The notes beneath the pieces are model-generated. The model searched no databases, was not told the DNA's origin, and worked only from the letters and a program-made list of their open reading frames with translations. From contig JBHGAY010000015.1 of NCBI GenBank assembly GCA_041946735.1, positions 16,170 to 80,169 on the forward strand: a DNA stretch of 64,000 nucleotides, read 5' to 3'. This DNA is from Candidatus Eiseniibacteriota bacterium. GTDB taxonomy: Bacteria; Eisenbacteria; RBG-16-71-46; CAIMUX01; VGJL01. Position numbers and translations under genes: made by a program. This document shows positions 1 to 64,000 of the stretch, in pieces; the stretch's first letter is position 1; the number at the start of each line of letters is the position of its first letter.

Positions 1-441
1 CGAGGACGGCTCGCAGGTTCGTGTTGATCATGTCGCGCGCGATCAAGGTTTCGTCGAGCGTCTTGTCGCCGATCAGATTCCTCAAGTTGGTCTGGGCGAG
101 GGTGGTGGCGGCGAGGCCGAAATGCTGCACCTCGAAGACGGCGCGCACCGGATCGACGACGCGGTAGTAGATCACCGCGTCGACGGTGACCGTCACGTTG
201 TCGCGCGTGATGACCTTCTGCGGTTCGACATTGATCACCTGCTCGCGCATGTCGACCTTGATCAGCTCGTCGACCAGCGGCGTCAGGAACGTGAGCCCCG
301 AGCTCGCCGTCGCGTGATACTTGCCGAGGCGCAGGACGAGCCCCTTCTCGTACTGCGAGACGATCCGCGCGCTCCTGGCGAGGATGATCAGGAGCACGAA
401 GGCGAAGAAACCGACGATGATCAGGGTCGCGTTATGGCTCA
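1..441 (-). CDS. SPFH/band-7 (stomatin-like) protein, N-terminal part; the gene continues past the window start
   Basis: The reverse complement from 441 reads MSHNATLIIVGFFAFVLLIILARSARIVSQYEKGLVLRLGKY...VTVDAVIYYRV, a typical stomatin/PHB N-terminus with one TM helix then the SPFH core. Its ATG overlaps the NfeD stop in an ATGA. Confidence 0.8.
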
Positions 442-909
442 TCACGCACCTCCGCCGGACGATCCCGGCTGCTCGGGGACGACGTAGAGGGTCACACCGT
501 CGATTCGCGTCACGCGCGCGCGCGATCCGGGCTCGATCGGACCTCGGACCCCCGCGTCGAGGCAGGCCCTCCATTCCTCCCCCTCGGTCCGGATCCGACC
601 GGGCCGATCGGAACTGATCGTCTCGACGACCTGCACGGTCTTGCCGAGGATCGCGTCGGTGTTCGTCGCCAGCCCGCCGCGGCCCCAGCGATTCCGGATG
701 CGGCGGCGGCCGGCGAAGACGTAGAGGAGCGAGAGGATTCCGCCTGCGGCGACGCCGATCGCCGCCGACTTCGTGAGCAGGCCGAGGACTCCGCCGAGGA
801 GGATCGCCGACCCGATCAAGAGGAAGTCGAAGCCGGTCACCGCGCCGAGGACGACCTCGATCAGGATCAGGACCGCTCCTGCGATGACGAGCAGCCAGTT
901 CACCATCAT
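442..909 (-). CDS. NfeD-family membrane protein, the stomatin operon partner
   Basis: 155 aa with two N-terminal TM helices and a C-terminal OB-fold-like segment, the standard short-NfeD architecture. It is translationally coupled to the downstream stomatin gene. Confidence 0.75.
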   Translation of the reverse strand: MMVNWLLVIAGAVLILIEVVLGAVTGFDFLLIGSAILLGGVLGLLTKSAAIGVAAGGILSLLYVFAGRRRIRNRWGRGGLATNTDAILGKTVQVVETISSDRPGRIRTEGEEWRACLDAGVRGPIEPGSRARVTRIDGVTLYVVPEQPGSSGGGA

Positions 910-1092
910 CGTCCCTCCTGTACAGGGGGTGGAAACTGGCGAAAACGCTACGGCCAGCCGGGAGGAGGGTCAAGCGAACTCGGCCACAATCGTTCGTGGC
1001 GAAGCGGCCTCGGGACTGGCAGAATCGGCGGGCAAGACGGCGAGAGGGCGCGCCTCGCGTGCGATTGCCGGGCGCATCCGAGGGAGGCTCCG

Positions 1093-1710
1093 ATGTCCCA
1101 TCCGTTTCTGATCGGCCGCCGGGTCCAGCTTCGCGCGATCGAGGAGGAGGACGCGCCGGCGTACGTCGAGTGGCTCAGCTCCCCGGACATGCGCGAGTTC
1201 CTGCTGATCCGCTTTCCGCAGACGACGCAGGGGGAGCGGGAGTGGATCGCGTCGATGCGCGGGAAGGAGAAGCCGCCGGCGAACCTGGTCTTCTCGATCG
1301 AACGCAAGAGCGACGGGCGTCACATCGGCTGCTGCGCCCTGCACCAGATCGACTGGGTCCACCGGCGGGCGATGACCGGCAGCTTCCTCGGGCCGCCGGC
1401 GTTGCGGGGCAAGGGGCTGGGGACCGAGGCGAAGAACCTGCTGCTCGACTACGCCTTCGGGGAGCTGGGCTTGCAGTCGATCTGGGCGATCGCCTTCGAC
1501 CGGAATGCCGCCTCGCGCCGGGCGCTGGAGAAGCAGGGATACCGGGCGAGCGGCGTGTTCCGGAAGGCGTTCCTGGTCGGCGGCGAGTGGAGCGACGCCG
1601 TCTACTTCGACCTCCTGCGCGAGGAGTGGGCGGCGATGCGCGGGGCGAGGAAGGGAGCGGGAGGCGGCCAGGCGGCGCGAAGCGGCAGGAGGTCGGCGGG
1701 CCGGGCCTAG
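1093..1710 (+). CDS. GNAT-family N-acetyltransferase (RimJ/RimL-like)
   Basis: 205 aa. An acetyl-CoA binding motif RGKGLGTEA follows a beta-strand core and there is a conserved WAIAFDRNAASRRALEKQGY segment. Codon usage is strongly GC3. Confidence 0.8.
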   Translation: MSHPFLIGRRVQLRAIEEEDAPAYVEWLSSPDMREFLLIRFPQTTQGEREWIASMRGKEKPPANLVFSIERKSDGRHIGCCALHQIDWVHRRAMTGSFLGPPALRGKGLGTEAKNLLLDYAFGELGLQSIWAIAFDRNAASRRALEKQGYRASGVFRKAFLVGGEWSDAVYFDLLREEWAAMRGARKGAGGGQAARSGRRSAGRA

Positions 1711-1811
1711 CTGGCCGAGCCCTGGACGGCGAGCGCTCGGCGGCGCGGATGCGGCGACCGCCCGACGGCGACGGAGGCGGCGACCGCCCGGCTGTCCGCG
1801 CGTTCGAAGCG

Positions 1812-2470
1812 ACCGGCTGCGGGTGCCGGAGGCGTTGTCCCCGCGTTCTAAGTGACCGGCCGCGGTGCTGGACGCGTTGTGCCCGCGTTTGAAGCGGCCG
1901 GCAGCGGCGCCAGACGTGCTGCTCCCGCCTTCGACGTCCCCGGCACCGCTGGGCGAGCCATGATGCGGGCGCATCCTCCGCCATGCAGCGGTGCCGCACC
2001 CACCTGCTCTCCCGCACGATCAGGCGCGCAGCGCCGCCGGACGCATCGTCCCCGCGCATCGGTCCTCACGCAGCGCCAGCGGCCCCAGGATCCCGCCGGA
2101 AGTCCCGCTCAGCAGCACTGCGGGACGTATTGTCCCCGCTTTCGGTGCGCCATGCAGCGCTGCGGGACCTATTGTTCCCGTTTTCGGTGGTGCCAGCAGG
2201 ACGAGTTGACACGAAAGAAAACGTAGAAAACCTGGCCTGCGCCACCGAATGTCCCATCGCAGGCACGGAAAAGGTCACCCGCGGCGCTGCGCGCCACGTA
2301 ATACGCAGGAACAGGGTGTCCCGCAGCGCCGGCGGAAGTGGTGAACACTCGGAACAGCTCGTCGCGCAGCGCCGGCGACCCCCCGAGACGCCGGAACAGC
2401 CCGTCCGCGCCTGCTGCAGGACGCATCGAAACTGGGGACAATGCGTCCAGCAGTCCTGCAGGCACCATTG
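1812..2470. repeat. Array of degenerate 40-45 bp tandem repeats built on a palindromic core GGGAC-N5-GTCCC, with at least 8 direct and 2 inverted copies (REP/BIME-like)
   Basis: Three near-perfect 43-bp tandem units lie at 1812-1940. Diverged copies sit near 2030, 2110, 2160 and 2310, and an inverted copy near 2440 (GGGGACAATGCGTCC). The array fills the 1.1-kb gap between the GNAT gene and the next CDS. Confidence 0.7.
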
Positions 2471-2855
2471 ATACGCGAGGATCGTGTTACAGACAGCGCG
2501 GCATGACGCACCGAAAGCGGGGACGATAGGTCCTGCAGTGGCGTCAAACGGGCTGTACCGACGCGCATCGTTTACAGCCCTGACAAGGGTCGGCTACACC
2601 GGCGTGTCGCGACGGGATGTCGGCCGGCCAGTATCTCCCTGTCGATCTCTCGACCGTTGCTCGCTCTCCTCCTCCCCACCCTTACGACATGACCGTTTAT
2701 GAACGACGAACGATACCGGTCTGTCTCGCAAGGATTGCCAACGAGTTACGGAAGTCGAAGAAGCACGGAGATCGCTTCTCGCAACCAATGGCCCACCTCG
2801 TGCGTAGGTAGGGTGGCAAGGGCGAAACCGGCCTCTTGCCGGAAAGGAGCAGGTC

Positions 2856-3599
2856 ATGAGACTGCCACTCATCAGCTGGGGCGCCGAAGGCATCCGTCGC
2901 GCGGGGATCTTCATCGTGGCGATGCTGAAGGCGTGGCTGGGCATCCCGGTCGAGATCGTGAACGCCTTCGTCGCCCGGCAGGACGGGCTGGTCGCCCGCA
3001 TCAACGAGTGCGGCCAGGCTGCCGACCGGACGGTGGAGGCCAAGGCGAACTGCAACTACCGGAAGGGGGAGCTGATCCGGTGCGTGCGGCGGCTCGCGAG
3101 CGAGCTGAAGCTGGCGTGCGGCAACAACGCCCGCGCACCCCTCTATCGGTTCTTCTTCCCGAAGGGGCTGCCTGCCTTCACACGGTCGACGATCGAGTCG
3201 GTCGTCGTGCAGGTGCAGGAGCTGCACACGAAGATCGCCCTCGATGGCTGCCCGCCCTCGGTGGCGCCGTTCGCGGAGCCCCTCGCGTCCCTGCGAAGCG
3301 ATCTCGAGCAGGCGGTCCAGGCACTGAAGGGCTGCCAGGAGGACGAGGCCCAGGCGAAGATCGCGTACGAGAACGAGAAGCTGCTGTGGATCGAGGCGTA
3401 CGCCCAGCTCTACCACCGACTGCGCGCGCACTTCGCCACCCAGCCGGAGCTGGCCGAGACCTTCTTCCCGGCGCCACGAATCCGCCGGCGGTCCTCGGAG
3501 GAGGCGCTGCTGGAGGGAGCGACTGCAAGCGATGCCGGAAACGGGAACGGGAGCGAAAGCACATCCGTGGCGGCGGCGCAACCGCCCGCGGCGGCGTAG
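2856..3599 (+). CDS. Hypothetical protein, 247 aa with 6 Cys
   Basis: Strong GC3 codon bias. AGGAG lies 7 nt before the ATG. No family recognised, and the N-terminal hydrophobic stretch may be a signal anchor. Confidence 0.6.
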   Translation: MRLPLISWGAEGIRRAGIFIVAMLKAWLGIPVEIVNAFVARQDGLVARINECGQAADRTVEAKANCNYRKGELIRCVRRLASELKLACGNNARAPLYRFFFPKGLPAFTRSTIESVVVQVQELHTKIALDGCPPSVAPFAEPLASLRSDLEQAVQALKGCQEDEAQAKIAYENEKLLWIEAYAQLYHRLRAHFATQPELAETFFPAPRIRRRSSEEALLEGATASDAGNGNGSESTSVAAAQPPAAA

Positions 3600-3767
3600 C
3601 GGCCGCCCGGGGACCAAGGCCGCATCGATACGAAAGGAGGGCCGCGTAGTACCCCGGCAGGAGCCGTAGCCGGGGAGTTTCGAGGAGTGACAGATGCGGA
3701 CGACATCGGGGCTGCGGTCCGTCACCGGATCGCAGCCCCTGTTCCTTGGGGCGGCCGTTGCAGCTGC

Positions 3768-4814
3768 TCACCGTCGCATCACGAGAATCCGGGTCGCGCG
3801 CGGGGATCCCTCGACGCGCGCGAAGTAGACGCCGGGCGAGACGGGCCGGCCGGCCCGGTCCTCCGTGTCCCAGAGGACCGCGGAGCTTTCGATCCTCCCC
3901 AAATCGCGAACGAGTCGCCCGGCGGCGTCGAACACCGCCATCTCCCGGCCGGTCGGAACAATCCCGTGGAAGCGGATCTCGGCCGCGCGCGAGACCGGGT
4001 TCGGGCTCACGCTTGTCTCGAACAGGTTCGAGCCGGGCAGATTCGCGGAGACGGCGGCCGGCTCGAGGAAGAAGAGGTCGAAGTGGAAGCCGCCGGATGC
4101 CGGGTTCTCCTCGTCCTCGAACGCCTGCCCGTAGCCGCTCGTGGAGAGCGACAGCCGGAAGTCCTCCACACCGAGAGGGATCGACTGATTCAGCTCGATC
4201 GTCTCCTCGCGGATCGAATGATAAAGGACTACACCGCTCACACTCCCGATCAGGCTGAAGTTCGCGACACCGTTGCCCGACGCGGAGAGAGTCCCGACGA
4301 TCTGGAGCTGCATCGGCGAGTCGACGAGGAACTCGGTGTCGAGCTGCGTGGCGCCGAGCGCCTCCGCGAAGTCGGCGGTGGTCCCGATCGTCGCCTCCGC
4401 CTGGAAGTCGGCGTCGACGGTGATCGAAACCTCGCCGATCTCGGAAACCTGCTGCGCCCACGAGTGCGCGCGCGCATCCTCGACGACCGCCTCGCTCTCC
4501 ACGCGTTCGTCGAAGGAGCCCGGGTCGGCGCTCTGCGTCTGGTCGTCGTGGAAGACGGTCTCCCCGTCGAGCGGATCGACGAGTGCGAAGCTCATAACCT
4601 GGCGGGATTGGGAGATGGGCTGCACGGCAGCCTCCGCTACAGGCGGATCGGCGATACCGAGCGGCAAGAGGAGGGCGCCGAAGATGGCCAGCGGAGACAG
4701 CGAGGAGCGGGGCGGGCAGGACGAGGTGGGCGAGGACGCTGCCGACGGGCTCAAAGGCGACGGCCCTGTCGTTGAAGTCGACATGGGGACCTCCCGAGGT
4801 TCACGGACGGACAC
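3768..4814 (-). CDS. Secreted protein with a C-terminal FlgD-Ig/T9SS-type sorting domain; start codon uncertain
   Basis: The C-terminus LWDTEDRAGRPVSPGVYFARVEGS...RILV matches the conserved C-terminal beta-sandwich sorting domain also found at the end of the C10 peptidase (26114..29521). An internal signal-like segment LAIFGALLLPLGIADPPVAEA suggests the true start is downstream of 4814. Confidence 0.6.
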   Translation of the reverse strand: MSVREPREVPMSTSTTGPSPLSPSAASSPTSSCPPRSSLSPLAIFGALLLPLGIADPPVAEAAVQPISQSRQVMSFALVDPLDGETVFHDDQTQSADPGSFDERVESEAVVEDARAHSWAQQVSEIGEVSITVDADFQAEATIGTTADFAEALGATQLDTEFLVDSPMQLQIVGTLSASGNGVANFSLIGSVSGVVLYHSIREETIELNQSIPLGVEDFRLSLSTSGYGQAFEDEENPASGGFHFDLFFLEPAAVSANLPGSNLFETSVSPNPVSRAAEIRFHGIVPTGREMAVFDAAGRLVRDLGRIESSAVLWDTEDRAGRPVSPGVYFARVEGSPRATRILVMRR

Positions 4815-4980
4815 GTCTGGCTAAAGAGGGCCGCGGCCGTGCCGGGCAGTGGAATTCCCCGGCTGCCCCGGTGGTCTGTGACATCGAGTCGAACGGATCG
4901 TTCCCCTGATACGCGATACGGGCGGATCGCACCGCGCGAACGGAAGCTCGGCAGGGGAAAGAGCCGGCCGACCGGGCAGC

Positions 4981-6657
4981 CTACTTCGCCGCGGAGTCGA
5001 TGACCAGATAGATCGTGGCGAGCTGCGAGAGCACTCCGAGCGTCGTGAGGGCTGACTTCCATAGGTCGCGCTGCGGCTTCCGGGGAACCCATATCGTGTC
5101 GCCCGGGCCGAGGCGGTCCACCTTGCCCTTCTTGATCCACTGGCCGGTCAGGGCGCGCACGACGGTGACCTTCCCTTTGTCGGCCTGGTCCGTGTAGCCG
5201 CCGGAGCGTTCCACGTAGCGGTCGATCTCCTCGCCCGCCAGGAACGGCACGTTGCCGGGGCGGCGCACCTCGCCCGCGACCGTGACGAACGGCTGGATCT
5301 TTGGAACGACCACGAGGTCGCCGGGCCGTACGTAGACGTCCTGCGATCTGTCCCCCTCGAGAAAGAGAGCGGGGAAGTCCACCGAGAGGACCGGCCGGCT
5401 CGTCCGCAGCCTCATGGAGTAGTACTGGAACTCCTCCGGGGTCATCTCGCCGGTCGGAAGCTGGCGCAGGCGATCGTACTCCGGGTCGGGCACCGCCTCC
5501 GGAATGTCTCGCGTGACGTACGCCTCCCCGAGCGCGGCGGTCGGCGTGAACCCTCCGACGTCCGCGATGAGCTGTGTGAGCAGCAGGGAGTCGGTGGGGA
5601 GCGCGTGCATCCCCGGGTTTCGCACCTCGCCGATCACGCGGACGGTCCGGCCTTCGCTGCGCTCGACACGCGGCCGCACGAAGAGAAGATCGCCCGGGCC
5701 GACGAGCATCGCGCGGTCGGCCGGATTGCGCAGGTCGAGGAGTCGCCGCGGGCGCGGCGCATCGCGCGACCCGCCGGACTGCAGATACGCGGAATCGGGC
5801 ATCGCCTCCTCGTCGAGGCCATGCGCGAGGGCGAGGAGCGTTCCCACCGAGTCGCCCGGGACCACCTCGACCGGGCCGGGCTTGCGGACCGCGCCGCTCA
5901 CCACCGCGGTCGCGACGTACGGCGGGACCACGATACGGTCCCCCGCTTCGACGGTGGGATTGTGGATGAGCGCGCCGGTCGCCTCGAAGAGGGCGAGATC
6001 GACGGGGAGCACGTTGCCGTCCTGGCGAAGAAGGCGAATCGCGCGCTGCGAGCTGCGGCGAGGTTGCGCCGAGCCGGCGAGGCTCGTGAGAGGCGCGGCC
6101 GCCGCCTGCTCCAGCTCTCGCTGGCCGATCTCGAACGGCTCCGCCCGAGTGACGAGCTCCGAGGCGCGGTCGTTCGGCGTGGCTTGCTGCAGTCCCGGCT
6201 TTCGCACCTCCCCGAGGACGTAAGCGGTGATCGTCCGCAGCTCGAGCAGGTGCAGATCGACCTCTCCGGAGCGGTAGTAGCGGGACATCGTGTCGCGGAG
6301 GAGATCGTTCGCTTGCTCGATCGTAAGGCCTGCAACGTGCACGGACGGCCCCTCCGGAAGGATCAGGTATCCGTCGGGCGTGACGCGCAGCGTTCGTTCG
6401 ACGGGCGGGGTCGCGCGAACGCGGAGGCTCAACAGGTCTCCGGGCCCGAGACGGTAGGCCGAGCGGTCGACGGGTCCTTCCAGCGGTCGCGGGAGCGGAG
6501 TCGTCCCGAGCGTACCCGGCTGGCTGTCCCCCGCAGTCCCGGGCGGCGCCGCCGGCGTTTGCGCTCCTGCGTTGCCGGACAAAGTGCATGCGAGGAGGGA
6601 CGCAAGGAGCAGGAGGATCGTGCAGGCGCCTGCGCGCCACGGCCGCTTCTGGAACAT
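4981..6657 (-). CDS. wza: Polysaccharide export outer-membrane lipoprotein (Wza-like, multiple SLBB domains)
   Basis: MFQKRPW...LLLASLLAC is a lipoprotein signal. Repeated GPGD/PGDxL SLBB motifs follow, and the C-terminal amphipathic helix TLGVLSQLATIYLVI is present. The upstream part of the track ORF 4981..7482 is rejected. GGAGGG lies 6 nt before the ATG at 6657. Confidence 0.8.
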   Translation of the reverse strand: MFQKRPWRAGACTILLLLASLLACTLSGNAGAQTPAAPPGTAGDSQPGTLGTTPLPRPLEGPVDRSAYRLGPGDLLSLRVRATPPVERTLRVTPDGYLILPEGPSVHVAGLTIEQANDLLRDTMSRYYRSGEVDLHLLELRTITAYVLGEVRKPGLQQATPNDRASELVTRAEPFEIGQRELEQAAAAPLTSLAGSAQPRRSSQRAIRLLRQDGNVLPVDLALFEATGALIHNPTVEAGDRIVVPPYVATAVVSGAVRKPGPVEVVPGDSVGTLLALAHGLDEEAMPDSAYLQSGGSRDAPRPRRLLDLRNPADRAMLVGPGDLLFVRPRVERSEGRTVRVIGEVRNPGMHALPTDSLLLTQLIADVGGFTPTAALGEAYVTRDIPEAVPDPEYDRLRQLPTGEMTPEEFQYYSMRLRTSRPVLSVDFPALFLEGDRSQDVYVRPGDLVVVPKIQPFVTVAGEVRRPGNVPFLAGEEIDRYVERSGGYTDQADKGKVTVVRALTGQWIKKGKVDRLGPGDTIWVPRKPQRDLWKSALTTLGVLSQLATIYLVIDSAAK

Positions 6658-6659
6658 CC

Positions 6660-7655
6660 TCATCCCTCCCGGCTCTCCCGGCTCGATCCGGCGGCGGCTT
6701 TGCCTGCCTGCGGCGCGGTCGCGCCCCCTGATCCCGTCTTTGGCCCCCGCGCAGCTTCCCACACTTTCAGGACTTCGAGAAACCCATAGATCCCGAGCAT
6801 CGAGCTGGTTGCGATGCCGATCCTGCCCTCGCGCCAGCCGCTCAGGCGCAGGTAGGACCAGAGGAAGAGGCGGACTCCCGCCCAGATGGCGATGAGGCCG
6901 GTCCGGGAGCGCGCCGCCTTGAGGCCCATGGCGGAGGTGCCGGGCGAGGTGCCGTCCAGGATGCGCTGCGCCTCGCGCGTCGTGTAACGGTTCGTCTTGC
7001 GGATGAAGTCGCGGAGGGTGGGATACGGCTCGTGGAGGATCGGCGCGGCAAGGCGTCCCACCGTCCCGTCGACCTCGAGCGGCTCGTGGATGGCGTGCAA
7101 ACGGTAGCGACCCCTGCCGGAGCGGAAGAGGCGGATCAGCCGGCGATGCCGGCCCCAGTAGCCGTAGCTCGGCCAGGTCCCGAGCACCGAGGTCCAGAAC
7201 GGGATCGCGAAGGCCGCGTCGCTCGGCTGCGACGCGACCGCCGCCCGCATCTCGGCGGCAAGCTCCGGCGAGACGCGCTCGTCCGCATCGACCTGCAGGA
7301 TCCAGCCCGCGGGGATCTGCGGGAACGCCCAGTTGAGATTGCCGTGCACCGGGTCGATCTCGGGCGGCAGCACGTGCGGAACGATCCACGAGGTGAAGCC
7401 CGCGGCGATCTCGACGGTCCGGTCGGTCGAGCCGTTGTCGACCAGGAGGATCCGGTCGGCCCAGAGGAGGGAGCGGAGGCATCGCTCGATGTTCGCTTCT
7501 TCGTTCAGGGCGAGGACGACGGCGGTGATCGCGTGGGGATCGGTGGCCGGGCCGCCCGGCAGCGGGAGCGAATCCGACGCCGGTGCCCGCGACGGTGCGG
7601 GTGCGGACGGCATGCCGCCGGGAACGTTCAGCGGAGCGGAAGCGCCCGCGCCCAT
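6660..7655 (-). CDS. Glycosyltransferase family 2; start 7655 or 7613
   Basis: AITAVVLALNEEANIERCL...LLVDNGSTD...QVDADE is the GT2 DXD-type fold. Its stop overlaps the wza start. Confidence 0.7.
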   Translation of the reverse strand: MGAGASAPLNVPGGMPSAPAPSRAPASDSLPLPGGPATDPHAITAVVLALNEEANIERCLRSLLWADRILLVDNGSTDRTVEIAAGFTSWIVPHVLPPEIDPVHGNLNWAFPQIPAGWILQVDADERVSPELAAEMRAAVASQPSDAAFAIPFWTSVLGTWPSYGYWGRHRRLIRLFRSGRGRYRLHAIHEPLEVDGTVGRLAAPILHEPYPTLRDFIRKTNRYTTREAQRILDGTSPGTSAMGLKAARSRTGLIAIWAGVRLFLWSYLRLSGWREGRIGIATSSMLGIYGFLEVLKVWEAARGPKTGSGGATAPQAGKAAAGSSRESREG

Positions 7656-8776
7656 TCGTAGGTCTCCAGGGTTGCCTGCACGCATCCCGAGATCGTATAG
7701 GAGCGAGCCCAGCGCTCGTGCCCGGCGGCGCCGAGAGCCGCGCGCCGCTGCGGATCGAGCGCGAGGCGAAGGACCGCCTCCGACATCGCCGCCGGATCGC
7801 GCGGTTCGACGAGCAGCCCCGTTTCTCCGTCGGCGACGATCTCCGGGATCCCGCCGGCGCGCGTCGCGACGATCGGCAGCCCAGACGCCATCGCCTCGAG
7901 CAGCACGATGCCGAGCGCCTCCTGGCGGGAGGGGAGAACGAAGAGATCGGCAGCCGCCATCAGTCGGGCGAGATCGCGCCGGAAGCCGAGCAGGCGGAGC
8001 CGCTCGCCGGCGGGAGAGCCGTCCGCCGCCGATCGGAGGCGCGCATCGAGCGGCCCGCGACCGGCCATCAGGAGATAGAGATCCGGGGCATCGGCGCGGC
8101 GGACCGCTCGCTCGAACGCCTCCCAGAGGTCGAGCGTCCCCTTCGTCTCATCGAGCCGTCCGGCGAAGAGCAGGAGGATCGCCGGCTGCGCGATCTTCAG
8201 CTCCTCGCGGACCTCGCGCCGCGCCGCCGCCCGCTCGACGGAGTTGCCGTCGACGCCGTGCGGGATCACGCGGATGCGCTCGGGCGGGAAGCGGTAGACG
8301 GAGGCGACGGCGCGAGCGACCACCTCACTCGGCGCGATGTAGAAGCGGGTGCGGCGCGCGCCGGCCCGCTCGATCCACAGACGCGGCCCGGTGCGCTGGT
8401 AGGGGGACCGTAGAACGTGGCCGTGCTCGGTCGCTGCGATCGCCATCGCGGGAACGCGCGGGAGAAGGGCGCGCAGCCAGGGGACCGAGACGTGGTCGTG
8501 GAGGAGCGCCGGGCGGAGCGCGCGCACCGCGCTCGCCACGGCCCTGGGCCCGCGCGGGTCGCGGCCGGTCGTCAGCCCGCAGCAGCGCACACCGGCTCCG
8601 GCGCTGCGCAGGATATCGCCCGCTCCACCGTCCCTCGAGAGATAGAGGACGCCGCAGCGCACGCCTTGCCGCGCCATCCCGACCGAGAGATCGAGGACGT
8701 GACGCTCGGCGCCGCCGCCGGTCCCCTCCCACAGGACGTGGAGGACGTCGAGAGCGCGAGGCGCCTCGGTGCTCAT
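7628..8776 (-). CDS. Glycosyltransferase family 4 (GT-B)
   Basis: 382 aa starting MSTEAPRALDVLHVL. The C-terminal domain carries the E-X7-E motif and FVLPSRQEALGIVLLEAMASGLPIVAT. Its ATG overlaps the Wzx stop in an ATGA. The N-terminal part of the track ORF 7628..10372 is rejected. Confidence 0.85.
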   Translation of the reverse strand: MSTEAPRALDVLHVLWEGTGGGAERHVLDLSVGMARQGVRCGVLYLSRDGGAGDILRSAGAGVRCCGLTTGRDPRGPRAVASAVRALRPALLHDHVSVPWLRALLPRVPAMAIAATEHGHVLRSPYQRTGPRLWIERAGARRTRFYIAPSEVVARAVASVYRFPPERIRVIPHGVDGNSVERAAARREVREELKIAQPAILLLFAGRLDETKGTLDLWEAFERAVRRADAPDLYLLMAGRGPLDARLRSAADGSPAGERLRLLGFRRDLARLMAAADLFVLPSRQEALGIVLLEAMASGLPIVATRAGGIPEIVADGETGLLVEPRDPAAMSEAVLRLALDPQRRAALGAAGHERWARSYTISGCVQATLETYEWARALPLR

Positions 8777-10302
8777 CCGCGGATCCGCTGCATCGCGGTT
8801 CGGGCGAACGGATGCCTCAGCATCCAGAGAACGAGGAAGTAGGCGAGGAGCCCGGCGATGCCCGCGGCCGCGAGATCGAGAAGGGCGTCTCCCCATCCCG
8901 CGAGCGGGACTGCCGGAAGCGCGCGAAGCAAGACGGCCGCCGCCACCGCCGACGTCGCCGCCCCCGCCAGCGCCGCCCCCGCCCCTCGTGCCGCCGCGCT
9001 CCACAGGCTCGCCGGCAGGCGCTTGTGCACGATCGCGAGCAGCACGACACAGGAAGTCCAGAGGCCGGTAGCCACGCCGATCGGGACCCACAGCAGCCCG
9101 AAGCGGAGCGCGAGCAGGTTCGCGATTCCGGTCACCACGAGCTGGATGCCGCCGGCCAAGGCGAGCGGCCGCGTGCGCTGCGTCGCGTAGGAGAAGTCGC
9201 GGAGCAGGTAGTAGACGGCGACCGGCAGCACGCCGAGGACACCGATACGCAGCAGCGTTGCTACCCCGTGGACGTCCTGCGCGTCGAAGAGGCCGCGCTG
9301 GAACGCCAGCTCCACAATCTGCGGGGCGAGGAGCAGCACGAACGCGGTGATCGGCAGGAAGAGGAAGAGGTTCAGGTCGAGGCCGCGCGCGAGCGTGTGG
9401 GCGCGGTCCGCCCCGCCGGCCGATCGATCCCGCGACATCGTGACGTAGATCGGAAGCGCCACCGACGCGGCGAGGACGGTCTGCAGCGGGGCGATCAGCT
9501 TGCGCGAGTAGGCGAGCATCGAGAGGCTCCCGGCCGGCAGGAAGGAGAGGACCGCGCGCTCGATGTAGCCCGCCGCCTGCACGAGGAAGACGCCGAGCGC
9601 GACCGGGGCGACGAGCGTGCCGACGCGCCGCAGCTCCGGCGGCAGCAGCGGGTGTCGCAGCAGCGCGCCTACCGGCCAGCCTGGCAGCAGCAGGACGAGG
9701 AGCAGCGCCTGCGCGAGCGCCGCGCCGTCGAGCGCGAACATCCAGCCGCGGTACGCCATCGTGGGCGGGAAGGCGAGCAGTACGGCCGTCTGGAGGAGGT
9801 TTCCGGTCAGCATGACGAGCGCGGGGACCGCGTAGCGGTGGTGCGCGTTGTGGATCGTCTTCGCGAACTCCGCCAGCTCGGTGAAGAAGAGCGCCGGCGC
9901 GACCGCGCGCAGCAGGCGGGCGCCCGTCTCGATCTGCTCCGGACCGAGGCCTGGGGCGACCATCCGCAGGATCGCGACGGGCCAGAGCACCACGGCGAGC
10001 GACAGCGCGCCGGCCGCGAGCGCCGTGGCGCGGAGCCCCGAGCTGCGCAGGCGCGCGGCGCGCTCCCCGCTTGCGTCCTCCTCGAGCGCGTGCCCGTAGA
10101 CCGACACGAACGCGGCGAACGTCTCCCGGACGAGCAGGATCGTCGGTAGGAAGAGGAGCACCGCCTCGGCGTAGACGACGAGGTCGGCGCTGCGCGAGAC
10201 CCCGAAGCGCGCGGCGATCGAGGCGTTGCGCGCGAGAGCGGCGAGGTTCGCGGCGACCGAGAGCGCGGTCACCGTCCCGATGCGGCGTCCGAGGAGGCTC
10301 AC
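8773..10302 (-). CDS. wzx: Wzx/MurJ-type polysaccharide (O-unit) flippase, MOP superfamily
   Basis: 509 aa with about 12-14 predicted TM helices and typical MviN/Wzx composition. Its GTG start overlaps the wzy stop in a GTGA. Confidence 0.75.
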   Translation of the reverse strand: MSLLGRRIGTVTALSVAANLAALARNASIAARFGVSRSADLVVYAEAVLLFLPTILLVRETFAAFVSVYGHALEEDASGERAARLRSSGLRATALAAGALSLAVVLWPVAILRMVAPGLGPEQIETGARLLRAVAPALFFTELAEFAKTIHNAHHRYAVPALVMLTGNLLQTAVLLAFPPTMAYRGWMFALDGAALAQALLLVLLLPGWPVGALLRHPLLPPELRRVGTLVAPVALGVFLVQAAGYIERAVLSFLPAGSLSMLAYSRKLIAPLQTVLAASVALPIYVTMSRDRSAGGADRAHTLARGLDLNLFLFLPITAFVLLLAPQIVELAFQRGLFDAQDVHGVATLLRIGVLGVLPVAVYYLLRDFSYATQRTRPLALAGGIQLVVTGIANLLALRFGLLWVPIGVATGLWTSCVVLLAIVHKRLPASLWSAAARGAGAALAGAATSAVAAAVLLRALPAVPLAGWGDALLDLAAAGIAGLLAYFLVLWMLRHPFARTAMQRIRG

Positions 10303-11912
10303 GGCCGGCCTCCCTCCGGCGCGGCGAGCGCCGAGCGCGCGGGAAGCGGCGCACCGGACGGCAGCGGCTCACCGGCCGGTTGCGCCGCGCCTGCCGGCAA
10401 AGGCGTTCCCACCGGCAGCGCCGCCCGCGATCCCTCCTCGACCTCCCGCTCGTACAGCCGCCGCCACGCGAACCCGGTCAGCATCCAGAACAGCAGGTTC
10501 GACGGGTTCGTGTTCATCGGGCCGTTGGAGAGATTCGCGATGAGCAGCACCGCCACCGCGGATCCCGCGATGACCCCGAACCGGCGCTCGTCAGGGTCGC
10601 GGCTGCGCGCGAGCCTCCCCAGCGCGATCAGCGGAAGCAGATGGACCGAGAAGAGGGCGAGCCAGCCGATCCATCCCGCCTCGAGCGCGGTCGTCAGGTA
10701 GAAGTTGTCGGTCGGGATCCCCCCCTCGGCGCTCGACCGCATCCCGAGCTTGTAGTAGACGAGGAGGTTCGCCGTCGATCCGATGCCTCGTCCGATCACC
10801 GGCTCATCCCAGAGCAGCTTCCATCCGCGCCGGTTCTCCTCCAGACGGAAGACGAGCGAAGTCGAGACGCCCTTCTGCAACGTGAACGACGTCATGACCC
10901 GGTTGCGGATCAGATCCCCGAATCGGATCCATCCGATCCCGGCGACGAGAAGGGTGACGATCAGAAACCACAGCAGGAGCTTCCCGCTCCTCTGGCGCAC
11001 GACGAGGATCAAGACGAACAGGAAGACCGCGGAGATCATCGTCATGTTGTAGGTCAACAGCAGCGCGTAGCCGAGCAGCGCGAGGCCGAGGACCACGATC
11101 GCGCGCTTGCCCCTGCTGCTGGCCGCGCCGAGCAGGTGCAGGGAGAGCGCGATCCCGAGGAAGGAGAGCGCCGCGACCGAGGACTGATCGTCGAGGAACG
11201 AGAAGAGCCGCTGGTACAGCTTCCCGCTGATCGGATCGACCGCCACGAACGCGACCATGCCGGTCTCCAGGCTCAGACCGAAGCGGAGCAGGGTCTCGAC
11301 CGGGACGAACGACTGGATGACCGCTCCGAGCGCGACCGCGCAGCAGAGGCCGAAGACCCACCACAGGAATCGCGGTACGCGCGTCATGCCGCCCGCCGCG
11401 TCGTACGCGATGAAGATCAGGAGCGGGTAGAGGAGATAGCCGATCGTTGCGTTGACGATCTGGAGGGCCGGGACGCCGCGAGTCGCCGTGACGGCCGCGA
11501 GCATCCCGAAGATTGCCGCGGCCCCGCCGTAGACGGCGAGCGGAACTCGCGCGCCTCGCCAGTGAGGGGAGCGGTCGGCTGCGCGCGTCAGCAGCCAGAT
11601 CGGCAGGATCGCCAGGAAGAAGATCCCTTTGAACCATCCGAGAGGGAGGTGGACGATCCGCGCGAAAAAGGGCGCGAAGGTAGCGTACAGCAGAAAGAAC
11701 CCGAGGAAGAGCCCCGGGCGGAGGAGCAGCAGGAACGCGCCGGCCGCGGCGACCGCGCTCGCGGCGAGCAGGATCAGCCCTCCGAACGGCGGCTTCCAGA
11801 CCATTCCGGCGATGAAGAGGATCGTGCCGAGCCCGAGACCGGGAAGGAGGTAAGCCGCCGGCGCCGGGATGCGGACAATGGGGGTTTCGAGGGAGCGGAC
11901 GCCCGGAGTCAT
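10299..11912 (-). CDS. wzy: O-antigen ligase/polymerase family membrane protein (Wzy-like)
   Basis: 537 aa and polytopic. A large periplasmic loop contains the R...G motifs of the Wzy_C/O-antigen ligase family, and there is a Pro/Ala-rich C-terminal tail. Confidence 0.7.
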   Translation of the reverse strand: MTPGVRSLETPIVRIPAPAAYLLPGLGLGTILFIAGMVWKPPFGGLILLAASAVAAAGAFLLLLRPGLFLGFFLLYATFAPFFARIVHLPLGWFKGIFFLAILPIWLLTRAADRSPHWRGARVPLAVYGGAAAIFGMLAAVTATRGVPALQIVNATIGYLLYPLLIFIAYDAAGGMTRVPRFLWWVFGLCCAVALGAVIQSFVPVETLLRFGLSLETGMVAFVAVDPISGKLYQRLFSFLDDQSSVAALSFLGIALSLHLLGAASSRGKRAIVVLGLALLGYALLLTYNMTMISAVFLFVLILVVRQRSGKLLLWFLIVTLLVAGIGWIRFGDLIRNRVMTSFTLQKGVSTSLVFRLEENRRGWKLLWDEPVIGRGIGSTANLLVYYKLGMRSSAEGGIPTDNFYLTTALEAGWIGWLALFSVHLLPLIALGRLARSRDPDERRFGVIAGSAVAVLLIANLSNGPMNTNPSNLLFWMLTGFAWRRLYEREVEEGSRAALPVGTPLPAGAAQPAGEPLPSGAPLPARSALAAPEGGRP

Positions 11913-12033
11913 CGCTCGCTCGCCTCCGCGGGCGATGGCGCCTCCGCGCGCGGTGTCGCCGCGCCACCGCGCTTCGCCCCGTCGCGGCGCTTCGCTCCGC
12001 CTCGGACGGAAGCGGAGGCGGCGAGCCGCACCT

Positions 12034-13176
12034 TCACGCGGCAGCCCGGCGGGCGAGGACGCGCATCACCCGGCACTGATTGCGCAGCACGCGCTCCGCA
12101 TCGTAGCGCCGCGACGCCCGCAGCCCCTCCCGCCCCAGCGACGCGCGCAGCGCCTCGTCCTCGAGGATTCGCGAGAGCGCTCGATAGAGCGCGTTCACGT
12201 CGCCGGGCGGAACCAGCAAACCCTGCCGGCCGTCCTCGATCAGGTCGGTGTTCCCCGGGACGCGCGTCGCCACGATCGGAGTCCCGGACGCGAGCGCCTC
12301 GAGCACGATCTTCGGATTCCCCTCAGTCACGAGCGAGGGCAGGACGAGAACGAGCGCCGAGCCGAGATGCTGCGCGACCTCGTCCTGCGGGCGGCTGCCG
12401 AGGAATCGCACGCGCCGCCCGGGGACTTCTCGCTCCGCCTTGCGCTCCAGGCTCTCGTGCTCCTCCCCGGTGCCGAGGATCAAGAGCTCGACCCCGTCGC
12501 GCTCACGCGCGATCCGGCCGAATGCGTCGATCAAGAGGCCCACTCCCTTGCCGGGATGCAGGCGGCCGGCGTAGAGGATCGTGGGGCGCCGGTTTGGAGC
12601 GGGCCTGAACATTGCCCGATCGACCGGATTGGGAACGACGATCGCACGCCGTCCGTAGCCTCGTGTCGCCACCGAGGCGAGCAGGGGAGTTGTCGCGATC
12701 ACGAGGTCGGCGGCGAGGAGGCAACGGCTCTGCATGCGCGAGGCGAAGAGCTTCTTCGCGCCGCCGTAGTAGGCCTGCGTCGTCCGCGCCCAGTCGTAGC
12801 GGAGGTCGACCAGGAACTTGCCCCGGCCGCCCCCGCGGCGCTTCATTTCGGGAAGGACCGCGAGGTTCGAGCTGAGGACCCGCACGAGTCCCGACATGCG
12901 GTCGGCCGCCCGCACGAGGCGGCGATAGTAGATGAGGACCTCGAGCGGCCGCGGCAGCGCGGCGGGCAGTCCCGCGAGCAAGGGACGATGGTCCACCCCG
13001 AGCTCCACGCTGAACGAGCGAGCGTCGGCGCTGTAGAGGTCGACCGCGAACTCGTGGCTATAGGCGGCGAGCGTCTTCTTGAAGTAAGGCCCCATCCCGA
13101 GCCGCAGGATGTCCGCCACCGAGGCGTCGGTGCTCAAGACCAGATGGAGAGGAAGCTTTCGGACCGCCGGATTCAT
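12034..13176 (-). CDS. Glycosyltransferase family 4
   Basis: 380 aa starting MNPAVRKLPLH. GT4 C-terminal motifs VLPSLVTEGNPKIVLEALASGTPIVAT are present. Its ATG overlaps the Wzz stop. The N-terminal part of the track ORF 12034..14085 is rejected. Confidence 0.85.
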   Translation of the reverse strand: MNPAVRKLPLHLVLSTDASVADILRLGMGPYFKKTLAAYSHEFAVDLYSADARSFSVELGVDHRPLLAGLPAALPRPLEVLIYYRRLVRAADRMSGLVRVLSSNLAVLPEMKRRGGGRGKFLVDLRYDWARTTQAYYGGAKKLFASRMQSRCLLAADLVIATTPLLASVATRGYGRRAIVVPNPVDRAMFRPAPNRRPTILYAGRLHPGKGVGLLIDAFGRIARERDGVELLILGTGEEHESLERKAEREVPGRRVRFLGSRPQDEVAQHLGSALVLVLPSLVTEGNPKIVLEALASGTPIVATRVPGNTDLIEDGRQGLLVPPGDVNALYRALSRILEDEALRASLGREGLRASRRYDAERVLRNQCRVMRVLARRAAA

Positions 13177-14426
13177 CCCCGGCGCGCCTCGGCCCGCCCC
13201 TGCCCGCCGTCCTCCCGCCTCGACGAGCGTCTCAGTCTCGCGATCTCCTCGGGGAGCGGACTCTCGACGAGGGCGGCGGCCAGCAGCGCGACGAGGGCTC
13301 CGGACAAGAGCCCGGCGACGACCATCAGCTTCCGCTTCGGGGAGAATCGCTCCTCCGGCGGGACTGCGGTGTCGAGCACCTGCACGGTCGGGGTGTCGCG
13401 CGCCTCCTGGATCTTCGCCTGGTAATACTGCTGGTTCAGGTAGGTCTGCAGGAGAAGCTGCGCCTGCAGCTCCCGCTCGTAATCGGCGAGCTGGAGCGCC
13501 AGGTCCGGGATGCTGGACGTCGCGAGCGACGTGGCCGGGTCGGACGACCCCGGCCGCGATCCTTCCATCTTGGCGATCGCCTCCCGGAGCTGGGCGATCT
13601 CGTTCTCGAGATTGGTGACGACCGGGTTGTCGGGAGTCATCGATTGCCGCGCGATCCCGAGATCGACCTCTTTCGCCATCAAATCGCTCTTCAGCTTGGC
13701 CGATCCCTCGATCAGCACCTTCGTCTGGACGTCGAGCGCGACCGCGCCGTGCTGCCGCTGGAATCCGGCGACTGTCTCGCCCAGTCGGCGGATCGACGCG
13801 TTGTTCTCGTCGAGCTGGCGCTCGAGGTAAATGCGCGTCTGCTTGGCCCGCGAGAGAGACTTCTCGCGGTTGACCGCGTCGAGCTCCGCGACCAGATCGT
13901 TCGCCGTGTCGGCCGCCTTCGCTCGCGTGCGGGCGTCGACCGAGGGTGAGGTGAACCAGCCGGTGTCCATGCGCACCGAGATCTCGATCACACCGGCATC
14001 GTTGACCGAGACGTCGGTCGCGCCGCGCAGCAACGCCACCGCCTGTTCCATTGCGAGCGGCGCCGCCGGATGCGGGATTCGCCACCAGTCGATCAGGTCC
14101 TGCTTGCGGATGACCGCTTCCATCACCGTCCGGCTCTTCAGGATCTCCTGGAAGAGCTTCGCCGTGGACATCGACTCGTCGCGGATGCCGAGGAGCCCGA
14201 GCGAGGCCTCGAGCCCCGGCGTGCCGCTGAAGCCCCCCGCGCTCGAGCTGACCGGCGGAAGCAGGCTCGTCCGCGCCACGTAGGCGCGGGGCATGACGAG
14301 CGAGAGGACGATCGAGAGCAGGAGGAACCCGGCGACGACGCCGAAGATGAGTTTCCGATGCCTCCAGGGCACCTCCAACATCGCGCCCAGGCTCCGTCCG
14401 GCGGGACGTCCTGCATGTTCCGTCAT
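13173..14426 (-). CDS. Polysaccharide co-polymerase / chain-length determinant (Wzz/GumC-like PCP, no kinase domain)
   Basis: TM helices at both ends flank a long periplasmic coiled-coil region. This is the PCP topology. Confidence 0.75.
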   Translation of the reverse strand: MTEHAGRPAGRSLGAMLEVPWRHRKLIFGVVAGFLLLSIVLSLVMPRAYVARTSLLPPVSSSAGGFSGTPGLEASLGLLGIRDESMSTAKLFQEILKSRTVMEAVIRKQDLIDWWRIPHPAAPLAMEQAVALLRGATDVSVNDAGVIEISVRMDTGWFTSPSVDARTRAKAADTANDLVAELDAVNREKSLSRAKQTRIYLERQLDENNASIRRLGETVAGFQRQHGAVALDVQTKVLIEGSAKLKSDLMAKEVDLGIARQSMTPDNPVVTNLENEIAQLREAIAKMEGSRPGSSDPATSLATSSIPDLALQLADYERELQAQLLLQTYLNQQYYQAKIQEARDTPTVQVLDTAVPPEERFSPKRKLMVVAGLLSGALVALLAAALVESPLPEEIARLRRSSRREDGGQGRAEARRG

Positions 14427-14589
14427 CGTTCGGCCCCCGCGCTAGGCGCCCGGCCGGATCCGATCGAGCGGGCGGACGGAATCCTGGCGGACGGACTCCG
14501 ACCGGCGACGATTCGATCCGGTTCGAGGCGTTGCGAAGTTGAGGTTTCCGAGGTTCACGAGGTGCGGACGGCTCCTCCTTGCGGAGCGG

Positions 14590-15933
14590 TCAATCCTCAT
14601 GTCGCGAGGATACACGGGCATGCCCGGCCGGTCCATGCCGCCCGGCCGGTGTGCCTGGCGTGCGACGCGGTCCTTTCGCGGCCCCGGAGAGCAGGAGCGG
14701 CCGGCCGGCCCGCGCGGCCGCCCGCACGAGCCCGCGATAGAGCCGCTCGTACTCCTCCGCCACGCGATCCCACGAATAGGCGGCGAGGGCGCGGGCGCGC
14801 GCCGCGGCGCCGAGGCGCTCGCGCGCGTCCCGGTCGCCGGCCAGGGCGGTCATCCTCCGTGCGAGGTCCTCCGCATCACCGAGATCGAAATAGGCGATCG
14901 CGTCGGATCCGACGTCCTCGATTTCGGGGATGCGGGTCGCGATCGTCGCGCATCGCGCCGCCATCGCCTCGAGCAGGACGAGCGGCATCCCCTCAGATTC
15001 CGATGGCAGGACGAAGAGGCGGCAGCCGGCGTAGAGGCTCCACAGCTCGTCGCCGAATCGGTATCCGGCGAACCGGATCCCGGGATCGTCGCCGGCCTCG
15101 GCGCGCAACTTCGCCGCGTACTCCGGGGCGTGGTTGTGATCTCCGACGAGGACCAGCGGAAGAGGGAGCCGCGCGATCCGATAGGCGCGGATCAGGTGCT
15201 CCACCCCCTTCTGCGGGACGAGCCGGCTCACGCACAGGAGGTAGCCGTCGCGCTCGAGTCGGAGGTCGGCGGGCAGTGGGATCGCGCCGACTCCGCCCGC
15301 GTCTCCGCCGTCGCCGATCCAGGCGGGAGGGTCGACGCCGTTGGGAATATGGACGACGCGCCGCCCGGTCGCCTCGCGCACGAAGCGAGCCTGCGAGCGC
15401 GAGACGGAGGTGAGCGCGGTCGGCGCGGCGGTGGCGGGGCGGAGCAGCGCGCGCAGCAGCGCCTTGTCGAGGCGGTTCCACTTGCCGAGCCCCCACTCGA
15501 AGCCGTGCAGGTGCAGGACGACCGGGATGCGCGCGAGCCGGCCGACTCCGGCGAGGACGCCGTTGGGATAGTTGTGGAGGCCGATCACGTCGGGCCGTTC
15601 GCGGGCGGCCGCGGCGAGTCCGACGAAGGTGTGAGAGAGCGTGTCGAGTCGCTTCGTGCGGACCGCCGTCTCGCGGCGCAGCTCCATCCCGCGCCACGTG
15701 TCGAGGCCGGCGGGCGTGTAGTGGCTGCGGCAATGGACGACGACGCGATGGCCACGGGCCGCGAGGCGGGCGCCGATCTCCTCGACCGCGTGCTCGACGC
15801 CGCCGAACGTCGCGGGGATCCCCTTGGCGCCGACGAAATGGATCCGCAGGGGCCGCTCCCGCGCGGTCCGCGCCGGCTCGTTCTGTCCGGCGCCGTCCTG
15901 TCCAGCGCCGTCCCGTACCGCTTCGACTTCCAT
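14590..15933 (-). CDS. Glycosyltransferase family 4, the first gene of the polysaccharide operon; N-terminus uncertain
   Basis: LRIHFVGAKGIP...GVEH N-domain and a C-domain with FVLPSESEGMPLVLLEAMAARCATIAT. Upstream is a 270-bp divergent intergenic region. Confidence 0.8.
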   Translation of the reverse strand: MEVEAVRDGAGQDGAGQNEPARTARERPLRIHFVGAKGIPATFGGVEHAVEEIGARLAARGHRVVVHCRSHYTPAGLDTWRGMELRRETAVRTKRLDTLSHTFVGLAAAARERPDVIGLHNYPNGVLAGVGRLARIPVVLHLHGFEWGLGKWNRLDKALLRALLRPATAAPTALTSVSRSQARFVREATGRRVVHIPNGVDPPAWIGDGGDAGGVGAIPLPADLRLERDGYLLCVSRLVPQKGVEHLIRAYRIARLPLPLVLVGDHNHAPEYAAKLRAEAGDDPGIRFAGYRFGDELWSLYAGCRLFVLPSESEGMPLVLLEAMAARCATIATRIPEIEDVGSDAIAYFDLGDAEDLARRMTALAGDRDARERLGAAARARALAAYSWDRVAEEYERLYRGLVRAAARAGRPLLLSGAAKGPRRTPGTPAGRHGPAGHARVSSRHED

Positions 15934-16018
15934 CCCGACCCAGGCTACTCCGGCGCGTGGCGACGCGGAACCCTTGTCCCGCGTGGCACCGAGCGGCTAC
16001 GCGGGGCGCGCGGCCCCC

Positions 16019-16075
16019 GCGCTCGGAAGCGCCCGGAAGCGCCCCGGAGCGCTCGGAAGCGCTCGGGAGCGCGCG
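16019..16075. repeat. Short tandem GC-rich repeats (CTCGGAAGCGC-like, about 5 copies) in the divergent promoter region between the polysaccharide operon and the asnB-like gene
   Basis: gctcggaagcgcccggaagcgccccggagcgctcggaagcgctcgggagcgcg seen directly in the sequence. Confidence 0.5.
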
Positions 16076-16205
16076 GGCGCGCCCCGAAGCACGGTCCCAT
16101 CTGCTGCATCCGCGCGCGCCGCGATGCTAGAGTCCACGCGATCCGTGACGTGACCGGATCGAGGAAGCGATCGATCGCGTCCGTCGGGAGGACAGGAGGG
16201 GCCGA

Positions 16206-18059
16206 TTGAGCGGGATCTGCGGACAGTTCGGGCTCGAACCGCGCATTTTCGACGATCGGATCCTCGAGCGAATGCTGGCCCGCCTGGAGCACCGCGGGCG
16301 TCTTGCCGAGAGGATCCGCCGTCCCGACGCGAGCCTCGGGGTCTGCGACCCGGCCGGTCCGAACCGCTGGCCGCCGCGTGGCAGCGAGGACCCCTCCGAG
16401 ATCTGCGCCGTCCTCGATGGCAGGATCGACAACGCGGCCGATCTCGCGGCGGAGCTGGCGCGGGAGGGACACGCTTGCCCCGGCGCGAACCCGGCGGCTG
16501 TCGTGGCGATCGGAATGCGGGCACATGGGATCCCGTTCCTCCAGCGGCTGCAGGGGCTCTTCGCCGCCGCTGTCCACGATCCCGCCCGCAACGTCTCCTG
16601 GCTCATTCGGGATCCCCTTGGCATGCGCCCGGTCTATCTGCATCGCACCCGCTCGCGCATCCTCTTCGCCTCGGAGATCGGGGCGCTCTTCGCCGATCCC
16701 GTCGTCCGCTCCGACGTCGATCCCTCGCAGCTACGGGTGCTCCTCACGCTCGGGTTCATGCCGTCCCCGCTGACCTTGCTGAAGGGGATCCACAAGATGC
16801 CGCCGGGGCATCTGCTCGAGGTGAGCGGCGCCTCGCTGCGCGTCATCTCGTACGCCAAGAAGGGTCCCGGGGAGGACCTCGAACTCCCGTATGAGGACGC
16901 GCTCGAAGCGTACCGAGCGACCCTGCATCGGGTCGTGCGGCGTTCGGCCGGCGAGGAGACGGTCGGGGTGCTGCTGAGCGGCGGAGCGGACTCGTCGGCG
17001 CTCGTCCTGCTGCGGACGCGCGAGGGCAGGCCCGTTGCTTCGTTCACCGCCGGGTTCCAGGATGCCGGGGAGGAGGACGAGCGGGTCGAGGCGTGGCAGG
17101 CGGCGCGAGCGCTCGGCACGCTCCATCGAGAGACGACGATCCGCGCGGTCGAGATCCCTTCGCTCCTCTCGTCGGTGGCGCGAACCATCGACGAGCCGGT
17201 CGCCGCTCCTTGGATGGCTCCGTTCTACAGGCTGGCGGCTTCGATCGAGGGACAGACGCCGGTCGTCTGGTCCGGCCAGGGGACCGGTTCGCTGCATGGC
17301 GAGTCGCCGGTCTGGCGCTGGAGGCAGTGGGGGGAGTGGGTCAGCGAGCTGCCGCCGTTCGTGGCTGGCGTCGTCGGCGGCGTCAGCCGGACGCTGGGCC
17401 GCCTCGATCGAGCCGCGGCCACCCGCAACCACCGCATGGTCGCTTCCAGGGAAGAGAGGGAGCGGGTCCTCTCCGCGTTCTTCCTCTTCGAGGACGCCGA
17501 GCTGGACCGGCTGCTGCGGGCCGGCCACATCGGCGATCGGGAGGCGGCGCGCAAACTCCTCGATCGGTGGCGCGAACCGGTGGCGGATCGCGATCCGCTC
17601 GATCAGTCGCTCTACATCTACGCGCGGACGCACCTGCCCGACGGGGTGCTGCTGCCGGCCGAGCGGCTCGCCTCCGAGCACGGCCTCTTCCTGCGCTTCC
17701 CCTACGCGGACCCGGAGGTCGTGCAATGGCTCGAGCGGCTGCCCGCGTCCTATCGGTTGCAGGGGGGAGCCGGGAAGCGGCTGCATCGCGATGCGCTCGC
17801 GGCATGGCTTCCGGCCGGCGTCCTCGCGCGGCCGAAGCGGCAGCTCGGCGACCTGACGCGGCTGTGGCTGCGGACGGGCGGGCGCGAGCAGGTGTCGCAG
17901 TGGCTTCTCGGCTCCGCCGCCTGGCTGCCGTCGGTGCTGGACGGCGTACGCGTCCGCGGGCTGCTCGAGGAGGCTTCGCGCGGGCGGATCGAGCGGATCG
18001 TCCTCTTGATCCACCTCGAACTGTGGATGCGCGAGATGCTCCAGGGAGGAGGACGGTGA
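16206..18059 (+). CDS. asnB: Asparagine synthetase B-like amidotransferase (glutamine-hydrolysing, class II GATase plus synthetase domain)
   Basis: 617 aa. An Ntn-GATase N-domain is followed by the PP-loop SGGADSS ATP pyrophosphatase motif. It starts at TTG with Cys at position 5 (MSGICGQ) rather than position 2. Confidence 0.8.
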   Translation: MSGICGQFGLEPRIFDDRILERMLARLEHRGRLAERIRRPDASLGVCDPAGPNRWPPRGSEDPSEICAVLDGRIDNAADLAAELAREGHACPGANPAAVVAIGMRAHGIPFLQRLQGLFAAAVHDPARNVSWLIRDPLGMRPVYLHRTRSRILFASEIGALFADPVVRSDVDPSQLRVLLTLGFMPSPLTLLKGIHKMPPGHLLEVSGASLRVISYAKKGPGEDLELPYEDALEAYRATLHRVVRRSAGEETVGVLLSGGADSSALVLLRTREGRPVASFTAGFQDAGEEDERVEAWQAARALGTLHRETTIRAVEIPSLLSSVARTIDEPVAAPWMAPFYRLAASIEGQTPVVWSGQGTGSLHGESPVWRWRQWGEWVSELPPFVAGVVGGVSRTLGRLDRAAATRNHRMVASREERERVLSAFFLFEDAELDRLLRAGHIGDREAARKLLDRWREPVADRDPLDQSLYIYARTHLPDGVLLPAERLASEHGLFLRFPYADPEVVQWLERLPASYRLQGGAGKRLHRDALAAWLPAGVLARPKRQLGDLTRLWLRTGGREQVSQWLLGSAAWLPSVLDGVRVRGLLEEASRGRIERIVLLIHLELWMREMLQGGGR

Positions 18060-19528
18060 AACATCGCGTCCCGCGTGCGGCGTTTCCGCTCCTTCCGCTC
18101 CCTCCGCTGCTTCTGCTGCTTCCCGCCCTCTGGCTTCTCCGGCCACCCGCTGCGTCGGCGCGGGTGCTCCACGTCGAGCAGGCGGGTGCCGGCCGGCCGC
18201 GGGGCGTCTTCACCGAGGTGCAGGCGGCGATCGACGCGGCGGCCGACGGCGACACGATCCGGATCGGAGAGGGCCTGTTCACGGCGAGCACGGCCGCGTC
18301 GATCGTCGATCCGCTATGCGGCAACTGCCTCGAGCATCGGACGCCGGTCGCGGCGACGGCCGGATTCCGGATCGCCGGCGCGCGGCGGCTGGCGCTGATC
18401 GGAGCGGGCGCGGAGCGGACCGTCCTCTCCACCGGCGCCGGCTACGGCATCTGGATCGACGGCGGGGGCGGCGGCGAGGTGCGAGTCGAGCATCTCGCGG
18501 TCACGGGGGGCGCGCGCGACGCCGACGGCAACGCGACCGATGCCGGGGTCGTCGTGCGCGGCGCCCGCGTCACGCTCGAGCAGGTGCACGTGCGCGACAA
18601 CACCGCGCGCGCGGCCGACGAGAAGGTGGTCGTCGGCATCGCGGGCGTCGTGGGGCGCGAGGGGGCGGTGCTCGAGGTCGCCGGCTGTCGCATCGAGAAC
18701 AACGGCTGGGACGGGATCGCGCTCTACCGGGGAGCGACGGCGCTGATCCACGACAACGTGATCGAGCAGGGACGCGGCGCTGGGATCGGCATCACGTGGG
18801 ACGCCGCGGCGATCGTCCTGCGCAACCGAGTCTCCGGCTACTGGAAGGGGATTGGGACGTTCGGCAGCTCGCGCGCCGTCGTCCGCAACAACGCCGTTTT
18901 CGACAACCTGGGGTGGGGGATAATCGCGACCGGCGGCTCCTACCTCGAGGCGACGCAGAACGTGATCGTCCGCAACGGCAACTGCGGCTTCGCCGTCTGG
19001 GACTCCGCCGCAACCGGCACGGCCCGCAACAACCTCATCGTCGACAACGGATGGCGCAAGGAGTGGGTCTGCCCGAGGGTCGGCATCTGGCACGTGGGCG
19101 ATCCCGCGCGCTTCACCGTCCCCTGGAACGCGGCGTGGCGAAACGTGGCGGGGGATCTCCGGGTCGAGGGAGCGGGGGAGGCGGGCGCGGGAGCCCCAAC
19201 CGGCGCCGCGGCGGCCGCAGGGGAGGGCGGGGGAGCCGCGGCGGACACGTCCGTGGCGCGGCCGATCTCGATCGATCCGCTCTTCGAGGGAGCGGCCGAC
19301 TTCCGGCTGCGGGCCGGAAGCCCAGCCATCGACGCGGGAGATCCCGACATCCAGGATGCGGACGGCTCGCGCTCCGACCTCGGTCTCGGCGGGGGATCGC
19401 AGGCGCGCGAGCATCTTGGCGCGCCTCCGCCCGCGCTGCCGGCCGAGCGCAACCGCGTCGGTTCGGCCGCCTGGGCGGCCACGATCGCTTCGAGGCGAGC
19501 CGCCCGGAGTCCGCAGCACAGTCCGTGA
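18056..19528 (+). CDS. Secreted right-handed parallel beta-helix repeat protein (pectate-lyase/NosD-like fold)
   Basis: Its GTG start overlaps the asnB-like stop in a GTGA. AGGGAGGAGGA lies upstream. A signal peptide LLLLLPALWLLRPPAASA is present. Repeated N-x-I/V and D-N-G-W motifs (NNGWDGIALY, RNNAVFDN, VRNGNCGFAV, IVDNGW) mark the beta-helix. Confidence 0.75.
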   Translation: MKHRVPRAAFPLLPLPPLLLLLPALWLLRPPAASARVLHVEQAGAGRPRGVFTEVQAAIDAAADGDTIRIGEGLFTASTAASIVDPLCGNCLEHRTPVAATAGFRIAGARRLALIGAGAERTVLSTGAGYGIWIDGGGGGEVRVEHLAVTGGARDADGNATDAGVVVRGARVTLEQVHVRDNTARAADEKVVVGIAGVVGREGAVLEVAGCRIENNGWDGIALYRGATALIHDNVIEQGRGAGIGITWDAAAIVLRNRVSGYWKGIGTFGSSRAVVRNNAVFDNLGWGIIATGGSYLEATQNVIVRNGNCGFAVWDSAATGTARNNLIVDNGWRKEWVCPRVGIWHVGDPARFTVPWNAAWRNVAGDLRVEGAGEAGAGAPTGAAAAAGEGGGAAADTSVARPISIDPLFEGAADFRLRAGSPAIDAGDPDIQDADGSRSDLGLGGGSQAREHLGAPPPALPAERNRVGSAAWAATIASRRAARSPQHSP

Positions 19529-19565
19529 ACGAAGATTCGAGTGATCCGAAAGGGAGCGATTCACC

Positions 19566-21734
19566 ATGGAGCCTTCCTCACGACGAAGCCGTCGTCTCGG
19601 TGCCGTACTCACGATTCATGCTCGCTGGTTGCTCGTGCTGCTCACCGCGTGCCCCAATGCTGCAGCCCTCGCGGCGGCCGACGAGGCTGGCAAGACCGAA
19701 GAGCCGCGCTCGCGCGTCTTCCTCGCCGACACCGTGGAGGTGACCGGGGAGCGCATGCCGGCTGACCCGATGCGCGTCGCGGTCGCCGGCAGCTCCATCC
19801 CGGCGTCGGCGCTCGACACGCGGCGGCAGGCGGGCCTCGACGAAGGGCTCGACTTGGTCCCCGGCGTCCTCGCGCAGAGCCGCGCGGGCGGGGGCGATGT
19901 GCGGATCCTGATGCGCGGGTTCGGGGCACGAGGCAACGGCGACCGGTCGAACGCCGGGACGACGCGCGGCATCCGTGTGCTTCTCGATGGGTTCCCGGTC
20001 ACCGAGCCGGATGGCCGCACCAGTCTCGACCTCGCGGACGTCGGCGGCCTCTCGCAGATCCGCGTGCTCCGCTCGAACGCGTCGACGCTCTACGGGTCGG
20101 CGTCGGGGGGCGTGATCGACCTCGTCAGCGACGTCGCCTTCGAGCATCCCTACGCGGAAGGACGGATCGCCGGCGGCAGCTTCGGCCTGCAGCGCGCGCA
20201 GGGGGAGATCGGGACGCGCGCCGGAAGCGCCCGCATCCTGCTGACCGGCGCCTGGACGAGCTTCGACGGCTGGCGCGAGCACAGCGCGAGCGAGGTGGCG
20301 ATCGGCGGCCTCGCTATCCGCAGCGACCCATCGCCGCGCACCTCGATCGGCCTCTTCCTGCGGGCGGCGCGCAACCGCTTCCGCATGCCGGGGCCGCTGA
20401 CCGAGGAGCAGCTCGCCGCCGATCCGCGCCAGGCCGACTCGCTCTACGTCGCGCGAAACGACCGTCGTGACAACCGGATCGGTCGCGTCGGGCTTCGGCT
20501 CCGCCAGGCGCTCGGCAGCGGAGAGTCCCACTCGATCGTCGCGAGCGCTTTCGTCGAGCCGAAGACGTTGCAGCGTTCCGAACGCGGCCGCTTTCGGGAC
20601 TTCGAGCGGGTGCATCTCGGCGGCAATCTCCTGCACTCGCTCGCCTTCACGCTCGGGCGTTCGGGAGCGGTGCCCGCGCGCTGGAACGCCGGCTTCGAGG
20701 AGGGCTACCAGGACGGCTCGGCGCGCTTCCACGACCTCGGTCCTGGAGGCACGCGCGGCACGACCCTCGTCTCCGACAAGAGGGAGGGGATCGAGACGCA
20801 AGGCTTCTACACCGATCTCGCCGTCCGCCCGTCGGGGCGTCTCGAGCTGGTTGCCGGTGCACGCTACGACCGCCTCCGCTACATCTTCGAGGACTACCAG
20901 GACCCCTCGCTCGGAGACGAGCGCACGCTCGACGCGCTGAGCCCGCGGCTGAGCGTTTCGTACGAGGCGGGCCGAGGGCAGATGTTCTATGCGGCGCTCT
21001 CCGGGGGGATCGAGGCGCCGGCGTTCAATGAAGTCGACCCCCCGGCGCCGTACGACACGCTGACCGGGCTGAACCCGTTCCTCGATCCCGCGACGTCGGT
21101 CACGTACGAGATCGGAACGAAGGGGCGCATTGGAGGCGACTCCCCGGCGGCGCCGGTGCGCGTCCGCTACGACGTCGCCGCCTACCGGATCGATCTGCGC
21201 GACGAGATCGTGCCCTACGACGGTGGTGCCTATTACCTGACGGCGGGCAAATCGCGCCGCTACGGATTCGAGGCGGGCATCGACGCGGAGAGCCGCTGGG
21301 GGCTGAGCGCGAAGGCGGCGCTGACTGTCCTCTCGAGTGAGTACCTCCGCTACGAGAACGAGCTGGGGGACTTCGACGGCAATGAGACCTCCGGGATCCC
21401 GGGGACGACGCTCACGCTCCTCCTCCGCTACGACACCCGGCCCGGCGTCTACGCCGAGGCAAGGCTTCGCACGGTCGGGTCCTACTGGGCGGACGACGCG
21501 AACCAGGTCGAGGTGCCGGGCTACGAGCGGATCGACTTGACGGTCGGGATGGAGCGGTCGATCGGAGGCTCGCGGGTGGTCGGGATCTTCGCGGGGATCG
21601 AAAACCTGGCTGGCGAGGACTACGTCTCCTCCGCCTTCATCAACGGCACGGGCGGACGCTACTTCGAGCCGGGGATGGAGAGGAACCTGGTTGTCGGCGT
21701 CTCGGCGCGAACCGGGCTCGGCGCGGCCGACTGA
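19566..21734 (+). CDS. TonB-dependent outer-membrane receptor
   Basis: Signal peptide, then a plug domain (IRVLLDGFPV...LADVGGLSQIRVLRSNASTLYGSASGGVIDL), then a roughly 550-aa barrel region. AGGGAG is the RBS. Confidence 0.8.
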   Translation: MEPSSRRSRRLGAVLTIHARWLLVLLTACPNAAALAAADEAGKTEEPRSRVFLADTVEVTGERMPADPMRVAVAGSSIPASALDTRRQAGLDEGLDLVPGVLAQSRAGGGDVRILMRGFGARGNGDRSNAGTTRGIRVLLDGFPVTEPDGRTSLDLADVGGLSQIRVLRSNASTLYGSASGGVIDLVSDVAFEHPYAEGRIAGGSFGLQRAQGEIGTRAGSARILLTGAWTSFDGWREHSASEVAIGGLAIRSDPSPRTSIGLFLRAARNRFRMPGPLTEEQLAADPRQADSLYVARNDRRDNRIGRVGLRLRQALGSGESHSIVASAFVEPKTLQRSERGRFRDFERVHLGGNLLHSLAFTLGRSGAVPARWNAGFEEGYQDGSARFHDLGPGGTRGTTLVSDKREGIETQGFYTDLAVRPSGRLELVAGARYDRLRYIFEDYQDPSLGDERTLDALSPRLSVSYEAGRGQMFYAALSGGIEAPAFNEVDPPAPYDTLTGLNPFLDPATSVTYEIGTKGRIGGDSPAAPVRVRYDVAAYRIDLRDEIVPYDGGAYYLTAGKSRRYGFEAGIDAESRWGLSAKAALTVLSSEYLRYENELGDFDGNETSGIPGTTLTLLLRYDTRPGVYAEARLRTVGSYWADDANQVEVPGYERIDLTVGMERSIGGSRVVGIFAGIENLAGEDYVSSAFINGTGGRYFEPGMERNLVVGVSARTGLGAAD

Positions 21735-21855
21735 GAGCCGGCCGTCCGGCGGCGGGAGAACGGGAAGAAGAAGCGAGGCGGGAGAGCGTCGCCGCTCCCC
21801 CGCCCATCTGGCGATCTATCGCGCGCGCGATCGCGAGCGATAGATCGAGCCGTAG

Positions 21856-22716
21856 CTACGACCGGACCGACTCCGCCTTGTCGCTCGTCTTCGCCGCCGG
21901 CCGCTCCGCAGGCTGATGCGTCGAGACGTGCGCCTGGATCATCTCCGCGAGCCGCGCGTCGTCGATCTTCGCCAGCTTCGCCTGGAGATCGACTGTCTTG
22001 CCTTCGCGAGCCGCCGTGTAGCGGACCTTGTCACCGCTCTTGAATCCTTCGTTCATCAACTTCCCCACCGCTTCCGCGTTCTCCGCGGTGAAAGCGATTC
22101 CATTGAGGGAGGTGAGGACGTCGCCGACCTGGAAGCCGGCCTTCTCCGCCGGGCTGCCTGCGTCGACACGGGTGACGGTCGGCTGACAGGTCCCGTTCGC
22201 CGCGCAGATCATCTCGACGCCGAGCCATCCGTGGTTCGCGTAGTAGGTGCGCAGCATCTGCTCGCAGTCGGCCGTGTTGCTATCGCACACCACGCCGTCA
22301 TGGCTGCAGACCGCCATCGCGCCCATGTAGGGGCAGCCGCCACCCGCGTTCGCCTGCGCGCCCGCGCCCTTGCCCGCGCAGCAGGACGATCCGCCGGACG
22401 TTTCCATCGCGGTCTTCTCGCCATCGGCGCAGCCCGAGCCCGCCTTCATCGCTCCCTTCGAGCCCCCGCAGACGGCGCGCGCTTGAGTTCCCTTGGCGTC
22501 GCTTCCGGAGCAGACGGGCACGAATTCGGCGGCGGCCGATGTGGAGCCGGATTGCGTCATCCCGGGGCAGACGGAAGCCTGAGTCGCGGAGCCGGAGCGG
22601 TTACAGCTCGCCTTCGACGAGCAATCGGAGAACGCGCCGCCCGCGTGGGCGCCCCACGCGGTCAGGCCGGCCAGGGCGACGACCGCGAGCAGACCGGTCA
22701 ACTTCGTGCTCTTCAT
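21856..22716 (-). CDS. Secreted Cys-rich protein with a C-terminal PDZ domain
   Basis: Signal peptide MKSTKLTGLLAVVALAGLTAWGAHA. About 18 Cys in 150 aa, mostly as C-x-x-G/C-x-G pairs. The C-terminal PDZ reads GWLGVEM...GDVLTSLNG...VRYTAAREGKTVDL. Confidence 0.7.
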   Translation of the reverse strand: MKSTKLTGLLAVVALAGLTAWGAHAGGAFSDCSSKASCNRSGSATQASVCPGMTQSGSTSAAAEFVPVCSGSDAKGTQARAVCGGSKGAMKAGSGCADGEKTAMETSGGSSCCAGKGAGAQANAGGGCPYMGAMAVCSHDGVVCDSNTADCEQMLRTYYANHGWLGVEMICAANGTCQPTVTRVDAGSPAEKAGFQVGDVLTSLNGIAFTAENAEAVGKLMNEGFKSGDKVRYTAAREGKTVDLQAKLAKIDDARLAEMIQAHVSTHQPAERPAAKTSDKAESVRS

Positions 22717-22968
22717 CTAGGAATCCTCCTCGTTGCTTTCGACGTCGGTCGAGGTTCGGGGGGATCGGAACAGATCCCTGGCGGAGATCATACAGTTCAT
22801 TAGGGGAAGCCCTCAACAGAAGGAGCTTCCCAACTACCACGACGCGCTGGAACCGCTGGAATCCATACCGGTTCCCGGGATTCTCCTCGGACGCTTGGTA
22901 GGATCTCGATCGGCCACACTCTTGGCGCCAGGAGCCGAGGATCGTTCGGCTGAGGCCAGGACGACACC

Positions 22969-23030
22969 CCGGATGTAGGGGCGCTGCCGGACGCGCCGGA
23001 CGTAGGGGTGCCACAGGACGTAGGGGCGCC
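22969..23030. repeat. Three direct copies of a roughly 17-bp motif CCGGACGTAGGGGYGCC upstream of the PDZ-protein gene
   Basis: ccggatgtaggggcgc / ccggacgtaggggtgcc / caggacgtaggggcgcc seen directly. The copies lie about 250-310 bp upstream of the minus-strand start at 22716. Confidence 0.5.
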
Positions 23031-23061
23031 CGCCCCATGGCCGACGCCAGCAGGCCCGGAA

Positions 23062-23805
23062 TCAGACCAAGCGATCGTTCGCTTGCGCCGCCGTTGCTTG
23101 GCTTTCGACCGCGACTGCGGGTCGCCAGCGCCGGTAGCGCCAAAGCGTCTCGATCGCTTCGATCCCGTCCTTCGCGCGGATCTTCTTCCCTTCGGCCAGG
23201 CGCCGGGGCTCGTAGCGGATCGGCACCTCGTGGATGCGCTCCCCCATGCGGGCCGTTTTCGCCGTGACTTCCGGGCAGAACTCGAAGCGCTCGCACTGCA
23301 GGTCCATCGCCTCGATCAACCGCCGGTCGACGAGCTTGTAGCAGGTCGCCTCGTCGGTCAGTCGCAGGCCGTAGAGGATGTTCGCGATCCACGTGAGCAC
23401 GATCCCGCCGAGGTAGAACGAGAGGGCGGAGTACTTGCGGTTGCGTTTCTCGAGCCGGCGCGAGCCGTAGACGACGCGGGCCCCGACCCTCTGGGTCTCC
23501 TCGATCAGGCGAGCCAGGTCCTCGGGGTGGTACTCGAGATCCGCGTCCTGCGGGACGATGAAATCGCCGCTCGCCCGCGCGAGGGCGGTGCGCAGAGCGG
23601 CCCCTTTGCCCCGGTTGGTCGGATGACGGATCATGAGCACGCGCCCGGCATAGCGCGCGAGGATCTCCGGGGTGTTGTCGCTCGAGGCGTCGTCGACCAC
23701 CACGATCTCGCGCTCCACGGGAAGGGAAGCGGAAAGCACCCGGTCCAGCAGAGCGGCGATCGTCCCCTCTTCGTTGTAGACGGGGATCAGGATGCTGAGC
23801 TTCAC
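23062..23805 (-). CDS. Glycosyltransferase family 2 (dolichol/polyprenol-phosphate mannosyl- or glucosyltransferase-like)
   Basis: MKLSILIPVYNEEGTI...VVVDDASSDNT...PQDADLEYHP are classic GT2/DPM1-like motifs. The overlapping 450-aa track ORF 22601..23953 in another frame is rejected. Confidence 0.85.
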   Translation of the reverse strand: MKLSILIPVYNEEGTIAALLDRVLSASLPVEREIVVVDDASSDNTPEILARYAGRVLMIRHPTNRGKGAALRTALARASGDFIVPQDADLEYHPEDLARLIEETQRVGARVVYGSRRLEKRNRKYSALSFYLGGIVLTWIANILYGLRLTDEATCYKLVDRRLIEAMDLQCERFEFCPEVTAKTARMGERIHEVPIRYEPRRLAEGKKIRAKDGIEAIETLWRYRRWRPAVAVESQATAAQANDRLV

Positions 23806-23964
23806 CGGGTCTTCCTCCCTCGCTGCCGCGCGATCCTCGAGATGGAAGGAGGCACTCGCAGCGCGCCCCGAAAGGATAGCGGGCCGGCGCGCAGGCGGGA
23901 AGCCGTTGACAGGTTCGGCGATCGGTCCGTACCCTTCCGAAAACCTCTTTCAAAGGCTAGAAAC

Positions 23965-25794
23965 ATGCAGGATCAAGAGATCGCGCAACAGGCCCGTGCC
24001 CTGGACGAGGCCTCTCGAGAGCTGTACCGCATCCGGCACTCGCTCGCGCACGTTCTCGCGCAAGCGGTGCTGGAGATTCGCCCGGGGGCGAAGCTCGGGT
24101 TCGGTCCGCCCGTCGAGAACGGGTTCTACTACGACTTCGAGTTTCCCGAGCCGATCACCGCCGAGGATCTTCCGAAGCTCGAGAAGCGGATGCGGGAGAT
24201 TCTGCGCCGCAAGGTCCCGTTCGAGCGCGAGGAGATGCGGTCGACCGACGCGATCGAAAGGATCGCCGGGTTGGCGCAACCGTTCAAGCTCGAAGCGGCT
24301 CGAGATCTGGCCGCGAAGGGGATCGACACGATCTCCTTCTACACGAGTGGGCCGTTCCTCGACATGTGCGAGGGCCCGCACGTCGCCGACACCTCCCAGA
24401 TTCCGGCAGACGCCTTCCGCCTCGACTCGATCGCCGGAGCGTATTGGCGCGGCGACGAGAAGAACCCGATGCTCACCCGCATCTACGGCCTCGCCTTCCG
24501 GACCAAGGAAGAGCTGGAGGCGTTCATCGAGCGGCGCCGCATCGCGATGGAGCGCGACCACCGCAAGCTGGGGCGCGAGCTGGACATCTTCGACATCGAC
24601 GAGGAGGTCGGCAAGGGGCTGATCCTCTGGCTTCCGAACGGCACGGTGTTGCGCGACGAGGTCGAGAAGCTCGCGAAGGAGGCGGAGTTCCGCTACGGCT
24701 ACGACCGCGTCGCGACCCCGCACCTCGCGCATCAGGAGCTGTATCTGCGCAGCGGGCATCTTCCTTACTACAAGGACAGCATGTTCCCTCCGATGCGCTG
24801 GGAAGAGGAGGGGCGTGAAGAGGTCTTCTACCTCAAGCCGATGAACTGCCCGCATCATCACATGATCTACCGCAGCCGCCCGCACTCCTACCGCGATCTG
24901 CCGCTGCGCCTTGCGGAATACGGGACCTGCTATCGTTTCGAGAAGTCCGGAGAGCTGGCCGGCCTGCTGCGGGTGCGCGGCCTGACGATGAACGACGCGC
25001 ACATCTACTGCACGCATGAGCAGTCGCTCGCCGAGGCGATCCTCGTCATGCGCCTCTACAAAGAGCTGTACGACGTGTTCGAGCTGAAGAACTTCACACT
25101 CCGCCTCTCGACCCACGATCCTGCGAATCGCGAGAAGTTCCACCCGGACGAAGCGATCTGGACGGAGACCGAGGCGATCTTGCGGCAGGCGCTCGTGCAG
25201 GAGGGGATTCCGTTCGAGGAGGGATTCGGCGAGGCGGCGTTCTACGGGCCGAAGATCGACGTGCAGTTCGAGAACCTGCTCGGCCGTGAGGAAACCGTCT
25301 CGACCGTGCAGCTGGACTATATGGCTGCGGAGAAGTTCGAGCTGCGCTACATCGACGAGCACGGTCAGGAGGCGAAGCCGGCGGTCATCCATCGCGCGCC
25401 GCTCTCCACCCACGAGCGGATGTTGTCATTCCTGATCGAGCACTACGGCGGGGCATTCCCGACCTGGCTCTCTCCGGTGCAAGTGCGGATCGTCACGATC
25501 AACGATGATCTATTGCCGCATGCGTACGGCCTGCGCGACCGCTTGCGGGCCGAGTACGTTCGCGCCGAGGTCGACGATCTGCCCCACTCCTTCAACAAGA
25601 AGATCCGCAACGCCTCGATGCAGAAGATTCCGATCGTGCTGGTGGTCGGGAGGCGCGAGGCGGAGGCCGGTCAGGTCACTGTCCGCCGTTACAAGAGGAC
25701 AGAGCAACGGACGATGCCGTTCGAGGAGTTCTTCGCCGAGCTGCGCGAGGAGATCCGGCGGCGGATCCACGTGAAGGGGGAGGAAGGTGACTGA
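23965..25794 (+). CDS. thrS: Threonyl-tRNA synthetase (class II) without the N-terminal TGS domain
   Basis: It starts MQDQEIAQQARAL. A second-additional/editing region with the HxxxH...CxxxH zinc motif is followed by the class II core (DHRKLGRELD, FRYGYDRV, the three class-II motifs) and an anticodon-binding domain. About 609 aa against about 640 for canonical ThrRS. Confidence 0.85.
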   Translation: MQDQEIAQQARALDEASRELYRIRHSLAHVLAQAVLEIRPGAKLGFGPPVENGFYYDFEFPEPITAEDLPKLEKRMREILRRKVPFEREEMRSTDAIERIAGLAQPFKLEAARDLAAKGIDTISFYTSGPFLDMCEGPHVADTSQIPADAFRLDSIAGAYWRGDEKNPMLTRIYGLAFRTKEELEAFIERRRIAMERDHRKLGRELDIFDIDEEVGKGLILWLPNGTVLRDEVEKLAKEAEFRYGYDRVATPHLAHQELYLRSGHLPYYKDSMFPPMRWEEEGREEVFYLKPMNCPHHHMIYRSRPHSYRDLPLRLAEYGTCYRFEKSGELAGLLRVRGLTMNDAHIYCTHEQSLAEAILVMRLYKELYDVFELKNFTLRLSTHDPANREKFHPDEAIWTETEAILRQALVQEGIPFEEGFGEAAFYGPKIDVQFENLLGREETVSTVQLDYMAAEKFELRYIDEHGQEAKPAVIHRAPLSTHERMLSFLIEHYGGAFPTWLSPVQVRIVTINDDLLPHAYGLRDRLRAEYVRAEVDDLPHSFNKKIRNASMQKIPIVLVVGRREAEAGQVTVRRYKRTEQRTMPFEEFFAELREEIRRRIHVKGEEGD

Positions 25795-26113
25795 GACGGG
25801 CTGCCGGGCCGCCGCTCGGATATGCCCGTCTGACCTTCCGCCCGAACCGCCGCTGCACTGATCGCGCCGTCGATTCGAGGAGTGCCGGCCGCACCCTCCT
25901 CCCCGCGCCTTGCGGCGTCTCTCCCTCCTCCCTGCGCTTCCGACGTCTCTTCCTCATCCGTGTCCCGAATCCGTCCACCGCACATCCGCCGGACGTTCGT
26001 CCCCCAAGCTCGCGAAAGTGATAGAATTCACCGAACGCAAACGCACCCGAGGCCGCTCCGCATCCGGCCTCCTGCGCACCTGCGAGCTTCCACCCTCAGC
26101 CGGGAGGTTCTCG

Positions 26114-29100
26114 ATGCCGCGAGCGGTCGGCCGCCTACTTGCCCTGTTCTGCTTTCTCCTGTTTTCCCTGATGCTTGCGCCCCGCGCGGGGGCGGTGCTG
26201 GCGACGCCGGAAGAGATGGAGGCGGTCGCCCGCAACTGGATGGCCCTCACCGTCCAGCAGGCCGGAGACTGGGGGGGATCGGAGCGGCCGGAGATCGCTG
26301 GCATGCGGGAGATCCGCTCGGGAGGACGTCTTCTCGGGCGCGTGTACTCCATCAGTCCCACCGGTCACATCGCCGTCCCGGTGCTGAAGGAGTTGCCGCC
26401 GGTGAAGTGTTACTCCGAGAAGTACGACCTCGATCCGGGGGAGCCCGACGGCTTCCCGCGCCTGCTCCGCGAGGCCCTCGGCTCGATGCTCGATCTGTAC
26501 GAGGCGACCTACGGAAGCTTGGACGCGAGCCAGCCGTCTGGAACGGAGACGCTCCTGGGGGAGGAGCACCGCCAGCAGTGGGATGGCCTGTTGCTCGCCC
26601 AGCCGGTCTTCCAGCGGGACCTCGAGGGCGGGCGCTTCCAGCCGCTCCTGGACTACGGTCCGCTCCTGTCCACCGAATGGCACCAGAGCTTTCCGTACAA
26701 CCTCCTCTGCCCGCAAGGGGACGGCGGGCAGTGCGTCGTCGGTTGCGTCGCGACCGCCGCCGCGCAGGTCCTCCGGTACTATCAGTGGCCGCCGATCGGC
26801 CTCGGCGAATCCCAGTACTACTGGGAGGGAGACGACTCGTGCGGCGGCGGCTCGCAGGGCGACTGGCTCTACGCGGACTTCTCCGACCCGTTCGACTGGC
26901 AGAACATGCCGGCAGACTGCGACGGCGGCTGCACGCAGCAGCAGCGCGCGGCGCTCTCGGAGCTCTGCTACGAGGTCGGCGTGGCGTTCCAGATGGACTA
27001 CGGGGTTTGTGGCTCCGGCGCGTATACGAGCGAGGCGATCACCGTCCTGCCCCAATACTTCCGCTACGACGACACGATCACCGAGGAGCGCCGCAACAGC
27101 TACTCGGCGTCCGGATGGTCTCAGATGATCCGGGACGAAGTAGCGGCCGGGCGTCCGATGCTCTACGCATTCCGCTTTAGCGCGAACGAGGGGCACGCGG
27201 TGGTCTGCGACGGATGGCGGCTTTCCGGAGGCGAGGAGCAGTACCACATCAACTACGGCTGGGGCGGGTCGTTCAGCGCCTGGTACGCGATCGATCACCT
27301 CTACCATACCGACGATCCCATGCAGGAGGTTCTGTATCGCGGGATCCGTCCGTCGCCGGGGATGCGCTTCACGGTAGCGCCGGACGGCGGCGGGGATTAC
27401 GCGACGATCCAGGCCGCGATCGACGTCTCGCTCGACGGCGACACGATCGAGCTGCTCGACGGCCTCTACAGGGGCGACGGCAACCGCGATCTCGTCTTCG
27501 GCGGTCGCGAGATCACTGTTCGCTCGCGCAGCGATCATCCGGAGGATTGCACGATCGACTGCGAGGGGAATCCCGGCGCCCACCGGGCCTTCCTTTTCAC
27601 CTCCGGCGAGACGGCGGAGGCGCGCATCCGCGGTGTCACCATCACCGGCGGCTACCCGGGGATCGGGCAGAGCGGCGGCGCGATCCTCTGCTCCAACGGG
27701 GCCTCTCCCGTGATCGAGAACTGCGTCTTCGAGGGCAACGAGGTCGCGAGCGGGGCGGGCGGCGGAGCGATCGCGTGCGCGGGAGCGGGCGCGAGCCCCC
27801 GCCTGGTCTCGTGCACCTTCCGCGGGAATCAAGCGCAGGGACCGCTCGGAGACGGGGGCGCCGTGGCCGCCAGCGGGGCGGGAAGCGCTCCGCTCCTCGA
27901 TCGCTGCGTCCTGGTCAGGAACACGGCCGGCAGGCGCGGCGGCGGAATCTCCGCCTCCTCCGGGGCGCATCCCATCGTCACCGGCTGCACGTTTCATGCG
28001 AACGGCGCTGCATCTGCACAGGGGGCGGCCGTCTGGGTGGGAGCTTCGTCAGCCGTCGACCTGGAACGATCGATCCTCGGTTTCGGCGCTTCAGGCGGCG
28101 CCGTCGCGTGCGAAGGGGCGGGTGCCAATCCGAGCCTCTCCTGCTGCGACGTCTATGGCAACGCGGGAGGGGATTGGGTCGGATGCATCGCGGGGCAGTC
28201 GGGAATGGCTGGGAACCTCTGCGCCGATCCGCTCTACTGCGGGATCGAGCAGGAGAACCTGCGCCTGACGGCGGAATCCCCGTGTGCGGAGGAGAACAAC
28301 CCCGAATGCGGTGGCATCGGGGCGATGCCGGCGGGGTGCGGCCTCGTCATCGTCCTGGCTGACGGCACCGGCGACTATCCCACCATTCAGGCGGCGATGG
28401 ACGCAGCGGAGGCCGGATTCGTGGTGGAGCTGGGCGACGGCGTCTATCGGGGACCGGGCAACCGCGACCTCGATTTCCGCGGCAAGACGCTGATCGTCCG
28501 CTCGCGCAGCGGCGATCCGGATTCGTGCGTGATCGACTGCCAAGGGACCGCGGCCGAGAACCATCGGGGTTTCGAGTTCCATTCGGGCGAGGGATCGAAC
28601 GCCATGGTTTCCGGCCTCACGATCCGCAACGGATACATGTCCACGTACAGCGGCGGCGGCATCTCGTGCACGAACTCCTCGAACCCGACGATCGAAGCCT
28701 GCAACCTGTACGACAACCGCTCGGACGTGGGCGGGGGCGGCCTCTTCTGTTTCCAGTCGCGCCCCACCATCCGGGACTGTACGTTCGCCGGCAACACGGG
28801 GGGGAGCGGCGGAGGCGCGTACCTGAACAGCGGGAGCCAGCCGATCCGGCTCGACCGGTGCACCTTCTCCGGAAATGCCGCCACTGCATTTGGCGGAGCG
28901 GTGTTCTGCTACTACGCCGACCTCGTCGCGGAGAACTGCATCTTCGCATTCAGTTCCCAGGGCAGCGCCTTCTACTGCTTCTACAGCTCGGTCGATCTGC
29001 GGTGCTGCGACGTGTTCGGCAACGTGGGCGGGGACTACGCGGCATGCATCGCCGGCGAATCGGGTGCGGATCACAACCTGTCGGTCGACCCCCAGTTCTG

Positions 29101-29521
29101 CGACCGAGCCGGATACGACTTCGGCCTGATGCCCGGCTCTCCGTGCAACGACGCGGTCTGCGGCCGCATCGGGGCCTGGCCTGTGGGGTGCGGAGTCATG
29201 GACGTGGAGGAAGGGGCGGCAGGACTGTCAGGACCGCCGCTCGATATCGCGGCCCCCGCGCCGAACCCGTTCGCGAGCGTCGCGAGGATTCCTTGCGCCT
29301 TCCGCTCCGCGGAGGCGGGTCGCGTCACGTTACGGATCTTCGACGCGAGCGGGCGTAGCGTCCGCCAGCTGATCGACGAAGTCCGGCCGGCGGGACGGTG
29401 GATCGCCGAGTGGGACGGTCGCAACGACGCCGGGGACAGGCTCGCCGCGGGCGTCTATCTCGCGCGCCTCGAGGCGCCGGGCGCGGAGGGGCGATCCGTC
29501 CGCATCGTCCTGCTGAAGTGA
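26114..29521 (+). CDS. Multidomain secreted C10-family cysteine peptidase (streptopain-like): two parallel beta-helix repeat modules and a C-terminal FlgD-Ig/T9SS-type sorting domain
   Basis: The RBS GGGAGG lies 6 nt before the ATG at 26114, followed by a signal peptide. The C10 catalytic Cys context VGCVATAAAQVLRYYQWP and His context NEGHAVVCDGW are present. Two roughly 300-aa beta-helix modules each begin DGxGDYxTIQAA. The C-terminus is WDGRNDAGDRLAAGVYLARL. Confidence 0.8.
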   Translation: MPRAVGRLLALFCFLLFSLMLAPRAGAVLATPEEMEAVARNWMALTVQQAGDWGGSERPEIAGMREIRSGGRLLGRVYSISPTGHIAVPVLKELPPVKCYSEKYDLDPGEPDGFPRLLREALGSMLDLYEATYGSLDASQPSGTETLLGEEHRQQWDGLLLAQPVFQRDLEGGRFQPLLDYGPLLSTEWHQSFPYNLLCPQGDGGQCVVGCVATAAAQVLRYYQWPPIGLGESQYYWEGDDSCGGGSQGDWLYADFSDPFDWQNMPADCDGGCTQQQRAALSELCYEVGVAFQMDYGVCGSGAYTSEAITVLPQYFRYDDTITEERRNSYSASGWSQMIRDEVAAGRPMLYAFRFSANEGHAVVCDGWRLSGGEEQYHINYGWGGSFSAWYAIDHLYHTDDPMQEVLYRGIRPSPGMRFTVAPDGGGDYATIQAAIDVSLDGDTIELLDGLYRGDGNRDLVFGGREITVRSRSDHPEDCTIDCEGNPGAHRAFLFTSGETAEARIRGVTITGGYPGIGQSGGAILCSNGASPVIENCVFEGNEVASGAGGGAIACAGAGASPRLVSCTFRGNQAQGPLGDGGAVAASGAGSAPLLDRCVLVRNTAGRRGGGISASSGAHPIVTGCTFHANGAASAQGAAVWVGASSAVDLERSILGFGASGGAVACEGAGANPSLSCCDVYGNAGGDWVGCIAGQSGMAGNLCADPLYCGIEQENLRLTAESPCAEENNPECGGIGAMPAGCGLVIVLADGTGDYPTIQAAMDAAEAGFVVELGDGVYRGPGNRDLDFRGKTLIVRSRSGDPDSCVIDCQGTAAENHRGFEFHSGEGSNAMVSGLTIRNGYMSTYSGGGISCTNSSNPTIEACNLYDNRSDVGGGGLFCFQSRPTIRDCTFAGNTGGSGGGAYLNSGSQPIRLDRCTFSGNAATAFGGAVFCYYADLVAENCIFAFSSQGSAFYCFYSSVDLRCCDVFGNVGGDYAACIAGESGADHNLSVDPQFCDRAGYDFGLMPGSPCNDAVCGRIGAWPVGCGVMDVEEGAAGLSGPPLDIAAPAPNPFASVARIPCAFRSAEAGRVTLRIFDASGRSVRQLIDEVRPAGRWIAEWDGRNDAGDRLAAGVYLARLEAPGAEGRSVRIVLLK

Positions 29522-29587
29522 GTCGGTGGAGGCGCAGCGGCGGGTCGGCTCGTGCCTTGCGCCCGACGGCCCTCGGCGAGCGAGGGA

Positions 29588-29617
29588 CGGGGAGGCGCTA
29601 AGCCTCCCCGTCGTGTT
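29588..29617. terminator. Bidirectional rho-independent terminator between the convergent C10 peptidase and mscL genes
   Basis: Perfect 9-bp stem CGGGGAGGC / GCCTCCCCG with a 5-nt loop, followed by a TCGTGTT tail. Confidence 0.6.
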
Positions 29618-29623
29618 CGGCGC

Positions 29624-30025
29624 CTACAGCTGGCTCGTGCAGGACCGGCACTTCTTGGCGCCGGCGGGGATGACGTCCATGCAGTAGGGGCACTCCTTCG
29701 TGGGTGGACCCGGAGGAGGCGGAGCAGGCTTCAGGAACGTCCTCGTGATCTGGAAAACCACAAACCCGATGATCAGCAGATCGATCACGTTTCCGAGGAA
29801 CGACCCGACCATGAGGGCGTTCTTTGCCGTTCCGTCCGGGTTGTGGCTGAGCGTGATCGCCCAGGTCCGCCATCCGCCACCGGGTAGGATCAGGCCGATC
29901 ACCGGCATGAGAAGATCGCCGACGATCGAAGTCACGACCTTCCCGACGGCGGCGCCGATGATCACGCCGATGGCGAGCGCGAGGGCGTTCGACTTGAAGA
30001 GGAACGCCTGAAACTCCTTCCACAT
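29624..30025 (-). CDS. mscL: Large-conductance mechanosensitive channel MscL with a C-terminal Cys4 (zinc-ribbon-like) tail
   Basis: The start MWKEFQAFLFKSNALALAIGVIIGAAVGKVV matches MscL TM1. GGGAGGTGG is the RBS. The tail reads PPPPGPPTKECPYCMDVIPAGAKKCRSCTSQL. Confidence 0.85.
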   Translation of the reverse strand: MWKEFQAFLFKSNALALAIGVIIGAAVGKVVTSIVGDLLMPVIGLILPGGGWRTWAITLSHNPDGTAKNALMVGSFLGNVIDLLIIGFVVFQITRTFLKPAPPPPGPPTKECPYCMDVIPAGAKKCRSCTSQL

Positions 30026-30609
30026 AGTCCACCTCCCAAACGTTCGACCCATCGCGACAGTCAGACGGGACGCACCGTTCATACGCCCAGCCCGGAAGCC
30101 TGGCAAGCGTTCGTTTGGCGCCGGTCTCGGCCTGCGCTCGAGGAGGAGCGGGCTGGAGGGGGAACGCGGCCGCGGGCGAGCCGCCGGCCACGTGAGACGC
30201 GGCGACCGACAACACGCCCCAGCCTGGCGCGACGGCCGGGCCGGCTATCAGCCAGAAGGAGGGATCGAGATCGTTTCGTCCGCGGGCCGGGCCTGCGGAG
30301 CACGATCCAGGGGCGCCGCGACAGGAAGGGCGCAGCCATGTGAGGACGGCGCAGAAAGCGCCCCGCCACGTGCCGACTCCCTCGACGCTTTGTTCGGATT
30401 GACTCCGTTTCGCCGTATGTGAGACGTTTTCTCCAACGGGGCATGCACGATCGTTCGTGAATGATAAAGGTGATGGCAGAATGTTGGACCGAAGAATGGA
30501 TCGTGGGTCCCGTTCGGCTCTTCGCTGCCATCGCGCGGGGATTGATGCGCAAGTGATGCATTCCCCTCGACCGGTTCCGGCCGGCCTCGCAGGAGGAAGG
30601 AGTGATCCC

Positions 30610-31056
30610 GTGAAGCGCTTCTGGCCCAGCCTGATTCTCGCCATCATCCTGCCGGTTCTCGGTTGCGGCGGCGGAAACCGCGGCGATGAGAACGCGTCTG
30701 CGACGGAGCGCGGAACGACGGCCGATACGACGGCGGTCAACGACACGAACCGGGTCTACACCCAGGACGAGATGACCGCGTACAGGACGCAGGTGACGCA
30801 AGACCTCCAGAATATGAATCAGCAGCTGACGCAGATGCGATCCCGCATGGCGAACATGACGTCCTCGGCGCAAGCCGACATGCAGCAGCAGCTCGACCGA
30901 ATCCAAACGGAGCGCCAGACGATTCAGGCCCGCGTGGACTCGTTGGAGACGGCCACCGGGACGCAGTGGACAAGGATCCGGATCCGGGTCGACCAGGACC
31001 TGAAGAACCTGCGCGCGGATCTCGAGGACGCGGGCGACAAGCTGCAATCGCAATAG
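30610..31056 (+). CDS. Hypothetical lipoprotein with a Gln-rich coiled-coil domain
   Basis: GTG start with AGGAGGAAGG upstream. The signal ends in the lipobox LGCGG. It is followed by Q/M/T-rich heptads. It sits just upstream of EncFtn. Confidence 0.55.
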   Translation: MKRFWPSLILAIILPVLGCGGGNRGDENASATERGTTADTTAVNDTNRVYTQDEMTAYRTQVTQDLQNMNQQLTQMRSRMANMTSSAQADMQQQLDRIQTERQTIQARVDSLETATGTQWTRIRIRVDQDLKNLRADLEDAGDKLQSQ

Positions 31057-31184
31057 CCGGCCGGCGGGAAGTGGCGGCCGCCCAGTGCCTCGCAGAAAGG
31101 AATTCGGCCGATCCCGGTGCGGCGCGCCGGTCCTCGCCGGCACCTCGCCCGGGATCGAGCCCAAGGCCTGACAGTGGAGGGTCG

Positions 31185-31598
31185 ATGGAGGGGTATCACG
31201 AGCCGTACGAGATCCTCGGTCCCGAGACGAGCGATCTCCACCGGGCATTGACAAGCCTGAAAGAGGAGATCGAGGCGATCGACTGGTACCACCAGCGGGT
31301 CGTCGCCGCGCATGACCCCGCCCTCCGGGACGTCCTTACCCACAATCGGGACGAGGAGATCGAGCACGCGACGATGGTGCTCGAGTGGCTCCGGCGCAAC
31401 ATGCCCGGATGGGACCGAGCTCTTCGCGCCTATCTGTTCCGGGAGGAGCCAATCACCGAGATCGAGGAGGAGGACAAGGCAGGTGGGGAGCGCCGTGAGG
31501 CCGATCTCACATCGCCGGCCCCCTCCCAGGGATCGGTCCGGCATGGACGGCAGCCGATCCCCGACCTTGGAATCGGCAAGCTCCAAGAGGAGGCGTGA
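31185..31598 (+). CDS. Encapsulated ferritin-like protein (EncFtn), the encapsulin cargo
   Basis: EEIEAIDWYHQRVVAAHDPALRDVLTHNRDEEIEHATMVLEWLRR matches the EncFtn ferroxidase-centre motifs. The C-terminal IPDLGIGKLQEEA matches the encapsulin cargo-loading peptide consensus xLxIGxL. Confidence 0.85.
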   Translation: MEGYHEPYEILGPETSDLHRALTSLKEEIEAIDWYHQRVVAAHDPALRDVLTHNRDEEIEHATMVLEWLRRNMPGWDRALRAYLFREEPITEIEEEDKAGGERREADLTSPAPSQGSVRHGRQPIPDLGIGKLQEEA

Positions 31599-32402
31599 GT
31601 GGACATTCTCAAGCGGGCTCTCGCTCCCATCACCGACCTCGCCTGGACCGAAATCGAAGCGGTCACTGCGAGCGCGCTTCGTACGCACATGATCGGCCGC
31701 CGGATCGTCGACGTCAGCGGACCCCACGGGTGGGACTTCGCCGCGATCGGTCTCGGCCGCCTGGACGTCGACCGGCAAAGCCTCGACGAGGTCTATTTCG
31801 GCGTCCATCAGGTGCAGCCGCTGGTCGAAGTACGTGTTCCCTTTTCGCTCGGGATCTGGGAGCTGGACAACGTGACGCGCGGCGCCGCCGACGTCGATCT
31901 GACGGCTGCGATCGACGCGGCGAAGCGGATCGCCGACTTCGAGGACGGCGCGATCTTCAACGGCTTCGAGAAGGCGAAGATCCAGGGTCTGCTTCACGCC
32001 TCTCCGCATCCCGCGATTGCCGTTCGACCGGACTCGGGGTCGCTCCTGGAGGGCGTTTCGAAGGCGCTCCTGGCGCTTCTCGACGCCGCGGTGCAAGGCC
32101 CCTACGTCCTCGTCCTCGGCCCGCGCCTCTTTCAGACGCTCGCCAACACTGCCTCCGGCTATCCGTTGCGCAAGCAGGTGGAGCAGCTCCTCGAAGGGAA
32201 AGCCATCTACCGGTCCGTGATCGAGGGAGGCGCGCTCGTCTCGAAGCGCGGGGGAGATCTGGAGCTCACGATCGGGCAGGACATCTCCCTCGGATATGAA
32301 TCACACGACACCAAACAGGTCCGCCTCTACCTGACCGAATCGTTCACGTTCCGGATTCTCGACCCTTCGGTCGCCGTACCGCTCACGCTCGCTTCCTCGT
32401 AG
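31599..32402 (+). CDS. Family 1 encapsulin nanocompartment shell protein (HK97 fold, linocin M18-like)
   Basis: GTG start 1 nt after the EncFtn stop, with AAGAGGAGG 5 nt upstream. MDILKRALAPITDLAWTEIE is the canonical encapsulin N-terminus. 267 aa. Confidence 0.85.
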   Translation: MDILKRALAPITDLAWTEIEAVTASALRTHMIGRRIVDVSGPHGWDFAAIGLGRLDVDRQSLDEVYFGVHQVQPLVEVRVPFSLGIWELDNVTRGAADVDLTAAIDAAKRIADFEDGAIFNGFEKAKIQGLLHASPHPAIAVRPDSGSLLEGVSKALLALLDAAVQGPYVLVLGPRLFQTLANTASGYPLRKQVEQLLEGKAIYRSVIEGGALVSKRGGDLELTIGQDISLGYESHDTKQVRLYLTESFTFRILDPSVAVPLTLASS

Positions 32403-32813
32403 CCGGCGTTCCCGTCCGGCCTCCAAAGAGGTCTCCGCCGCAGCGGATACCTTTCCTCTCGCGCCTCCCGGCGGCGCGGGCACTGCTTGCGCGAGCGGCA
32501 GCCCCCCATTCCCCGGGCGCTCGCGCAACGGTTGAATGCGCCGACATTCGGGCGACGAACTTGCCAGTGTGCGACACCACGTAAAGGCGAGCGAGCTTCG
32601 TAATAGCCGGGATTACATGAGATCGCATAGACCGATTCATGTACGTTTTCGTCATCTTGAAACACGAAAGGGCCGTCAGGTTGCGATCTGCTGTTGCCGG
32701 GCGCGATTTGAACCTCGACAATGAGGAAAGAAGGACCGGGTTTCCCTCGCAGATAGGCCGCGACGGCCTAGGCCGATGCGATTGGCCGATCGACCTATTC
32801 CCAGGAGGAAGAC

Positions 32814-32963
32814 ATGCTGTGGACAATCTTCGTGATCTTGCTGGTTCTCTGGCTGCTCGGGATGGTGAGCTCCTATACCCTCGGCGGCTTCATCCATATC
32901 TTGCTCGTGCTTGCGATCGTCGTTCTCCTGATCCGGGTGATCTCAGGTCGAAGGGTCGTGTAG
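32814..32963 (+). CDS. Small hydrophobic membrane protein, 49 aa (lmo0937-family-like), missing from the ORF track
   Basis: MLWTIFVILLVLWLLGMVSSYTLGGFIHILLVLAIVVLLIRVISGRRVV. A perfect AGGAGG lies 5 nt before the ATG. It is preceded by a roughly 300-bp lower-GC leader. Confidence 0.65.
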   Translation: MLWTIFVILLVLWLLGMVSSYTLGGFIHILLVLAIVVLLIRVISGRRVV

Positions 32964-33289
32964 CGGCTCGTCATCGGCTTCGATGATCCGCTTGGTGGCC
33001 GCCTTGCGGACGCGAACGCCAGGAGATCGGCCGGAGTGGCGAGCGCCCTCCGGTCGATCGGCGTCTCCCTGCACGTCCTTTCTCCCCGCACGCCCTTTCT
33101 CTCTGCACGACCCTTTCTTCTCGCGCGGCTCTCCCCGCACGACGGTTCCTCCCCGCGCGACCATTTCTTATCTGAGCGCCGCGAAGCCCCTCCGGGCGCC
33201 GGCGGGCCGGCCATCCCGTCCTCGGGAGGGAGTCCGCATCCGCCCGGTGGCGCGCCTTCGTGCTGTAGAATCGACCTGGGAGGTTTCCG

Positions 33290-33787
33290 ATGGAGTTCGT
33301 GCCGTCTCGAGCGCAAGCGCACCTCGTCGTCGCCGCTGTCCGTGTGCTCAGCCATACGAAGAAACGCCCTCCGACCGCCGAGGAAATGTCCGAGCTTCTC
33401 GGGATCGGACGGGAGGTCATCCTGCATCTCGCCCGGGGTCTGGAGGCGAAGCAGATCCTTCGCGCCATCCAGAACCCGTTCGAGCTGCGATGGGATCTCG
33501 AAGATCCCAGCCGCATCGACGAGCTTCCGATGGCCGCCTCGGGACCGGACATGGGACGCGAAATCGAGGACTTCCACCGGCGGGCCGAGGACCGGCAGAA
33601 GAAAATCGAGCGAATGATGCGGGACACGGACCCGGAGAGGTCCTCGCGCGAGAAGGCGCAGAAGATCGAGGAGGAGTTCCGGCGTTTTCGCTCGGATCGA
33701 AGCAAGCGCTCGATCTTCGGTCCCGCGGGCGGGAGCGACGGCCGGCCGGAGGAGAATGCGGAGGAGGAAGGGAAGGACCGGGAGTGA
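33290..33787 (+). CDS. Hypothetical charged protein, 165 aa
   Basis: GGAGG RBS. Coding-like codon usage with lower GC and a highly charged C-terminal half. No family recognised. Confidence 0.5.
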   Translation: MEFVPSRAQAHLVVAAVRVLSHTKKRPPTAEEMSELLGIGREVILHLARGLEAKQILRAIQNPFELRWDLEDPSRIDELPMAASGPDMGREIEDFHRRAEDRQKKIERMMRDTDPERSSREKAQKIEEEFRRFRSDRSKRSIFGPAGGSDGRPEENAEEEGKDRE

Positions 33788-33845
33788 TGGGTGGCGTTGG
33801 AGGAGCGAGAAGGCGATGCGGCCGGCGCGCGAGAACGCCGAGCGA

Positions 33846-35219
33846 TCAGGCTCTTCCCGCCGCGGCTCGCTCCTTCCTCTTTCTGTACGTTCGCGCCAGC
33901 TCGAAGAAGATGCCGAGGTCGCGCTCCAGGTGCGACTGCGTGCCGTCGAAATAGAAGATCCGGATCGGGATGCCGTCGTGGTCGCGGCTGATCTTCGGAT
34001 AGACCGCCTCGCTCACGATCCCATTCATGCAGCTGAACGGGCTGATGTCGACGATGCCGTCGCACCCCTTCGACCAGAAGTAGACCGCCTTCCCGGCGGA
34101 GATCACCATCTCCCCGTACACACCCGATGCGGGGAGATACGGTTCGGCGAGATCCGTGACGATCTTCATCCTCTCCGGTTCCTCGCGCCCCTCGAAGAGC
34201 GCGTGGAACGGGGCTGCCAGCGCGTGTTCGTCACTCCGCTGGAACGCCTCCTTCACGTACGCGCCCAGCATCCGTAACGAAAATGTCTGCCCTGCGTAGC
34301 GGATCCATTTTCTCCGCTGCTCGAGATTCGTGTAGTAGATCCACTCGCTGATGTCCGAGATCCAGGCTTCGCCTCCCTGCGCCTCGATCTTGCGGACCAT
34401 CTCCTCGTTGCTGAAGGTGTTCATCCGGCAGAAGATCTCGCCCACCACGCCGATCCGCAGCCGGTCCTCGGATCGTCGCGGGACCGACTCGAACGCGGCG
34501 GCCGCCTCGTCCATTGCCGACCGGAGCTTCGCGAGCGTCTCGCCCGCCGTCGCCCCACGTGTCTCGAGGATCGCGCAGACCGCGTCGATCGACCGGTCGT
34601 AGAGCCGGTCGGTCGTTCCCGCCTCGATCTCGTACGGTCGCACCCGCAACGTCGCCTTGCGGAGCAGGTCGGCGGCGACGAGGGCGCGCCACGACGCGCG
34701 CTGGACCGCCCGCGAGTCCATCCCCATCAGGTCATAGCCGCTGCCGCTCGTCGGGCTCACGATCGCCACGCTCTCTGCCCCGACCGAATCGAGCACACGG
34801 CGGAGGAACGGAGCGTACTGGCCGAAGCGGCACGGCCCCGGAGCGGTCGGCATGAAGAAGGCGAGCCGCTCCTTGGGGATCGGGCCGTCCTGCACGATCC
34901 GCAGGATGTCTCCGAGAGTGGCGCGCTCAGGGAAGCACTCCTCCCCGGACGTGTGGCGCCCGCCGAGTTCGATGGTCCGGCTGTCGGACGGCGGGATCGG
35001 TCGAGCATCGACACCGGCGCCGCGAATCGCCGCGGCGACGCAGGTCGCGGCGGAGCCGCTCATCCGGGGGATGAAGAGAACGCGCTCGGCGATCGGAACG
35101 CCACCCGGCGCGCGATCGTTTCGCGGCCGGACCGCGGCAGGGCGAGCGCGATCCGGATCGGCCGGCTCGCCGGCGGCTTCCGCCCTCGCGCCCTCGGGGA
35201 TGCGCGTCGTATCGCTCAC
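33846..35219 (-). CDS. Putative 2-hydroxyacyl-CoA dehydratase-family (HgdB/DUF-like, Cys-rich) protein, partner of the upstream activase
   Basis: GTG start with AAAGGAG 11 nt upstream, just after the activase stop. Conserved Cys sites CFPER, PGPCRFGQY, GEIFCRMN and SPFSCMNGI appear. The N-terminal portion of the 574-aa track ORF is low-complexity and is rejected. Confidence 0.5.
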   Translation of the reverse strand: MSDTTRIPEGARAEAAGEPADPDRARPAAVRPRNDRAPGGVPIAERVLFIPRMSGSAATCVAAAIRGAGVDARPIPPSDSRTIELGGRHTSGEECFPERATLGDILRIVQDGPIPKERLAFFMPTAPGPCRFGQYAPFLRRVLDSVGAESVAIVSPTSGSGYDLMGMDSRAVQRASWRALVAADLLRKATLRVRPYEIEAGTTDRLYDRSIDAVCAILETRGATAGETLAKLRSAMDEAAAAFESVPRRSEDRLRIGVVGEIFCRMNTFSNEEMVRKIEAQGGEAWISDISEWIYYTNLEQRRKWIRYAGQTFSLRMLGAYVKEAFQRSDEHALAAPFHALFEGREEPERMKIVTDLAEPYLPASGVYGEMVISAGKAVYFWSKGCDGIVDISPFSCMNGIVSEAVYPKISRDHDGIPIRIFYFDGTQSHLERDLGIFFELARTYRKRKERAAAGRA

Positions 35220-35242
35220 AGGGAAGGAAGCTCCTTTCGTCC

Positions 35243-38200
35243 TCACCGCGACGGACCGCCCGCCTCGACCGACCCCGATCGCGACACCGACCCGGATCGC
35301 GTAGCCGCCCCCGGTGATCGGGAGGCGCCGAGCAGTGCTGCGGCCTCCTCGACGACCGCCGAAGCGCCGCCGCGACGCTCTTCGCCTCCGCCTGCCGCCG
35401 CCGCGGCGGCCGCCCCGCTCCATCGCCGCAGCATCCCCTGGCTGTCCAGGTAGGCCTCGACGCGCGTCAGCATGCCTGCGTCGTTCGCGTGGCCGTCGAA
35501 CTGCAGGGTCAGGAAGGCGCGCCCGAAGGCGTCGCGGACGAAATGCTTGATGTAGGAGTCGGGGCCGCACTTGAAGTTCGTAATGTAAATGAGGTGGAGG
35601 CGCTCGCGGCGCGAGGCGACGATCGCCGCCGCGAGGATCTTCCTTCCATAGGCCCAGTACATGTTCGCATTGACCGCCTCGATGTCGGCGTCGCCGGAGG
35701 CGAGGAACTCGAGCGGCACCACGTTCGCCCCGTAGAGATCGCGGAGCTTGCGCGGCACGTCGAGGTTCACGACGGGGTCGAAGAGGTTGTACGGGCGGCC
35801 GGCCAGAAGGACGGCCGGCTCTCCGCTCGCATCCAGCTCCCGCATCGCCGTCTCGCCCGCCTCTCGAATCCTCCTCCGAAAGAGGGCGAGAGCCTCCTCA
35901 CCCGCGGCCAGGCCCCGCTTCACGGCCCCCTTCCGCACTCCATAGCGCCGGAGGGAATCGTGCAGCGGATCGACCAGCGCCCGCGGGCCGGCCTGGATGC
36001 GGAGTAGCGGGTGGACGATCCGTTTGGCCTGCGCCTCGAACCCGGCCGCCGCGCGCACGACGTAGGGGATCGTCATCCCCCAAGGACAGCAGAAGCTTTC
36101 GATCTCGTCGTGCGTCCGCTCTGTGTTGATCAGGTTCGGCAGGAAGACGAAGTCGGTCTCGGGCATTTCGAGCGCGAGCCGGACGTGGCCGTGGGCGACC
36201 TGGATCGGGAAGCAAGGCTCGGCGACCGCCGCCTCCACTCCATCGTGCGCGATCGATCGGTTCGTCTCCGGCGTCAGGCGGACCCCGAAGCCGGTCTCGC
36301 GCAGGAAGGCGTTCCAGAACGGAAACCGGTCGAAGAAGTAGAGGGAGCGCGGGAAGGCGACCGTGCCGCGTGGGCCGCTACCCGGCTCGTACCCCTCGAG
36401 GAGCCACTCCTTTCGCAACCGCACGAGATCGTCGATGACCGGCTCGTACTGGACCCGCGCCCGGCGCCTGTAGCGATCGCCGCACTGGTCGCCCCAGAAC
36501 GTCTTCTCTCCCTCGACCCGGAACTCCTGCATGTCGCAGCGGTTCTCGCACCCCTGGCACGTGAACTCCCGGATCCGGTAGTCGACGGTGCCGAGGTCCC
36601 ATCCACGGAACCGCGATGGCGCTCCGGAATCCGCGTTCGCCTTCTCCCAGGCGAGCAGGGCCGCGCCCACGGCTCCGACGACTCCGTTGTAGGGAGGGAC
36701 GATGATCTCCCGGTCGAGAATCTGCGCAAAAGCCGCTGCGACGGCGTCGTTGTAGGCCGTCCCCCCTTGGAAGAAGATCACGCCGTCGATCTTGCGGCCG
36801 CGCACGACGCGGTTGATGTAGTTCGTCGCGACCGAGAGAGCGAGTCCGGCCAGCAGATCCTCGGTCGACGCGCCACGCTGCTGGTAGGCGTTGACGTCCC
36901 GTTCCATGAAGACCGTGCAGCGTTCGCCGAGGCGCACGGGGGAGGTCGACGCGAGCGCCCGGCTCGCGAACTCCCCCTTGATGCAGACTCCCAGCTCCTC
37001 CGCCCGCTCCTCGAGGAACGACCCGGTGCCGGCCGCGCACGCTTCGTTCATCGCGAAGTCGACGACGATCCCGTCCTCGATGCGGATGTACTTCGCGTCC
37101 TGCCCGCCGATCTCGAAGATCGTATGGACCGGTGAGCCGAGCATCGTCCGCGCGATGAAGCTCGCGCCGGTCTTGTGAGCGGTGATCTCGTCGTTCACGG
37201 TGTCGGCGCCGACCAGCTCACCGATCAGCTCGCGACCCGAGCCGGTCGTCCCGACGGCCCGCACGGCGATCCGTTTTCCCAGCTCGCCGCGCAGCTCCGC
37301 GAGCGCCGCGGTGACGACCTCGATCGGCCGTCCCTGCGTGCGCGTGTAGATCTCGCGCACGATCTGGCCTTCGCGCGTCAGAAGAACCACGTTCGTGCTG
37401 ACCGACCCGATGTCGATTCCGAGAGCGACCTCGACCGGAGAGCCGTTCCCACTCGACGGCATCTCGTAAGGGAGCACGCGGTCCCGAAGCGCGATGACCT
37501 TGCCGAGGTCGAGCGGGCGGGCGCGCGGCATCGTGTCCGAGCCGAGGGACGCCTCCGACACTCGCTCCAGATCGAGAGGATGGTGCACGGCGTCGCTCGC
37601 TTCGAGGATTGCGCATCCGATCGCGGCATGCGCCGCGTGATGCTCCGGGACGATCAGGTCTTCGTCGAGATCGAAAACGTCGCGCAGCGCGCGCACCACC
37701 ATCCCATTGGCCGCGACCCCGCCGACGAGTAGAACCGGCGGCCGCGGGGTCCGTCCTTTCACTACGGCGGCTCGGAAGTTGCGCGCGACGGTTTCACAAA
37801 GTCCCCGGAGCACCTCCGGGGGCGAGTAGCCTTTCTGCTGCGCGTGGATCATGTCGCTCTTCGCGAAAACGGAGCAGCGCCCGGCGATCTTGGCGGCCCG
37901 CTCGCTCGCGAGCGCGATCGCGCCCAGCTCCTCGACCTCGTAGCGCAGTCGCCCTGCCTGCTGATCGAGGAACGAGCCGGTTCCGGCAGCGCAGTCTCCG
38001 TTGGTTGCGTAATCGGCGATCCCCAGCTCGCCCGATCCTGGGTCCCGCTCGAAGAAGAGCGCCTTCGAGGACTCCCCGCCGATTTCGAAGAGCGTCCGCA
38101 CCTCGGGTGCCAGGGCGCGCGTCGCCGCCGCGAGGCAGCGGAAGTCGTTCTCTTCCGGGATTCCGAAGCGCTCGCGAAGCAGGCGGGCTCCCGAGCCGGT

Positions 38201-38467
38201 CACACGGACCCCGTCGAACGCGCGGCCGCCGGCGCTCTCCCGTATCCGCTCCACGAGGAGCCGGGCGGCCTCGAGCGGACGTCCGTGGGTGCGCCGGTAG
38301 GTGGTGACGCGGAGAGATGCCGGCCCTCCGCCGGGAAGCTCGATATCGAGGAGGTCGGGGGACCAGAGATCCCCCGACGGCTCCTCGCGACGCTCCCGAT
38401 CCTCGCCGATCTTCAGCAGGGCGGCCTTGATGCTGACCGCGCCGATGTCGAGTCCCAAGTACAGCAA
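35243..38467 (-). CDS. CoA-substrate-specific enzyme activase: two tandem BadF/BadG/BcrA/BcrD-type ATPase domains plus a C-terminal DUF2229 domain
   Basis: Two ASKHA ATPase modules, each with LGIDIGxxS...EIGGxxxK...ACAAGTGSF motifs, are followed by about 470 aa of DUF2229 (CPWG, NFKCGPDS). A TTG start is proposed at 38467 with AGGAG 8 nt upstream. The first 45 aa of the track ORF are rejected. Confidence 0.75.
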   Translation of the reverse strand: MLYLGLDIGAVSIKAALLKIGEDRERREEPSGDLWSPDLLDIELPGGGPASLRVTTYRRTHGRPLEAARLLVERIRESAGGRAFDGVRVTGSGARLLRERFGIPEENDFRCLAAATRALAPEVRTLFEIGGESSKALFFERDPGSGELGIADYATNGDCAAGTGSFLDQQAGRLRYEVEELGAIALASERAAKIAGRCSVFAKSDMIHAQQKGYSPPEVLRGLCETVARNFRAAVVKGRTPRPPVLLVGGVAANGMVVRALRDVFDLDEDLIVPEHHAAHAAIGCAILEASDAVHHPLDLERVSEASLGSDTMPRARPLDLGKVIALRDRVLPYEMPSSGNGSPVEVALGIDIGSVSTNVVLLTREGQIVREIYTRTQGRPIEVVTAALAELRGELGKRIAVRAVGTTGSGRELIGELVGADTVNDEITAHKTGASFIARTMLGSPVHTIFEIGGQDAKYIRIEDGIVVDFAMNEACAAGTGSFLEERAEELGVCIKGEFASRALASTSPVRLGERCTVFMERDVNAYQQRGASTEDLLAGLALSVATNYINRVVRGRKIDGVIFFQGGTAYNDAVAAAFAQILDREIIVPPYNGVVGAVGAALLAWEKANADSGAPSRFRGWDLGTVDYRIREFTCQGCENRCDMQEFRVEGEKTFWGDQCGDRYRRRARVQYEPVIDDLVRLRKEWLLEGYEPGSGPRGTVAFPRSLYFFDRFPFWNAFLRETGFGVRLTPETNRSIAHDGVEAAVAEPCFPIQVAHGHVRLALEMPETDFVFLPNLINTERTHDEIESFCCPWGMTIPYVVRAAAGFEAQAKRIVHPLLRIQAGPRALVDPLHDSLRRYGVRKGAVKRGLAAGEEALALFRRRIREAGETAMRELDASGEPAVLLAGRPYNLFDPVVNLDVPRKLRDLYGANVVPLEFLASGDADIEAVNANMYWAYGRKILAAAIVASRRERLHLIYITNFKCGPDSYIKHFVRDAFGRAFLTLQFDGHANDAGMLTRVEAYLDSQGMLRRWSGAAAAAAAGGGEERRGGASAVVEEAAALLGASRSPGAATRSGSVSRSGSVEAGGPSR

Positions 38468-38649
38468 GAGAGGCGCTCCTGAACGGTCTCCCTGCCGCGC
38501 AGGTCGAGACCCGGCCGGTCCATACGAACGAGGGCGGCCAACCGGGGCTGAGAATACGTTCGGCCTGATGCGTTGGCAAGGACGCCCGACCGGTCGCCGC
38601 ATCGCAGCTCCATGCCCGCCGATGCCCGCCGGCGGGCCGTGTCAGGCCC

Positions 38650-38725
38650 GGGCAGGCCGGCTCTCCTAGCACGCCGGCTCTCCGTGCGGGGTGCTCTCCT
38701 GGCAGGCCGGCTCTCCGTGCAGGCC
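38650..38725. repeat. Direct repeats GGCAGGCCGGCTCTCC / GCCGGCTCTCCGTGC (2-3 copies) in the 310-bp region upstream of the activase gene
   Basis: Seen directly at about 38652, 38672 and 38702. Confidence 0.45.
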
Positions 38726-38779
38726 GCTCCGGCTCGCCTTCGCGGCTGGCTTTCCCGGCTCGTTTCCGTGGCTCGCTTC

Positions 38780-39430
38780 TTAGCGAGGAGGCAGCGCAGA
38801 GCCGAGTTCATCGGCGAGGAGCCTGGCTTTGTGCGCCAGGTTCGCTGCGGCCTGGAGATCCTCGTGATCGAACGCCTTCCGGGCCTGGTCGATCAGGCCG
38901 CGCACGGTGCGAAGCTTCTGCTTCTGTTCTTCAGTCTGGACGCGGTCGACGGAGCGCGTGACCGACAGCTCGGCGATGCGCAGATCGTCCTCGGTCACCG
39001 CCTTCAGCCGCAGCTTCTCGGCATCGGTGAGTGCGACCGAGATCGACGACTGTCCAGCGCCGCCTTCCTCGAGGAGGGTATCCGCCGGAGAGGTCTCGGT
39101 CGTTTCGGACCCCGGCGGGCCCGCTTCGGCCTGCGGTCTCTCGCCCGGCTCGGCCGTCCGCCGTGAAGCGCCGTTGCTGCCCCCTCGAGAGGGCGCGCCG
39201 GTCGATCCCGATGCGCTCGAGGGCGGATGGAAGGCTGCGGAATCGATCGGGGCAGCTTCGGACTGCGCTCGGATCGAGTCGGCAATCTCGGCGGACCAGG
39301 TGGGAGGCGGGGGAGCATCCGGAGGACGGAACAGCCTCTTCACGCTGCCGCATCCCGAGCCGCCAGCCGTGACCGCGAAGGCCAGAAGCACGGCGGGGGG
39401 GAGGAAGCGCCGTCCAAAGAGGCGGGTCAA
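38780..39430 (-). CDS. Hypothetical lipoprotein, last gene of the sigma-54 two-component operon
   Basis: Its ATG overlaps the histidine kinase stop in an ATGA. The signal carries the lipobox GGSGCGS. A Pro/Ser-rich linker leads to a helical C-terminal domain. Confidence 0.6.
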   Translation of the reverse strand: MTRLFGRRFLPPAVLLAFAVTAGGSGCGSVKRLFRPPDAPPPPTWSAEIADSIRAQSEAAPIDSAAFHPPSSASGSTGAPSRGGSNGASRRTAEPGERPQAEAGPPGSETTETSPADTLLEEGGAGQSSISVALTDAEKLRLKAVTEDDLRIAELSVTRSVDRVQTEEQKQKLRTVRGLIDQARKAFDHEDLQAAANLAHKARLLADELGSALPPR

Positions 39431-41280
39431 GCGGGCACGCCACGGGAATCACGCAACGGCGATCCCCGTCCCGCCGACAACCGTACCGGCACGCGCAACG
39501 TCACGGACGTTCCCTCGCCCACGCGGGACTCGATCTTCATGTCTCCCGCGTGCATGTGCATCGCCTGCATCACGAGCGCCAGGCCAACCCCCGTCCCCTC
39601 GCCGCGCGTCGTGAAGTAGAGGTCCGCGACCTTGTCGAGGTGCTCGGGGGGGATCCCGGGGCCGGTGTCGGAGACGACGATCTGAATCTCATTCCCCTCG
39701 GTGCGGCTCCGCACCAGGACCCGTCCCTCTCTGGAGGGGAGCGCCTGGATCGCATTGCGGACGACGTTCTCGACCGCTTGACGGAGCACCGATCGATCCC
39801 CTTGAGTCTCGGGAATCGCCGGATCCGGATGGAACTCCAGCTCCAGCCCGGCGAGGTTCGCCTCGGCTTCCATGCCCTGCTGGATCTCCTCGAGCAGATC
39901 GTTGACGTCGAGCGGAGCATACACGAGCTGTCGCAGGCGGGCGACCTTCAGGAAGCCGCTGACCGCGCGCTGCAGCCGCTGGATTTCGTCCTGCGCGGTA
40001 CGTACGTGGCTATCGACCTCCTCCATGCTCAGATTGCGCGATTGCCGGAGGATGCCCAGCTCCAGGTTGATCGTCTGGAGCGGGTTGCGGATCTCGTGGG
40101 CCACACCGGCCGCCATCTGTCCGAGCCGGGTCAGCACTTTCGAATGGTCGATCAGTAGATGCAGCTCCTCGAGCGCCGTCGTCTCCTTGAACTCGATCAG
40201 GACGCCCGCGGGAGCGTCCGCGCCCGTGATGCGGTGACCGATCGCGACGTGCGCGGGGGCGTTCCCGGAGGGCGGCAACGGGACCGAGAAGGTCCCTTCC
40301 TCCGGTGATGCGTTGTCGTAGAGCCGGTCCGCCAGCACGCGCACCGGATGATCGGGCGCCAGCAGCTCATCGATCCGCTTCCCGCGCGAGGATTCGAGGT
40401 CGATTCCGAGGAGTCCTGCCGTGGTCGCGTTGATGAGAACGATCTCGCGGCGCGGGCCGAGCGTCAGGACACCTTCCCCGAGAAGCTCGACCGTCTTGCG
40501 GAAGGAGCCGAGATGCTCGCGATCCGCGCTCTCTTTCGAGAACTGCTCGGAAAGGAGGTTCAGGTCACGAGCGAGCTGGCTGAATTCGTCGACTCCCTCG
40601 GGGATCCGGCTCTCGTAGCGGCCCTCGCGCATCGCGGCGACGCTCGTCTCGAACTGGCGGAGGCGGCGCGTGAGGAGATAGGCGAGCGCGAGGCCGAACA
40701 GCAGAGCCAGCCCGAGCTGGAAGCCCGCGGCGAGCGCCCCACGGCGAGCGACCTCCGCCATCCGCTCCTTCAAGAGAACGCTCGCGATCGCGATCCGGAT
40801 CGTCGCGAACGGAGTGCCGTCCAGCAGCAGCGGGGTTTCGGTCTGGTAGACGTCCGCCGAACGGATCACGTCCCGGAAGAGGGCGAGCGTCTGCTGGAGC
40901 GTCTTCGCCTCGGGCAGCGGCGGGAGCGGGTCCGCCGGGCGGTCGACCATCCCCCGCTCGGTGCTGGCGATGACGACGTCGCTGGAATCACAAATCGCGA
41001 CGAAGACGACGGCGGGGGCCTGAGCGGTCGCGGCCTGCATCACGAGTGGAAGACGGGGATCGGACCGGATGCGGCGGATCAGGTCTTCCCCCCGGTCCTT
41101 TCCGGCGAGCCAGCCGATCTGCAGCAGCGCGGACTGCGAGATCAAGGCGCTCTCGCTCCGGACTCCGTCGAGCGCCATGCGCATGACGTAGGTCATCTCG
41201 AGGAGTCCCGAGATCGAGACGAGGACGACGGCAAGCAGGAGCAGCGCGAGGATCTGGCGCGCGCTCCACTCGATTTTCAC
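39427..41280 (-). CDS. Sensor histidine kinase (NtrB-like): periplasmic sensor, HAMP, HisKA and HATPase_c domains
   Basis: Its GTG start overlaps the response regulator stop. The H-box AHEIRNPLQ is present, and the N/G1/G2 boxes read NAIQAL...DTGPGIP...GTGVGLALV. Confidence 0.85.
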   Translation of the reverse strand: MKIEWSARQILALLLLAVVLVSISGLLEMTYVMRMALDGVRSESALISQSALLQIGWLAGKDRGEDLIRRIRSDPRLPLVMQAATAQAPAVVFVAICDSSDVVIASTERGMVDRPADPLPPLPEAKTLQQTLALFRDVIRSADVYQTETPLLLDGTPFATIRIAIASVLLKERMAEVARRGALAAGFQLGLALLFGLALAYLLTRRLRQFETSVAAMREGRYESRIPEGVDEFSQLARDLNLLSEQFSKESADREHLGSFRKTVELLGEGVLTLGPRREIVLINATTAGLLGIDLESSRGKRIDELLAPDHPVRVLADRLYDNASPEEGTFSVPLPPSGNAPAHVAIGHRITGADAPAGVLIEFKETTALEELHLLIDHSKVLTRLGQMAAGVAHEIRNPLQTINLELGILRQSRNLSMEEVDSHVRTAQDEIQRLQRAVSGFLKVARLRQLVYAPLDVNDLLEEIQQGMEAEANLAGLELEFHPDPAIPETQGDRSVLRQAVENVVRNAIQALPSREGRVLVRSRTEGNEIQIVVSDTGPGIPPEHLDKVADLYFTTRGEGTGVGLALVMQAMHMHAGDMKIESRVGEGTSVTLRVPVRLSAGRGSPLRDSRGVPA

Positions 41281-42671
41281 GATCCGGCCTGCGCTCGGGT
41301 TTCGGCGCCCGCTCGATAGCTGCGCAGTTTCATGTGCAAGGTCTTGGTGCTGATCCCCAGCAGACCCGACGCGCGCGTCTTGTTGCCCCCGCACGCTTCG
41401 AGGGTTTCGAGGATCACTGCCTTCTCTACCTCCGAGAGAGGGGTGCCGACCGAAACCGAGAGACTTCCGGCCTTCGTCGGGTTCTTCCGCACGCTCGGCC
41501 GCACCGCCGGGGGAAGTTGGGACGGCTGAATCTCTTCCTCCTTGGAGAGGATGACGGCGCGCTGGATCGCATTACGCAGCTCACGGACGTTGCCGGGCCA
41601 GTCGTACTGCATGAGCAGCTGGAGCGTCTCCTCGGCAAAGCCCACGACCGGCTTCTGGTTCTCCTGCGCGTACTCTTCGAGGAAGCTCTGCGCGAGGAGC
41701 GGAATGTCCTCCGGGCGCTCCCGCAGCGGTGGAATGTGCAACGTGAAGACGTTCAGCCGGAAATACAGGTCCTCACGGAAATGCCCCGCTCCCATGCGCT
41801 GCTCGACATCCATGTTCGTTGCGGCGAGAACGCGTACGTCGACCGGAGTCTCGCGCTGGCCGCCAACGCGGCGGACCTTCCGTTCCTCGAGGACGCGCAA
41901 CAGCTTGCTCTGCAATGCGGCCGGCATCTCCCCGATCTCGTCGAGAAAGAGAGTCCCTTTGTCGGCGAGCTCGAACGTCCCCGGCCGCGACGCGGTCGCG
42001 CCGGTGAAGGCCCCCTTCTCGTGCCCGAAGATCTCGCTCTCGAGAAGCGTCTCCGGAATCGCGGCGCAGTTGATCGCGACGAACCTCGCTGCGCTTCGGG
42101 GGCTCAGGTTGTGGATCGCCCGCGCCACCACTTCCTTGCCGGTTCCGCTCTCTCCCGTAATGAGCACGGAGGCGGAGGAAGGAGCGATCTGATCGATCAT
42201 CCGGTAGAGCTCGAGCATGGGAGGCGACTTCCCGATCAGACTCTGGAATCGTCCGCTCCGAACCATCTCCCGGCGGAGGTCCAGGACTTCCTGCCGCATC
42301 GACGCGCGCTCGAGCCCCTTGAAGATCACCGTCGCGAGGCGCTCCGGATCGACCGGCTTGACCAGGTAGTCGTAGACGCCGCGACGGGTCGCTTCGACCG
42401 CGCTGTCGATCGTGCCGTGCGCTGTAAGGACAACGAGGGTCGCCTCGATTCCGCGGTCGCTCAGGTCCGAGATGAGGTCGAGCCCGCTCCTTCCCGGGAG
42501 CTGCAGGTCGGTGATGACGAGGTCCGGGGGAGACGTAAGTGCTTTCTGAAGTGCTTCTTCTGCGCCTTCGGCGAGGTCGACGGTGTGTCCCATCCCCGAG
42601 ATGATCCGCGCGAGTCCCTTGCGGATCGGCTCCTCATCGTCGACGACGAGAATCCGAGTCTCCTTCGGCAT
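41277..42671 (-). CDS. Sigma-54-dependent response regulator (NtrC family: REC, AAA+ sigma-54 activator and Fis-type HTH)
   Basis: The REC domain has D in DLQLPGRSG. The Walker A is GESGTGKE. The GAFTGA-like loop and ESELFGHEKGAFTGA are present. The C-terminal HTH reads RASGLLGISTKTLHMKLR. Confidence 0.9.
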   Translation of the reverse strand: MPKETRILVVDDEEPIRKGLARIISGMGHTVDLAEGAEEALQKALTSPPDLVITDLQLPGRSGLDLISDLSDRGIEATLVVLTAHGTIDSAVEATRRGVYDYLVKPVDPERLATVIFKGLERASMRQEVLDLRREMVRSGRFQSLIGKSPPMLELYRMIDQIAPSSASVLITGESGTGKEVVARAIHNLSPRSAARFVAINCAAIPETLLESEIFGHEKGAFTGATASRPGTFELADKGTLFLDEIGEMPAALQSKLLRVLEERKVRRVGGQRETPVDVRVLAATNMDVEQRMGAGHFREDLYFRLNVFTLHIPPLRERPEDIPLLAQSFLEEYAQENQKPVVGFAEETLQLLMQYDWPGNVRELRNAIQRAVILSKEEEIQPSQLPPAVRPSVRKNPTKAGSLSVSVGTPLSEVEKAVILETLEACGGNKTRASGLLGISTKTLHMKLRSYRAGAETRAQAGS

Positions 42672-42919
42672 GTGATCCCCCTCCCTGGAATCGCCGACGA
42701 TACTCCAAGCCGGACCTGACCGGGAAGAAAGGTAACACTACGCACCTTTCATCCCGCAAGCACAAGCGTCGCTGGTCTCGCGGATGGACGAACTCCGGGA
42801 CGCCTGGAGAGTTAAGGCGCTGAAGCAGATCAGCTTGCAGGCGCCTCCCTCAGCGTGCGCTCCATGGCACGCCGCTGGTTAGTGCCTAAGGCATGGACCG
42901 AGTGCGAGGAGGTAACTGC

Positions 42920-43576
42920 GTGAGCAACTGGAGAGCGCCCGTCTGGATGGCCGTCGTTGGACTCAGCGTATTGGGACTCGGGTCGGGATGCGCCACCCGG
43001 GGTTACGTGAGAAGCCAGGTAGCGGACGCCCGAGCCGACCTTCAGCAGCAGATCGAAGATGTTCGGAACTCGTCCAGCCAGGCGCTCGAGCGAGCGGAAC
43101 TGGCCTATGGGCAGTCGAACGAAGCCAAGGACTTGGCACTCGGCCGCGTGGGATTCCATGAGGTAACCCAGTACACGTTGCGATTCGACTTCGACAGCGA
43201 TGAGCTCGACGGTGAAGCGATAGAGACACTGAACCAGACCGCAGACCAGATCCAGAGCCGTCCTGATGTTCTGGTCGACGTGTATGGGTTCGCCGATCGG
43301 ACGGGATCCGAACGATATAACTACGAGCTAGGCCAGCGTCGTGCGAACGAGGTGATGCGCTATCTCCTCGACCGCATGCCCAGCCAGCTGAACCGCTTCG
43401 CCGCGGTCTCCTACGGCGAGGACAAGCCTCTCGGGGAGCAGGAAACCCCCGAGGAACGGGCGGCCAACCGCAGGGTCGTGGTTTCTCTCATCGAAAGGGT
43501 CCCGTTGGAGCAACAGAACCAGGCGCAGGCGATCCCCGAAGAGGTCCCTGAAGAGGGATCGCAGGCATCGGAATAG
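42920..43576 (+). CDS. OmpA/Pal-family peptidoglycan-associated lipoprotein
   Basis: GTG start with GAGGAGG 7 nt upstream. The lipobox is GLGSGC. The OmpA_C motifs read FDFDSDEL...YGFADRTGSERYNYELGQRRANEV...NRRVVV. Confidence 0.8.
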   Translation: MSNWRAPVWMAVVGLSVLGLGSGCATRGYVRSQVADARADLQQQIEDVRNSSSQALERAELAYGQSNEAKDLALGRVGFHEVTQYTLRFDFDSDELDGEAIETLNQTADQIQSRPDVLVDVYGFADRTGSERYNYELGQRRANEVMRYLLDRMPSQLNRFAAVSYGEDKPLGEQETPEERAANRRVVVSLIERVPLEQQNQAQAIPEEVPEEGSQASE

Positions 43577-43615
43577 CGACCGAGACGCGATAGAAAGAGT
43601 TCGAAAAGAAGACGC

Positions 43616-43687
43616 GGACTCCTCCCGGAGCGGGACGTTGTGCATGCCCCTCGCCCGTCCCCTCTGCGGAGGAGTCCAAATTTTTTG
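43616..43687 (+). terminator. Rho-independent terminator after the OmpA gene
   Basis: Long imperfect hairpin with a 10-bp outer stem GGACTCCTCC...GGAGGAGTCC, followed by AAATTTTTT. Confidence 0.6.
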
Positions 43688-43844
43688 CCCCGATTGACGC
43701 CCTTCCCCTGGGTTCCCTACTCTCTCCTTCGTTCGCATGCACGGCGCTGCGGCGCCAGGCCGGCTGCCCGCGATTCCTTTGGGGGCCGGGAGGGTCGGGT
43801 TGGAGTCAACCGCTTGCGGCGCAAGCGGTTCGAGGAGGTGGATC

Positions 43845-45026
43845 GTGAAGCGCAACGTCGTGTCGATGCCGGGAGACGGAATCGGGAAGGTCGTCCTCCC
43901 CGAGGCGATCCGAGTCCTGGACGCGGTCGGGTTCGAAGCGAACTACATCCATGGCGATATCGGCTGGGAGTTCTGGTGCAGCGAGGGCAACGCCCTCCCG
44001 GACCGGACCATCTCGCTCCTCGAGGAGCACAAGCTCGGCCTCTTCGGCGCGATCACGTCCAAGCCCAAGGACAAGGCGGAGGCGGATCTCTCGCCAGCGT
44101 TGAAGGGGAAGGGGCACGTCTACTACAGCCCCATCGTCACGATGCGGCAGAAGTTCGATCTCGACATCTGCATCCGCCCCTGCATCGCCTTCGAAGGCAA
44201 CCCGCTGAACTGGATCCGCAAGGACGGTCGCGGGAGCATCGAGGAGCCGAAGGTCGACGTCGTGATCTTCCGGCAGAACACCGAAGGGCTCTATAGCGGC
44301 ATCGAGTGGACGAACCCGCCCGAGAACGTCCGCGCCGCCCTCGCGAGCCATTCGAAGTGGAAGATGTACCAAAAGGTCGCAGGACCGGATCTCGCCGTGT
44401 CGACGCGCGTCATCACGCGCCCAGCCGCCGAAAGGATCTGCCGCAACGCGTTCGAGTACGCGAAGAAGTTCGGCTACAAGTCGGTGACGATCTGTGAGAA
44501 GCCGAACGTCCTTCGTGAAACCTCCGGGATGATGGAGTCCGTGGCGAAGCAGGTGGCGAAGGACTTTCCGGGCATCCCTCTCTGGTCGGTGAACATCGAC
44601 GCGCTCATGATGTGGCTCACGAAGAACCCCGAGGCGTACGGGGTGATCGTGGCGAGCAACATGTTCGGCGACATCATCAGCGACGGCTTCGCGGGATTGG
44701 TCGGCGGGCTCGGGTTCGCATGCAGCGGCAACATCGGCCGCAATTGCGCGGTCTTCGAACCGACCCACGGGTCCGCGCCGAAGTACGAGAAGCTTGATCC
44801 TTCGATCGTCAATCCGATCGCGATGATCCTTTCCGCGGTGATGATGCTCGAGCACGTCGGGGAGACCGCGAAGGCTTCGCGGATCAAGAGCGCGATCGCC
44901 GCAGTGATCCGCGAGGGGAAAGTCCGTACATACGACATGATGCGGCTCACGGGCGGCCCCGACGTGTTCGGGAAGGGCGCCGTGACCACGCAGCAGATGA
45001 CCGACGCAATCCTGGCACATCTCTAG
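43845..45026 (+). CDS. Isocitrate/isopropylmalate dehydrogenase-family beta-decarboxylating dehydrogenase
   Basis: GTG start with GAGGAGG upstream. The N-terminus is MPGDGIGKVV. The signature is NMFGDIISD, and the dimerisation and active-site Asp residues are present. About 393 aa. Confidence 0.75.
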   Translation: MKRNVVSMPGDGIGKVVLPEAIRVLDAVGFEANYIHGDIGWEFWCSEGNALPDRTISLLEEHKLGLFGAITSKPKDKAEADLSPALKGKGHVYYSPIVTMRQKFDLDICIRPCIAFEGNPLNWIRKDGRGSIEEPKVDVVIFRQNTEGLYSGIEWTNPPENVRAALASHSKWKMYQKVAGPDLAVSTRVITRPAAERICRNAFEYAKKFGYKSVTICEKPNVLRETSGMMESVAKQVAKDFPGIPLWSVNIDALMMWLTKNPEAYGVIVASNMFGDIISDGFAGLVGGLGFACSGNIGRNCAVFEPTHGSAPKYEKLDPSIVNPIAMILSAVMMLEHVGETAKASRIKSAIAAVIREGKVRTYDMMRLTGGPDVFGKGAVTTQQMTDAILAHL

Positions 45027-45138
45027 TCCATCGACCGTCTGTCGATCGATCGTCTATTGATCGTCCATCGATCGTCGTCCGTCGTCGTCGGGTCGTCGAC
45101 CGGCCGCTCTCCTCGGCCGGCAATGGGGGAGGTGGAGG

Positions 45139-46356
45139 ATGCCACACGCTGCCGAGGCGGGGCGCCGCGGAGCGGACGTTCGCTCGGACTGCTGGATCTC
45201 GATCACGCCCGAGTCCTCGGGCGGCGCGCGTCTCTCGATCCGGAGCAAGGTCGCTGCGATGTACGGAGGCGCAATCCAGGAGCAGATCGCGTCAGGGCTC
45301 GCGGAGCTTTCCATCCGTGACGCGACGGTCGAGGTCGAGGATGCCGGCGCGCTCCCGTGGGTCATCGCCGCTCGTCTGGAAGCGGCCGCCCGGCGCGCCT
45401 ACGGGCCAGCGCTTGCCGGGCGCCTGCTCCCTCCCGCGAGTCCCGGGGCGAGCGCGACGACGGAGCGGGAGCGCTTCCGGCGCTCGCGCCTCTACCTACC
45501 CGGCAACGAACCGAAGTTCATGGTCAACGCCGGCCTGCACGGCGCCGACGGCATCATCCTCGATCTCGAGGACTCGGTAGCGCCGGCCGAGAAGGACGCG
45601 GCGCGGCTCCTCGTCCGCAACGCGCTCCGGTCGGTCGACTTCGGCGCGTGCGAGCGGATGGTCCGGATCAACCAGCTGCCGATGGGCTTCGACGATCTCG
45701 AGGCGGTGATCCCGGAGAACGTCCACGTCGTCCTGATCCCGAAGTGCGAGTCGGCGCAGCACGTGCACGACGTGGAGGCGAAGATCCGGAGCCTCCGCCG
45801 CTCCGACGATCCGCAGGTCTTCCTGATGCCGATCCTCGAGACGGCGCTCGGAGTCTTGAACGCCTTCGAAATCGCGACGGCGAGCCGGGCGATCGTGGCA
45901 CTGACGATCGGACTGGAGGACTACACGGCGGACATCGGGACCGCGCGCACCGAGCAGGGAGCGGAGTCGCTGTGGGCACGCTCGATGGTGATCAACGCCG
46001 CGCGCGCGGCCGGCGTCGCCCCGATCGACAGCGTCTACTCGGACGTGATGAACACCGAGGGGCTGCGGGCGAGCGTCCTCGAGGCGAAGGCGCTCGGGTT
46101 CGAGGGGAAGGGCTGCATCCATCCCGGGCAGATCCGCGTGATCCACGAGGGGTTTGCCCCTACCGCGGCCGAGATCGAGCGGGCGACGAAGATCGTTCGC
46201 GCGTTCGAGGATGCCGAGGCGAAGGGGCTCGGGGTGGTGTCGCTCGGAAGCAAGATGATCGACGCCCCGGTCGTGAAGAGGGCGAACCGGACGGTTCGCC
46301 TCGCGATCCGCTCGGGGAAGCTCGCGGAGGGCTGGAGGGACGCGCAGCAGGCGTGA
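45139..46356 (+). CDS. Fusion of citrate lyase acyl-carrier subunit (CitD) and citrate lyase beta subunit (CitE, HpcH/HpaI citryl-CoA lyase)
   Basis: The N-terminal 95 aa are CitD-like (RSDCWISI around the prosthetic-group Ser; IAARLEAAARRA). A Pro/Ala linker follows, then CitE (RRSRLYLPGNEPKF...LDLEDSV...PKCES...LETALGV...IGLEDYTADIG). No internal start codon separates the two. The RBS is GGAGGTGGAGG. Confidence 0.7.
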   Translation: MPHAAEAGRRGADVRSDCWISITPESSGGARLSIRSKVAAMYGGAIQEQIASGLAELSIRDATVEVEDAGALPWVIAARLEAAARRAYGPALAGRLLPPASPGASATTERERFRRSRLYLPGNEPKFMVNAGLHGADGIILDLEDSVAPAEKDAARLLVRNALRSVDFGACERMVRINQLPMGFDDLEAVIPENVHVVLIPKCESAQHVHDVEAKIRSLRRSDDPQVFLMPILETALGVLNAFEIATASRAIVALTIGLEDYTADIGTARTEQGAESLWARSMVINAARAAGVAPIDSVYSDVMNTEGLRASVLEAKALGFEGKGCIHPGQIRVIHEGFAPTAAEIERATKIVRAFEDAEAKGLGVVSLGSKMIDAPVVKRANRTVRLAIRSGKLAEGWRDAQQA

Positions 46357-46414
46357 ATCGGCTCGCGGCCGGCTGCCCGCAGGGGGGGAGGGGCCGGAGG
46401 GGGAGAGGGAAGCG

Positions 46415-47974
46415 ATGGCGCAGAAGCTGGTCAAGAATGCGGTAGGTCGGGAAGTCCCGGTCGAGATCAACGGAGAGCCTGCGGTCGCCTACCAGGGGGT
46501 CGGGAAAGACCGGCCGTCCGGACGGCGCGCGGCGCCGCCGATCGCCACCTGCGCGGACTATCCGGCCGACGGGAACAAGATCGTGCCCGATCTGCGCGCG
46601 GCGCTCGAGAAGGCCGGGCTGCGCGACGGGATGACGATTTCGACGCACCACCACTTCCGCAACGGCGACCTGGTCGGGAACCGCGTGTTCGACATCGCGG
46701 CCGAGATGGGCGTGAAAGACCTGCGGTGGTTCCCGAGCGCCTCGTTCCCTTGCCACGCGCCGATGATCCGGCATCTCGAGAGCGGCGTGATCCATCACAT
46801 CGAGGGGTCGATGAACGGTCCGCTCGGCGACTACACCTCGCAGGGGAAGATGCGCGGCATGGCGGTGCTCCGCTCGCACGGCGGCCGCTATCAGGCGATC
46901 CAGGACGGCGAGGTCCATGTCGACATCGCCGTCATCGCGGCGCCGGAGGCCGACCCGTTCGGCAACGCGAACGGCCTCCATGGCCCATCAGCCTGCGGCG
47001 GCCTCGGGTTTGCCGTTGCCGACGCGGAGTACGCCGATCGCGTCGTGGTCGTCACCGACAACCTGGTCCCGTTCCCGTGCGTGCCGTGGCAGATCAGCGG
47101 CAACCGCGTCGACTCGGTCGTCGTCGTCGACCGGATCGGCGACCCGGCGCAGATCGTCTCCGGGACGACGCAGATCACCCGCAGCCCGGACCGGCTGCTG
47201 ATCGCCGAGATGGTCGCCCGCTTCCTGGACGCGTCCGGGATTCTGCGCGATGGCTTCTCCTTCCAGGCAGGGGCCGGCGGGACGGCACTCGCCTTCGCGA
47301 TCTACCTAAAGGAGATGATGAAGGAGCGGGGGATCCGGGCCCGCTTCATCCGGGGAGGCTCGACGAAGTACCTGGTCGAGATGCTCGAGGAGGGGTTGAC
47401 CGATTACATCCTCGACGGGCAGACCTTCGACCTCTTCGGCGTGCGCTCGATGGGGACGAACCCGCGCCACGTGAACACGACGCCGTTCACCTCCTACAAC
47501 TATCACGGCAAGGGGAACTTCGCCTCGATGGTCGACGCGGTCGTGCTCGGAGCGACGGAAGTGGACGTCCACTTCCACGCGAACGTCGTCACCCACTCCG
47601 ATGGCCGCCTGCTCCACGGAATCGGTGGATGGCAGAACTGCCTGTTCTCCGGATGCACGATCCTCGCGCTCCCTTCGTTCCGCGATCGCATCCCGGTGAT
47701 CCTCGATTCCGTGACCACGTTGTGCGGCCCCGGCGAGCTGATCGACGTGATCGTCACGGAGCGCGGGATCGCGATCAATCCGCGCCGGACCGACCTGCTC
47801 GATGCCGTCCGTGGAAGCGATCTCCCGATCCGCATGATCGAGGAGATCCAGGCGGACGTCGACCGGATCTGCGGCGGGCGCCCGACGAAGGCGAGGATGG
47901 GGGAGAAGGTCGTCGCGGCGATCAAGTGGGTCGACGGGACGGTGATCGACTCGGTGAGGCAGGTGCTCGCGTAG
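46415..47974 (+). CDS. citF: Citrate lyase alpha subunit (citrate CoA-transferase, CitF)
   Basis: 519 aa with CitF-family motifs throughout (DGMTISTHHHFRNGD, SMNGPLGDY, GGWQNC). It lies immediately downstream of the citDE fusion. Confidence 0.8.
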   Translation: MAQKLVKNAVGREVPVEINGEPAVAYQGVGKDRPSGRRAAPPIATCADYPADGNKIVPDLRAALEKAGLRDGMTISTHHHFRNGDLVGNRVFDIAAEMGVKDLRWFPSASFPCHAPMIRHLESGVIHHIEGSMNGPLGDYTSQGKMRGMAVLRSHGGRYQAIQDGEVHVDIAVIAAPEADPFGNANGLHGPSACGGLGFAVADAEYADRVVVVTDNLVPFPCVPWQISGNRVDSVVVVDRIGDPAQIVSGTTQITRSPDRLLIAEMVARFLDASGILRDGFSFQAGAGGTALAFAIYLKEMMKERGIRARFIRGGSTKYLVEMLEEGLTDYILDGQTFDLFGVRSMGTNPRHVNTTPFTSYNYHGKGNFASMVDAVVLGATEVDVHFHANVVTHSDGRLLHGIGGWQNCLFSGCTILALPSFRDRIPVILDSVTTLCGPGELIDVIVTERGIAINPRRTDLLDAVRGSDLPIRMIEEIQADVDRICGGRPTKARMGEKVVAAIKWVDGTVIDSVRQVLA

Positions 47975-48012
47975 CCGCGCCGCGCCGCACCGGGACGCGG
48001 GAGGAGCGCCAG

Positions 48013-49053
48013 ATGCCTGGCCGTCCGGGATTCCGGTTTCCGCTCGCAGCCTTGGCGTGCGCTGCCTGCCTCCTTGCCTGTGTTCCCGGCCCGCCGGCTG
48101 CGCGCGCCGATTCGACGATCGAGCTGCGCCGCTCTCCCCTCGTCGACCTCGAGTCCTACCTGCGGGCGCTGGCCGGCGAAGGCGACTCGCTTCTCCCGTC
48201 CGATCTGCCGGGGATCGCGCCGGCCGTCGAGCGGGTCCGGGCGCTGGATCGCGCGCTCGGCAGCCCTCTCGCCTGGGGCGCGCTCGAAGGCAACCTCGTC
48301 GGGGTCGAGACGGCGGCCGAGGCGCGCGAGCGGTTCACGAGCCTTCCCGAGAGCGCGATGGTCGCTCCCGGCCGCAAGCTCGCGATCCGGGCAGAGGCGC
48401 TTGCGCTCGCGGATCACCTTGCGGCGCTCGAGCCGGCGTTCCTCGTCTCCGTCTGGCCCGAGCATCAGGTCGCGATCGATCGCGCCTGCCTGCAGATCGA
48501 GCGGGACCTGCTGCCGCGGCAGCAGGAGTGCTTCGCGCGGATCGAGGCCGACCTCGGACTTACGCCATCCCCCGAGCCGATACCGGTCTATCTGGTCGCG
48601 CGGTCTCCCTGGCCGCACGGCGTCACGCACCGGACCCATCAGGGTGGGGGTGTCTGCTGGATCGGCGCCGACGGCGACTCGGGAGGACTCCTGATCGAGA
48701 CGATCCTGCACGAAGCGACCCACGCCCTCGACGTTCGTTCGCGCGAAGGCGTCCTCGCCGAGCTGCGCGCGAGGCTCGCCGCCTCGCCCCTGCAGGGCAG
48801 CCCTTCGCGGCAGCGGGACATTGCGCACACGCTGATCTTCGTGGAGGCAGCCGAGACGGTGCGCCGCGTGCTCGACCCGCAGCACATCGATTATGGAGAG
48901 GCCTCGGGCTACTATGCGCGCGTCGGGCGGGTGGCCGAAGTCGAAAGGACGATCTGGCGTCAGCACCTCGATGGACGCGTGAGCCGCGAGCAGGCGATCG
49001 CGGCGATCGTCGACAGCCTTGCGCCGGCGCTCGCCTCTCCTGTGGGGCAGTGA
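48013..49053 (+). CDS. Hypothetical lipoprotein with an HExxH motif; a putative zinc metallopeptidase-like protein
   Basis: GGGAGGAG is the RBS. The signal and lipobox read LLACVPG. HEATHALD lies in a helical context. No confident family was recognised. Confidence 0.5.
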   Translation: MPGRPGFRFPLAALACAACLLACVPGPPAARADSTIELRRSPLVDLESYLRALAGEGDSLLPSDLPGIAPAVERVRALDRALGSPLAWGALEGNLVGVETAAEARERFTSLPESAMVAPGRKLAIRAEALALADHLAALEPAFLVSVWPEHQVAIDRACLQIERDLLPRQQECFARIEADLGLTPSPEPIPVYLVARSPWPHGVTHRTHQGGGVCWIGADGDSGGLLIETILHEATHALDVRSREGVLAELRARLAASPLQGSPSRQRDIAHTLIFVEAAETVRRVLDPQHIDYGEASGYYARVGRVAEVERTIWRQHLDGRVSREQAIAAIVDSLAPALASPVGQ

Positions 49054-49170
49054 GTGGGGCAGTGAGTGCGAAACAGCCCGACGAAGCAGAGCGAGAGGCT
49101 CCCGGCGCCGTCAGCGCCAGGAGCCTCTCACTCTCAGTCGGCAGGTCGGACGAAGCGGATCACGCCTCGG

Positions 49171-50403
49171 CTACATCTTCTCGGCGTGCTCCCCTTGCGC
49201 CTGCGCCTGCGGTTGGGCCGGACCCTTGCCTTCGAGCAGGTAGGCGATCTCCGCGTCGAGCGTCTCCTCGCCTCCCTCGGCGAAGCCGAGATGGCGGAAG
49301 ATCACCCGCCCGTCGCGATCGATGACGAGGTTGTACGGCACGCCCTCGAGCGAGTAGAGGTCGTGCATCTTCTTGTCGACATCGAGAACGATCGGGAAGG
49401 TCGCGCCCACCTTCTGCACGAACTCCCTTGCGAGCTGCGGGCGGTTGGTGGTCTCCACCGAGAGGATCGTGAAGTCGTCGCCGCCGCGCCGCGCGTAGAT
49501 CTGCTGCAGGTGTGGATACTCCACACGGCAGGCGCCTCAGGTCGGATGCCAGAAGTTCAGCAGCACGACCTTCCCGCGAAGCGATGAGAGCGACAACGGC
49601 GTGCCGTCGGCGAGGGTCGGAAGGGTGAAGTCCGGGGCTTCGAATGCGTTCGCAGCGCGCGTCGCTTGGATCGAAGCATCGACATCCGCCATTGATTCGC
49701 CCTTCTCCGCGACGATCTTCTCCAGATTCTGCCGGAGCTTCGGGCTCTCCTGATGCCCGAGCAATGCGACGTAGATCTCGCGCGCCTCGTCGTCCCGTCC
49801 GGCCGCATCGAGGATCAGCGCGGCGTGCTCCTCGATCTCGTCGATCGGCTGGCCGTAGATCTTGCGCGCCTCGAGAATCGGTTCGGCCGCCGCCGCGGCG
49901 TCTCCCTTCTTGTAGAGAGCCCATGCATAACTGTCGAGCACCGAGGCGATGCCGTTGGAGTCCCCCTCCGCCCGCGCCTTCGCGACCCCCTTCTCGAGGA
50001 TCGGAACCGCGAGGTCGAGATGCTGCTCGCGCTCGGCGAGATCCCAGCCGACCGAGTTGTAGGGCGCGGCCGAAGGGAAGTCAGTCTTCAGGAACTGCTG
50101 CAAGGTAGATTGCACCGACTCGGGTCGATGCTCCAGCTCGAGGGGGACGAGTCGCGCATACGCCTCCGCCGCCTGCTCGCTGTGAGGATGCTCCTTCAGA
50201 AACTGCTCGAGCGCCGCCATCCTGGCCGATTCGTCTTCGAGGCCGGCCGCTTGTGCGTATACCGCGCTGTCGGCAGCCGCACTGCCCGTTCCGCCCGCCG
50301 TTCGGTTCTCCCCGGAGCAACCGGCGAAGAGCGGGACAGCGAGCAGAGTCGTGAGCGCGGCCCCGACGATCCATCTCCATTGTTCGACACGCGTCATTTC
50401 CAC
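49171..50403 (-). CDS. TlpA/ResA-like thiol:disulfide oxidoreductase lipoprotein with a TPR-like N-domain; a candidate selenoprotein with in-frame TGA at 49537-49539 (U-G-A-C motif), or alternatively a pseudogene
   Basis: Two track ORFs, 49537..50403 and 49171..49524, are in the same frame and separated only by a TGA. Read through it gives ...KVVLLNFWHPT-U-GACRVEYPHLQQIYARRGGDDFTILSVE..., which is the thioredoxin-fold W-C-x-x-C motif with its first Cys codon replaced by UGA. A 7-bp-stem hairpin GUGUGGA-GUA-UCCACAC lies 10 nt downstream with G and U in the apical loop, which is bSECIS-like. Confidence 0.55.
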
Positions 50404-50776
50404 CTCTCGTTTTGTTGCCTTCGACAGCGTCCCGTAGCAGGTCCCGACGCCACCGGCCGGCCGTTACGAACCTGGCATTCTAGCCGCTTCCTCGCGCTCC
50501 CGTCATCCGATCCTTCCGCGAATCGGCCGAGACGGATGACTCGGACGTTCCTGCTCTCCGGTCTTTGAACCGGGTTCGCGGTTGCCGGGAGGAGTTTCTT
50601 CCCGGGTGGGTGAAATCGTATCGCTCCCGCGCGCGCTTCGCGGTCGCGTGACGCTGCCAGGGAAAGAGACACGTGCCACAGACCGGCAAGAAGAGCGCCA
50701 GACCTTCTCGGGAAGGCCTGGCGCGAGGTTGCTCGAGTGTTGGAAGGAGGGTGGGTGGGGGTCAGTGAACTCCTTG

Positions 50777-51154
50777 TCAGTTGTTCTGCGCTTTCTCGGC
50801 CTTCTCCTGGCACTTCAGACAGAAGCGGGCGTAGGGCAGCACTTCCAGGCGCCGTTCGGCGATCGGCTTGCCGCACCATTCGCACAGCCCGTAGATTCCC
50901 TCGTCGATGCGTCGGATCGCTTCCTCGATCTCGTTCAGCAGGCGGCCTTGCGCGTCGACCATCAAGTAATCGGACTCACGGTCGGCCTCTTCGGTCGCGG
51001 CCTCCGCCATATGACTCGCGAAGGCGCCGCCCTCCTCGAGGTACGCCTGGGAACGCTCCGTCGCCGACTTCTTCATCTGACCCAGGAGACGTCCTCTCTG
51101 TCCCAGCTCGTCCAGCAACCGCTGGCGGATACGCAAGGTGGTGTTGGCGTCCAT
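50777..51154 (-). CDS. DksA/TraR-family C4 zinc-finger protein
   Basis: It starts MDANTTLRIRQRLLDE with GAGGAGGA as the RBS. The coiled-coil is followed by CEWCGKPI...CLKCQ. The upstream 45 aa of the track ORF are rejected. Confidence 0.8.
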   Translation of the reverse strand: MDANTTLRIRQRLLDELGQRGRLLGQMKKSATERSQAYLEEGGAFASHMAEAATEEADRESDYLMVDAQGRLLNEIEEAIRRIDEGIYGLCEWCGKPIAERRLEVLPYARFCLKCQEKAEKAQNN

Positions 51155-51468
51155 CGTTCTATCCTCCTCGCCCGGGCGACACCGGCGCGTTTGCTTCGGC
51201 CTCTCGGTGGCGGGTCTTCCTGGCCCGGCACCCGTCGCCGGCCGGCCATTTTCTTTCGAAGTCCGTGTATGTACCTTCATTCGCTTCACAAGGTCCCGGG
51301 ATTTTCCCCTTCCTTCTGCAAGATGGGGGCCAGGATGGCGCGGGGCCGCGAGCGGTAGCGGTGTGCTGCCCCATCCGGGTATCTTGGTGCCGGATCGACG
51401 GATCGGAGAGGACCGCGGCGGGATGACGATTGCATGAAGGTCCCACAGGTACAGGGCGGGAGGGTCGA

Positions 51469-51873
51469 ATGTACACAGTCACACGGAAGCACTCCTTTTC
51501 CTACGGCCACCGCCTGCGCGAACACCCGGGCAACTGCTCGCGCTTGCACGGGCACAATGGTGTCCTCTTCGTCACGGTCGGCTCCGACGCGCTCGACGGC
51601 GGCGGGATGGTCGTCGACTTCCACGAGATCAAGCGAACGGTCGCGCGATGGGTCGACGACACGCTCGACCATCGCCTCGTACTGCAGCGTGGCGATCCGG
51701 CGGCTGCTCTTCTCCAGGAGGCTGGCGAGGAGATCCGGGTGGTCGACTTCGAACCCACCGCGGAGAACCTGGCCCGTCACGTCTACGAGGCTCTGACGGC
51801 GCTCGGCCTGCCGGTCCGCGAGATCGTGTTCGAGGAGACGGAGAACTGCCGCGCCTGCTACCGCCCGGGCTGA
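51469..51873 (+). CDS. queD: 6-carboxy-5,6,7,8-tetrahydropterin synthase (QueD / PTPS family)
   Basis: MYTVTRKHSFSYGHRL...CSRLHGHN carries the Zn-binding and catalytic motifs. GGGAGGG is the RBS. Confidence 0.8.
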   Translation: MYTVTRKHSFSYGHRLREHPGNCSRLHGHNGVLFVTVGSDALDGGGMVVDFHEIKRTVARWVDDTLDHRLVLQRGDPAAALLQEAGEEIRVVDFEPTAENLARHVYEALTALGLPVREIVFEETENCRACYRPG

Positions 51874-53348
51874 GCCGACCCGGCCGCGGCCGGCGGAGGT
51901 GCGGCGCGCAAGGCGGGGATGCGGGAGGCGAACCAACCGGCGCCGACCAGGCAAGCGATGCCGCCGAGCCGGACCGACCAGGGCGCGCCGAAGTGCTGCG
52001 CGACGAACCCCGCGAGGAACGAGCCGATCGGAGCGACGCCGACCAGCGTGAAGCTGTAGATGCTCAGCACCCGCCCGCGGATGGCGTCGGGACTGACCCG
52101 CTGCAGGTAAGTGTTGGTCGTGGCGAGCTGCGTGATCATCGCGCCGCCGGTCAAGACCAGGATCACCAGACTGAGCGCGAAGACCCGGGAGAAGGAGAGC
52201 AGGATCAGGCTCGTCCCGAACAGGCCGAGGCCGATCGTGATCAGCCGGGCCGACCCGCGCGTGCTGCTGCGCGCCGCGAGGCGCAGGGCGCTCGTCACCG
52301 CTCCCACTCCGAAGGCGCCCATCAGCAGCCCATAGCCTCTCGCACCCTGGTGGAGGATCTCGTCTGCGAAGACCGGAAGCAGGATGGTGAACGACATTCC
52401 GAAGATGCTGCTGATCGCGACGGCGAGGAGAACGGCGCGGACGCGGACCGTCCGCAAGACGAACGAGAATCCCTCGCTCAGCTCGTGAAGGACGGGCCGG
52501 TGGGGACGTGCCCGCGGCTTCTCGAGCCGCATAGCGAGCAGGCCCGCGATCACGGGGAGGAAGGAAAGGCCGTTGACCAGGAAGCAGACCGCCTCGCCGG
52601 TCGCCGCGATCACGAGCCCCGCGACTGCGGGCCCGACCACGCGGGCGGCGTTGAAGACCGAGGAGTTGAGAGCGATGGCGTTGAAGAGGTCGTCCTCCCC
52701 GACCATCTCGATCACGAACGCTTGGCGGGCTGGCATGTCGAAGGCATTGACGATCCCCAGGCAGAAGGCGATGACCGCGACGTGATAGACGGTCACCACA
52801 TCGGAGAAGGTGAGAGCTGAAAGGACGAGCGCCAGCGTCATCGCGGAGAACTGCGTGGCGACGAGCAGCCGGCGTTTCGGCACCCGGTCCGCGACGACCC
52901 CAGCCAAGAACGAGAAGAGGAAGACCGGCAGGAACGCGGCGGCGCCGACGATTCCTAGCCAGATCGGCTCGCTCGTCAGGCGATGGACGAGCCACCACTG
53001 GGCGGCCCCCTGCATCCATGTGCCGATCAGGGAAATGAGCTGCCCGAACCAGAAGAGGCGGAAATTGCGGTGGCGGAGCGCCCGGAACGTCGCGCGTGCG
53101 CCGGCCAGGAGCGGGCGCGGCGGCTCGGGCGTCGGAGCCGGAGCGGAAATCGGATTCGCCGGCGCGACCGCCGGCATGCGGACCGACCGTGAGACGTCGG
53201 CAGCCGAGTGCGAAGACGGCGACGGCGACGGTGATGGCGATGGCGAGGGTGACTGCAACGGTGACGGGGAGGGTGATGGCGACGGCGAGGTGCGGCCCGG
53301 CGCTTCGTTCCGTTCCCCGCCCCGCTGTCCCTTCCCGCCGTCCACCAT
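51858..53348 (-). CDS. MFS transporter (enterobactin-exporter EntS-like family) with a Ser-Pro repeat N-terminal extension; start uncertain between 53177 and 53372
   Basis: 12 TM helices with MFS motifs. GGGGAGG lies 10 nt before the ATG at 53348. If that start is used, the N-terminal tail contains (SP)n. It converges on queD and overlaps it by 16 bp. Confidence 0.7.
   Translation of the reverse strand: MVDGGKGQRGGERNEAPGRTSPSPSPSPSPLQSPSPSPSPSPSPSSHSAADVSRSVRMPAVAPANPISAPAPTPEPPRPLLAGARATFRALRHRNFRLFWFGQLISLIGTWMQGAAQWWLVHRLTSEPIWLGIVGAAAFLPVFLFSFLAGVVADRVPKRRLLVATQFSAMTLALVLSALTFSDVVTVYHVAVIAFCLGIVNAFDMPARQAFVIEMVGEDDLFNAIALNSSVFNAARVVGPAVAGLVIAATGEAVCFLVNGLSFLPVIAGLLAMRLEKPRARPHRPVLHELSEGFSFVLRTVRVRAVLLAVAISSIFGMSFTILLPVFADEILHQGARGYGLLMGAFGVGAVTSALRLAARSSTRGSARLITIGLGLFGTSLILLSFSRVFALSLVILVLTGGAMITQLATTNTYLQRVSPDAIRGRVLSIYSFTLVGVAPIGSFLAGFVAQHFGAPWSVRLGGIACLVGAGWFASRIPALRAAPPPAAAGSAQPGR
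53214..53289. repeat. Hexanucleotide microsatellite (GAYGGY)n of about 13 units, which encodes the (SP)n tract on the minus strand
   Basis: gacggcgacggcgacggtgatggcgatggcgagggtgactgcaacggtgacggggagggtgatggcgacggcgag seen directly. Confidence 0.7.
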
Positions 53349-53517
53349 GTTGTCCGCCGCCTCCCCACGCATGATGGGTGCATTGTAGCGGCATGGCCGG
53401 CGTCGATGGAGCGGCGAAGCAGTCGGATCCTGGGGCGGAGGAGGCGGATCCGCAGGCGGATCTGCTGGGGCGCCGGCGCAGGTGGGGAGAGGCGAGCGAC
53501 GGCTCCGGGAAGGGGGT

Positions 53518-54771
53518 ATGCTCGCCGCGGCGAGCACGAGGGAGGAAGGGAACGTGGAGCGTCGGACGCGGGATTCCGAGGCGGGGGGCGGGGACGTCCG
53601 CCTGCAGGATGAGCAGATCGATCTCTCGACCCGAGAGGCGAGCGACGAGCAAGGCGGAGTTCGCGAGTTCCGGCGCCGCTTGCTCGCCTTCGGCTTCGGG
53701 ATCGTGACCCTCTCGATCATCGCGCTGCTCGTCGCGATCTACCTTCAGCTCATCTACCAGCTCCTCTGGGGCGTGGCATTGGCCATCCTCTTCTATCCCC
53801 TGCATCGCAAGATCCTCCGGCTCGTGCACGGGAGGACTTCCCTGGCCGCGACGATCAGCACCGCGCTGTCGATCGCGATCGTGATCGTTCCGGCGGCGCT
53901 GCTCGTCTTCAACCTCGTCGCGGAAGTCCAGGACCTCTGGCCGCGGATCGAGAACGTCGTTGGCGACAACGCCTACCAGCAGGTTTCGGAATGGCTGGAG
54001 GACTCTCCGCTGCGCTCCGTGGTCCATTGGGCGCTCGGGCCCCAGGCGGGGACCGGCCCCGAAGTGCTCGAGGAAGAAGTGCGCAAGGCGGCGCTCTCGC
54101 TGCAGGTGTTCCTGCTCGAGCAACTGCGAAAGATCACGCGCTCCGTCCCGGCGTTTCTGATCAAGCTCGGCATCACTCTCGTCACCTTCTTCTTCTTCCT
54201 CAAGAACGGGCCGGGATGGTCGAAGCAGGCGCAGCGGGGGCTGCCGCTCGCCCAGGAGCACTCCGCGCGCCTCTTCCGGATCGCCGAGCAGACGATCAAC
54301 GCCGTGTTCCGCGGAGTCGTCCTTACGGCGGCGACGCAGGCGGCGCTTGGCGGGCTCGGCTACTGGGTCGCGGGGGCGGAGGTGCCGATCCTCCTCGCCC
54401 TGGTCACCTTCATCGCCGCTCTGATCCCGTTCGTCGGTCCGGTCTTCGTCTGGCTCCCCGTCTCGATCGGGCTGCTCCTGACCGGCAAGACCTGGGCCGC
54501 GATCGGGCTCGCGGTCTGGGGAACGTGCGTCGTCAGCCTCGTCGACAACGTCCTGCGACCCTGGCTGATCGGCCGCGAGATCCAGCTGCCCTTGCTCTGG
54601 CTCTTCCTGGCGATCGTCGGCGGGCTCAAGCTCTTCGGATTCCTGGGCGTGCTCGTCGGGCCCGCCGCTCTCTCGCTCGCCGTCGCCTGCTTCCGGATCT
54701 ACATGGAAGCGCGGCGCGAAGACCACCACGAGGAGCGCCAGCCGGCAGAGGAGAACCCCGCTGCCCCGTGA
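53518..54771 (+). CDS. AI-2E family transporter (PerM/YhhT-like)
   Basis: RBS GAAGGGGG. Eight TM helices and the conserved VDNVLRPWLIG motif. Confidence 0.8.
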   Translation: MLAAASTREEGNVERRTRDSEAGGGDVRLQDEQIDLSTREASDEQGGVREFRRRLLAFGFGIVTLSIIALLVAIYLQLIYQLLWGVALAILFYPLHRKILRLVHGRTSLAATISTALSIAIVIVPAALLVFNLVAEVQDLWPRIENVVGDNAYQQVSEWLEDSPLRSVVHWALGPQAGTGPEVLEEEVRKAALSLQVFLLEQLRKITRSVPAFLIKLGITLVTFFFFLKNGPGWSKQAQRGLPLAQEHSARLFRIAEQTINAVFRGVVLTAATQAALGGLGYWVAGAEVPILLALVTFIAALIPFVGPVFVWLPVSIGLLLTGKTWAAIGLAVWGTCVVSLVDNVLRPWLIGREIQLPLLWLFLAIVGGLKLFGFLGVLVGPAALSLAVACFRIYMEARREDHHEERQPAEENPAAP

Positions 54772-54798
54772 CGAGCGCCGGACCGCCGCGGTCCGAGA

Positions 54799-55251
54799 TC
54801 AGCGGGCCAGGCGGGAGCGGTGCCGCCAGGCGGACCAGATCGGCAGGCTCGCAGCGCTGAGCGCGACGCCGATTGCCAGGTAGATCGCTCCTCGCCAGAG
54901 AGACGGCAAGGGGCTCGCGCGCAGCAGGCGGCCGAGCGCGATCATCGAAAGGACGAGCAGCCAGCTTCGCCAGGACAGAAAGCCGCCGAGGCATCGGCCG
55001 TCCCCGCGCCGTTCGATCCGCGTGACCGTTTTCGCTCCGGCTCGTTTGAGGACGAAGCGGGCCTTCAACAGACCGGCGGCGAGCGCGCCCGCCAGCTGAG
55101 GGACCGCCAGGGGCGAGCGGCTGCCGATCATCCAGGCGATGCCGGCGGCGGAGAGGCCGGCGCCGACGACGGTCCAGAGCACCGCGGCGGCCAGCAGATG
55201 CGTGCCGCGCGAGGCGGCCGGGACCGGGACGCGCAGGGGGCGGTGGGACAT
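54799..55251 (-). CDS. Hypothetical small membrane protein, 150 aa with 4 TM helices
   Basis: Hydrophobic helices with coding-like GC3. No family recognised. Confidence 0.5.
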   Translation of the reverse strand: MSHRPLRVPVPAASRGTHLLAAAVLWTVVGAGLSAAGIAWMIGSRSPLAVPQLAGALAAGLLKARFVLKRAGAKTVTRIERRGDGRCLGGFLSWRSWLLVLSMIALGRLLRASPLPSLWRGAIYLAIGVALSAASLPIWSAWRHRSRLAR

Positions 55252-55364
55252 GCTTCCGGCAACCTATCACGACCGGACGAGTAGCGCGCGCCCCGATCCC
55301 CATGCTAGGCTTCCGGGCTCGTTCGGGATCGGGACGGTCCGCCTCGGCACCACGATCCTCGGGC

Positions 55365-55961
55365 ATGAGGAGGCGTGCTTTGAGCGATACGACTGCGACC
55401 GTCTACTTCTCCGTCGACGTGGAAGCTTCCGGGCCGCTCCCCCCCCAATACAACCTGGTCTCGATCGGCGCCGTCGAGGTCCGCGCGACGCCGGAAGGAC
55501 ACCAGCTGGGGCGCGAGTTCTACGTGGAGCTGAAGCCGATCTTCCCCGGATTCCGCGCCGAGTCGATGGCCGTGCACGGAATCCCGCGGGAGCGCCTCGA
55601 AGCCGAGGGGGTGGAGCCCCGTGAGGCGATGCGGCGCTTCGCCGATTGGGTCCGCGAAGGACTGGCCGCCGGCGAACGCCCGGTCTTCGTCGGCCACAAC
55701 GCGGTCTTCGACTGGGCCTACATCAACTACTACTTCCATCACTTCGAGATGGACAACGTCTTCGGCTACAAGGCGATCGACCAGAAGTCGCTCGCGATGG
55801 GAGTCCTGCGGATCCCGTGGTGGGACGCGCAGAAGGACATCCTCGTGCAAAAGCTTCCGGGTCTGTCCGGATTGAAGGAAGGGGAGCGGGCGCACGACGC
55901 GCTCGATGACGCCCGGTTCCAGGCCCGGATCCTCTGCGCTCTCCTCGATCACAGAGGATGA
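55365..55961 (+). CDS. DEDDh-family 3'-5' exonuclease (DnaQ-like); alternative TTG start at 55380
   Basis: The Exo I, II and III motifs are FSVDVEASG, HNAVFDWAY and HDALDDA. AGGAGG lies 6 nt before the TTG at 55380. Confidence 0.75.
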   Translation: MRRRALSDTTATVYFSVDVEASGPLPPQYNLVSIGAVEVRATPEGHQLGREFYVELKPIFPGFRAESMAVHGIPRERLEAEGVEPREAMRRFADWVREGLAAGERPVFVGHNAVFDWAYINYYFHHFEMDNVFGYKAIDQKSLAMGVLRIPWWDAQKDILVQKLPGLSGLKEGERAHDALDDARFQARILCALLDHRG

Positions 55962-56926
55962 GCGGGGCCGATCGCGCGCACTCGATCCGCGACCGCTGGC
56001 CCGGCCGTCCCGCCGCCGCATCGCCTGCGGAGGGACCGCTTCTCGGGGCCCACATGTCGATCGCTGGCGGGATCCAGAACGCGATCCTGGCGGCCGCGCG
56101 CCATCGCTGTCGCGCGGTGCAGCTATTCAGCAAATCGTCGAACCAGTGGAAGGCGCGCATCCTCGCGGACGAGGACGTGGCCGCGTGGCGGGAGGCGATC
56201 GGGCGACATCCGATGATCCCGTTCGTCCACGACTCCTACCTGATCAATCTGTCCTCGCCCGATCCGACACTGCGCAAGAAGTCGCGGGAGGCATTCGTGG
56301 AGGAGATCCGCCGCTGCGATCTTCTCGGGATCCCGTGGCTGATCTTCCATCCGGGCGTCGCCATGGGCGCCAGGGAGACGGTGGGCTGCGACCGGGTAGC
56401 GGCGAGCCTCGACTGGGTCGCCGACCGGCGCCCCGACTCGCGCACCGGGCTGCTCCTCGAAACGACGGCGGGGCAGGGAAGCTGCCTGGGACATCGATTC
56501 GAGCACCTCGCCCGCATCCTGGACCGGGCGCGCTGTCGCGAGCGGCTCGGCGTCTGCATCGACACGGCGCACATCCACGCGGCCGGCTACGACATCCGCA
56601 CCGAGGAGGCGTACCGGACGACGTTCGAGGAGTTCGACCGGATCGTCGGAATCGAGCGGATCCGGGCGTTCCACGTCAACGACTCGAAGCGGGAGCTGGG
56701 GAGCCGCGTCGACCGGCACGAGCACATCGGCCGGGGCAAGATCGGCTCGCGTGCCTTCGGGTCCCTCATGCGGGATCCGCGCTTCCGTGACGTGCCGAAG
56801 ATCCTCGAGACGCCGAAGGAGGGGAACATGGATCGCTGGAACCTGGCGCTGCTGCGCCGGCTCTCACGGAATGCGGCGATCGCGTCTTCCCCGGAGCGGC
56901 GCGGAAGCGCGCCAGCGGCGAATTGA
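55958..56926 (+). CDS. nfo: Endonuclease IV (AP endonuclease, Nfo)
   Basis: LLGAHMSIAGG...FVHDSYLINL...IDTAHI TIM-barrel xylose-isomerase-like fold with metal ligands. It is ATGA-coupled to the exonuclease gene. Confidence 0.85.
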   Translation: MSGADRAHSIRDRWPGRPAAASPAEGPLLGAHMSIAGGIQNAILAAARHRCRAVQLFSKSSNQWKARILADEDVAAWREAIGRHPMIPFVHDSYLINLSSPDPTLRKKSREAFVEEIRRCDLLGIPWLIFHPGVAMGARETVGCDRVAASLDWVADRRPDSRTGLLLETTAGQGSCLGHRFEHLARILDRARCRERLGVCIDTAHIHAAGYDIRTEEAYRTTFEEFDRIVGIERIRAFHVNDSKRELGSRVDRHEHIGRGKIGSRAFGSLMRDPRFRDVPKILETPKEGNMDRWNLALLRRLSRNAAIASSPERRGSAPAAN

Positions 56927-57055
56927 GCCGACCAGCCGGGATCGCACCGGTCCGGCCGGAGACCGCCGCCGACTGTGCCGCGGAGTCGCGCTCGAGCGGC
57001 ATCCAGCAAGCTGCGGCCGGGGGGCTCTGATAGACTGGGCGAGGAAGGAGAACCG

Positions 57056-57670
57056 ATGACCCGTTTCGCCCGGATCCTGTCGCTGGCCGCTCTCGTCCTG
57101 CTCCTGGCTTCGGCCTTCTCCACGCTCTCCCGCGCTCAGCAGGAAGGGCCCAAGCTGCCTCCCGAGAAGGAGGCGGTGGCGCAGAAGATCTTCAACGAGC
57201 TCATCTCTCCCTGCTGCTGGACGACCACCGTCGCGCAACACGGCTCCGGGGCGGCGCCGAAGATCCAGGCCGAGGTGCGGCAGATGCTGGCCTCGGGCAT
57301 GACGCACGACGCGATCATCGACCGGTACGTGAAGGAGTACGGGGAACGCATCCTCGCCAAGCCCGAGCGGAGCGGCCTGAACCTCGTCGTCTACTGGATC
57401 CCGTACCTCGCGCTGGTCGGTGGGGTGGCCGCGATCTGGGTGGCGTTCCGCCGCCGGCGCGGCCGTGAAGGCGGACGTCCCGCCCTCGCGCGCGTCGACA
57501 GGACGGGGGAGCGACAGGCGCCGATCGAGAAGCGCGGGCGCCCGCCCGTCGCCATCCGGCCGTCGCCGTCCGCGTCCTCACCGACGCCGTCACCGTCGCC
57601 TGCGCCCGTTCCAGGAACCGAGGAGGACTACCGAAGGCGTCTCGAGGAAGAGGTGCGCCGCATCTCCTGA
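57056..57670 (+). CDS. ccmH: Cytochrome c-type biogenesis protein CcmH/NrfF family
   Basis: Signal peptide. The CcmH Cys pair context ELISPCCWT, then a TM anchor and a Pro/Ser-rich C-terminus. RBS GAGGAAGGAG. Confidence 0.65.
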   Translation: MTRFARILSLAALVLLLASAFSTLSRAQQEGPKLPPEKEAVAQKIFNELISPCCWTTTVAQHGSGAAPKIQAEVRQMLASGMTHDAIIDRYVKEYGERILAKPERSGLNLVVYWIPYLALVGGVAAIWVAFRRRRGREGGRPALARVDRTGERQAPIEKRGRPPVAIRPSPSASSPTPSPSPAPVPGTEEDYRRRLEEEVRRIS

Positions 57671-57679
57671 GACCGGCCG

Positions 57680-57830
57680 AAAGCGAAAACGGAAGCGGAA
57701 GCGAAAGCGGAAAAGCTGCCGGGAGGGTCGACCTTCCCGGCAGCCTTCCTTCGTCGAGCGGGCCGCGTCTAGCGGGCCGCGTCTACCTCTAGTGGGCCGC
57801 GTCCACGTGCATCGAGCGGACCGCGTCTAC
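57680..57830. repeat. Convergent intergenic repeat cluster: a (GAAAGC)n-like hexamer tract, a 30-bp near-perfect palindrome (57715-57744), and 4-5 tandem copies of AGCGGGCCGCGTCTA
   Basis: Seen directly between the ccmH stop (57670) and the sod stop (57827). The palindrome is GCTGCCGGGAGGGTCGACCTTCCCGGCAGC. Confidence 0.6.
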
Positions 57831-58429
57831 TTCGCGAGATTCTCGTTTGCGAAGTCCCAGTTCAGCAGATTCTCGATCGTCGCCGCGACGAAGTCCTTCC
57901 GCCGGTTCTGGTAGTCCAGGTAGTAGGCGTGCTCCCAGACGTCGGTCGTCAGGATCGGCTTCAGGTTCATGTGCAGGGGATTCTCGGCGTTGCTCGTCGT
58001 GACGATGGAAAGCTTTCCGCCGTCGAGGACGACCCACGCCCAGCCGCTGCCGAACTGGGCAACCGCCGCGTCCACGAACTTCCCCTGGAACGTCTCGTAG
58101 CTGCCGAACGCCTCCTCGATCTTCTTCGCGATCTCGCCGGAGGGGCGTCCGCCCCCCTTCGGCCGCATACAGCTCCAGTAGAAAGTGTGGTTCCACGCCT
58201 GGGCCGCATTGTTGAAGATCCCCTTCTTCGAAGCGTCTCCGTGCGTCTTGCGGATGATCTCCTCGAGCTTCGCATCGGCGAGCGGCGAGCCCGACACGAG
58301 CTCGTTGAGCTTGTCGACGTACGCCTTGTGATGCTTGCCATGGTGGAAGCGGAGCGTGTTCGCCGAGATCGTCGGCTCGAGGTCGGTCTCGGCATACGGC
58401 AGGGGCGGAAGCGTGAACGGCTGGCTCAT
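57827..58429 (-). CDS. Fe/Mn superoxide dismutase
   Basis: It starts MSQPFTLPPLPYA with GGAGGAAAGGAAAG as the RBS. Metal ligands are in the HHGKHH and DVWEHAYY motifs. 200 aa. Confidence 0.9.
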   Translation of the reverse strand: MSQPFTLPPLPYAETDLEPTISANTLRFHHGKHHKAYVDKLNELVSGSPLADAKLEEIIRKTHGDASKKGIFNNAAQAWNHTFYWSCMRPKGGGRPSGEIAKKIEEAFGSYETFQGKFVDAAVAQFGSGWAWVVLDGGKLSIVTTSNAENPLHMNLKPILTTDVWEHAYYLDYQNRRKDFVAATIENLLNWDFANENLAK

Positions 58430-58735
58430 GGCTTTCCTTTCCTCCAACGTCGATGGGGACGCCTGGTCTCATGCCAGGGAATGATCCGTATCGGCGGCGA
58501 CGGGTGGACGGGTGGTGGTTGTCAGCTCTGCATCGGATCGAGGATGCGGCCCGCCGCCGCCGCCGTTCAAGTGGTATCTCGACGATTTCCGTTCGGTCGG
58601 CGTCCCCTGCCGCCGTCCCTTACCTCGCGGCGGGACAGAGAAGGGCGGCCGGCGCGCGATACGCCGAGCCGCCCGTCTCTCGATCGAATGTTCGCCTGAC
58701 AACGCGCGCCGGCTTTCGGTTGCGGCGCGTCCGCC

Positions 58736-59986
58736 TTACCTCTGCGCCATCGGAATGTACGGCGACGAGATCGGTCCCACGTACACCGCCCGCGGCCGGA
58801 AGATGCGGTTGTCCTGCAAGTACTCGAGCGACCGCGCGGTCCATCCCGCGACTCGGCTCACCGCGAAGATCGGGGTGAACATGGCGGTCTCGATCTCCAT
58901 CGCTCGATAGATCAATCCGGAATAGAAGTCCACGTTCGGGAAGATCTTCTTCTCGCCGAGCTGGCCGCAGAGGAGGGAGTCGAGCTTCTCGGCGACCTGA
59001 TAGAGGCGCTTCACCTCCGGATTGCGGTCGGCGAGCAGCCGGGCGATCGGACCGAAGATCCGGGCGCGTGGATCGTACGCCTTGTAGACGCGGTGCCCGA
59101 ATCCCATGACGCGCCGCTTCGACTCCATCGCCTTGCGGAACCAGGGTTCCACGTTCTCCGGAGTCCCGATCTCCTCGAGATCGTAGAGAACCCGTTCGTT
59201 CGCGCCGCCGTGGAGTGGGCCCTTCAGGCTCGCGATCCCTGCCACGACGCTCCCGTACATGTCGGAGAGCGAGGAGTTCACGACCATCGTCGCGAAGGTC
59301 GAGGCGTTCATCCCGTGGTCCGCGTGAAGGATCAGGGAGATGTCCATCGTCCTCTCGATGACCGGATCGGGCTTCTGCCCGGTCATCATCCACAGCAGGT
59401 TGCCGGCGTGGCTCAGGGTCGGATCGGGCGGGAGCGGCTCCTTCCCTTTGCGGATGCGGGCGATCGCGCCGGTGATCGTCGCGAGTTGCGCGATCATCCG
59501 GATCGCGATCTGCTGCTCGTATTCGACCGACGTGTCGTCCGCGCGTGGGTCGAGGTTGCCTTCGACGGAGGCGCAGGTGCGCAGCGTGGACATCGGGTGG
59601 GCCTTGGCGGTCGGCACGATCTCGAGAATCTTCTTCGCCTCGGGCGCCATCGGCGCCGCCGCCCGGATCTTGGCGACGAAGCCGTCGAGCTCCACCTTCG
59701 TCGGAAGGTGGCCGTACAGGAGCAGGAAGGCGGTCTCCTCGTAGGTGGAGTATTCCGCGAGGTCGAAGATGTTGATGCCCCGATAGACGAGCCATCCCTT
59801 CGCCCCGTTGACGTAGCCGACCTCGGTGTCGCAAGCCGGCGCCCCCTCGAGCCCCTTGCCGATCTTCGCGTCGATCGGCCATTCGTGAGCGCCGGTGCGC
59901 TGCGGCTCGGGCTCGTCGCTCGTCTCCTGGAGCGCCTTCTCCTTCGCCGCCCTCACCAGTTCCTGAAGGTCATGCGTGCTCGTCAT
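58736..59986 (-). CDS. gltA: Citrate synthase
   Basis: 416 aa starting MTSTHDLQELV with GAGGAAGGA as the RBS. The signature is GFGHRVYKAYDPRA, and the catalytic His/Asp context is present. The upstream part of the track ORF is rejected. Confidence 0.85.
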   Translation of the reverse strand: MTSTHDLQELVRAAKEKALQETSDEPEPQRTGAHEWPIDAKIGKGLEGAPACDTEVGYVNGAKGWLVYRGINIFDLAEYSTYEETAFLLLYGHLPTKVELDGFVAKIRAAAPMAPEAKKILEIVPTAKAHPMSTLRTCASVEGNLDPRADDTSVEYEQQIAIRMIAQLATITGAIARIRKGKEPLPPDPTLSHAGNLLWMMTGQKPDPVIERTMDISLILHADHGMNASTFATMVVNSSLSDMYGSVVAGIASLKGPLHGGANERVLYDLEEIGTPENVEPWFRKAMESKRRVMGFGHRVYKAYDPRARIFGPIARLLADRNPEVKRLYQVAEKLDSLLCGQLGEKKIFPNVDFYSGLIYRAMEIETAMFTPIFAVSRVAGWTARSLEYLQDNRIFRPRAVYVGPISSPYIPMAQR

Positions 59987-60114
59987 CGGGTCCTTCCTCG
60001 CAACGGGCGGCGCGCGCCGCCCGGCATCAGGGTCTTTCGGCCGACTCCTACGAACGGGAGGATCACCTATACTCCGCTCCTGGGTAGTGCCGCGACCCCG
60101 AGGACGGAGGACCA

Positions 60115-63100
60115 TTGGAGAAGCCGCCGACACCGACCGTCGCCCACCAGGTGACGGATGCGGCTCGGGACCTGGCCCATGCCTTTCGGGACACCGCCAG
60201 TCGCAACCGAACGCTCGAGGATACCATTCCGGAACGCGTGATCGCAGCCGTCGTGGAGACGGCCTCGGCGCATGCGCGGCTGCCGTCCGGGGCCGAGGAG
60301 GCGGAAGTTCGCAGCCTCCTGCTCGACCTCCTCGAGGCCGGCCGCACCCCAGCCTTTCTCCGCCGGATCGCCGGCACCCCGCTCGCCGACCGCTGGCTCG
60401 AAGCGGTGCTCGGCGCCCTCGACGCGGCCGCCATCTCCCTCGGGGATCTCCTGCAGCAGCGGGCGGCCCGGACGCCCGACCGCACCTGGATCCGGGTGCC
60501 GCGCGCCAACGGTTGGGACGACGTGACCTGGGGGGAGGCCGAGGAGCGCGTCGCCGCGATCGCCCGCGGCCTGCGCGAGGAGCTGCCCGAACGGCCGGGC
60601 GCGGTCCATGTCGCAATCCTCGCCCCGAACCGCCTGGAGACGATCCTCGCCGACGTGGCCTGCCTGACGCACGGAATCGTCGACGTGCCGATCTCGTCGG
60701 ACTCCACGCCCGATCAGGTGCGCTTCATCCTCGAGCAGACCGCCCCTCCGATCCTCCTCGTGTCCGATCGAGCGCGGCTCGATGCGGTGCTTTCGGCCGG
60801 ACCGCTGCCGGCGGTGCGGACCGTCCTCTTGATGGACGAGCCGGAGGGGGACCCTCCGGTGGAGCATTGGCTGCTGCTCCGCGAGATCGAGGAGCGGGGA
60901 AGGAGCCTGGGGAGGCTTCCGCTCCCCCGGATCGCGCCGCGCGCCCTCGCCACGCTGCTCTATACCTCCGGCACGACCGGGCAGCCGAAGGGCATCCGCT
61001 TCTCGCAGCGCAACATCGTCTACAAGCGCTTCTGCAGGGCGGTCGCGATTCCGGAGATCGGCGAGGACGACACCTTCCTTTGCTACCTGCCGCTGTTCCA
61101 CACATTCGGCCGATGGCTCGAGATGACCGGGACGCTCTTCTGGGGAGCGACCTACGCGATGATGGAGAATCCGTCGGTCGAGACAATGCTGGCGCGGATG
61201 GCGCTCGCGCGCCCGACCGTCTTCATCTCGATCCCGAAGCGCTGGATCCAGCTTCACGAGCGGATCATCCAAGTCGCGGGCGGCACGATGGAGGAACGCG
61301 AGGAGATTCCCGCGGCGCGCCTGGACGACGCCACCGAGGCTGTCACCGGCGGCCGCCTCCGGTGGGGGCTATCGGCCGCCGGACATCTCGACACGGAGGT
61401 CTTCCTCTTCTTCCAGAAGCGGGGGATCGAGCTTCTGAGCGGCTTCGGGATGACCGAGGCGACCGGGGGAATCACGATGACCCCTCCGGGGCAGTATCGC
61501 CGCGGCACCGTCGGAAAGGCCCTCCCGGGAATCGAGGTGCGGCGAGCGGAGGACGGCGAGCTGCTCGTGCGGGGTCCCTACCTGATGCTCGGCTACAACG
61601 ACCCGGACGCCGGAGATCGCGACTACGAGGCGGATTGGTTCGCGACCGGCGACATCGTGCGCGAGGACGAAGACGGCTATTACACGATCGTCGACCGCAA
61701 GAAGGACATCTACAAGAACGTCAAGGGACAGACGATCGCGCCGCAGAGGATCGAGAACCTTTTCGATGAGTTCGAGGAGGTGAAGCGCAGCTTCCTGGTC
61801 GGCGACGGGCGGGAGTACAACACGCTCCTGCTCTATCCGGACTACGAGGCGGCCGGCGGCAAGCTGAAGCGCATGAGCGCGGAGGATCTGCGGGAGTACC
61901 TCTCCTCCTTCGTCGTCTCCGTCAATCGCTTCCTCGCCCCGTACGAGCGCGTGGTTGCCTTCGACCTCCTCCCCCGCTACTTCCGCGAGGACCGCGGCGA
62001 GCTGACACCGAAAGGGACGTTCGTCCGGAAGGTCGTCGAGAAGAGCTTCTCCGAGCTGATCGAGTCGCTCTACGCGCGGCCGTACGTGACCGTGACGACG
62101 CAGGGGATCGACGTGCGCGTGCCGAGCTGGCTGCTTCGCGAGAAGGGCCTCACGCCGGATTCGGTCAGCGCGGAACCGGGCGGGATTCGCCTGCGCCCGG
62201 GCGGAGAGCGGCTGACCATCGCGCGCATTCCCGGCGCTCCGGGGCGCTATCGCGTCGGGACCTTCACCTACCGGATGGAGAGCGAGGAGCGCGCGGCGGC
62301 GCCGCTCGCCGCTCCGCTCGTCGACCTCGACCGCATCCTGGCGATCGCCTCGCTCTGGGCCGGCAACCTCGAGCTGTCCCGCTTCGTCGGGGAAGGAAGG
62401 CCGAGGCGGCCGCGCACGGCGCAAGGCGGCGGCCCGCGGATCTCGATCGAGGGATGGCACCGGCCGACCCTCCTGGTCGACTTCGCGCGCGAGACGCTGG
62501 GGCGCGCCCGCGCGAAGGGAGCCACCGGGGCTGCCCTCGTCCACGCGCTGGCCGGCGCGCTGTTCGCGACGCAGGGCTCGGACGCGCTCGATGCGCTCGC
62601 CTCCTTGCGCAAGCTCCTGCAGGATCCCGCGGCAGAGGAGGCTGCGCTCGCCCGCGCGATCCTCCCGTTGCTTCGGACCCATCCGGATGCGGCCGTCCGC
62701 TCGGCGGCTCTCGCGATCCTGCTGCCCGGCGAGGTGGACGAGCGCGCCGCCGAGACGCTCGCGAGCTTCCTCGAAGTCGATGCGGACGTCTTCTCGCCCG
62801 AAGTGCGCGCGCGCGCGCTCGAGCACGAGATCACTCCGGCCGCCCTGCGATCGATCCTCCGCCTCGGCGCGTCCCTCGAAGTCCCGGCCGGACAGCCTTG
62901 GGCGGCCGGCCCCGCCCGGCGCCGGATCGAGTCCATCCTTCGCTTCTGTGTGGAGACGGCCGAGCAGTTGCCTCGCTGGTATGCGATCGTCCGACAGCTC
63001 CTGGCGGGCCGCTCCATGCAGGAGCGCGACGCGGACGTCCGCGCGCTCGCCCTCTCGCTGCGCGAGCGGCTCGACGAGCGTTTCCGGTCCTGGATCGAGT

Positions 63101-64000
63101 GGGGACGAACGAGCCCGACCGATCCGGAGACCGGCAAGCCGATCGGCTGGGATCGCGTCCTCGGCTTCGACGAGCGAGTGGAACCCGAGGTGCGGGAGCG
63201 CCTCCGCGACGCGCTCGCCGAGACCACCCTTCTGCGCGAGTCGATCTTCCTGCTCGCGGACGGAACGCTCCTCTCCGGCGGCGATCTCCTTCCGGGGGGG
63301 ATTTGGGTGAGCCACCTCGGAGCCGGCCACGGAAAGACGGTCGTCCGTCTCATCGTGTCGACGCGAGGCGGCCGGACGCACGAGTTCGTCGTCAAGATCC
63401 TGCGCGAGATCCGACCCGAGGAGGCGCGCGAGGAAGCGGACTGGCTGATCCGGCTCGGCTCGTTCGATCGAGCCGTCCGGCTCGTCGCCGATTTCGGAGG
63501 CTATTGGCCGGAGCGCGGGATCTGGTCCGAGGAGTACATCAGCGGCGAGACGGTGCGGAACAACCTCACGCGGATCGCGGCGCATCCTGACGAGGAGCGG
63601 CGGCAACGCCTGTCGAGCAGCTGGCCGCACGTCGCCTGGTCGGCCCTGGCGACGTTCGTCGAGTTCTGGCAGCGGACGGGGCGCAAGCTGATCCTTGCCG
63701 AGCCGACGCCGGAGAACATCGTCGTCGCCCCGCACGACTACCAGGAAGGCTCGCGCCTCGTCTCGATCACCTCCCGCCTGCCGTTCCAGGGGATCGCGTC
63801 GATGCTGCGCCGCCAGCACGAGACGTTCCTCGATCCGGTGCATGCGCAGTTCCCGGAGCTCGCCTCGGGGGCGCCGCGCCGCACGAGCTTTTCCGCCTTC
63901 CTGGAAGCGGTCGGGGAGACGACCGGCTTGGCGCTGCTCTGGCGCGCGCTTGGCGAGATGAAGGAGAAGCTGCTCGCCGGAGACCCGTCCTGGCAGCCCT
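60115..64000 (+). CDS. Long-chain acyl-CoA synthetase-like protein (AMP-binding) with an open C-terminal extension of 690 aa or more; it runs off the window end
   Basis: The frame (mod 1) differs from the track ORF 59976..61769, which is rejected. A TTG start lies at 60115 with GGAGG upstream. The AMP-binding motif is LLYTSGTTGQPKG at about 60958. Motifs YGMTEATGG and GDIVREDEDGYYTIVDRKKD follow. There is no stop codon before 64000. The sequence after residue about 600 is Ala/Leu/Arg-rich and helical with no recognised family. Confidence 0.7.
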   Translation, partial: MEKPPTPTVAHQVTDAARDLAHAFRDTASRNRTLEDTIPERVIAAVVETASAHARLPSGAEEAEVRSLLLDLLEAGRTPAFLRRIAGTPLADRWLEAVLGALDAAAISLGDLLQQRAARTPDRTWIRVPRANGWDDVTWGEAEERVAAIARGLREELPERPGAVHVAILAPNRLETILADVACLTHGIVDVPISSDSTPDQVRFILEQTAPPILLVSDRARLDAVLSAGPLPAVRTVLLMDEPEGDPPVEHWLLLREIEERGRSLGRLPLPRIAPRALATLLYTSGTTGQPKGIRFSQRNIVYKRFCRAVAIPEIGEDDTFLCYLPLFHTFGRWLEMTGTLFWGATYAMMENPSVETMLARMALARPTVFISIPKRWIQLHERIIQVAGGTMEEREEIPAARLDDATEAVTGGRLRWGLSAAGHLDTEVFLFFQKRGIELLSGFGMTEATGGITMTPPGQYRRGTVGKALPGIEVRRAEDGELLVRGPYLMLGYNDPDAGDRDYEADWFATGDIVREDEDGYYTIVDRKKDIYKNVKGQTIAPQRIENLFDEFEEVKRSFLVGDGREYNTLLLYPDYEAAGGKLKRMSAEDLREYLSSFVVSVNRFLAPYERVVAFDLLPRYFREDRGELTPKGTFVRKVVEKSFSELIESLYARPYVTVTTQGIDVRVPSWLLREKGLTPDSVSAEPGGIRLRPGGERLTIARIPGAPGRYRVGTFTYRMESEERAAAPLAAPLVDLDRILAIASLWAGNLELSRFVGEGRPRRPRTAQGGGPRISIEGWHRPTLLVDFARETLGRARAKGATGAALVHALAGALFATQGSDALDALASLRKLLQDPAAEEAALARAILPLLRTHPDAAVRSAALAILLPGEVDERAAETLASFLEVDADVFSPEVRARALEHEITPAALRSILRLGASLEVPAGQPWAAGPARRRIESILRFCVETAEQLPRWYAIVRQLLAGRSMQERDADVRALALSLRERLDERFRSWIEWGRTSPTDPETGKPIGWDRVLGFDERVEPEVRERLRDALAETTLLRESIFLLADGTLLSGGDLLPGGIWVSHLGAGHGKTVVRLIVSTRGGRTHEFVVKILREIRPEEAREEADWLIRLGSFDRAVRLVADFGGYWPERGIWSEEYISGETVRNNLTRIAAHPDEERRQRLSSSWPHVAWSALATFVEFWQRTGRKLILAEPTPENIVVAPHDYQEGSRLVSITSRLPFQGIASMLRRQHETFLDPVHAQFPELASGAPRRTSFSAFLEAVGETTGLALLWRALGEMKEKLLAGDPSWQP

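Follow-up and report, generated by a model that had tools for sequence, protein, structure and literature searches.

A giant acyl-CoA synthetase-like protein with kinase-like and GNAT domains represents a conserved, uncharacterised bacterial family

Background

Bacterial lysine acetyltransferases are known in five architectural types (PMC11254643). In the Pat-type enzymes, a domain of 700-900 aa homologous to the NDP-forming acyl-CoA synthetases is fused to a GNAT domain (PMC11254643). The Drosophila protein Ebony activates an acid by means of an ANL adenylation domain and joins it to an amine, as the amide, by a C-terminal domain of the GNAT fold (PMC10510592). Neither an active AMP-forming synthetase nor a domain of the kinase-like kind occurs in any of the five acetyltransferase types.

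Other proteins combine or employ some of these parts in different settings. AceK, the isocitrate dehydrogenase kinase/phosphatase, is a bacterial regulator of the kinase fold that acts on a single TCA-cycle enzyme and is encoded beside the genes of that branch. AAC(6')-Ie/APH(2'')-Ia, a resistance enzyme of mobile elements, carries a GNAT acetyltransferase and a kinase-like phosphotransferase with a common substrate on one polypeptide; it is much smaller than the protein described here and has no adenylation domain.

The gene analysed here lies in a window of 64,000 nucleotides from Candidatus Eiseniibacteriota, at the end of which a first-pass annotation had described a giant FadD-like open reading frame. 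The encoded protein belongs to a conserved and uncharacterised bacterial family of fixed architecture, in which a variable N-terminus is followed by an ANL adenylation domain, a beta-domain, helical repeats, a kinase-like domain, a helical bundle and a GCN5-like GNAT domain.

Results and discussion

Gene structure

A single real gene of 1,587 codons runs off the end of the window, with its first 1,295 codons at 60115-64000 on the plus strand. TTG 60115 is the earliest start possible because of an in-frame TAG at 60085, and a Shine-Dalgarno-like GGAGG (60106-60110, plus strand), read from the sequence as in the first-pass annotation, lies 4 nt 5' of it. No stop occurs in this frame through base 64000. 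A public contig (L001), identical to the window along the 6,086 nt in which the two overlap (0 mismatches), places the stop of the gene 878 nt beyond the window end (TAG at window-equivalent 64876-64878), and the extension past the synthetase comes to about 930 aa. L001 itself reaches 93 nt further than this stop. A protein of more than 1295 aa with an extension of at least 690 aa had been predicted from the window, and lengthening the contig up to the stop codon, as had been proposed, bore this out.

The GC3 of the frame is 0.89 overall and 0.83-0.93 per 300-nt block from 60115 to 63714, and such uniformity excludes a frameshift elsewhere as well as near 61900, where a frameshift or stop had been thought capable of undoing the gene. 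Two other ORFs, of 597 aa (59976-61769, plus strand) and 824 aa (61369-63843, minus strand), had been called artefacts. They are shadow ORFs, since in both the GC-rich codon position is position 1, the third-position GC is low (0.50 and 0.71, respectively) and the translations are rich in Arg, Gly, Ala and Pro. The giant ORF itself is missing in the ORF track because the tool omits ORFs running off the end of the source.

The adenylation domain

The first 110 aa or so (60115-60444, plus strand), which precede the Pfam AMP-binding match, show no domain match and a median identity of only 0.17 to the family members. They are followed by the N-terminal subdomain of an ANL adenylation domain (aa 113-494; 60451-61596, plus strand), which covers the full PF00501 model (E 8e-65; 219.5 bits against a cutoff of 29.9), and by the C-terminal subdomain (aa 536-655; 61720-62079, plus strand), which matches PF23562, AMP-binding_C_3 (E 2e-11; 44.8 bits against 20.8), and carries the A10-region motif GELTPKGTFVRK. 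The ANL core motifs A3 (TSGTTGxPKG), A5 (GxTE), A7 (TGD) and A8 (DRxKD) are all present and near-invariant across 67 family members; in the giant protein A3 reads TSGTTGQPKG, A4 FHTFG and A5 GFGMTEATGG. The sequences LLYTSGTTGQPKG, GDIVR...DRKKD and ALVHALAGALFATQGSDALDALASLRKLLQDP quoted in the first-pass annotation are present, and its YGMTEATGG needs correcting to the A5 motif given above. In the A10 region, K633 is kept in 66 of the 67 members and R638 in all of them, though an alignment with carboxylic acid reductase (CAR) sets the canonical A10 Lys opposite T635. Judged by its core motifs, the adenylation domain is of the ANL (AMP-forming) acyl-CoA synthetase type and is predicted to be catalytically intact.

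The best solved relative of the synthetase part is the A-domain of CAR (E 6e-29, end-to-end alignment). CAR has carrier and reductase domains after its A-domain, neither of which occurs in the giant protein. The best NCBIfam match of the first 655 aa is FadD11, at 198.6 bits against a cutoff of 950, and PRK06187 reaches 194 bits against 476. The FadD-like identity proposed in the first-pass annotation agrees with the matches to the two Pfam AMP-binding families, but the cutoffs of all the curated NCBIfam models are missed by far; ordinary FadD/ACSL proteins stop at about 600 aa, compared with 1,587 aa here. A search for a phosphopantetheine site had been suggested, and no PP-binding or other carrier domain was found by Pfam in the full-length protein at E<=1 or in six homologs, so that a carrier-protein or NRPS-like reading was dropped. 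In Pat/PatZ/YfiQ (class I, type I/II) the N-terminal NDP-forming synthetase homolog is inactive, whereas the giant protein has an AMP-forming ANL domain with its core motifs kept; no NDP-forming-type Pfam domain was found in it or in the six homologs.

Domain organisation of the extension

The extension had been taken as a helical, possibly HEAT/ARM-like module matching no recognisable domain. The completed C-terminus matches Pfam Acetyltransf_1, beyond the window, and a kinase fold can also be assigned. The description as helical repeats applies to about 210 aa; the extension also comprises the beta-domain, the kinase-like domain, the helical bundle and the GNAT domain.

The beta-rich domain (aa ~661-780; 62095-62454, plus strand; strands from an AF2 model) is conserved, with the motif DL..x..P.LW.GN..L..F and with W672, G715, Y719, W748 and N751 invariant in 46 species. 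The repeat region behind it (aa ~784-995; 62464-63099, plus strand; helices H124-H334 of the AF2 model) consists in the model of stacked helical hairpins and is, with a median identity of 0.20, the least conserved part after the N-terminus. HEAT_2 was matched in one homolog at 21.4 bits, below the cutoff of 27.7, and no HEAT/ARM match was obtained in the giant protein; given the modelled length of the repeats, a pure HEAT/ARM module was rejected. Profile searches against PDB sequences returned no significant match for the beta-domain or for the second helical region, the best being MJ0781 at a non-significant E of 0.028.

A bilobal kinase fold was found at aa ~1040-1290 (63232-63984, plus strand). 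The elements of this protein-kinase-like (PKL) domain, assigned from sequence and model secondary structure rather than by superposition, are a G-loop (LG..HGK.V.R), the alphaC Glu1107, an E/D-P-x-P-x-N loop and an HDY motif (D1208). Among 75 members, the alphaC Glu and the DFG-like Asp are kept in all, the Asn/Asp in 74 and the acidic residue of the loop (Glu in the giant protein) in 70. The beta3 position, a Lys in the giant protein, is Asn in 72 of the 75, and an alternative Lys in the glycine-rich loop is present in 74; a similar placement of the Lys is seen in WNK kinases. The catalytic-loop Asp is lost in the more distant members. With the beta3 Lys mostly replaced and this Asp lost in places, the domain may serve for nucleotide binding alone or be a pseudokinase. 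It is highly divergent and hidden from sequence methods, with no sequence or profile match to any kinase family (Pkinase, APH, RIO1, ABC1, etc.) in Pfam, NCBIfam or PDB, and it shares only 8-16% identity with the Bud32/PRPK, RIO and APH/NahK kinases; it also differs from these in being embedded between helical modules and packed against the GNAT domain.

The GNAT domain lies outside the window. Pfam Acetyltransf_1 is matched at aa 1480-1570 of the completed protein (35.4 bits against a cutoff of 20.7) and in all six of the homologs searched, the GNAT fold is recovered, and the acyl-CoA-binding motif A (Q/R-x-x-G-x-G/A) is well kept (R/Q1531 in 71 of 75 members, G1534 in 72). The profile is GCN5-like and the fold matches are rich in protein acetyltransferases, an indirect indication that protein lysines may be acetylated, although GNAT folds are too similar for structure matches to tell protein from small-molecule acceptors. 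In a model of the C-terminal part of the closest homolog (P0001, 47% identical over the extension), the kinase-like domain, the helical bundle and the GNAT domain are predicted to form one rigid unit. Pat lacks the kinase-like domain, the beta-domain and the helical repeats, all three of which are present here, and AAC(6')-Ie/APH(2'')-Ia has the reverse domain order and no specific similarity beyond the fold class.

Distribution of the family

An exhaustive HMMER search found the architecture in proteins of ~1,500-1,700 aa, which form 224 clusters at 50% identity and occur in 185 species genomes. The hosts are mostly Acidobacteriota and phyla of the FCB group, along with Myxococcota and Methylomirabilota; Gemmatimonadota, Calditrichota, Ignavibacteria/Bacteroidota and KSB1 are among the lineages represented. 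Members occur in the cultured Caldithrix abyssi and in Anaeromyxobacteraceae, for example. Word-indexed searches with the extension alone or with a 13-sequence alignment returned no homologs, though these exist, probably because Ala/Leu/Arg-rich words saturate the list of 8,000 candidates; the less repetitive C-terminus as query yielded only generically named fragments. Members are annotated as "long-chain acyl-CoA synthetase" or "GNAT family N-acetyltransferase", names that each leave most of the protein undescribed, and a literature search found no paper on the synthetase-kinase-like-GNAT architecture.

No relative was found to encode the extension separately, an arrangement that had been named as an argument against the fusion. 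Matches of 850-1,250 aa that resembled separate extension proteins are fragments beginning inside the C-terminal subdomain of the synthetase. One candidate (P0128) is truncated at a scaffold gap of 100 N, and another (P0198) lies 16 bp after a 1,229-aa AMP-binding piece on an error-rich contig in which other genes are fragmented too.

Gene neighbourhood

A citrate synthase gene of the TIGR01800 type (416 aa; 58736-59986, minus strand; Pfam PF00285, E 7e-125; 437 bits against the TIGR01800 cutoff of 421) is divergent from the giant gene, with 128 bp to the start of the latter. The citrate synthases of this type have an N-terminal extension, AKEKA..ET.DEPEP. Citrate synthase is the only neighbour conserved across phyla, being found at 26 of 80 loci, where it takes several orientations and belongs to one or the other of two non-orthologous types. 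At the remaining two thirds of the loci, among them those of all Calditrichota and most Acidobacteriota, citrate synthase is absent from the neighbourhood, and the association is therefore facultative; within the FCB group the adjacency may partly reflect shared ancestry. Other recurrent neighbours (an alpha/beta hydrolase, a NapC/NirT cytochrome, a response regulator and a membrane protein whose gene overlaps the stop codon of the giant gene) are confined, or nearly so, to the Acidobacteriota, and neighbour clusters 6 and 15 consist of shadow ORFs of citrate synthase. Citrate lyase genes are present in the window 12 kb upstream. Since citrate lyase ligase activates acetate and has a GNAT-like part, a link to citrate lyase was considered, but it was dropped because the recurrent neighbour clusters of related loci do not include citrate lyase genes.

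Probable function and alternative explanations

The explanation that we consider best, tentatively and with somewhat less than even confidence, is a self-contained acyl relay under nucleotide control at the acetyl-CoA/citrate node. The adenylation domain would use ATP to convert a carboxylic acid into its CoA thioester; the acid is probably a fatty acid or some other acid than acetate. The fused GNAT domain would take the acyl-CoA and N-acylate an amine, for which a protein lysine or N-terminus is the most likely candidate. The kinase-like domain would bind ATP and either gate the transfer by nucleotide status or phosphorylate the target of the GNAT domain. The clearest precedent for such a relay is Ebony, which likewise has adenylation and a C-terminal GNAT fold on one polypeptide. 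Ebony, however, is eukaryotic, lacks a kinase-like domain and uses a covalently attached phosphopantetheine carrier domain to pass on the acyl group, whereas the present family is bacterial, has a kinase-like domain and lacks a carrier, so that free CoA would have to take its place. The recurrent adjacency of citrate synthase, in two unrelated types and several orientations, would place the function at the acetyl-CoA/citrate entry of the TCA cycle and make citrate synthase the leading candidate target or partner. AceK is a conceptual precedent only, since it acts on isocitrate dehydrogenase and contains neither a synthetase nor a GNAT domain.

Two other functions were considered, each of them unlikely. 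The first is a self-regulating acyl-CoA synthetase, whose primary activity would be the activation of fatty or organic acids. The GNAT domain would switch this enzyme off by acylating its catalytic lysine, either in cis or inside an oligomer, much as Pat, AcuA and MtPat switch off separate AMP-forming synthetases, and the kinase-like domain would control the switch as a sensor of nucleotide or energy charge. Pat-type enzymes recognise their substrates by a PX4GK motif, which the A10 region of the family (GELTPKG[TS][YF][RK]RK) does not fit; a spacer of 800 aa would be costly for a simple on/off switch, and the beta-domain, the helical repeats and the recurrent citrate synthase neighbour are left unexplained. 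The second, just as doubtful, is the biosynthesis of a small molecule, in which the synthetase would activate a fatty or other acid, the GNAT domain would N-acylate a small amine and the kinase-like domain, in keeping with its resemblance to APH, NahK, homoserine kinase and MTR kinase, would phosphorylate it; amino acids, polyamines, amino sugars and lipid head groups are candidate amines. That the ORF is chimeric, misassembled or a read-through of adjacent genes, as might be supposed in a region of ~70% GC where stops are rare and long spurious ORFs occur in other frames, is extremely improbable and already effectively refuted by the uniform GC3 signature in a single frame, the identical contig from an independent run, the collinear architecture shared by 66 full-length representatives and by the genomes of 185 species, its occurrence in genomes of 38-46% GC, in which chance read-through is not credible, and a high-confidence structure model spanning the domain junctions.

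Conclusions

Studies of protein modification as a control on carbon entry into the TCA cycle have dealt mainly with a few model bacteria, and the host phyla of the present family are abundant in soil and sediment and have few characterised regulators. This family unites in one chain an enzyme predicted to make an acyl donor, a kinase fold that would bind nucleotide and a transferase of the GCN5-like kind. If the acyl relay is true, the availability of free acids would be linked directly to protein acylation, and the kinase-like superfamily would gain a new family undetected by sequence methods. A more specific proposal, which we hold to be a good deal less probable than the relay in general, is that of a protein acyltransferase that senses carboxylates, is gated by ATP and supplies its own acyl-CoA donor, is possibly also a kinase, and uses the donor to modify citrate synthase or another enzyme of the acetyl-CoA node. 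If true, carbon entry into the TCA cycle in these bacteria would be set by the supply of fatty or organic acids together with the energy charge, and the family would represent an unrecognised class of metabolic regulators, standing to citrate synthase as AceK does to isocitrate dehydrogenase and adding a sixth architectural type to the bacterial lysine acyltransferases.

The open reading frame and its completion

Translation of the window gave a continuous plus-strand frame of 1,295 codons at 60115-64000, as the first-pass annotation had described. TTG 60115 is the first possible start of this giant gene, since an in-frame TAG lies at 60085, and GGAGG, a putative ribosome-binding site (60106-60110, plus strand), is found 4 nt 5' of it. 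The region has a GC content of 65-75% and therefore carries long ORFs in several frames. Among these overlapping frames the coding signature is confined to that of the giant gene, in which GC at codon positions 1, 2 and 3 is 0.71, 0.50 and 0.89 overall and third-position GC is 0.83-0.93 in every 300-nt block. The two overlapping ORFs previously listed, of 597 aa (59976-61769, plus strand) and 824 aa (61369-63843, minus strand), had been dismissed as artefacts and are indeed shadows, as judged by their third-position GC (0.50 and 0.71, respectively) and their Arg/Gly/Ala/Pro-rich composition; the giant ORF is absent from the list only because ORFs running off the source are omitted from it.

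An exact-sequence lookup with the neighbouring citrate synthase retrieved three public contigs. One of these (L001, a 7,057-nt Logan assembly of SRR29307520) matches the window in reverse complement with 0 mismatches across 6,086 overlapping nt and reaches 971 nt beyond the window end. Extension with this identical contig places a TAG stop at window-equivalent 64876-64878 and completes the gene at 1,587 codons; the protein, expected to exceed 1295 aa with an extension of 690 aa or more, has an extension of ~930 aa past the synthetase, ~640 of these inside the window.

Domain organisation

Significant Pfam domains in the full-length protein are limited to AMP-binding at aa 113-494 (E 8e-65), AMP-binding_C_3 at aa 536-655 and, past the window end, Acetyltransf_1/GNAT at aa 1480-1570 (35.4 bits; cutoff 20.7). 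A phosphopantetheine site had been proposed for checking, and no carrier domain was found by Pfam in the giant protein. NCBIfam matches to the synthetase are all sub-threshold (FadD11, 199 vs 950 bits), with none for aa 661-1295. An AlphaFold2 model of aa 661-1295 (pLDDT 84.6, pTM 0.79) comprises a beta-rich domain (aa ~661-780), alpha-helical repeats (aa ~784-995) and a kinase-like alpha/beta domain (aa ~1040-1290). For the C-terminal part, the corresponding 593 aa of P0001, the closest homolog, were modelled from a 90-row alignment (pLDDT 95.2, pTM 0.91); here a helical bundle lies with the kinase-like and GNAT domains in a single compact unit. Profile searches with the beta-domain and the second helical region returned nothing significant, and the kinase-like domain escapes sequence methods. 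Of the extension, initially described as helical and possibly HEAT/ARM-like, only ~210 aa consist of helical repeats.

Catalytic sites

Conservation is highest in the synthetase, where motifs A3, A4, A5, A7 and A8 are near-invariant in 67 diverse members, whereas Pat-type acetyltransferases carry an inactive NDP-forming domain (PMC11254643). The adenylation motifs reported earlier are present, except that A5 reads GFGMTEATGG and not YGMTEATGG. The A10 region is GELTPKG[TS][YF][RK]RK, with K633 in 66/67 and R638 in 67/67 members. In the alignment to CAR the canonical A10 lysine falls opposite T635.

Residues of the kinase-like and GNAT domains were counted in 75 species, those of the former being assigned from sequence and model secondary structure and not by superposition. 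The alphaC Glu1107, Arg1078 and the DFG-like Asp1208 of an HDY motif are present in all 75 and the G-loop Lys1074 in 74; position 1201 is Asn in 66 and Asp in eight. The loop acidic residue 1196 (61 Asp, nine Glu; Glu in the giant protein) is lost in the most distant members, and the beta3 "Lys" position 1094 is Asn in 72/75 and Lys in the giant protein. This pattern is consistent with an unusually arranged site that binds nucleotide and may be catalytic. In the GNAT domain, motif A Gly1534 is conserved in 72/75, His1520 in 74/75 and, two residues further on the same strand, Glu/Asp1522 in 75/75; His1520 aligns with the position of the catalytic glutamate in tGCN5.

Distribution of the family

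An exhaustive HMMER search with aa 661-1295, clustered at 50% identity, identified 224 clusters at E<=1e-3 and 68 at E<=1e-30, mostly in proteins of 1,500-1,710 aa with the matched segment at an equal position; the best match, P0001, has 1,588 aa and is 47% identical. The order synthetase, unassigned region and GNAT was observed in all six members scanned. A separately encoded C-terminal region in relatives was rejected: the shorter homologs are fragments, some beginning within the synthetase C-terminal subdomain, others interrupted by a scaffold gap or, on a contig rich in errors, divided by a frameshift, and the fusion is therefore the native state.

Relatives were found in 185 of 185,579 species genomes. 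The best 80 loci include 39 from Acidobacteriota (Thermoanaerobaculia, Holophagae, Vicinamibacterales), 11 from Calditrichota including Caldithrix abyssi, eight from Gemmatimonadota and six from Ignavibacteria/Bacteroidota, the remainder including Cytophagia, KSB1, Marinimicrobia, Eisenbacteria, Methylomirabilota and Myxococcota. Two separate contigs of the acidobacterial MAG CAVQJV01 (L033, L034) carry one member each, pointing to paralogy within a single genome or to a bin of mixed strains. Members are named at source only as "long-chain acyl-CoA synthetase", "GNAT family N-acetyltransferase" or "hypothetical protein". Literature searches yielded no description of an architecture combining synthetase, kinase-like and GNAT domains, and none of the five architectural types of bacterial lysine acetyltransferase in a 2024 review has an AMP-forming synthetase or a kinase-like domain (PMC11254643). 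Beyond its individual domains the protein lies outside known families, and its layout is novel among multidomain GNAT acyltransferases and ANL enzymes.

Genomic context

For the best 80 loci, every ORF lying up to 7 kb from the family gene was clustered. Of the neighbours, citrate synthase alone is common to many lineages, occurring within 7 kb in 26/80 loci and within 3 kb in 18 of the 53 flanked by 3 kb or more on each side, usually at less than 500 bp; two thirds of the loci are without it. In the window it is encoded at 58736-59986 (minus strand), divergent from the giant gene and 128 bp apart. It lies upstream and divergent also in L004 and Eisenbacteria, upstream on the same strand in Ignavibacteria and Anaeromyxobacteraceae, and downstream, on the same strand or convergent, in Gemmatimonadota, KSB1, Cytophagia and a "Deltaproteobacteria" MAG. 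The neighbouring enzymes are of two non-orthologous kinds: the TIGR01800 type (window, L077, L006, L055 and, by N-terminal sequence alone, L004) and the PRK09569/eukaryote-like (Si)-synthase (L082, L018, L070, L009, L083). By a rough estimate, the share of genomes in which chance would put a given single-copy gene a few kb or less from another is well below 1%. That arrangements vary and two types of enzyme occur speaks for functional coupling rather than shared inheritance of gene order alone.

TIGR01800-type neighbours (58736-59986, minus strand, in the window; L004:5519-6766, L055:10979-12277, L077:11752-12999) share a ~40-aa N-terminal extension with a lysine- and acid-rich motif, ..AKEKA..ET.DEPEP.., preceding the Pfam citrate synthase domain (start ~residue 45).

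The remaining recurrent neighbours come wholly or almost wholly from Acidobacteriota. A predicted membrane protein of ~297 aa without a Pfam match starts a few bases from the giant-gene stop, often overlapping it by ~4 nt, in Thermoanaerobaculia, Holophagae and Sulfomarinibacteraceae (L014, L021, L025, L028, L032-L034, L041-L043, L049, L058, L059; ~11.6-12.5 kb in locus coordinates for most), suggesting translational coupling. An alpha/beta hydrolase is kept upstream in 19 acidobacterial loci.

The window is also rich in citrate metabolism genes in the part holding the citrate synthase at 58.7 kb and, 12-16 kb upstream of the giant gene, a plus-strand run (43698-47974) of an isocitrate/isopropylmalate dehydrogenase (43698-45026), a citrate-lyase-beta/HpcH-like protein with a fused N-terminal ACP (MdcD/CitD-like) domain (45139-46356) and a CitF-like citrate lyase alpha subunit (46415-47974). 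Elsewhere, a polysaccharide/O-antigen-type cluster (8773-18059) encodes a MurJ-like flippase, Wzy_C ligase/polymerase, Wzz/GNVR chain-length determinant, GT4 glycosyltransferase and asparagine synthase homolog. A ~1,219-aa ORF (25862-29521, plus strand), probably for a protease that is secreted or surface-bound, joins a Peptidase_C10 (streptopain-like) domain to right-handed beta-helix repeats and, at its C-terminus, an FlgD Ig-like domain. A ~1,132-aa ORF (35243-38641, minus strand) combines a BcrAD/BadFG-type ATPase region in two stretches with DUF2229, the 'CoA enzyme activase' architecture. The Pfam match of an MFS_3 'transmembrane secretion effector' transporter (51858-53720, minus strand) starts at residue 211, suggesting a ~210-aa N-terminal extension or an over-called start in high-GC DNA.

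Probable function

The observation of a giant fused synthetase is confirmed and its interpretation partly supported. The protein has three modules, namely an apparently intact adenylation site, a kinase fold with a putative nucleotide site and a predicted GCN5-like acyl-CoA-dependent transferase; their order is fixed and they are under purifying selection. An acyl relay is, we infer, the simplest way of joining these chemistries: the synthetase would convert an acid to its CoA thioester, with which the GNAT would N-acylate an acceptor. Since acetyl-CoA is abundant in cells, a domain devoted to making the donor points to an acyl group other than acetyl; the enzymes most closely related to the synthetase are of long-chain and CAR type. 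In Drosophila Ebony an adenylation domain feeds a GNAT-fold amide-forming domain (PMC10510592), but through a carrier domain, which the giant protein lacks. The GCN5-like profile and fold matches rich in protein acetyltransferases favour a putative protein acceptor, for which citrate synthase, or the acetyl-CoA node, is the leading candidate owing to the gene association. Rigid packing joins the kinase-like domain to the GNAT in the P0001 model (pTM 0.91), and the kinase-like domain may gate transfer by ATP status or phosphorylate the same target.

As a whole, the relay is a tentative reading. A synthetase that acylates and regulates itself seems unlikely, and a biosynthetic enzyme making small-molecule N-acyl/phospho products equally so. 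An artefact is scarcely credible: length and architecture are constant from 38% GC (L008) through 46% (L010) to ~70% in the window, which independently rules out high-GC read-through. The giant gene represents a real and widespread family of uncharacterised enzymes, whose link to citrate synthase is open to experimental test.
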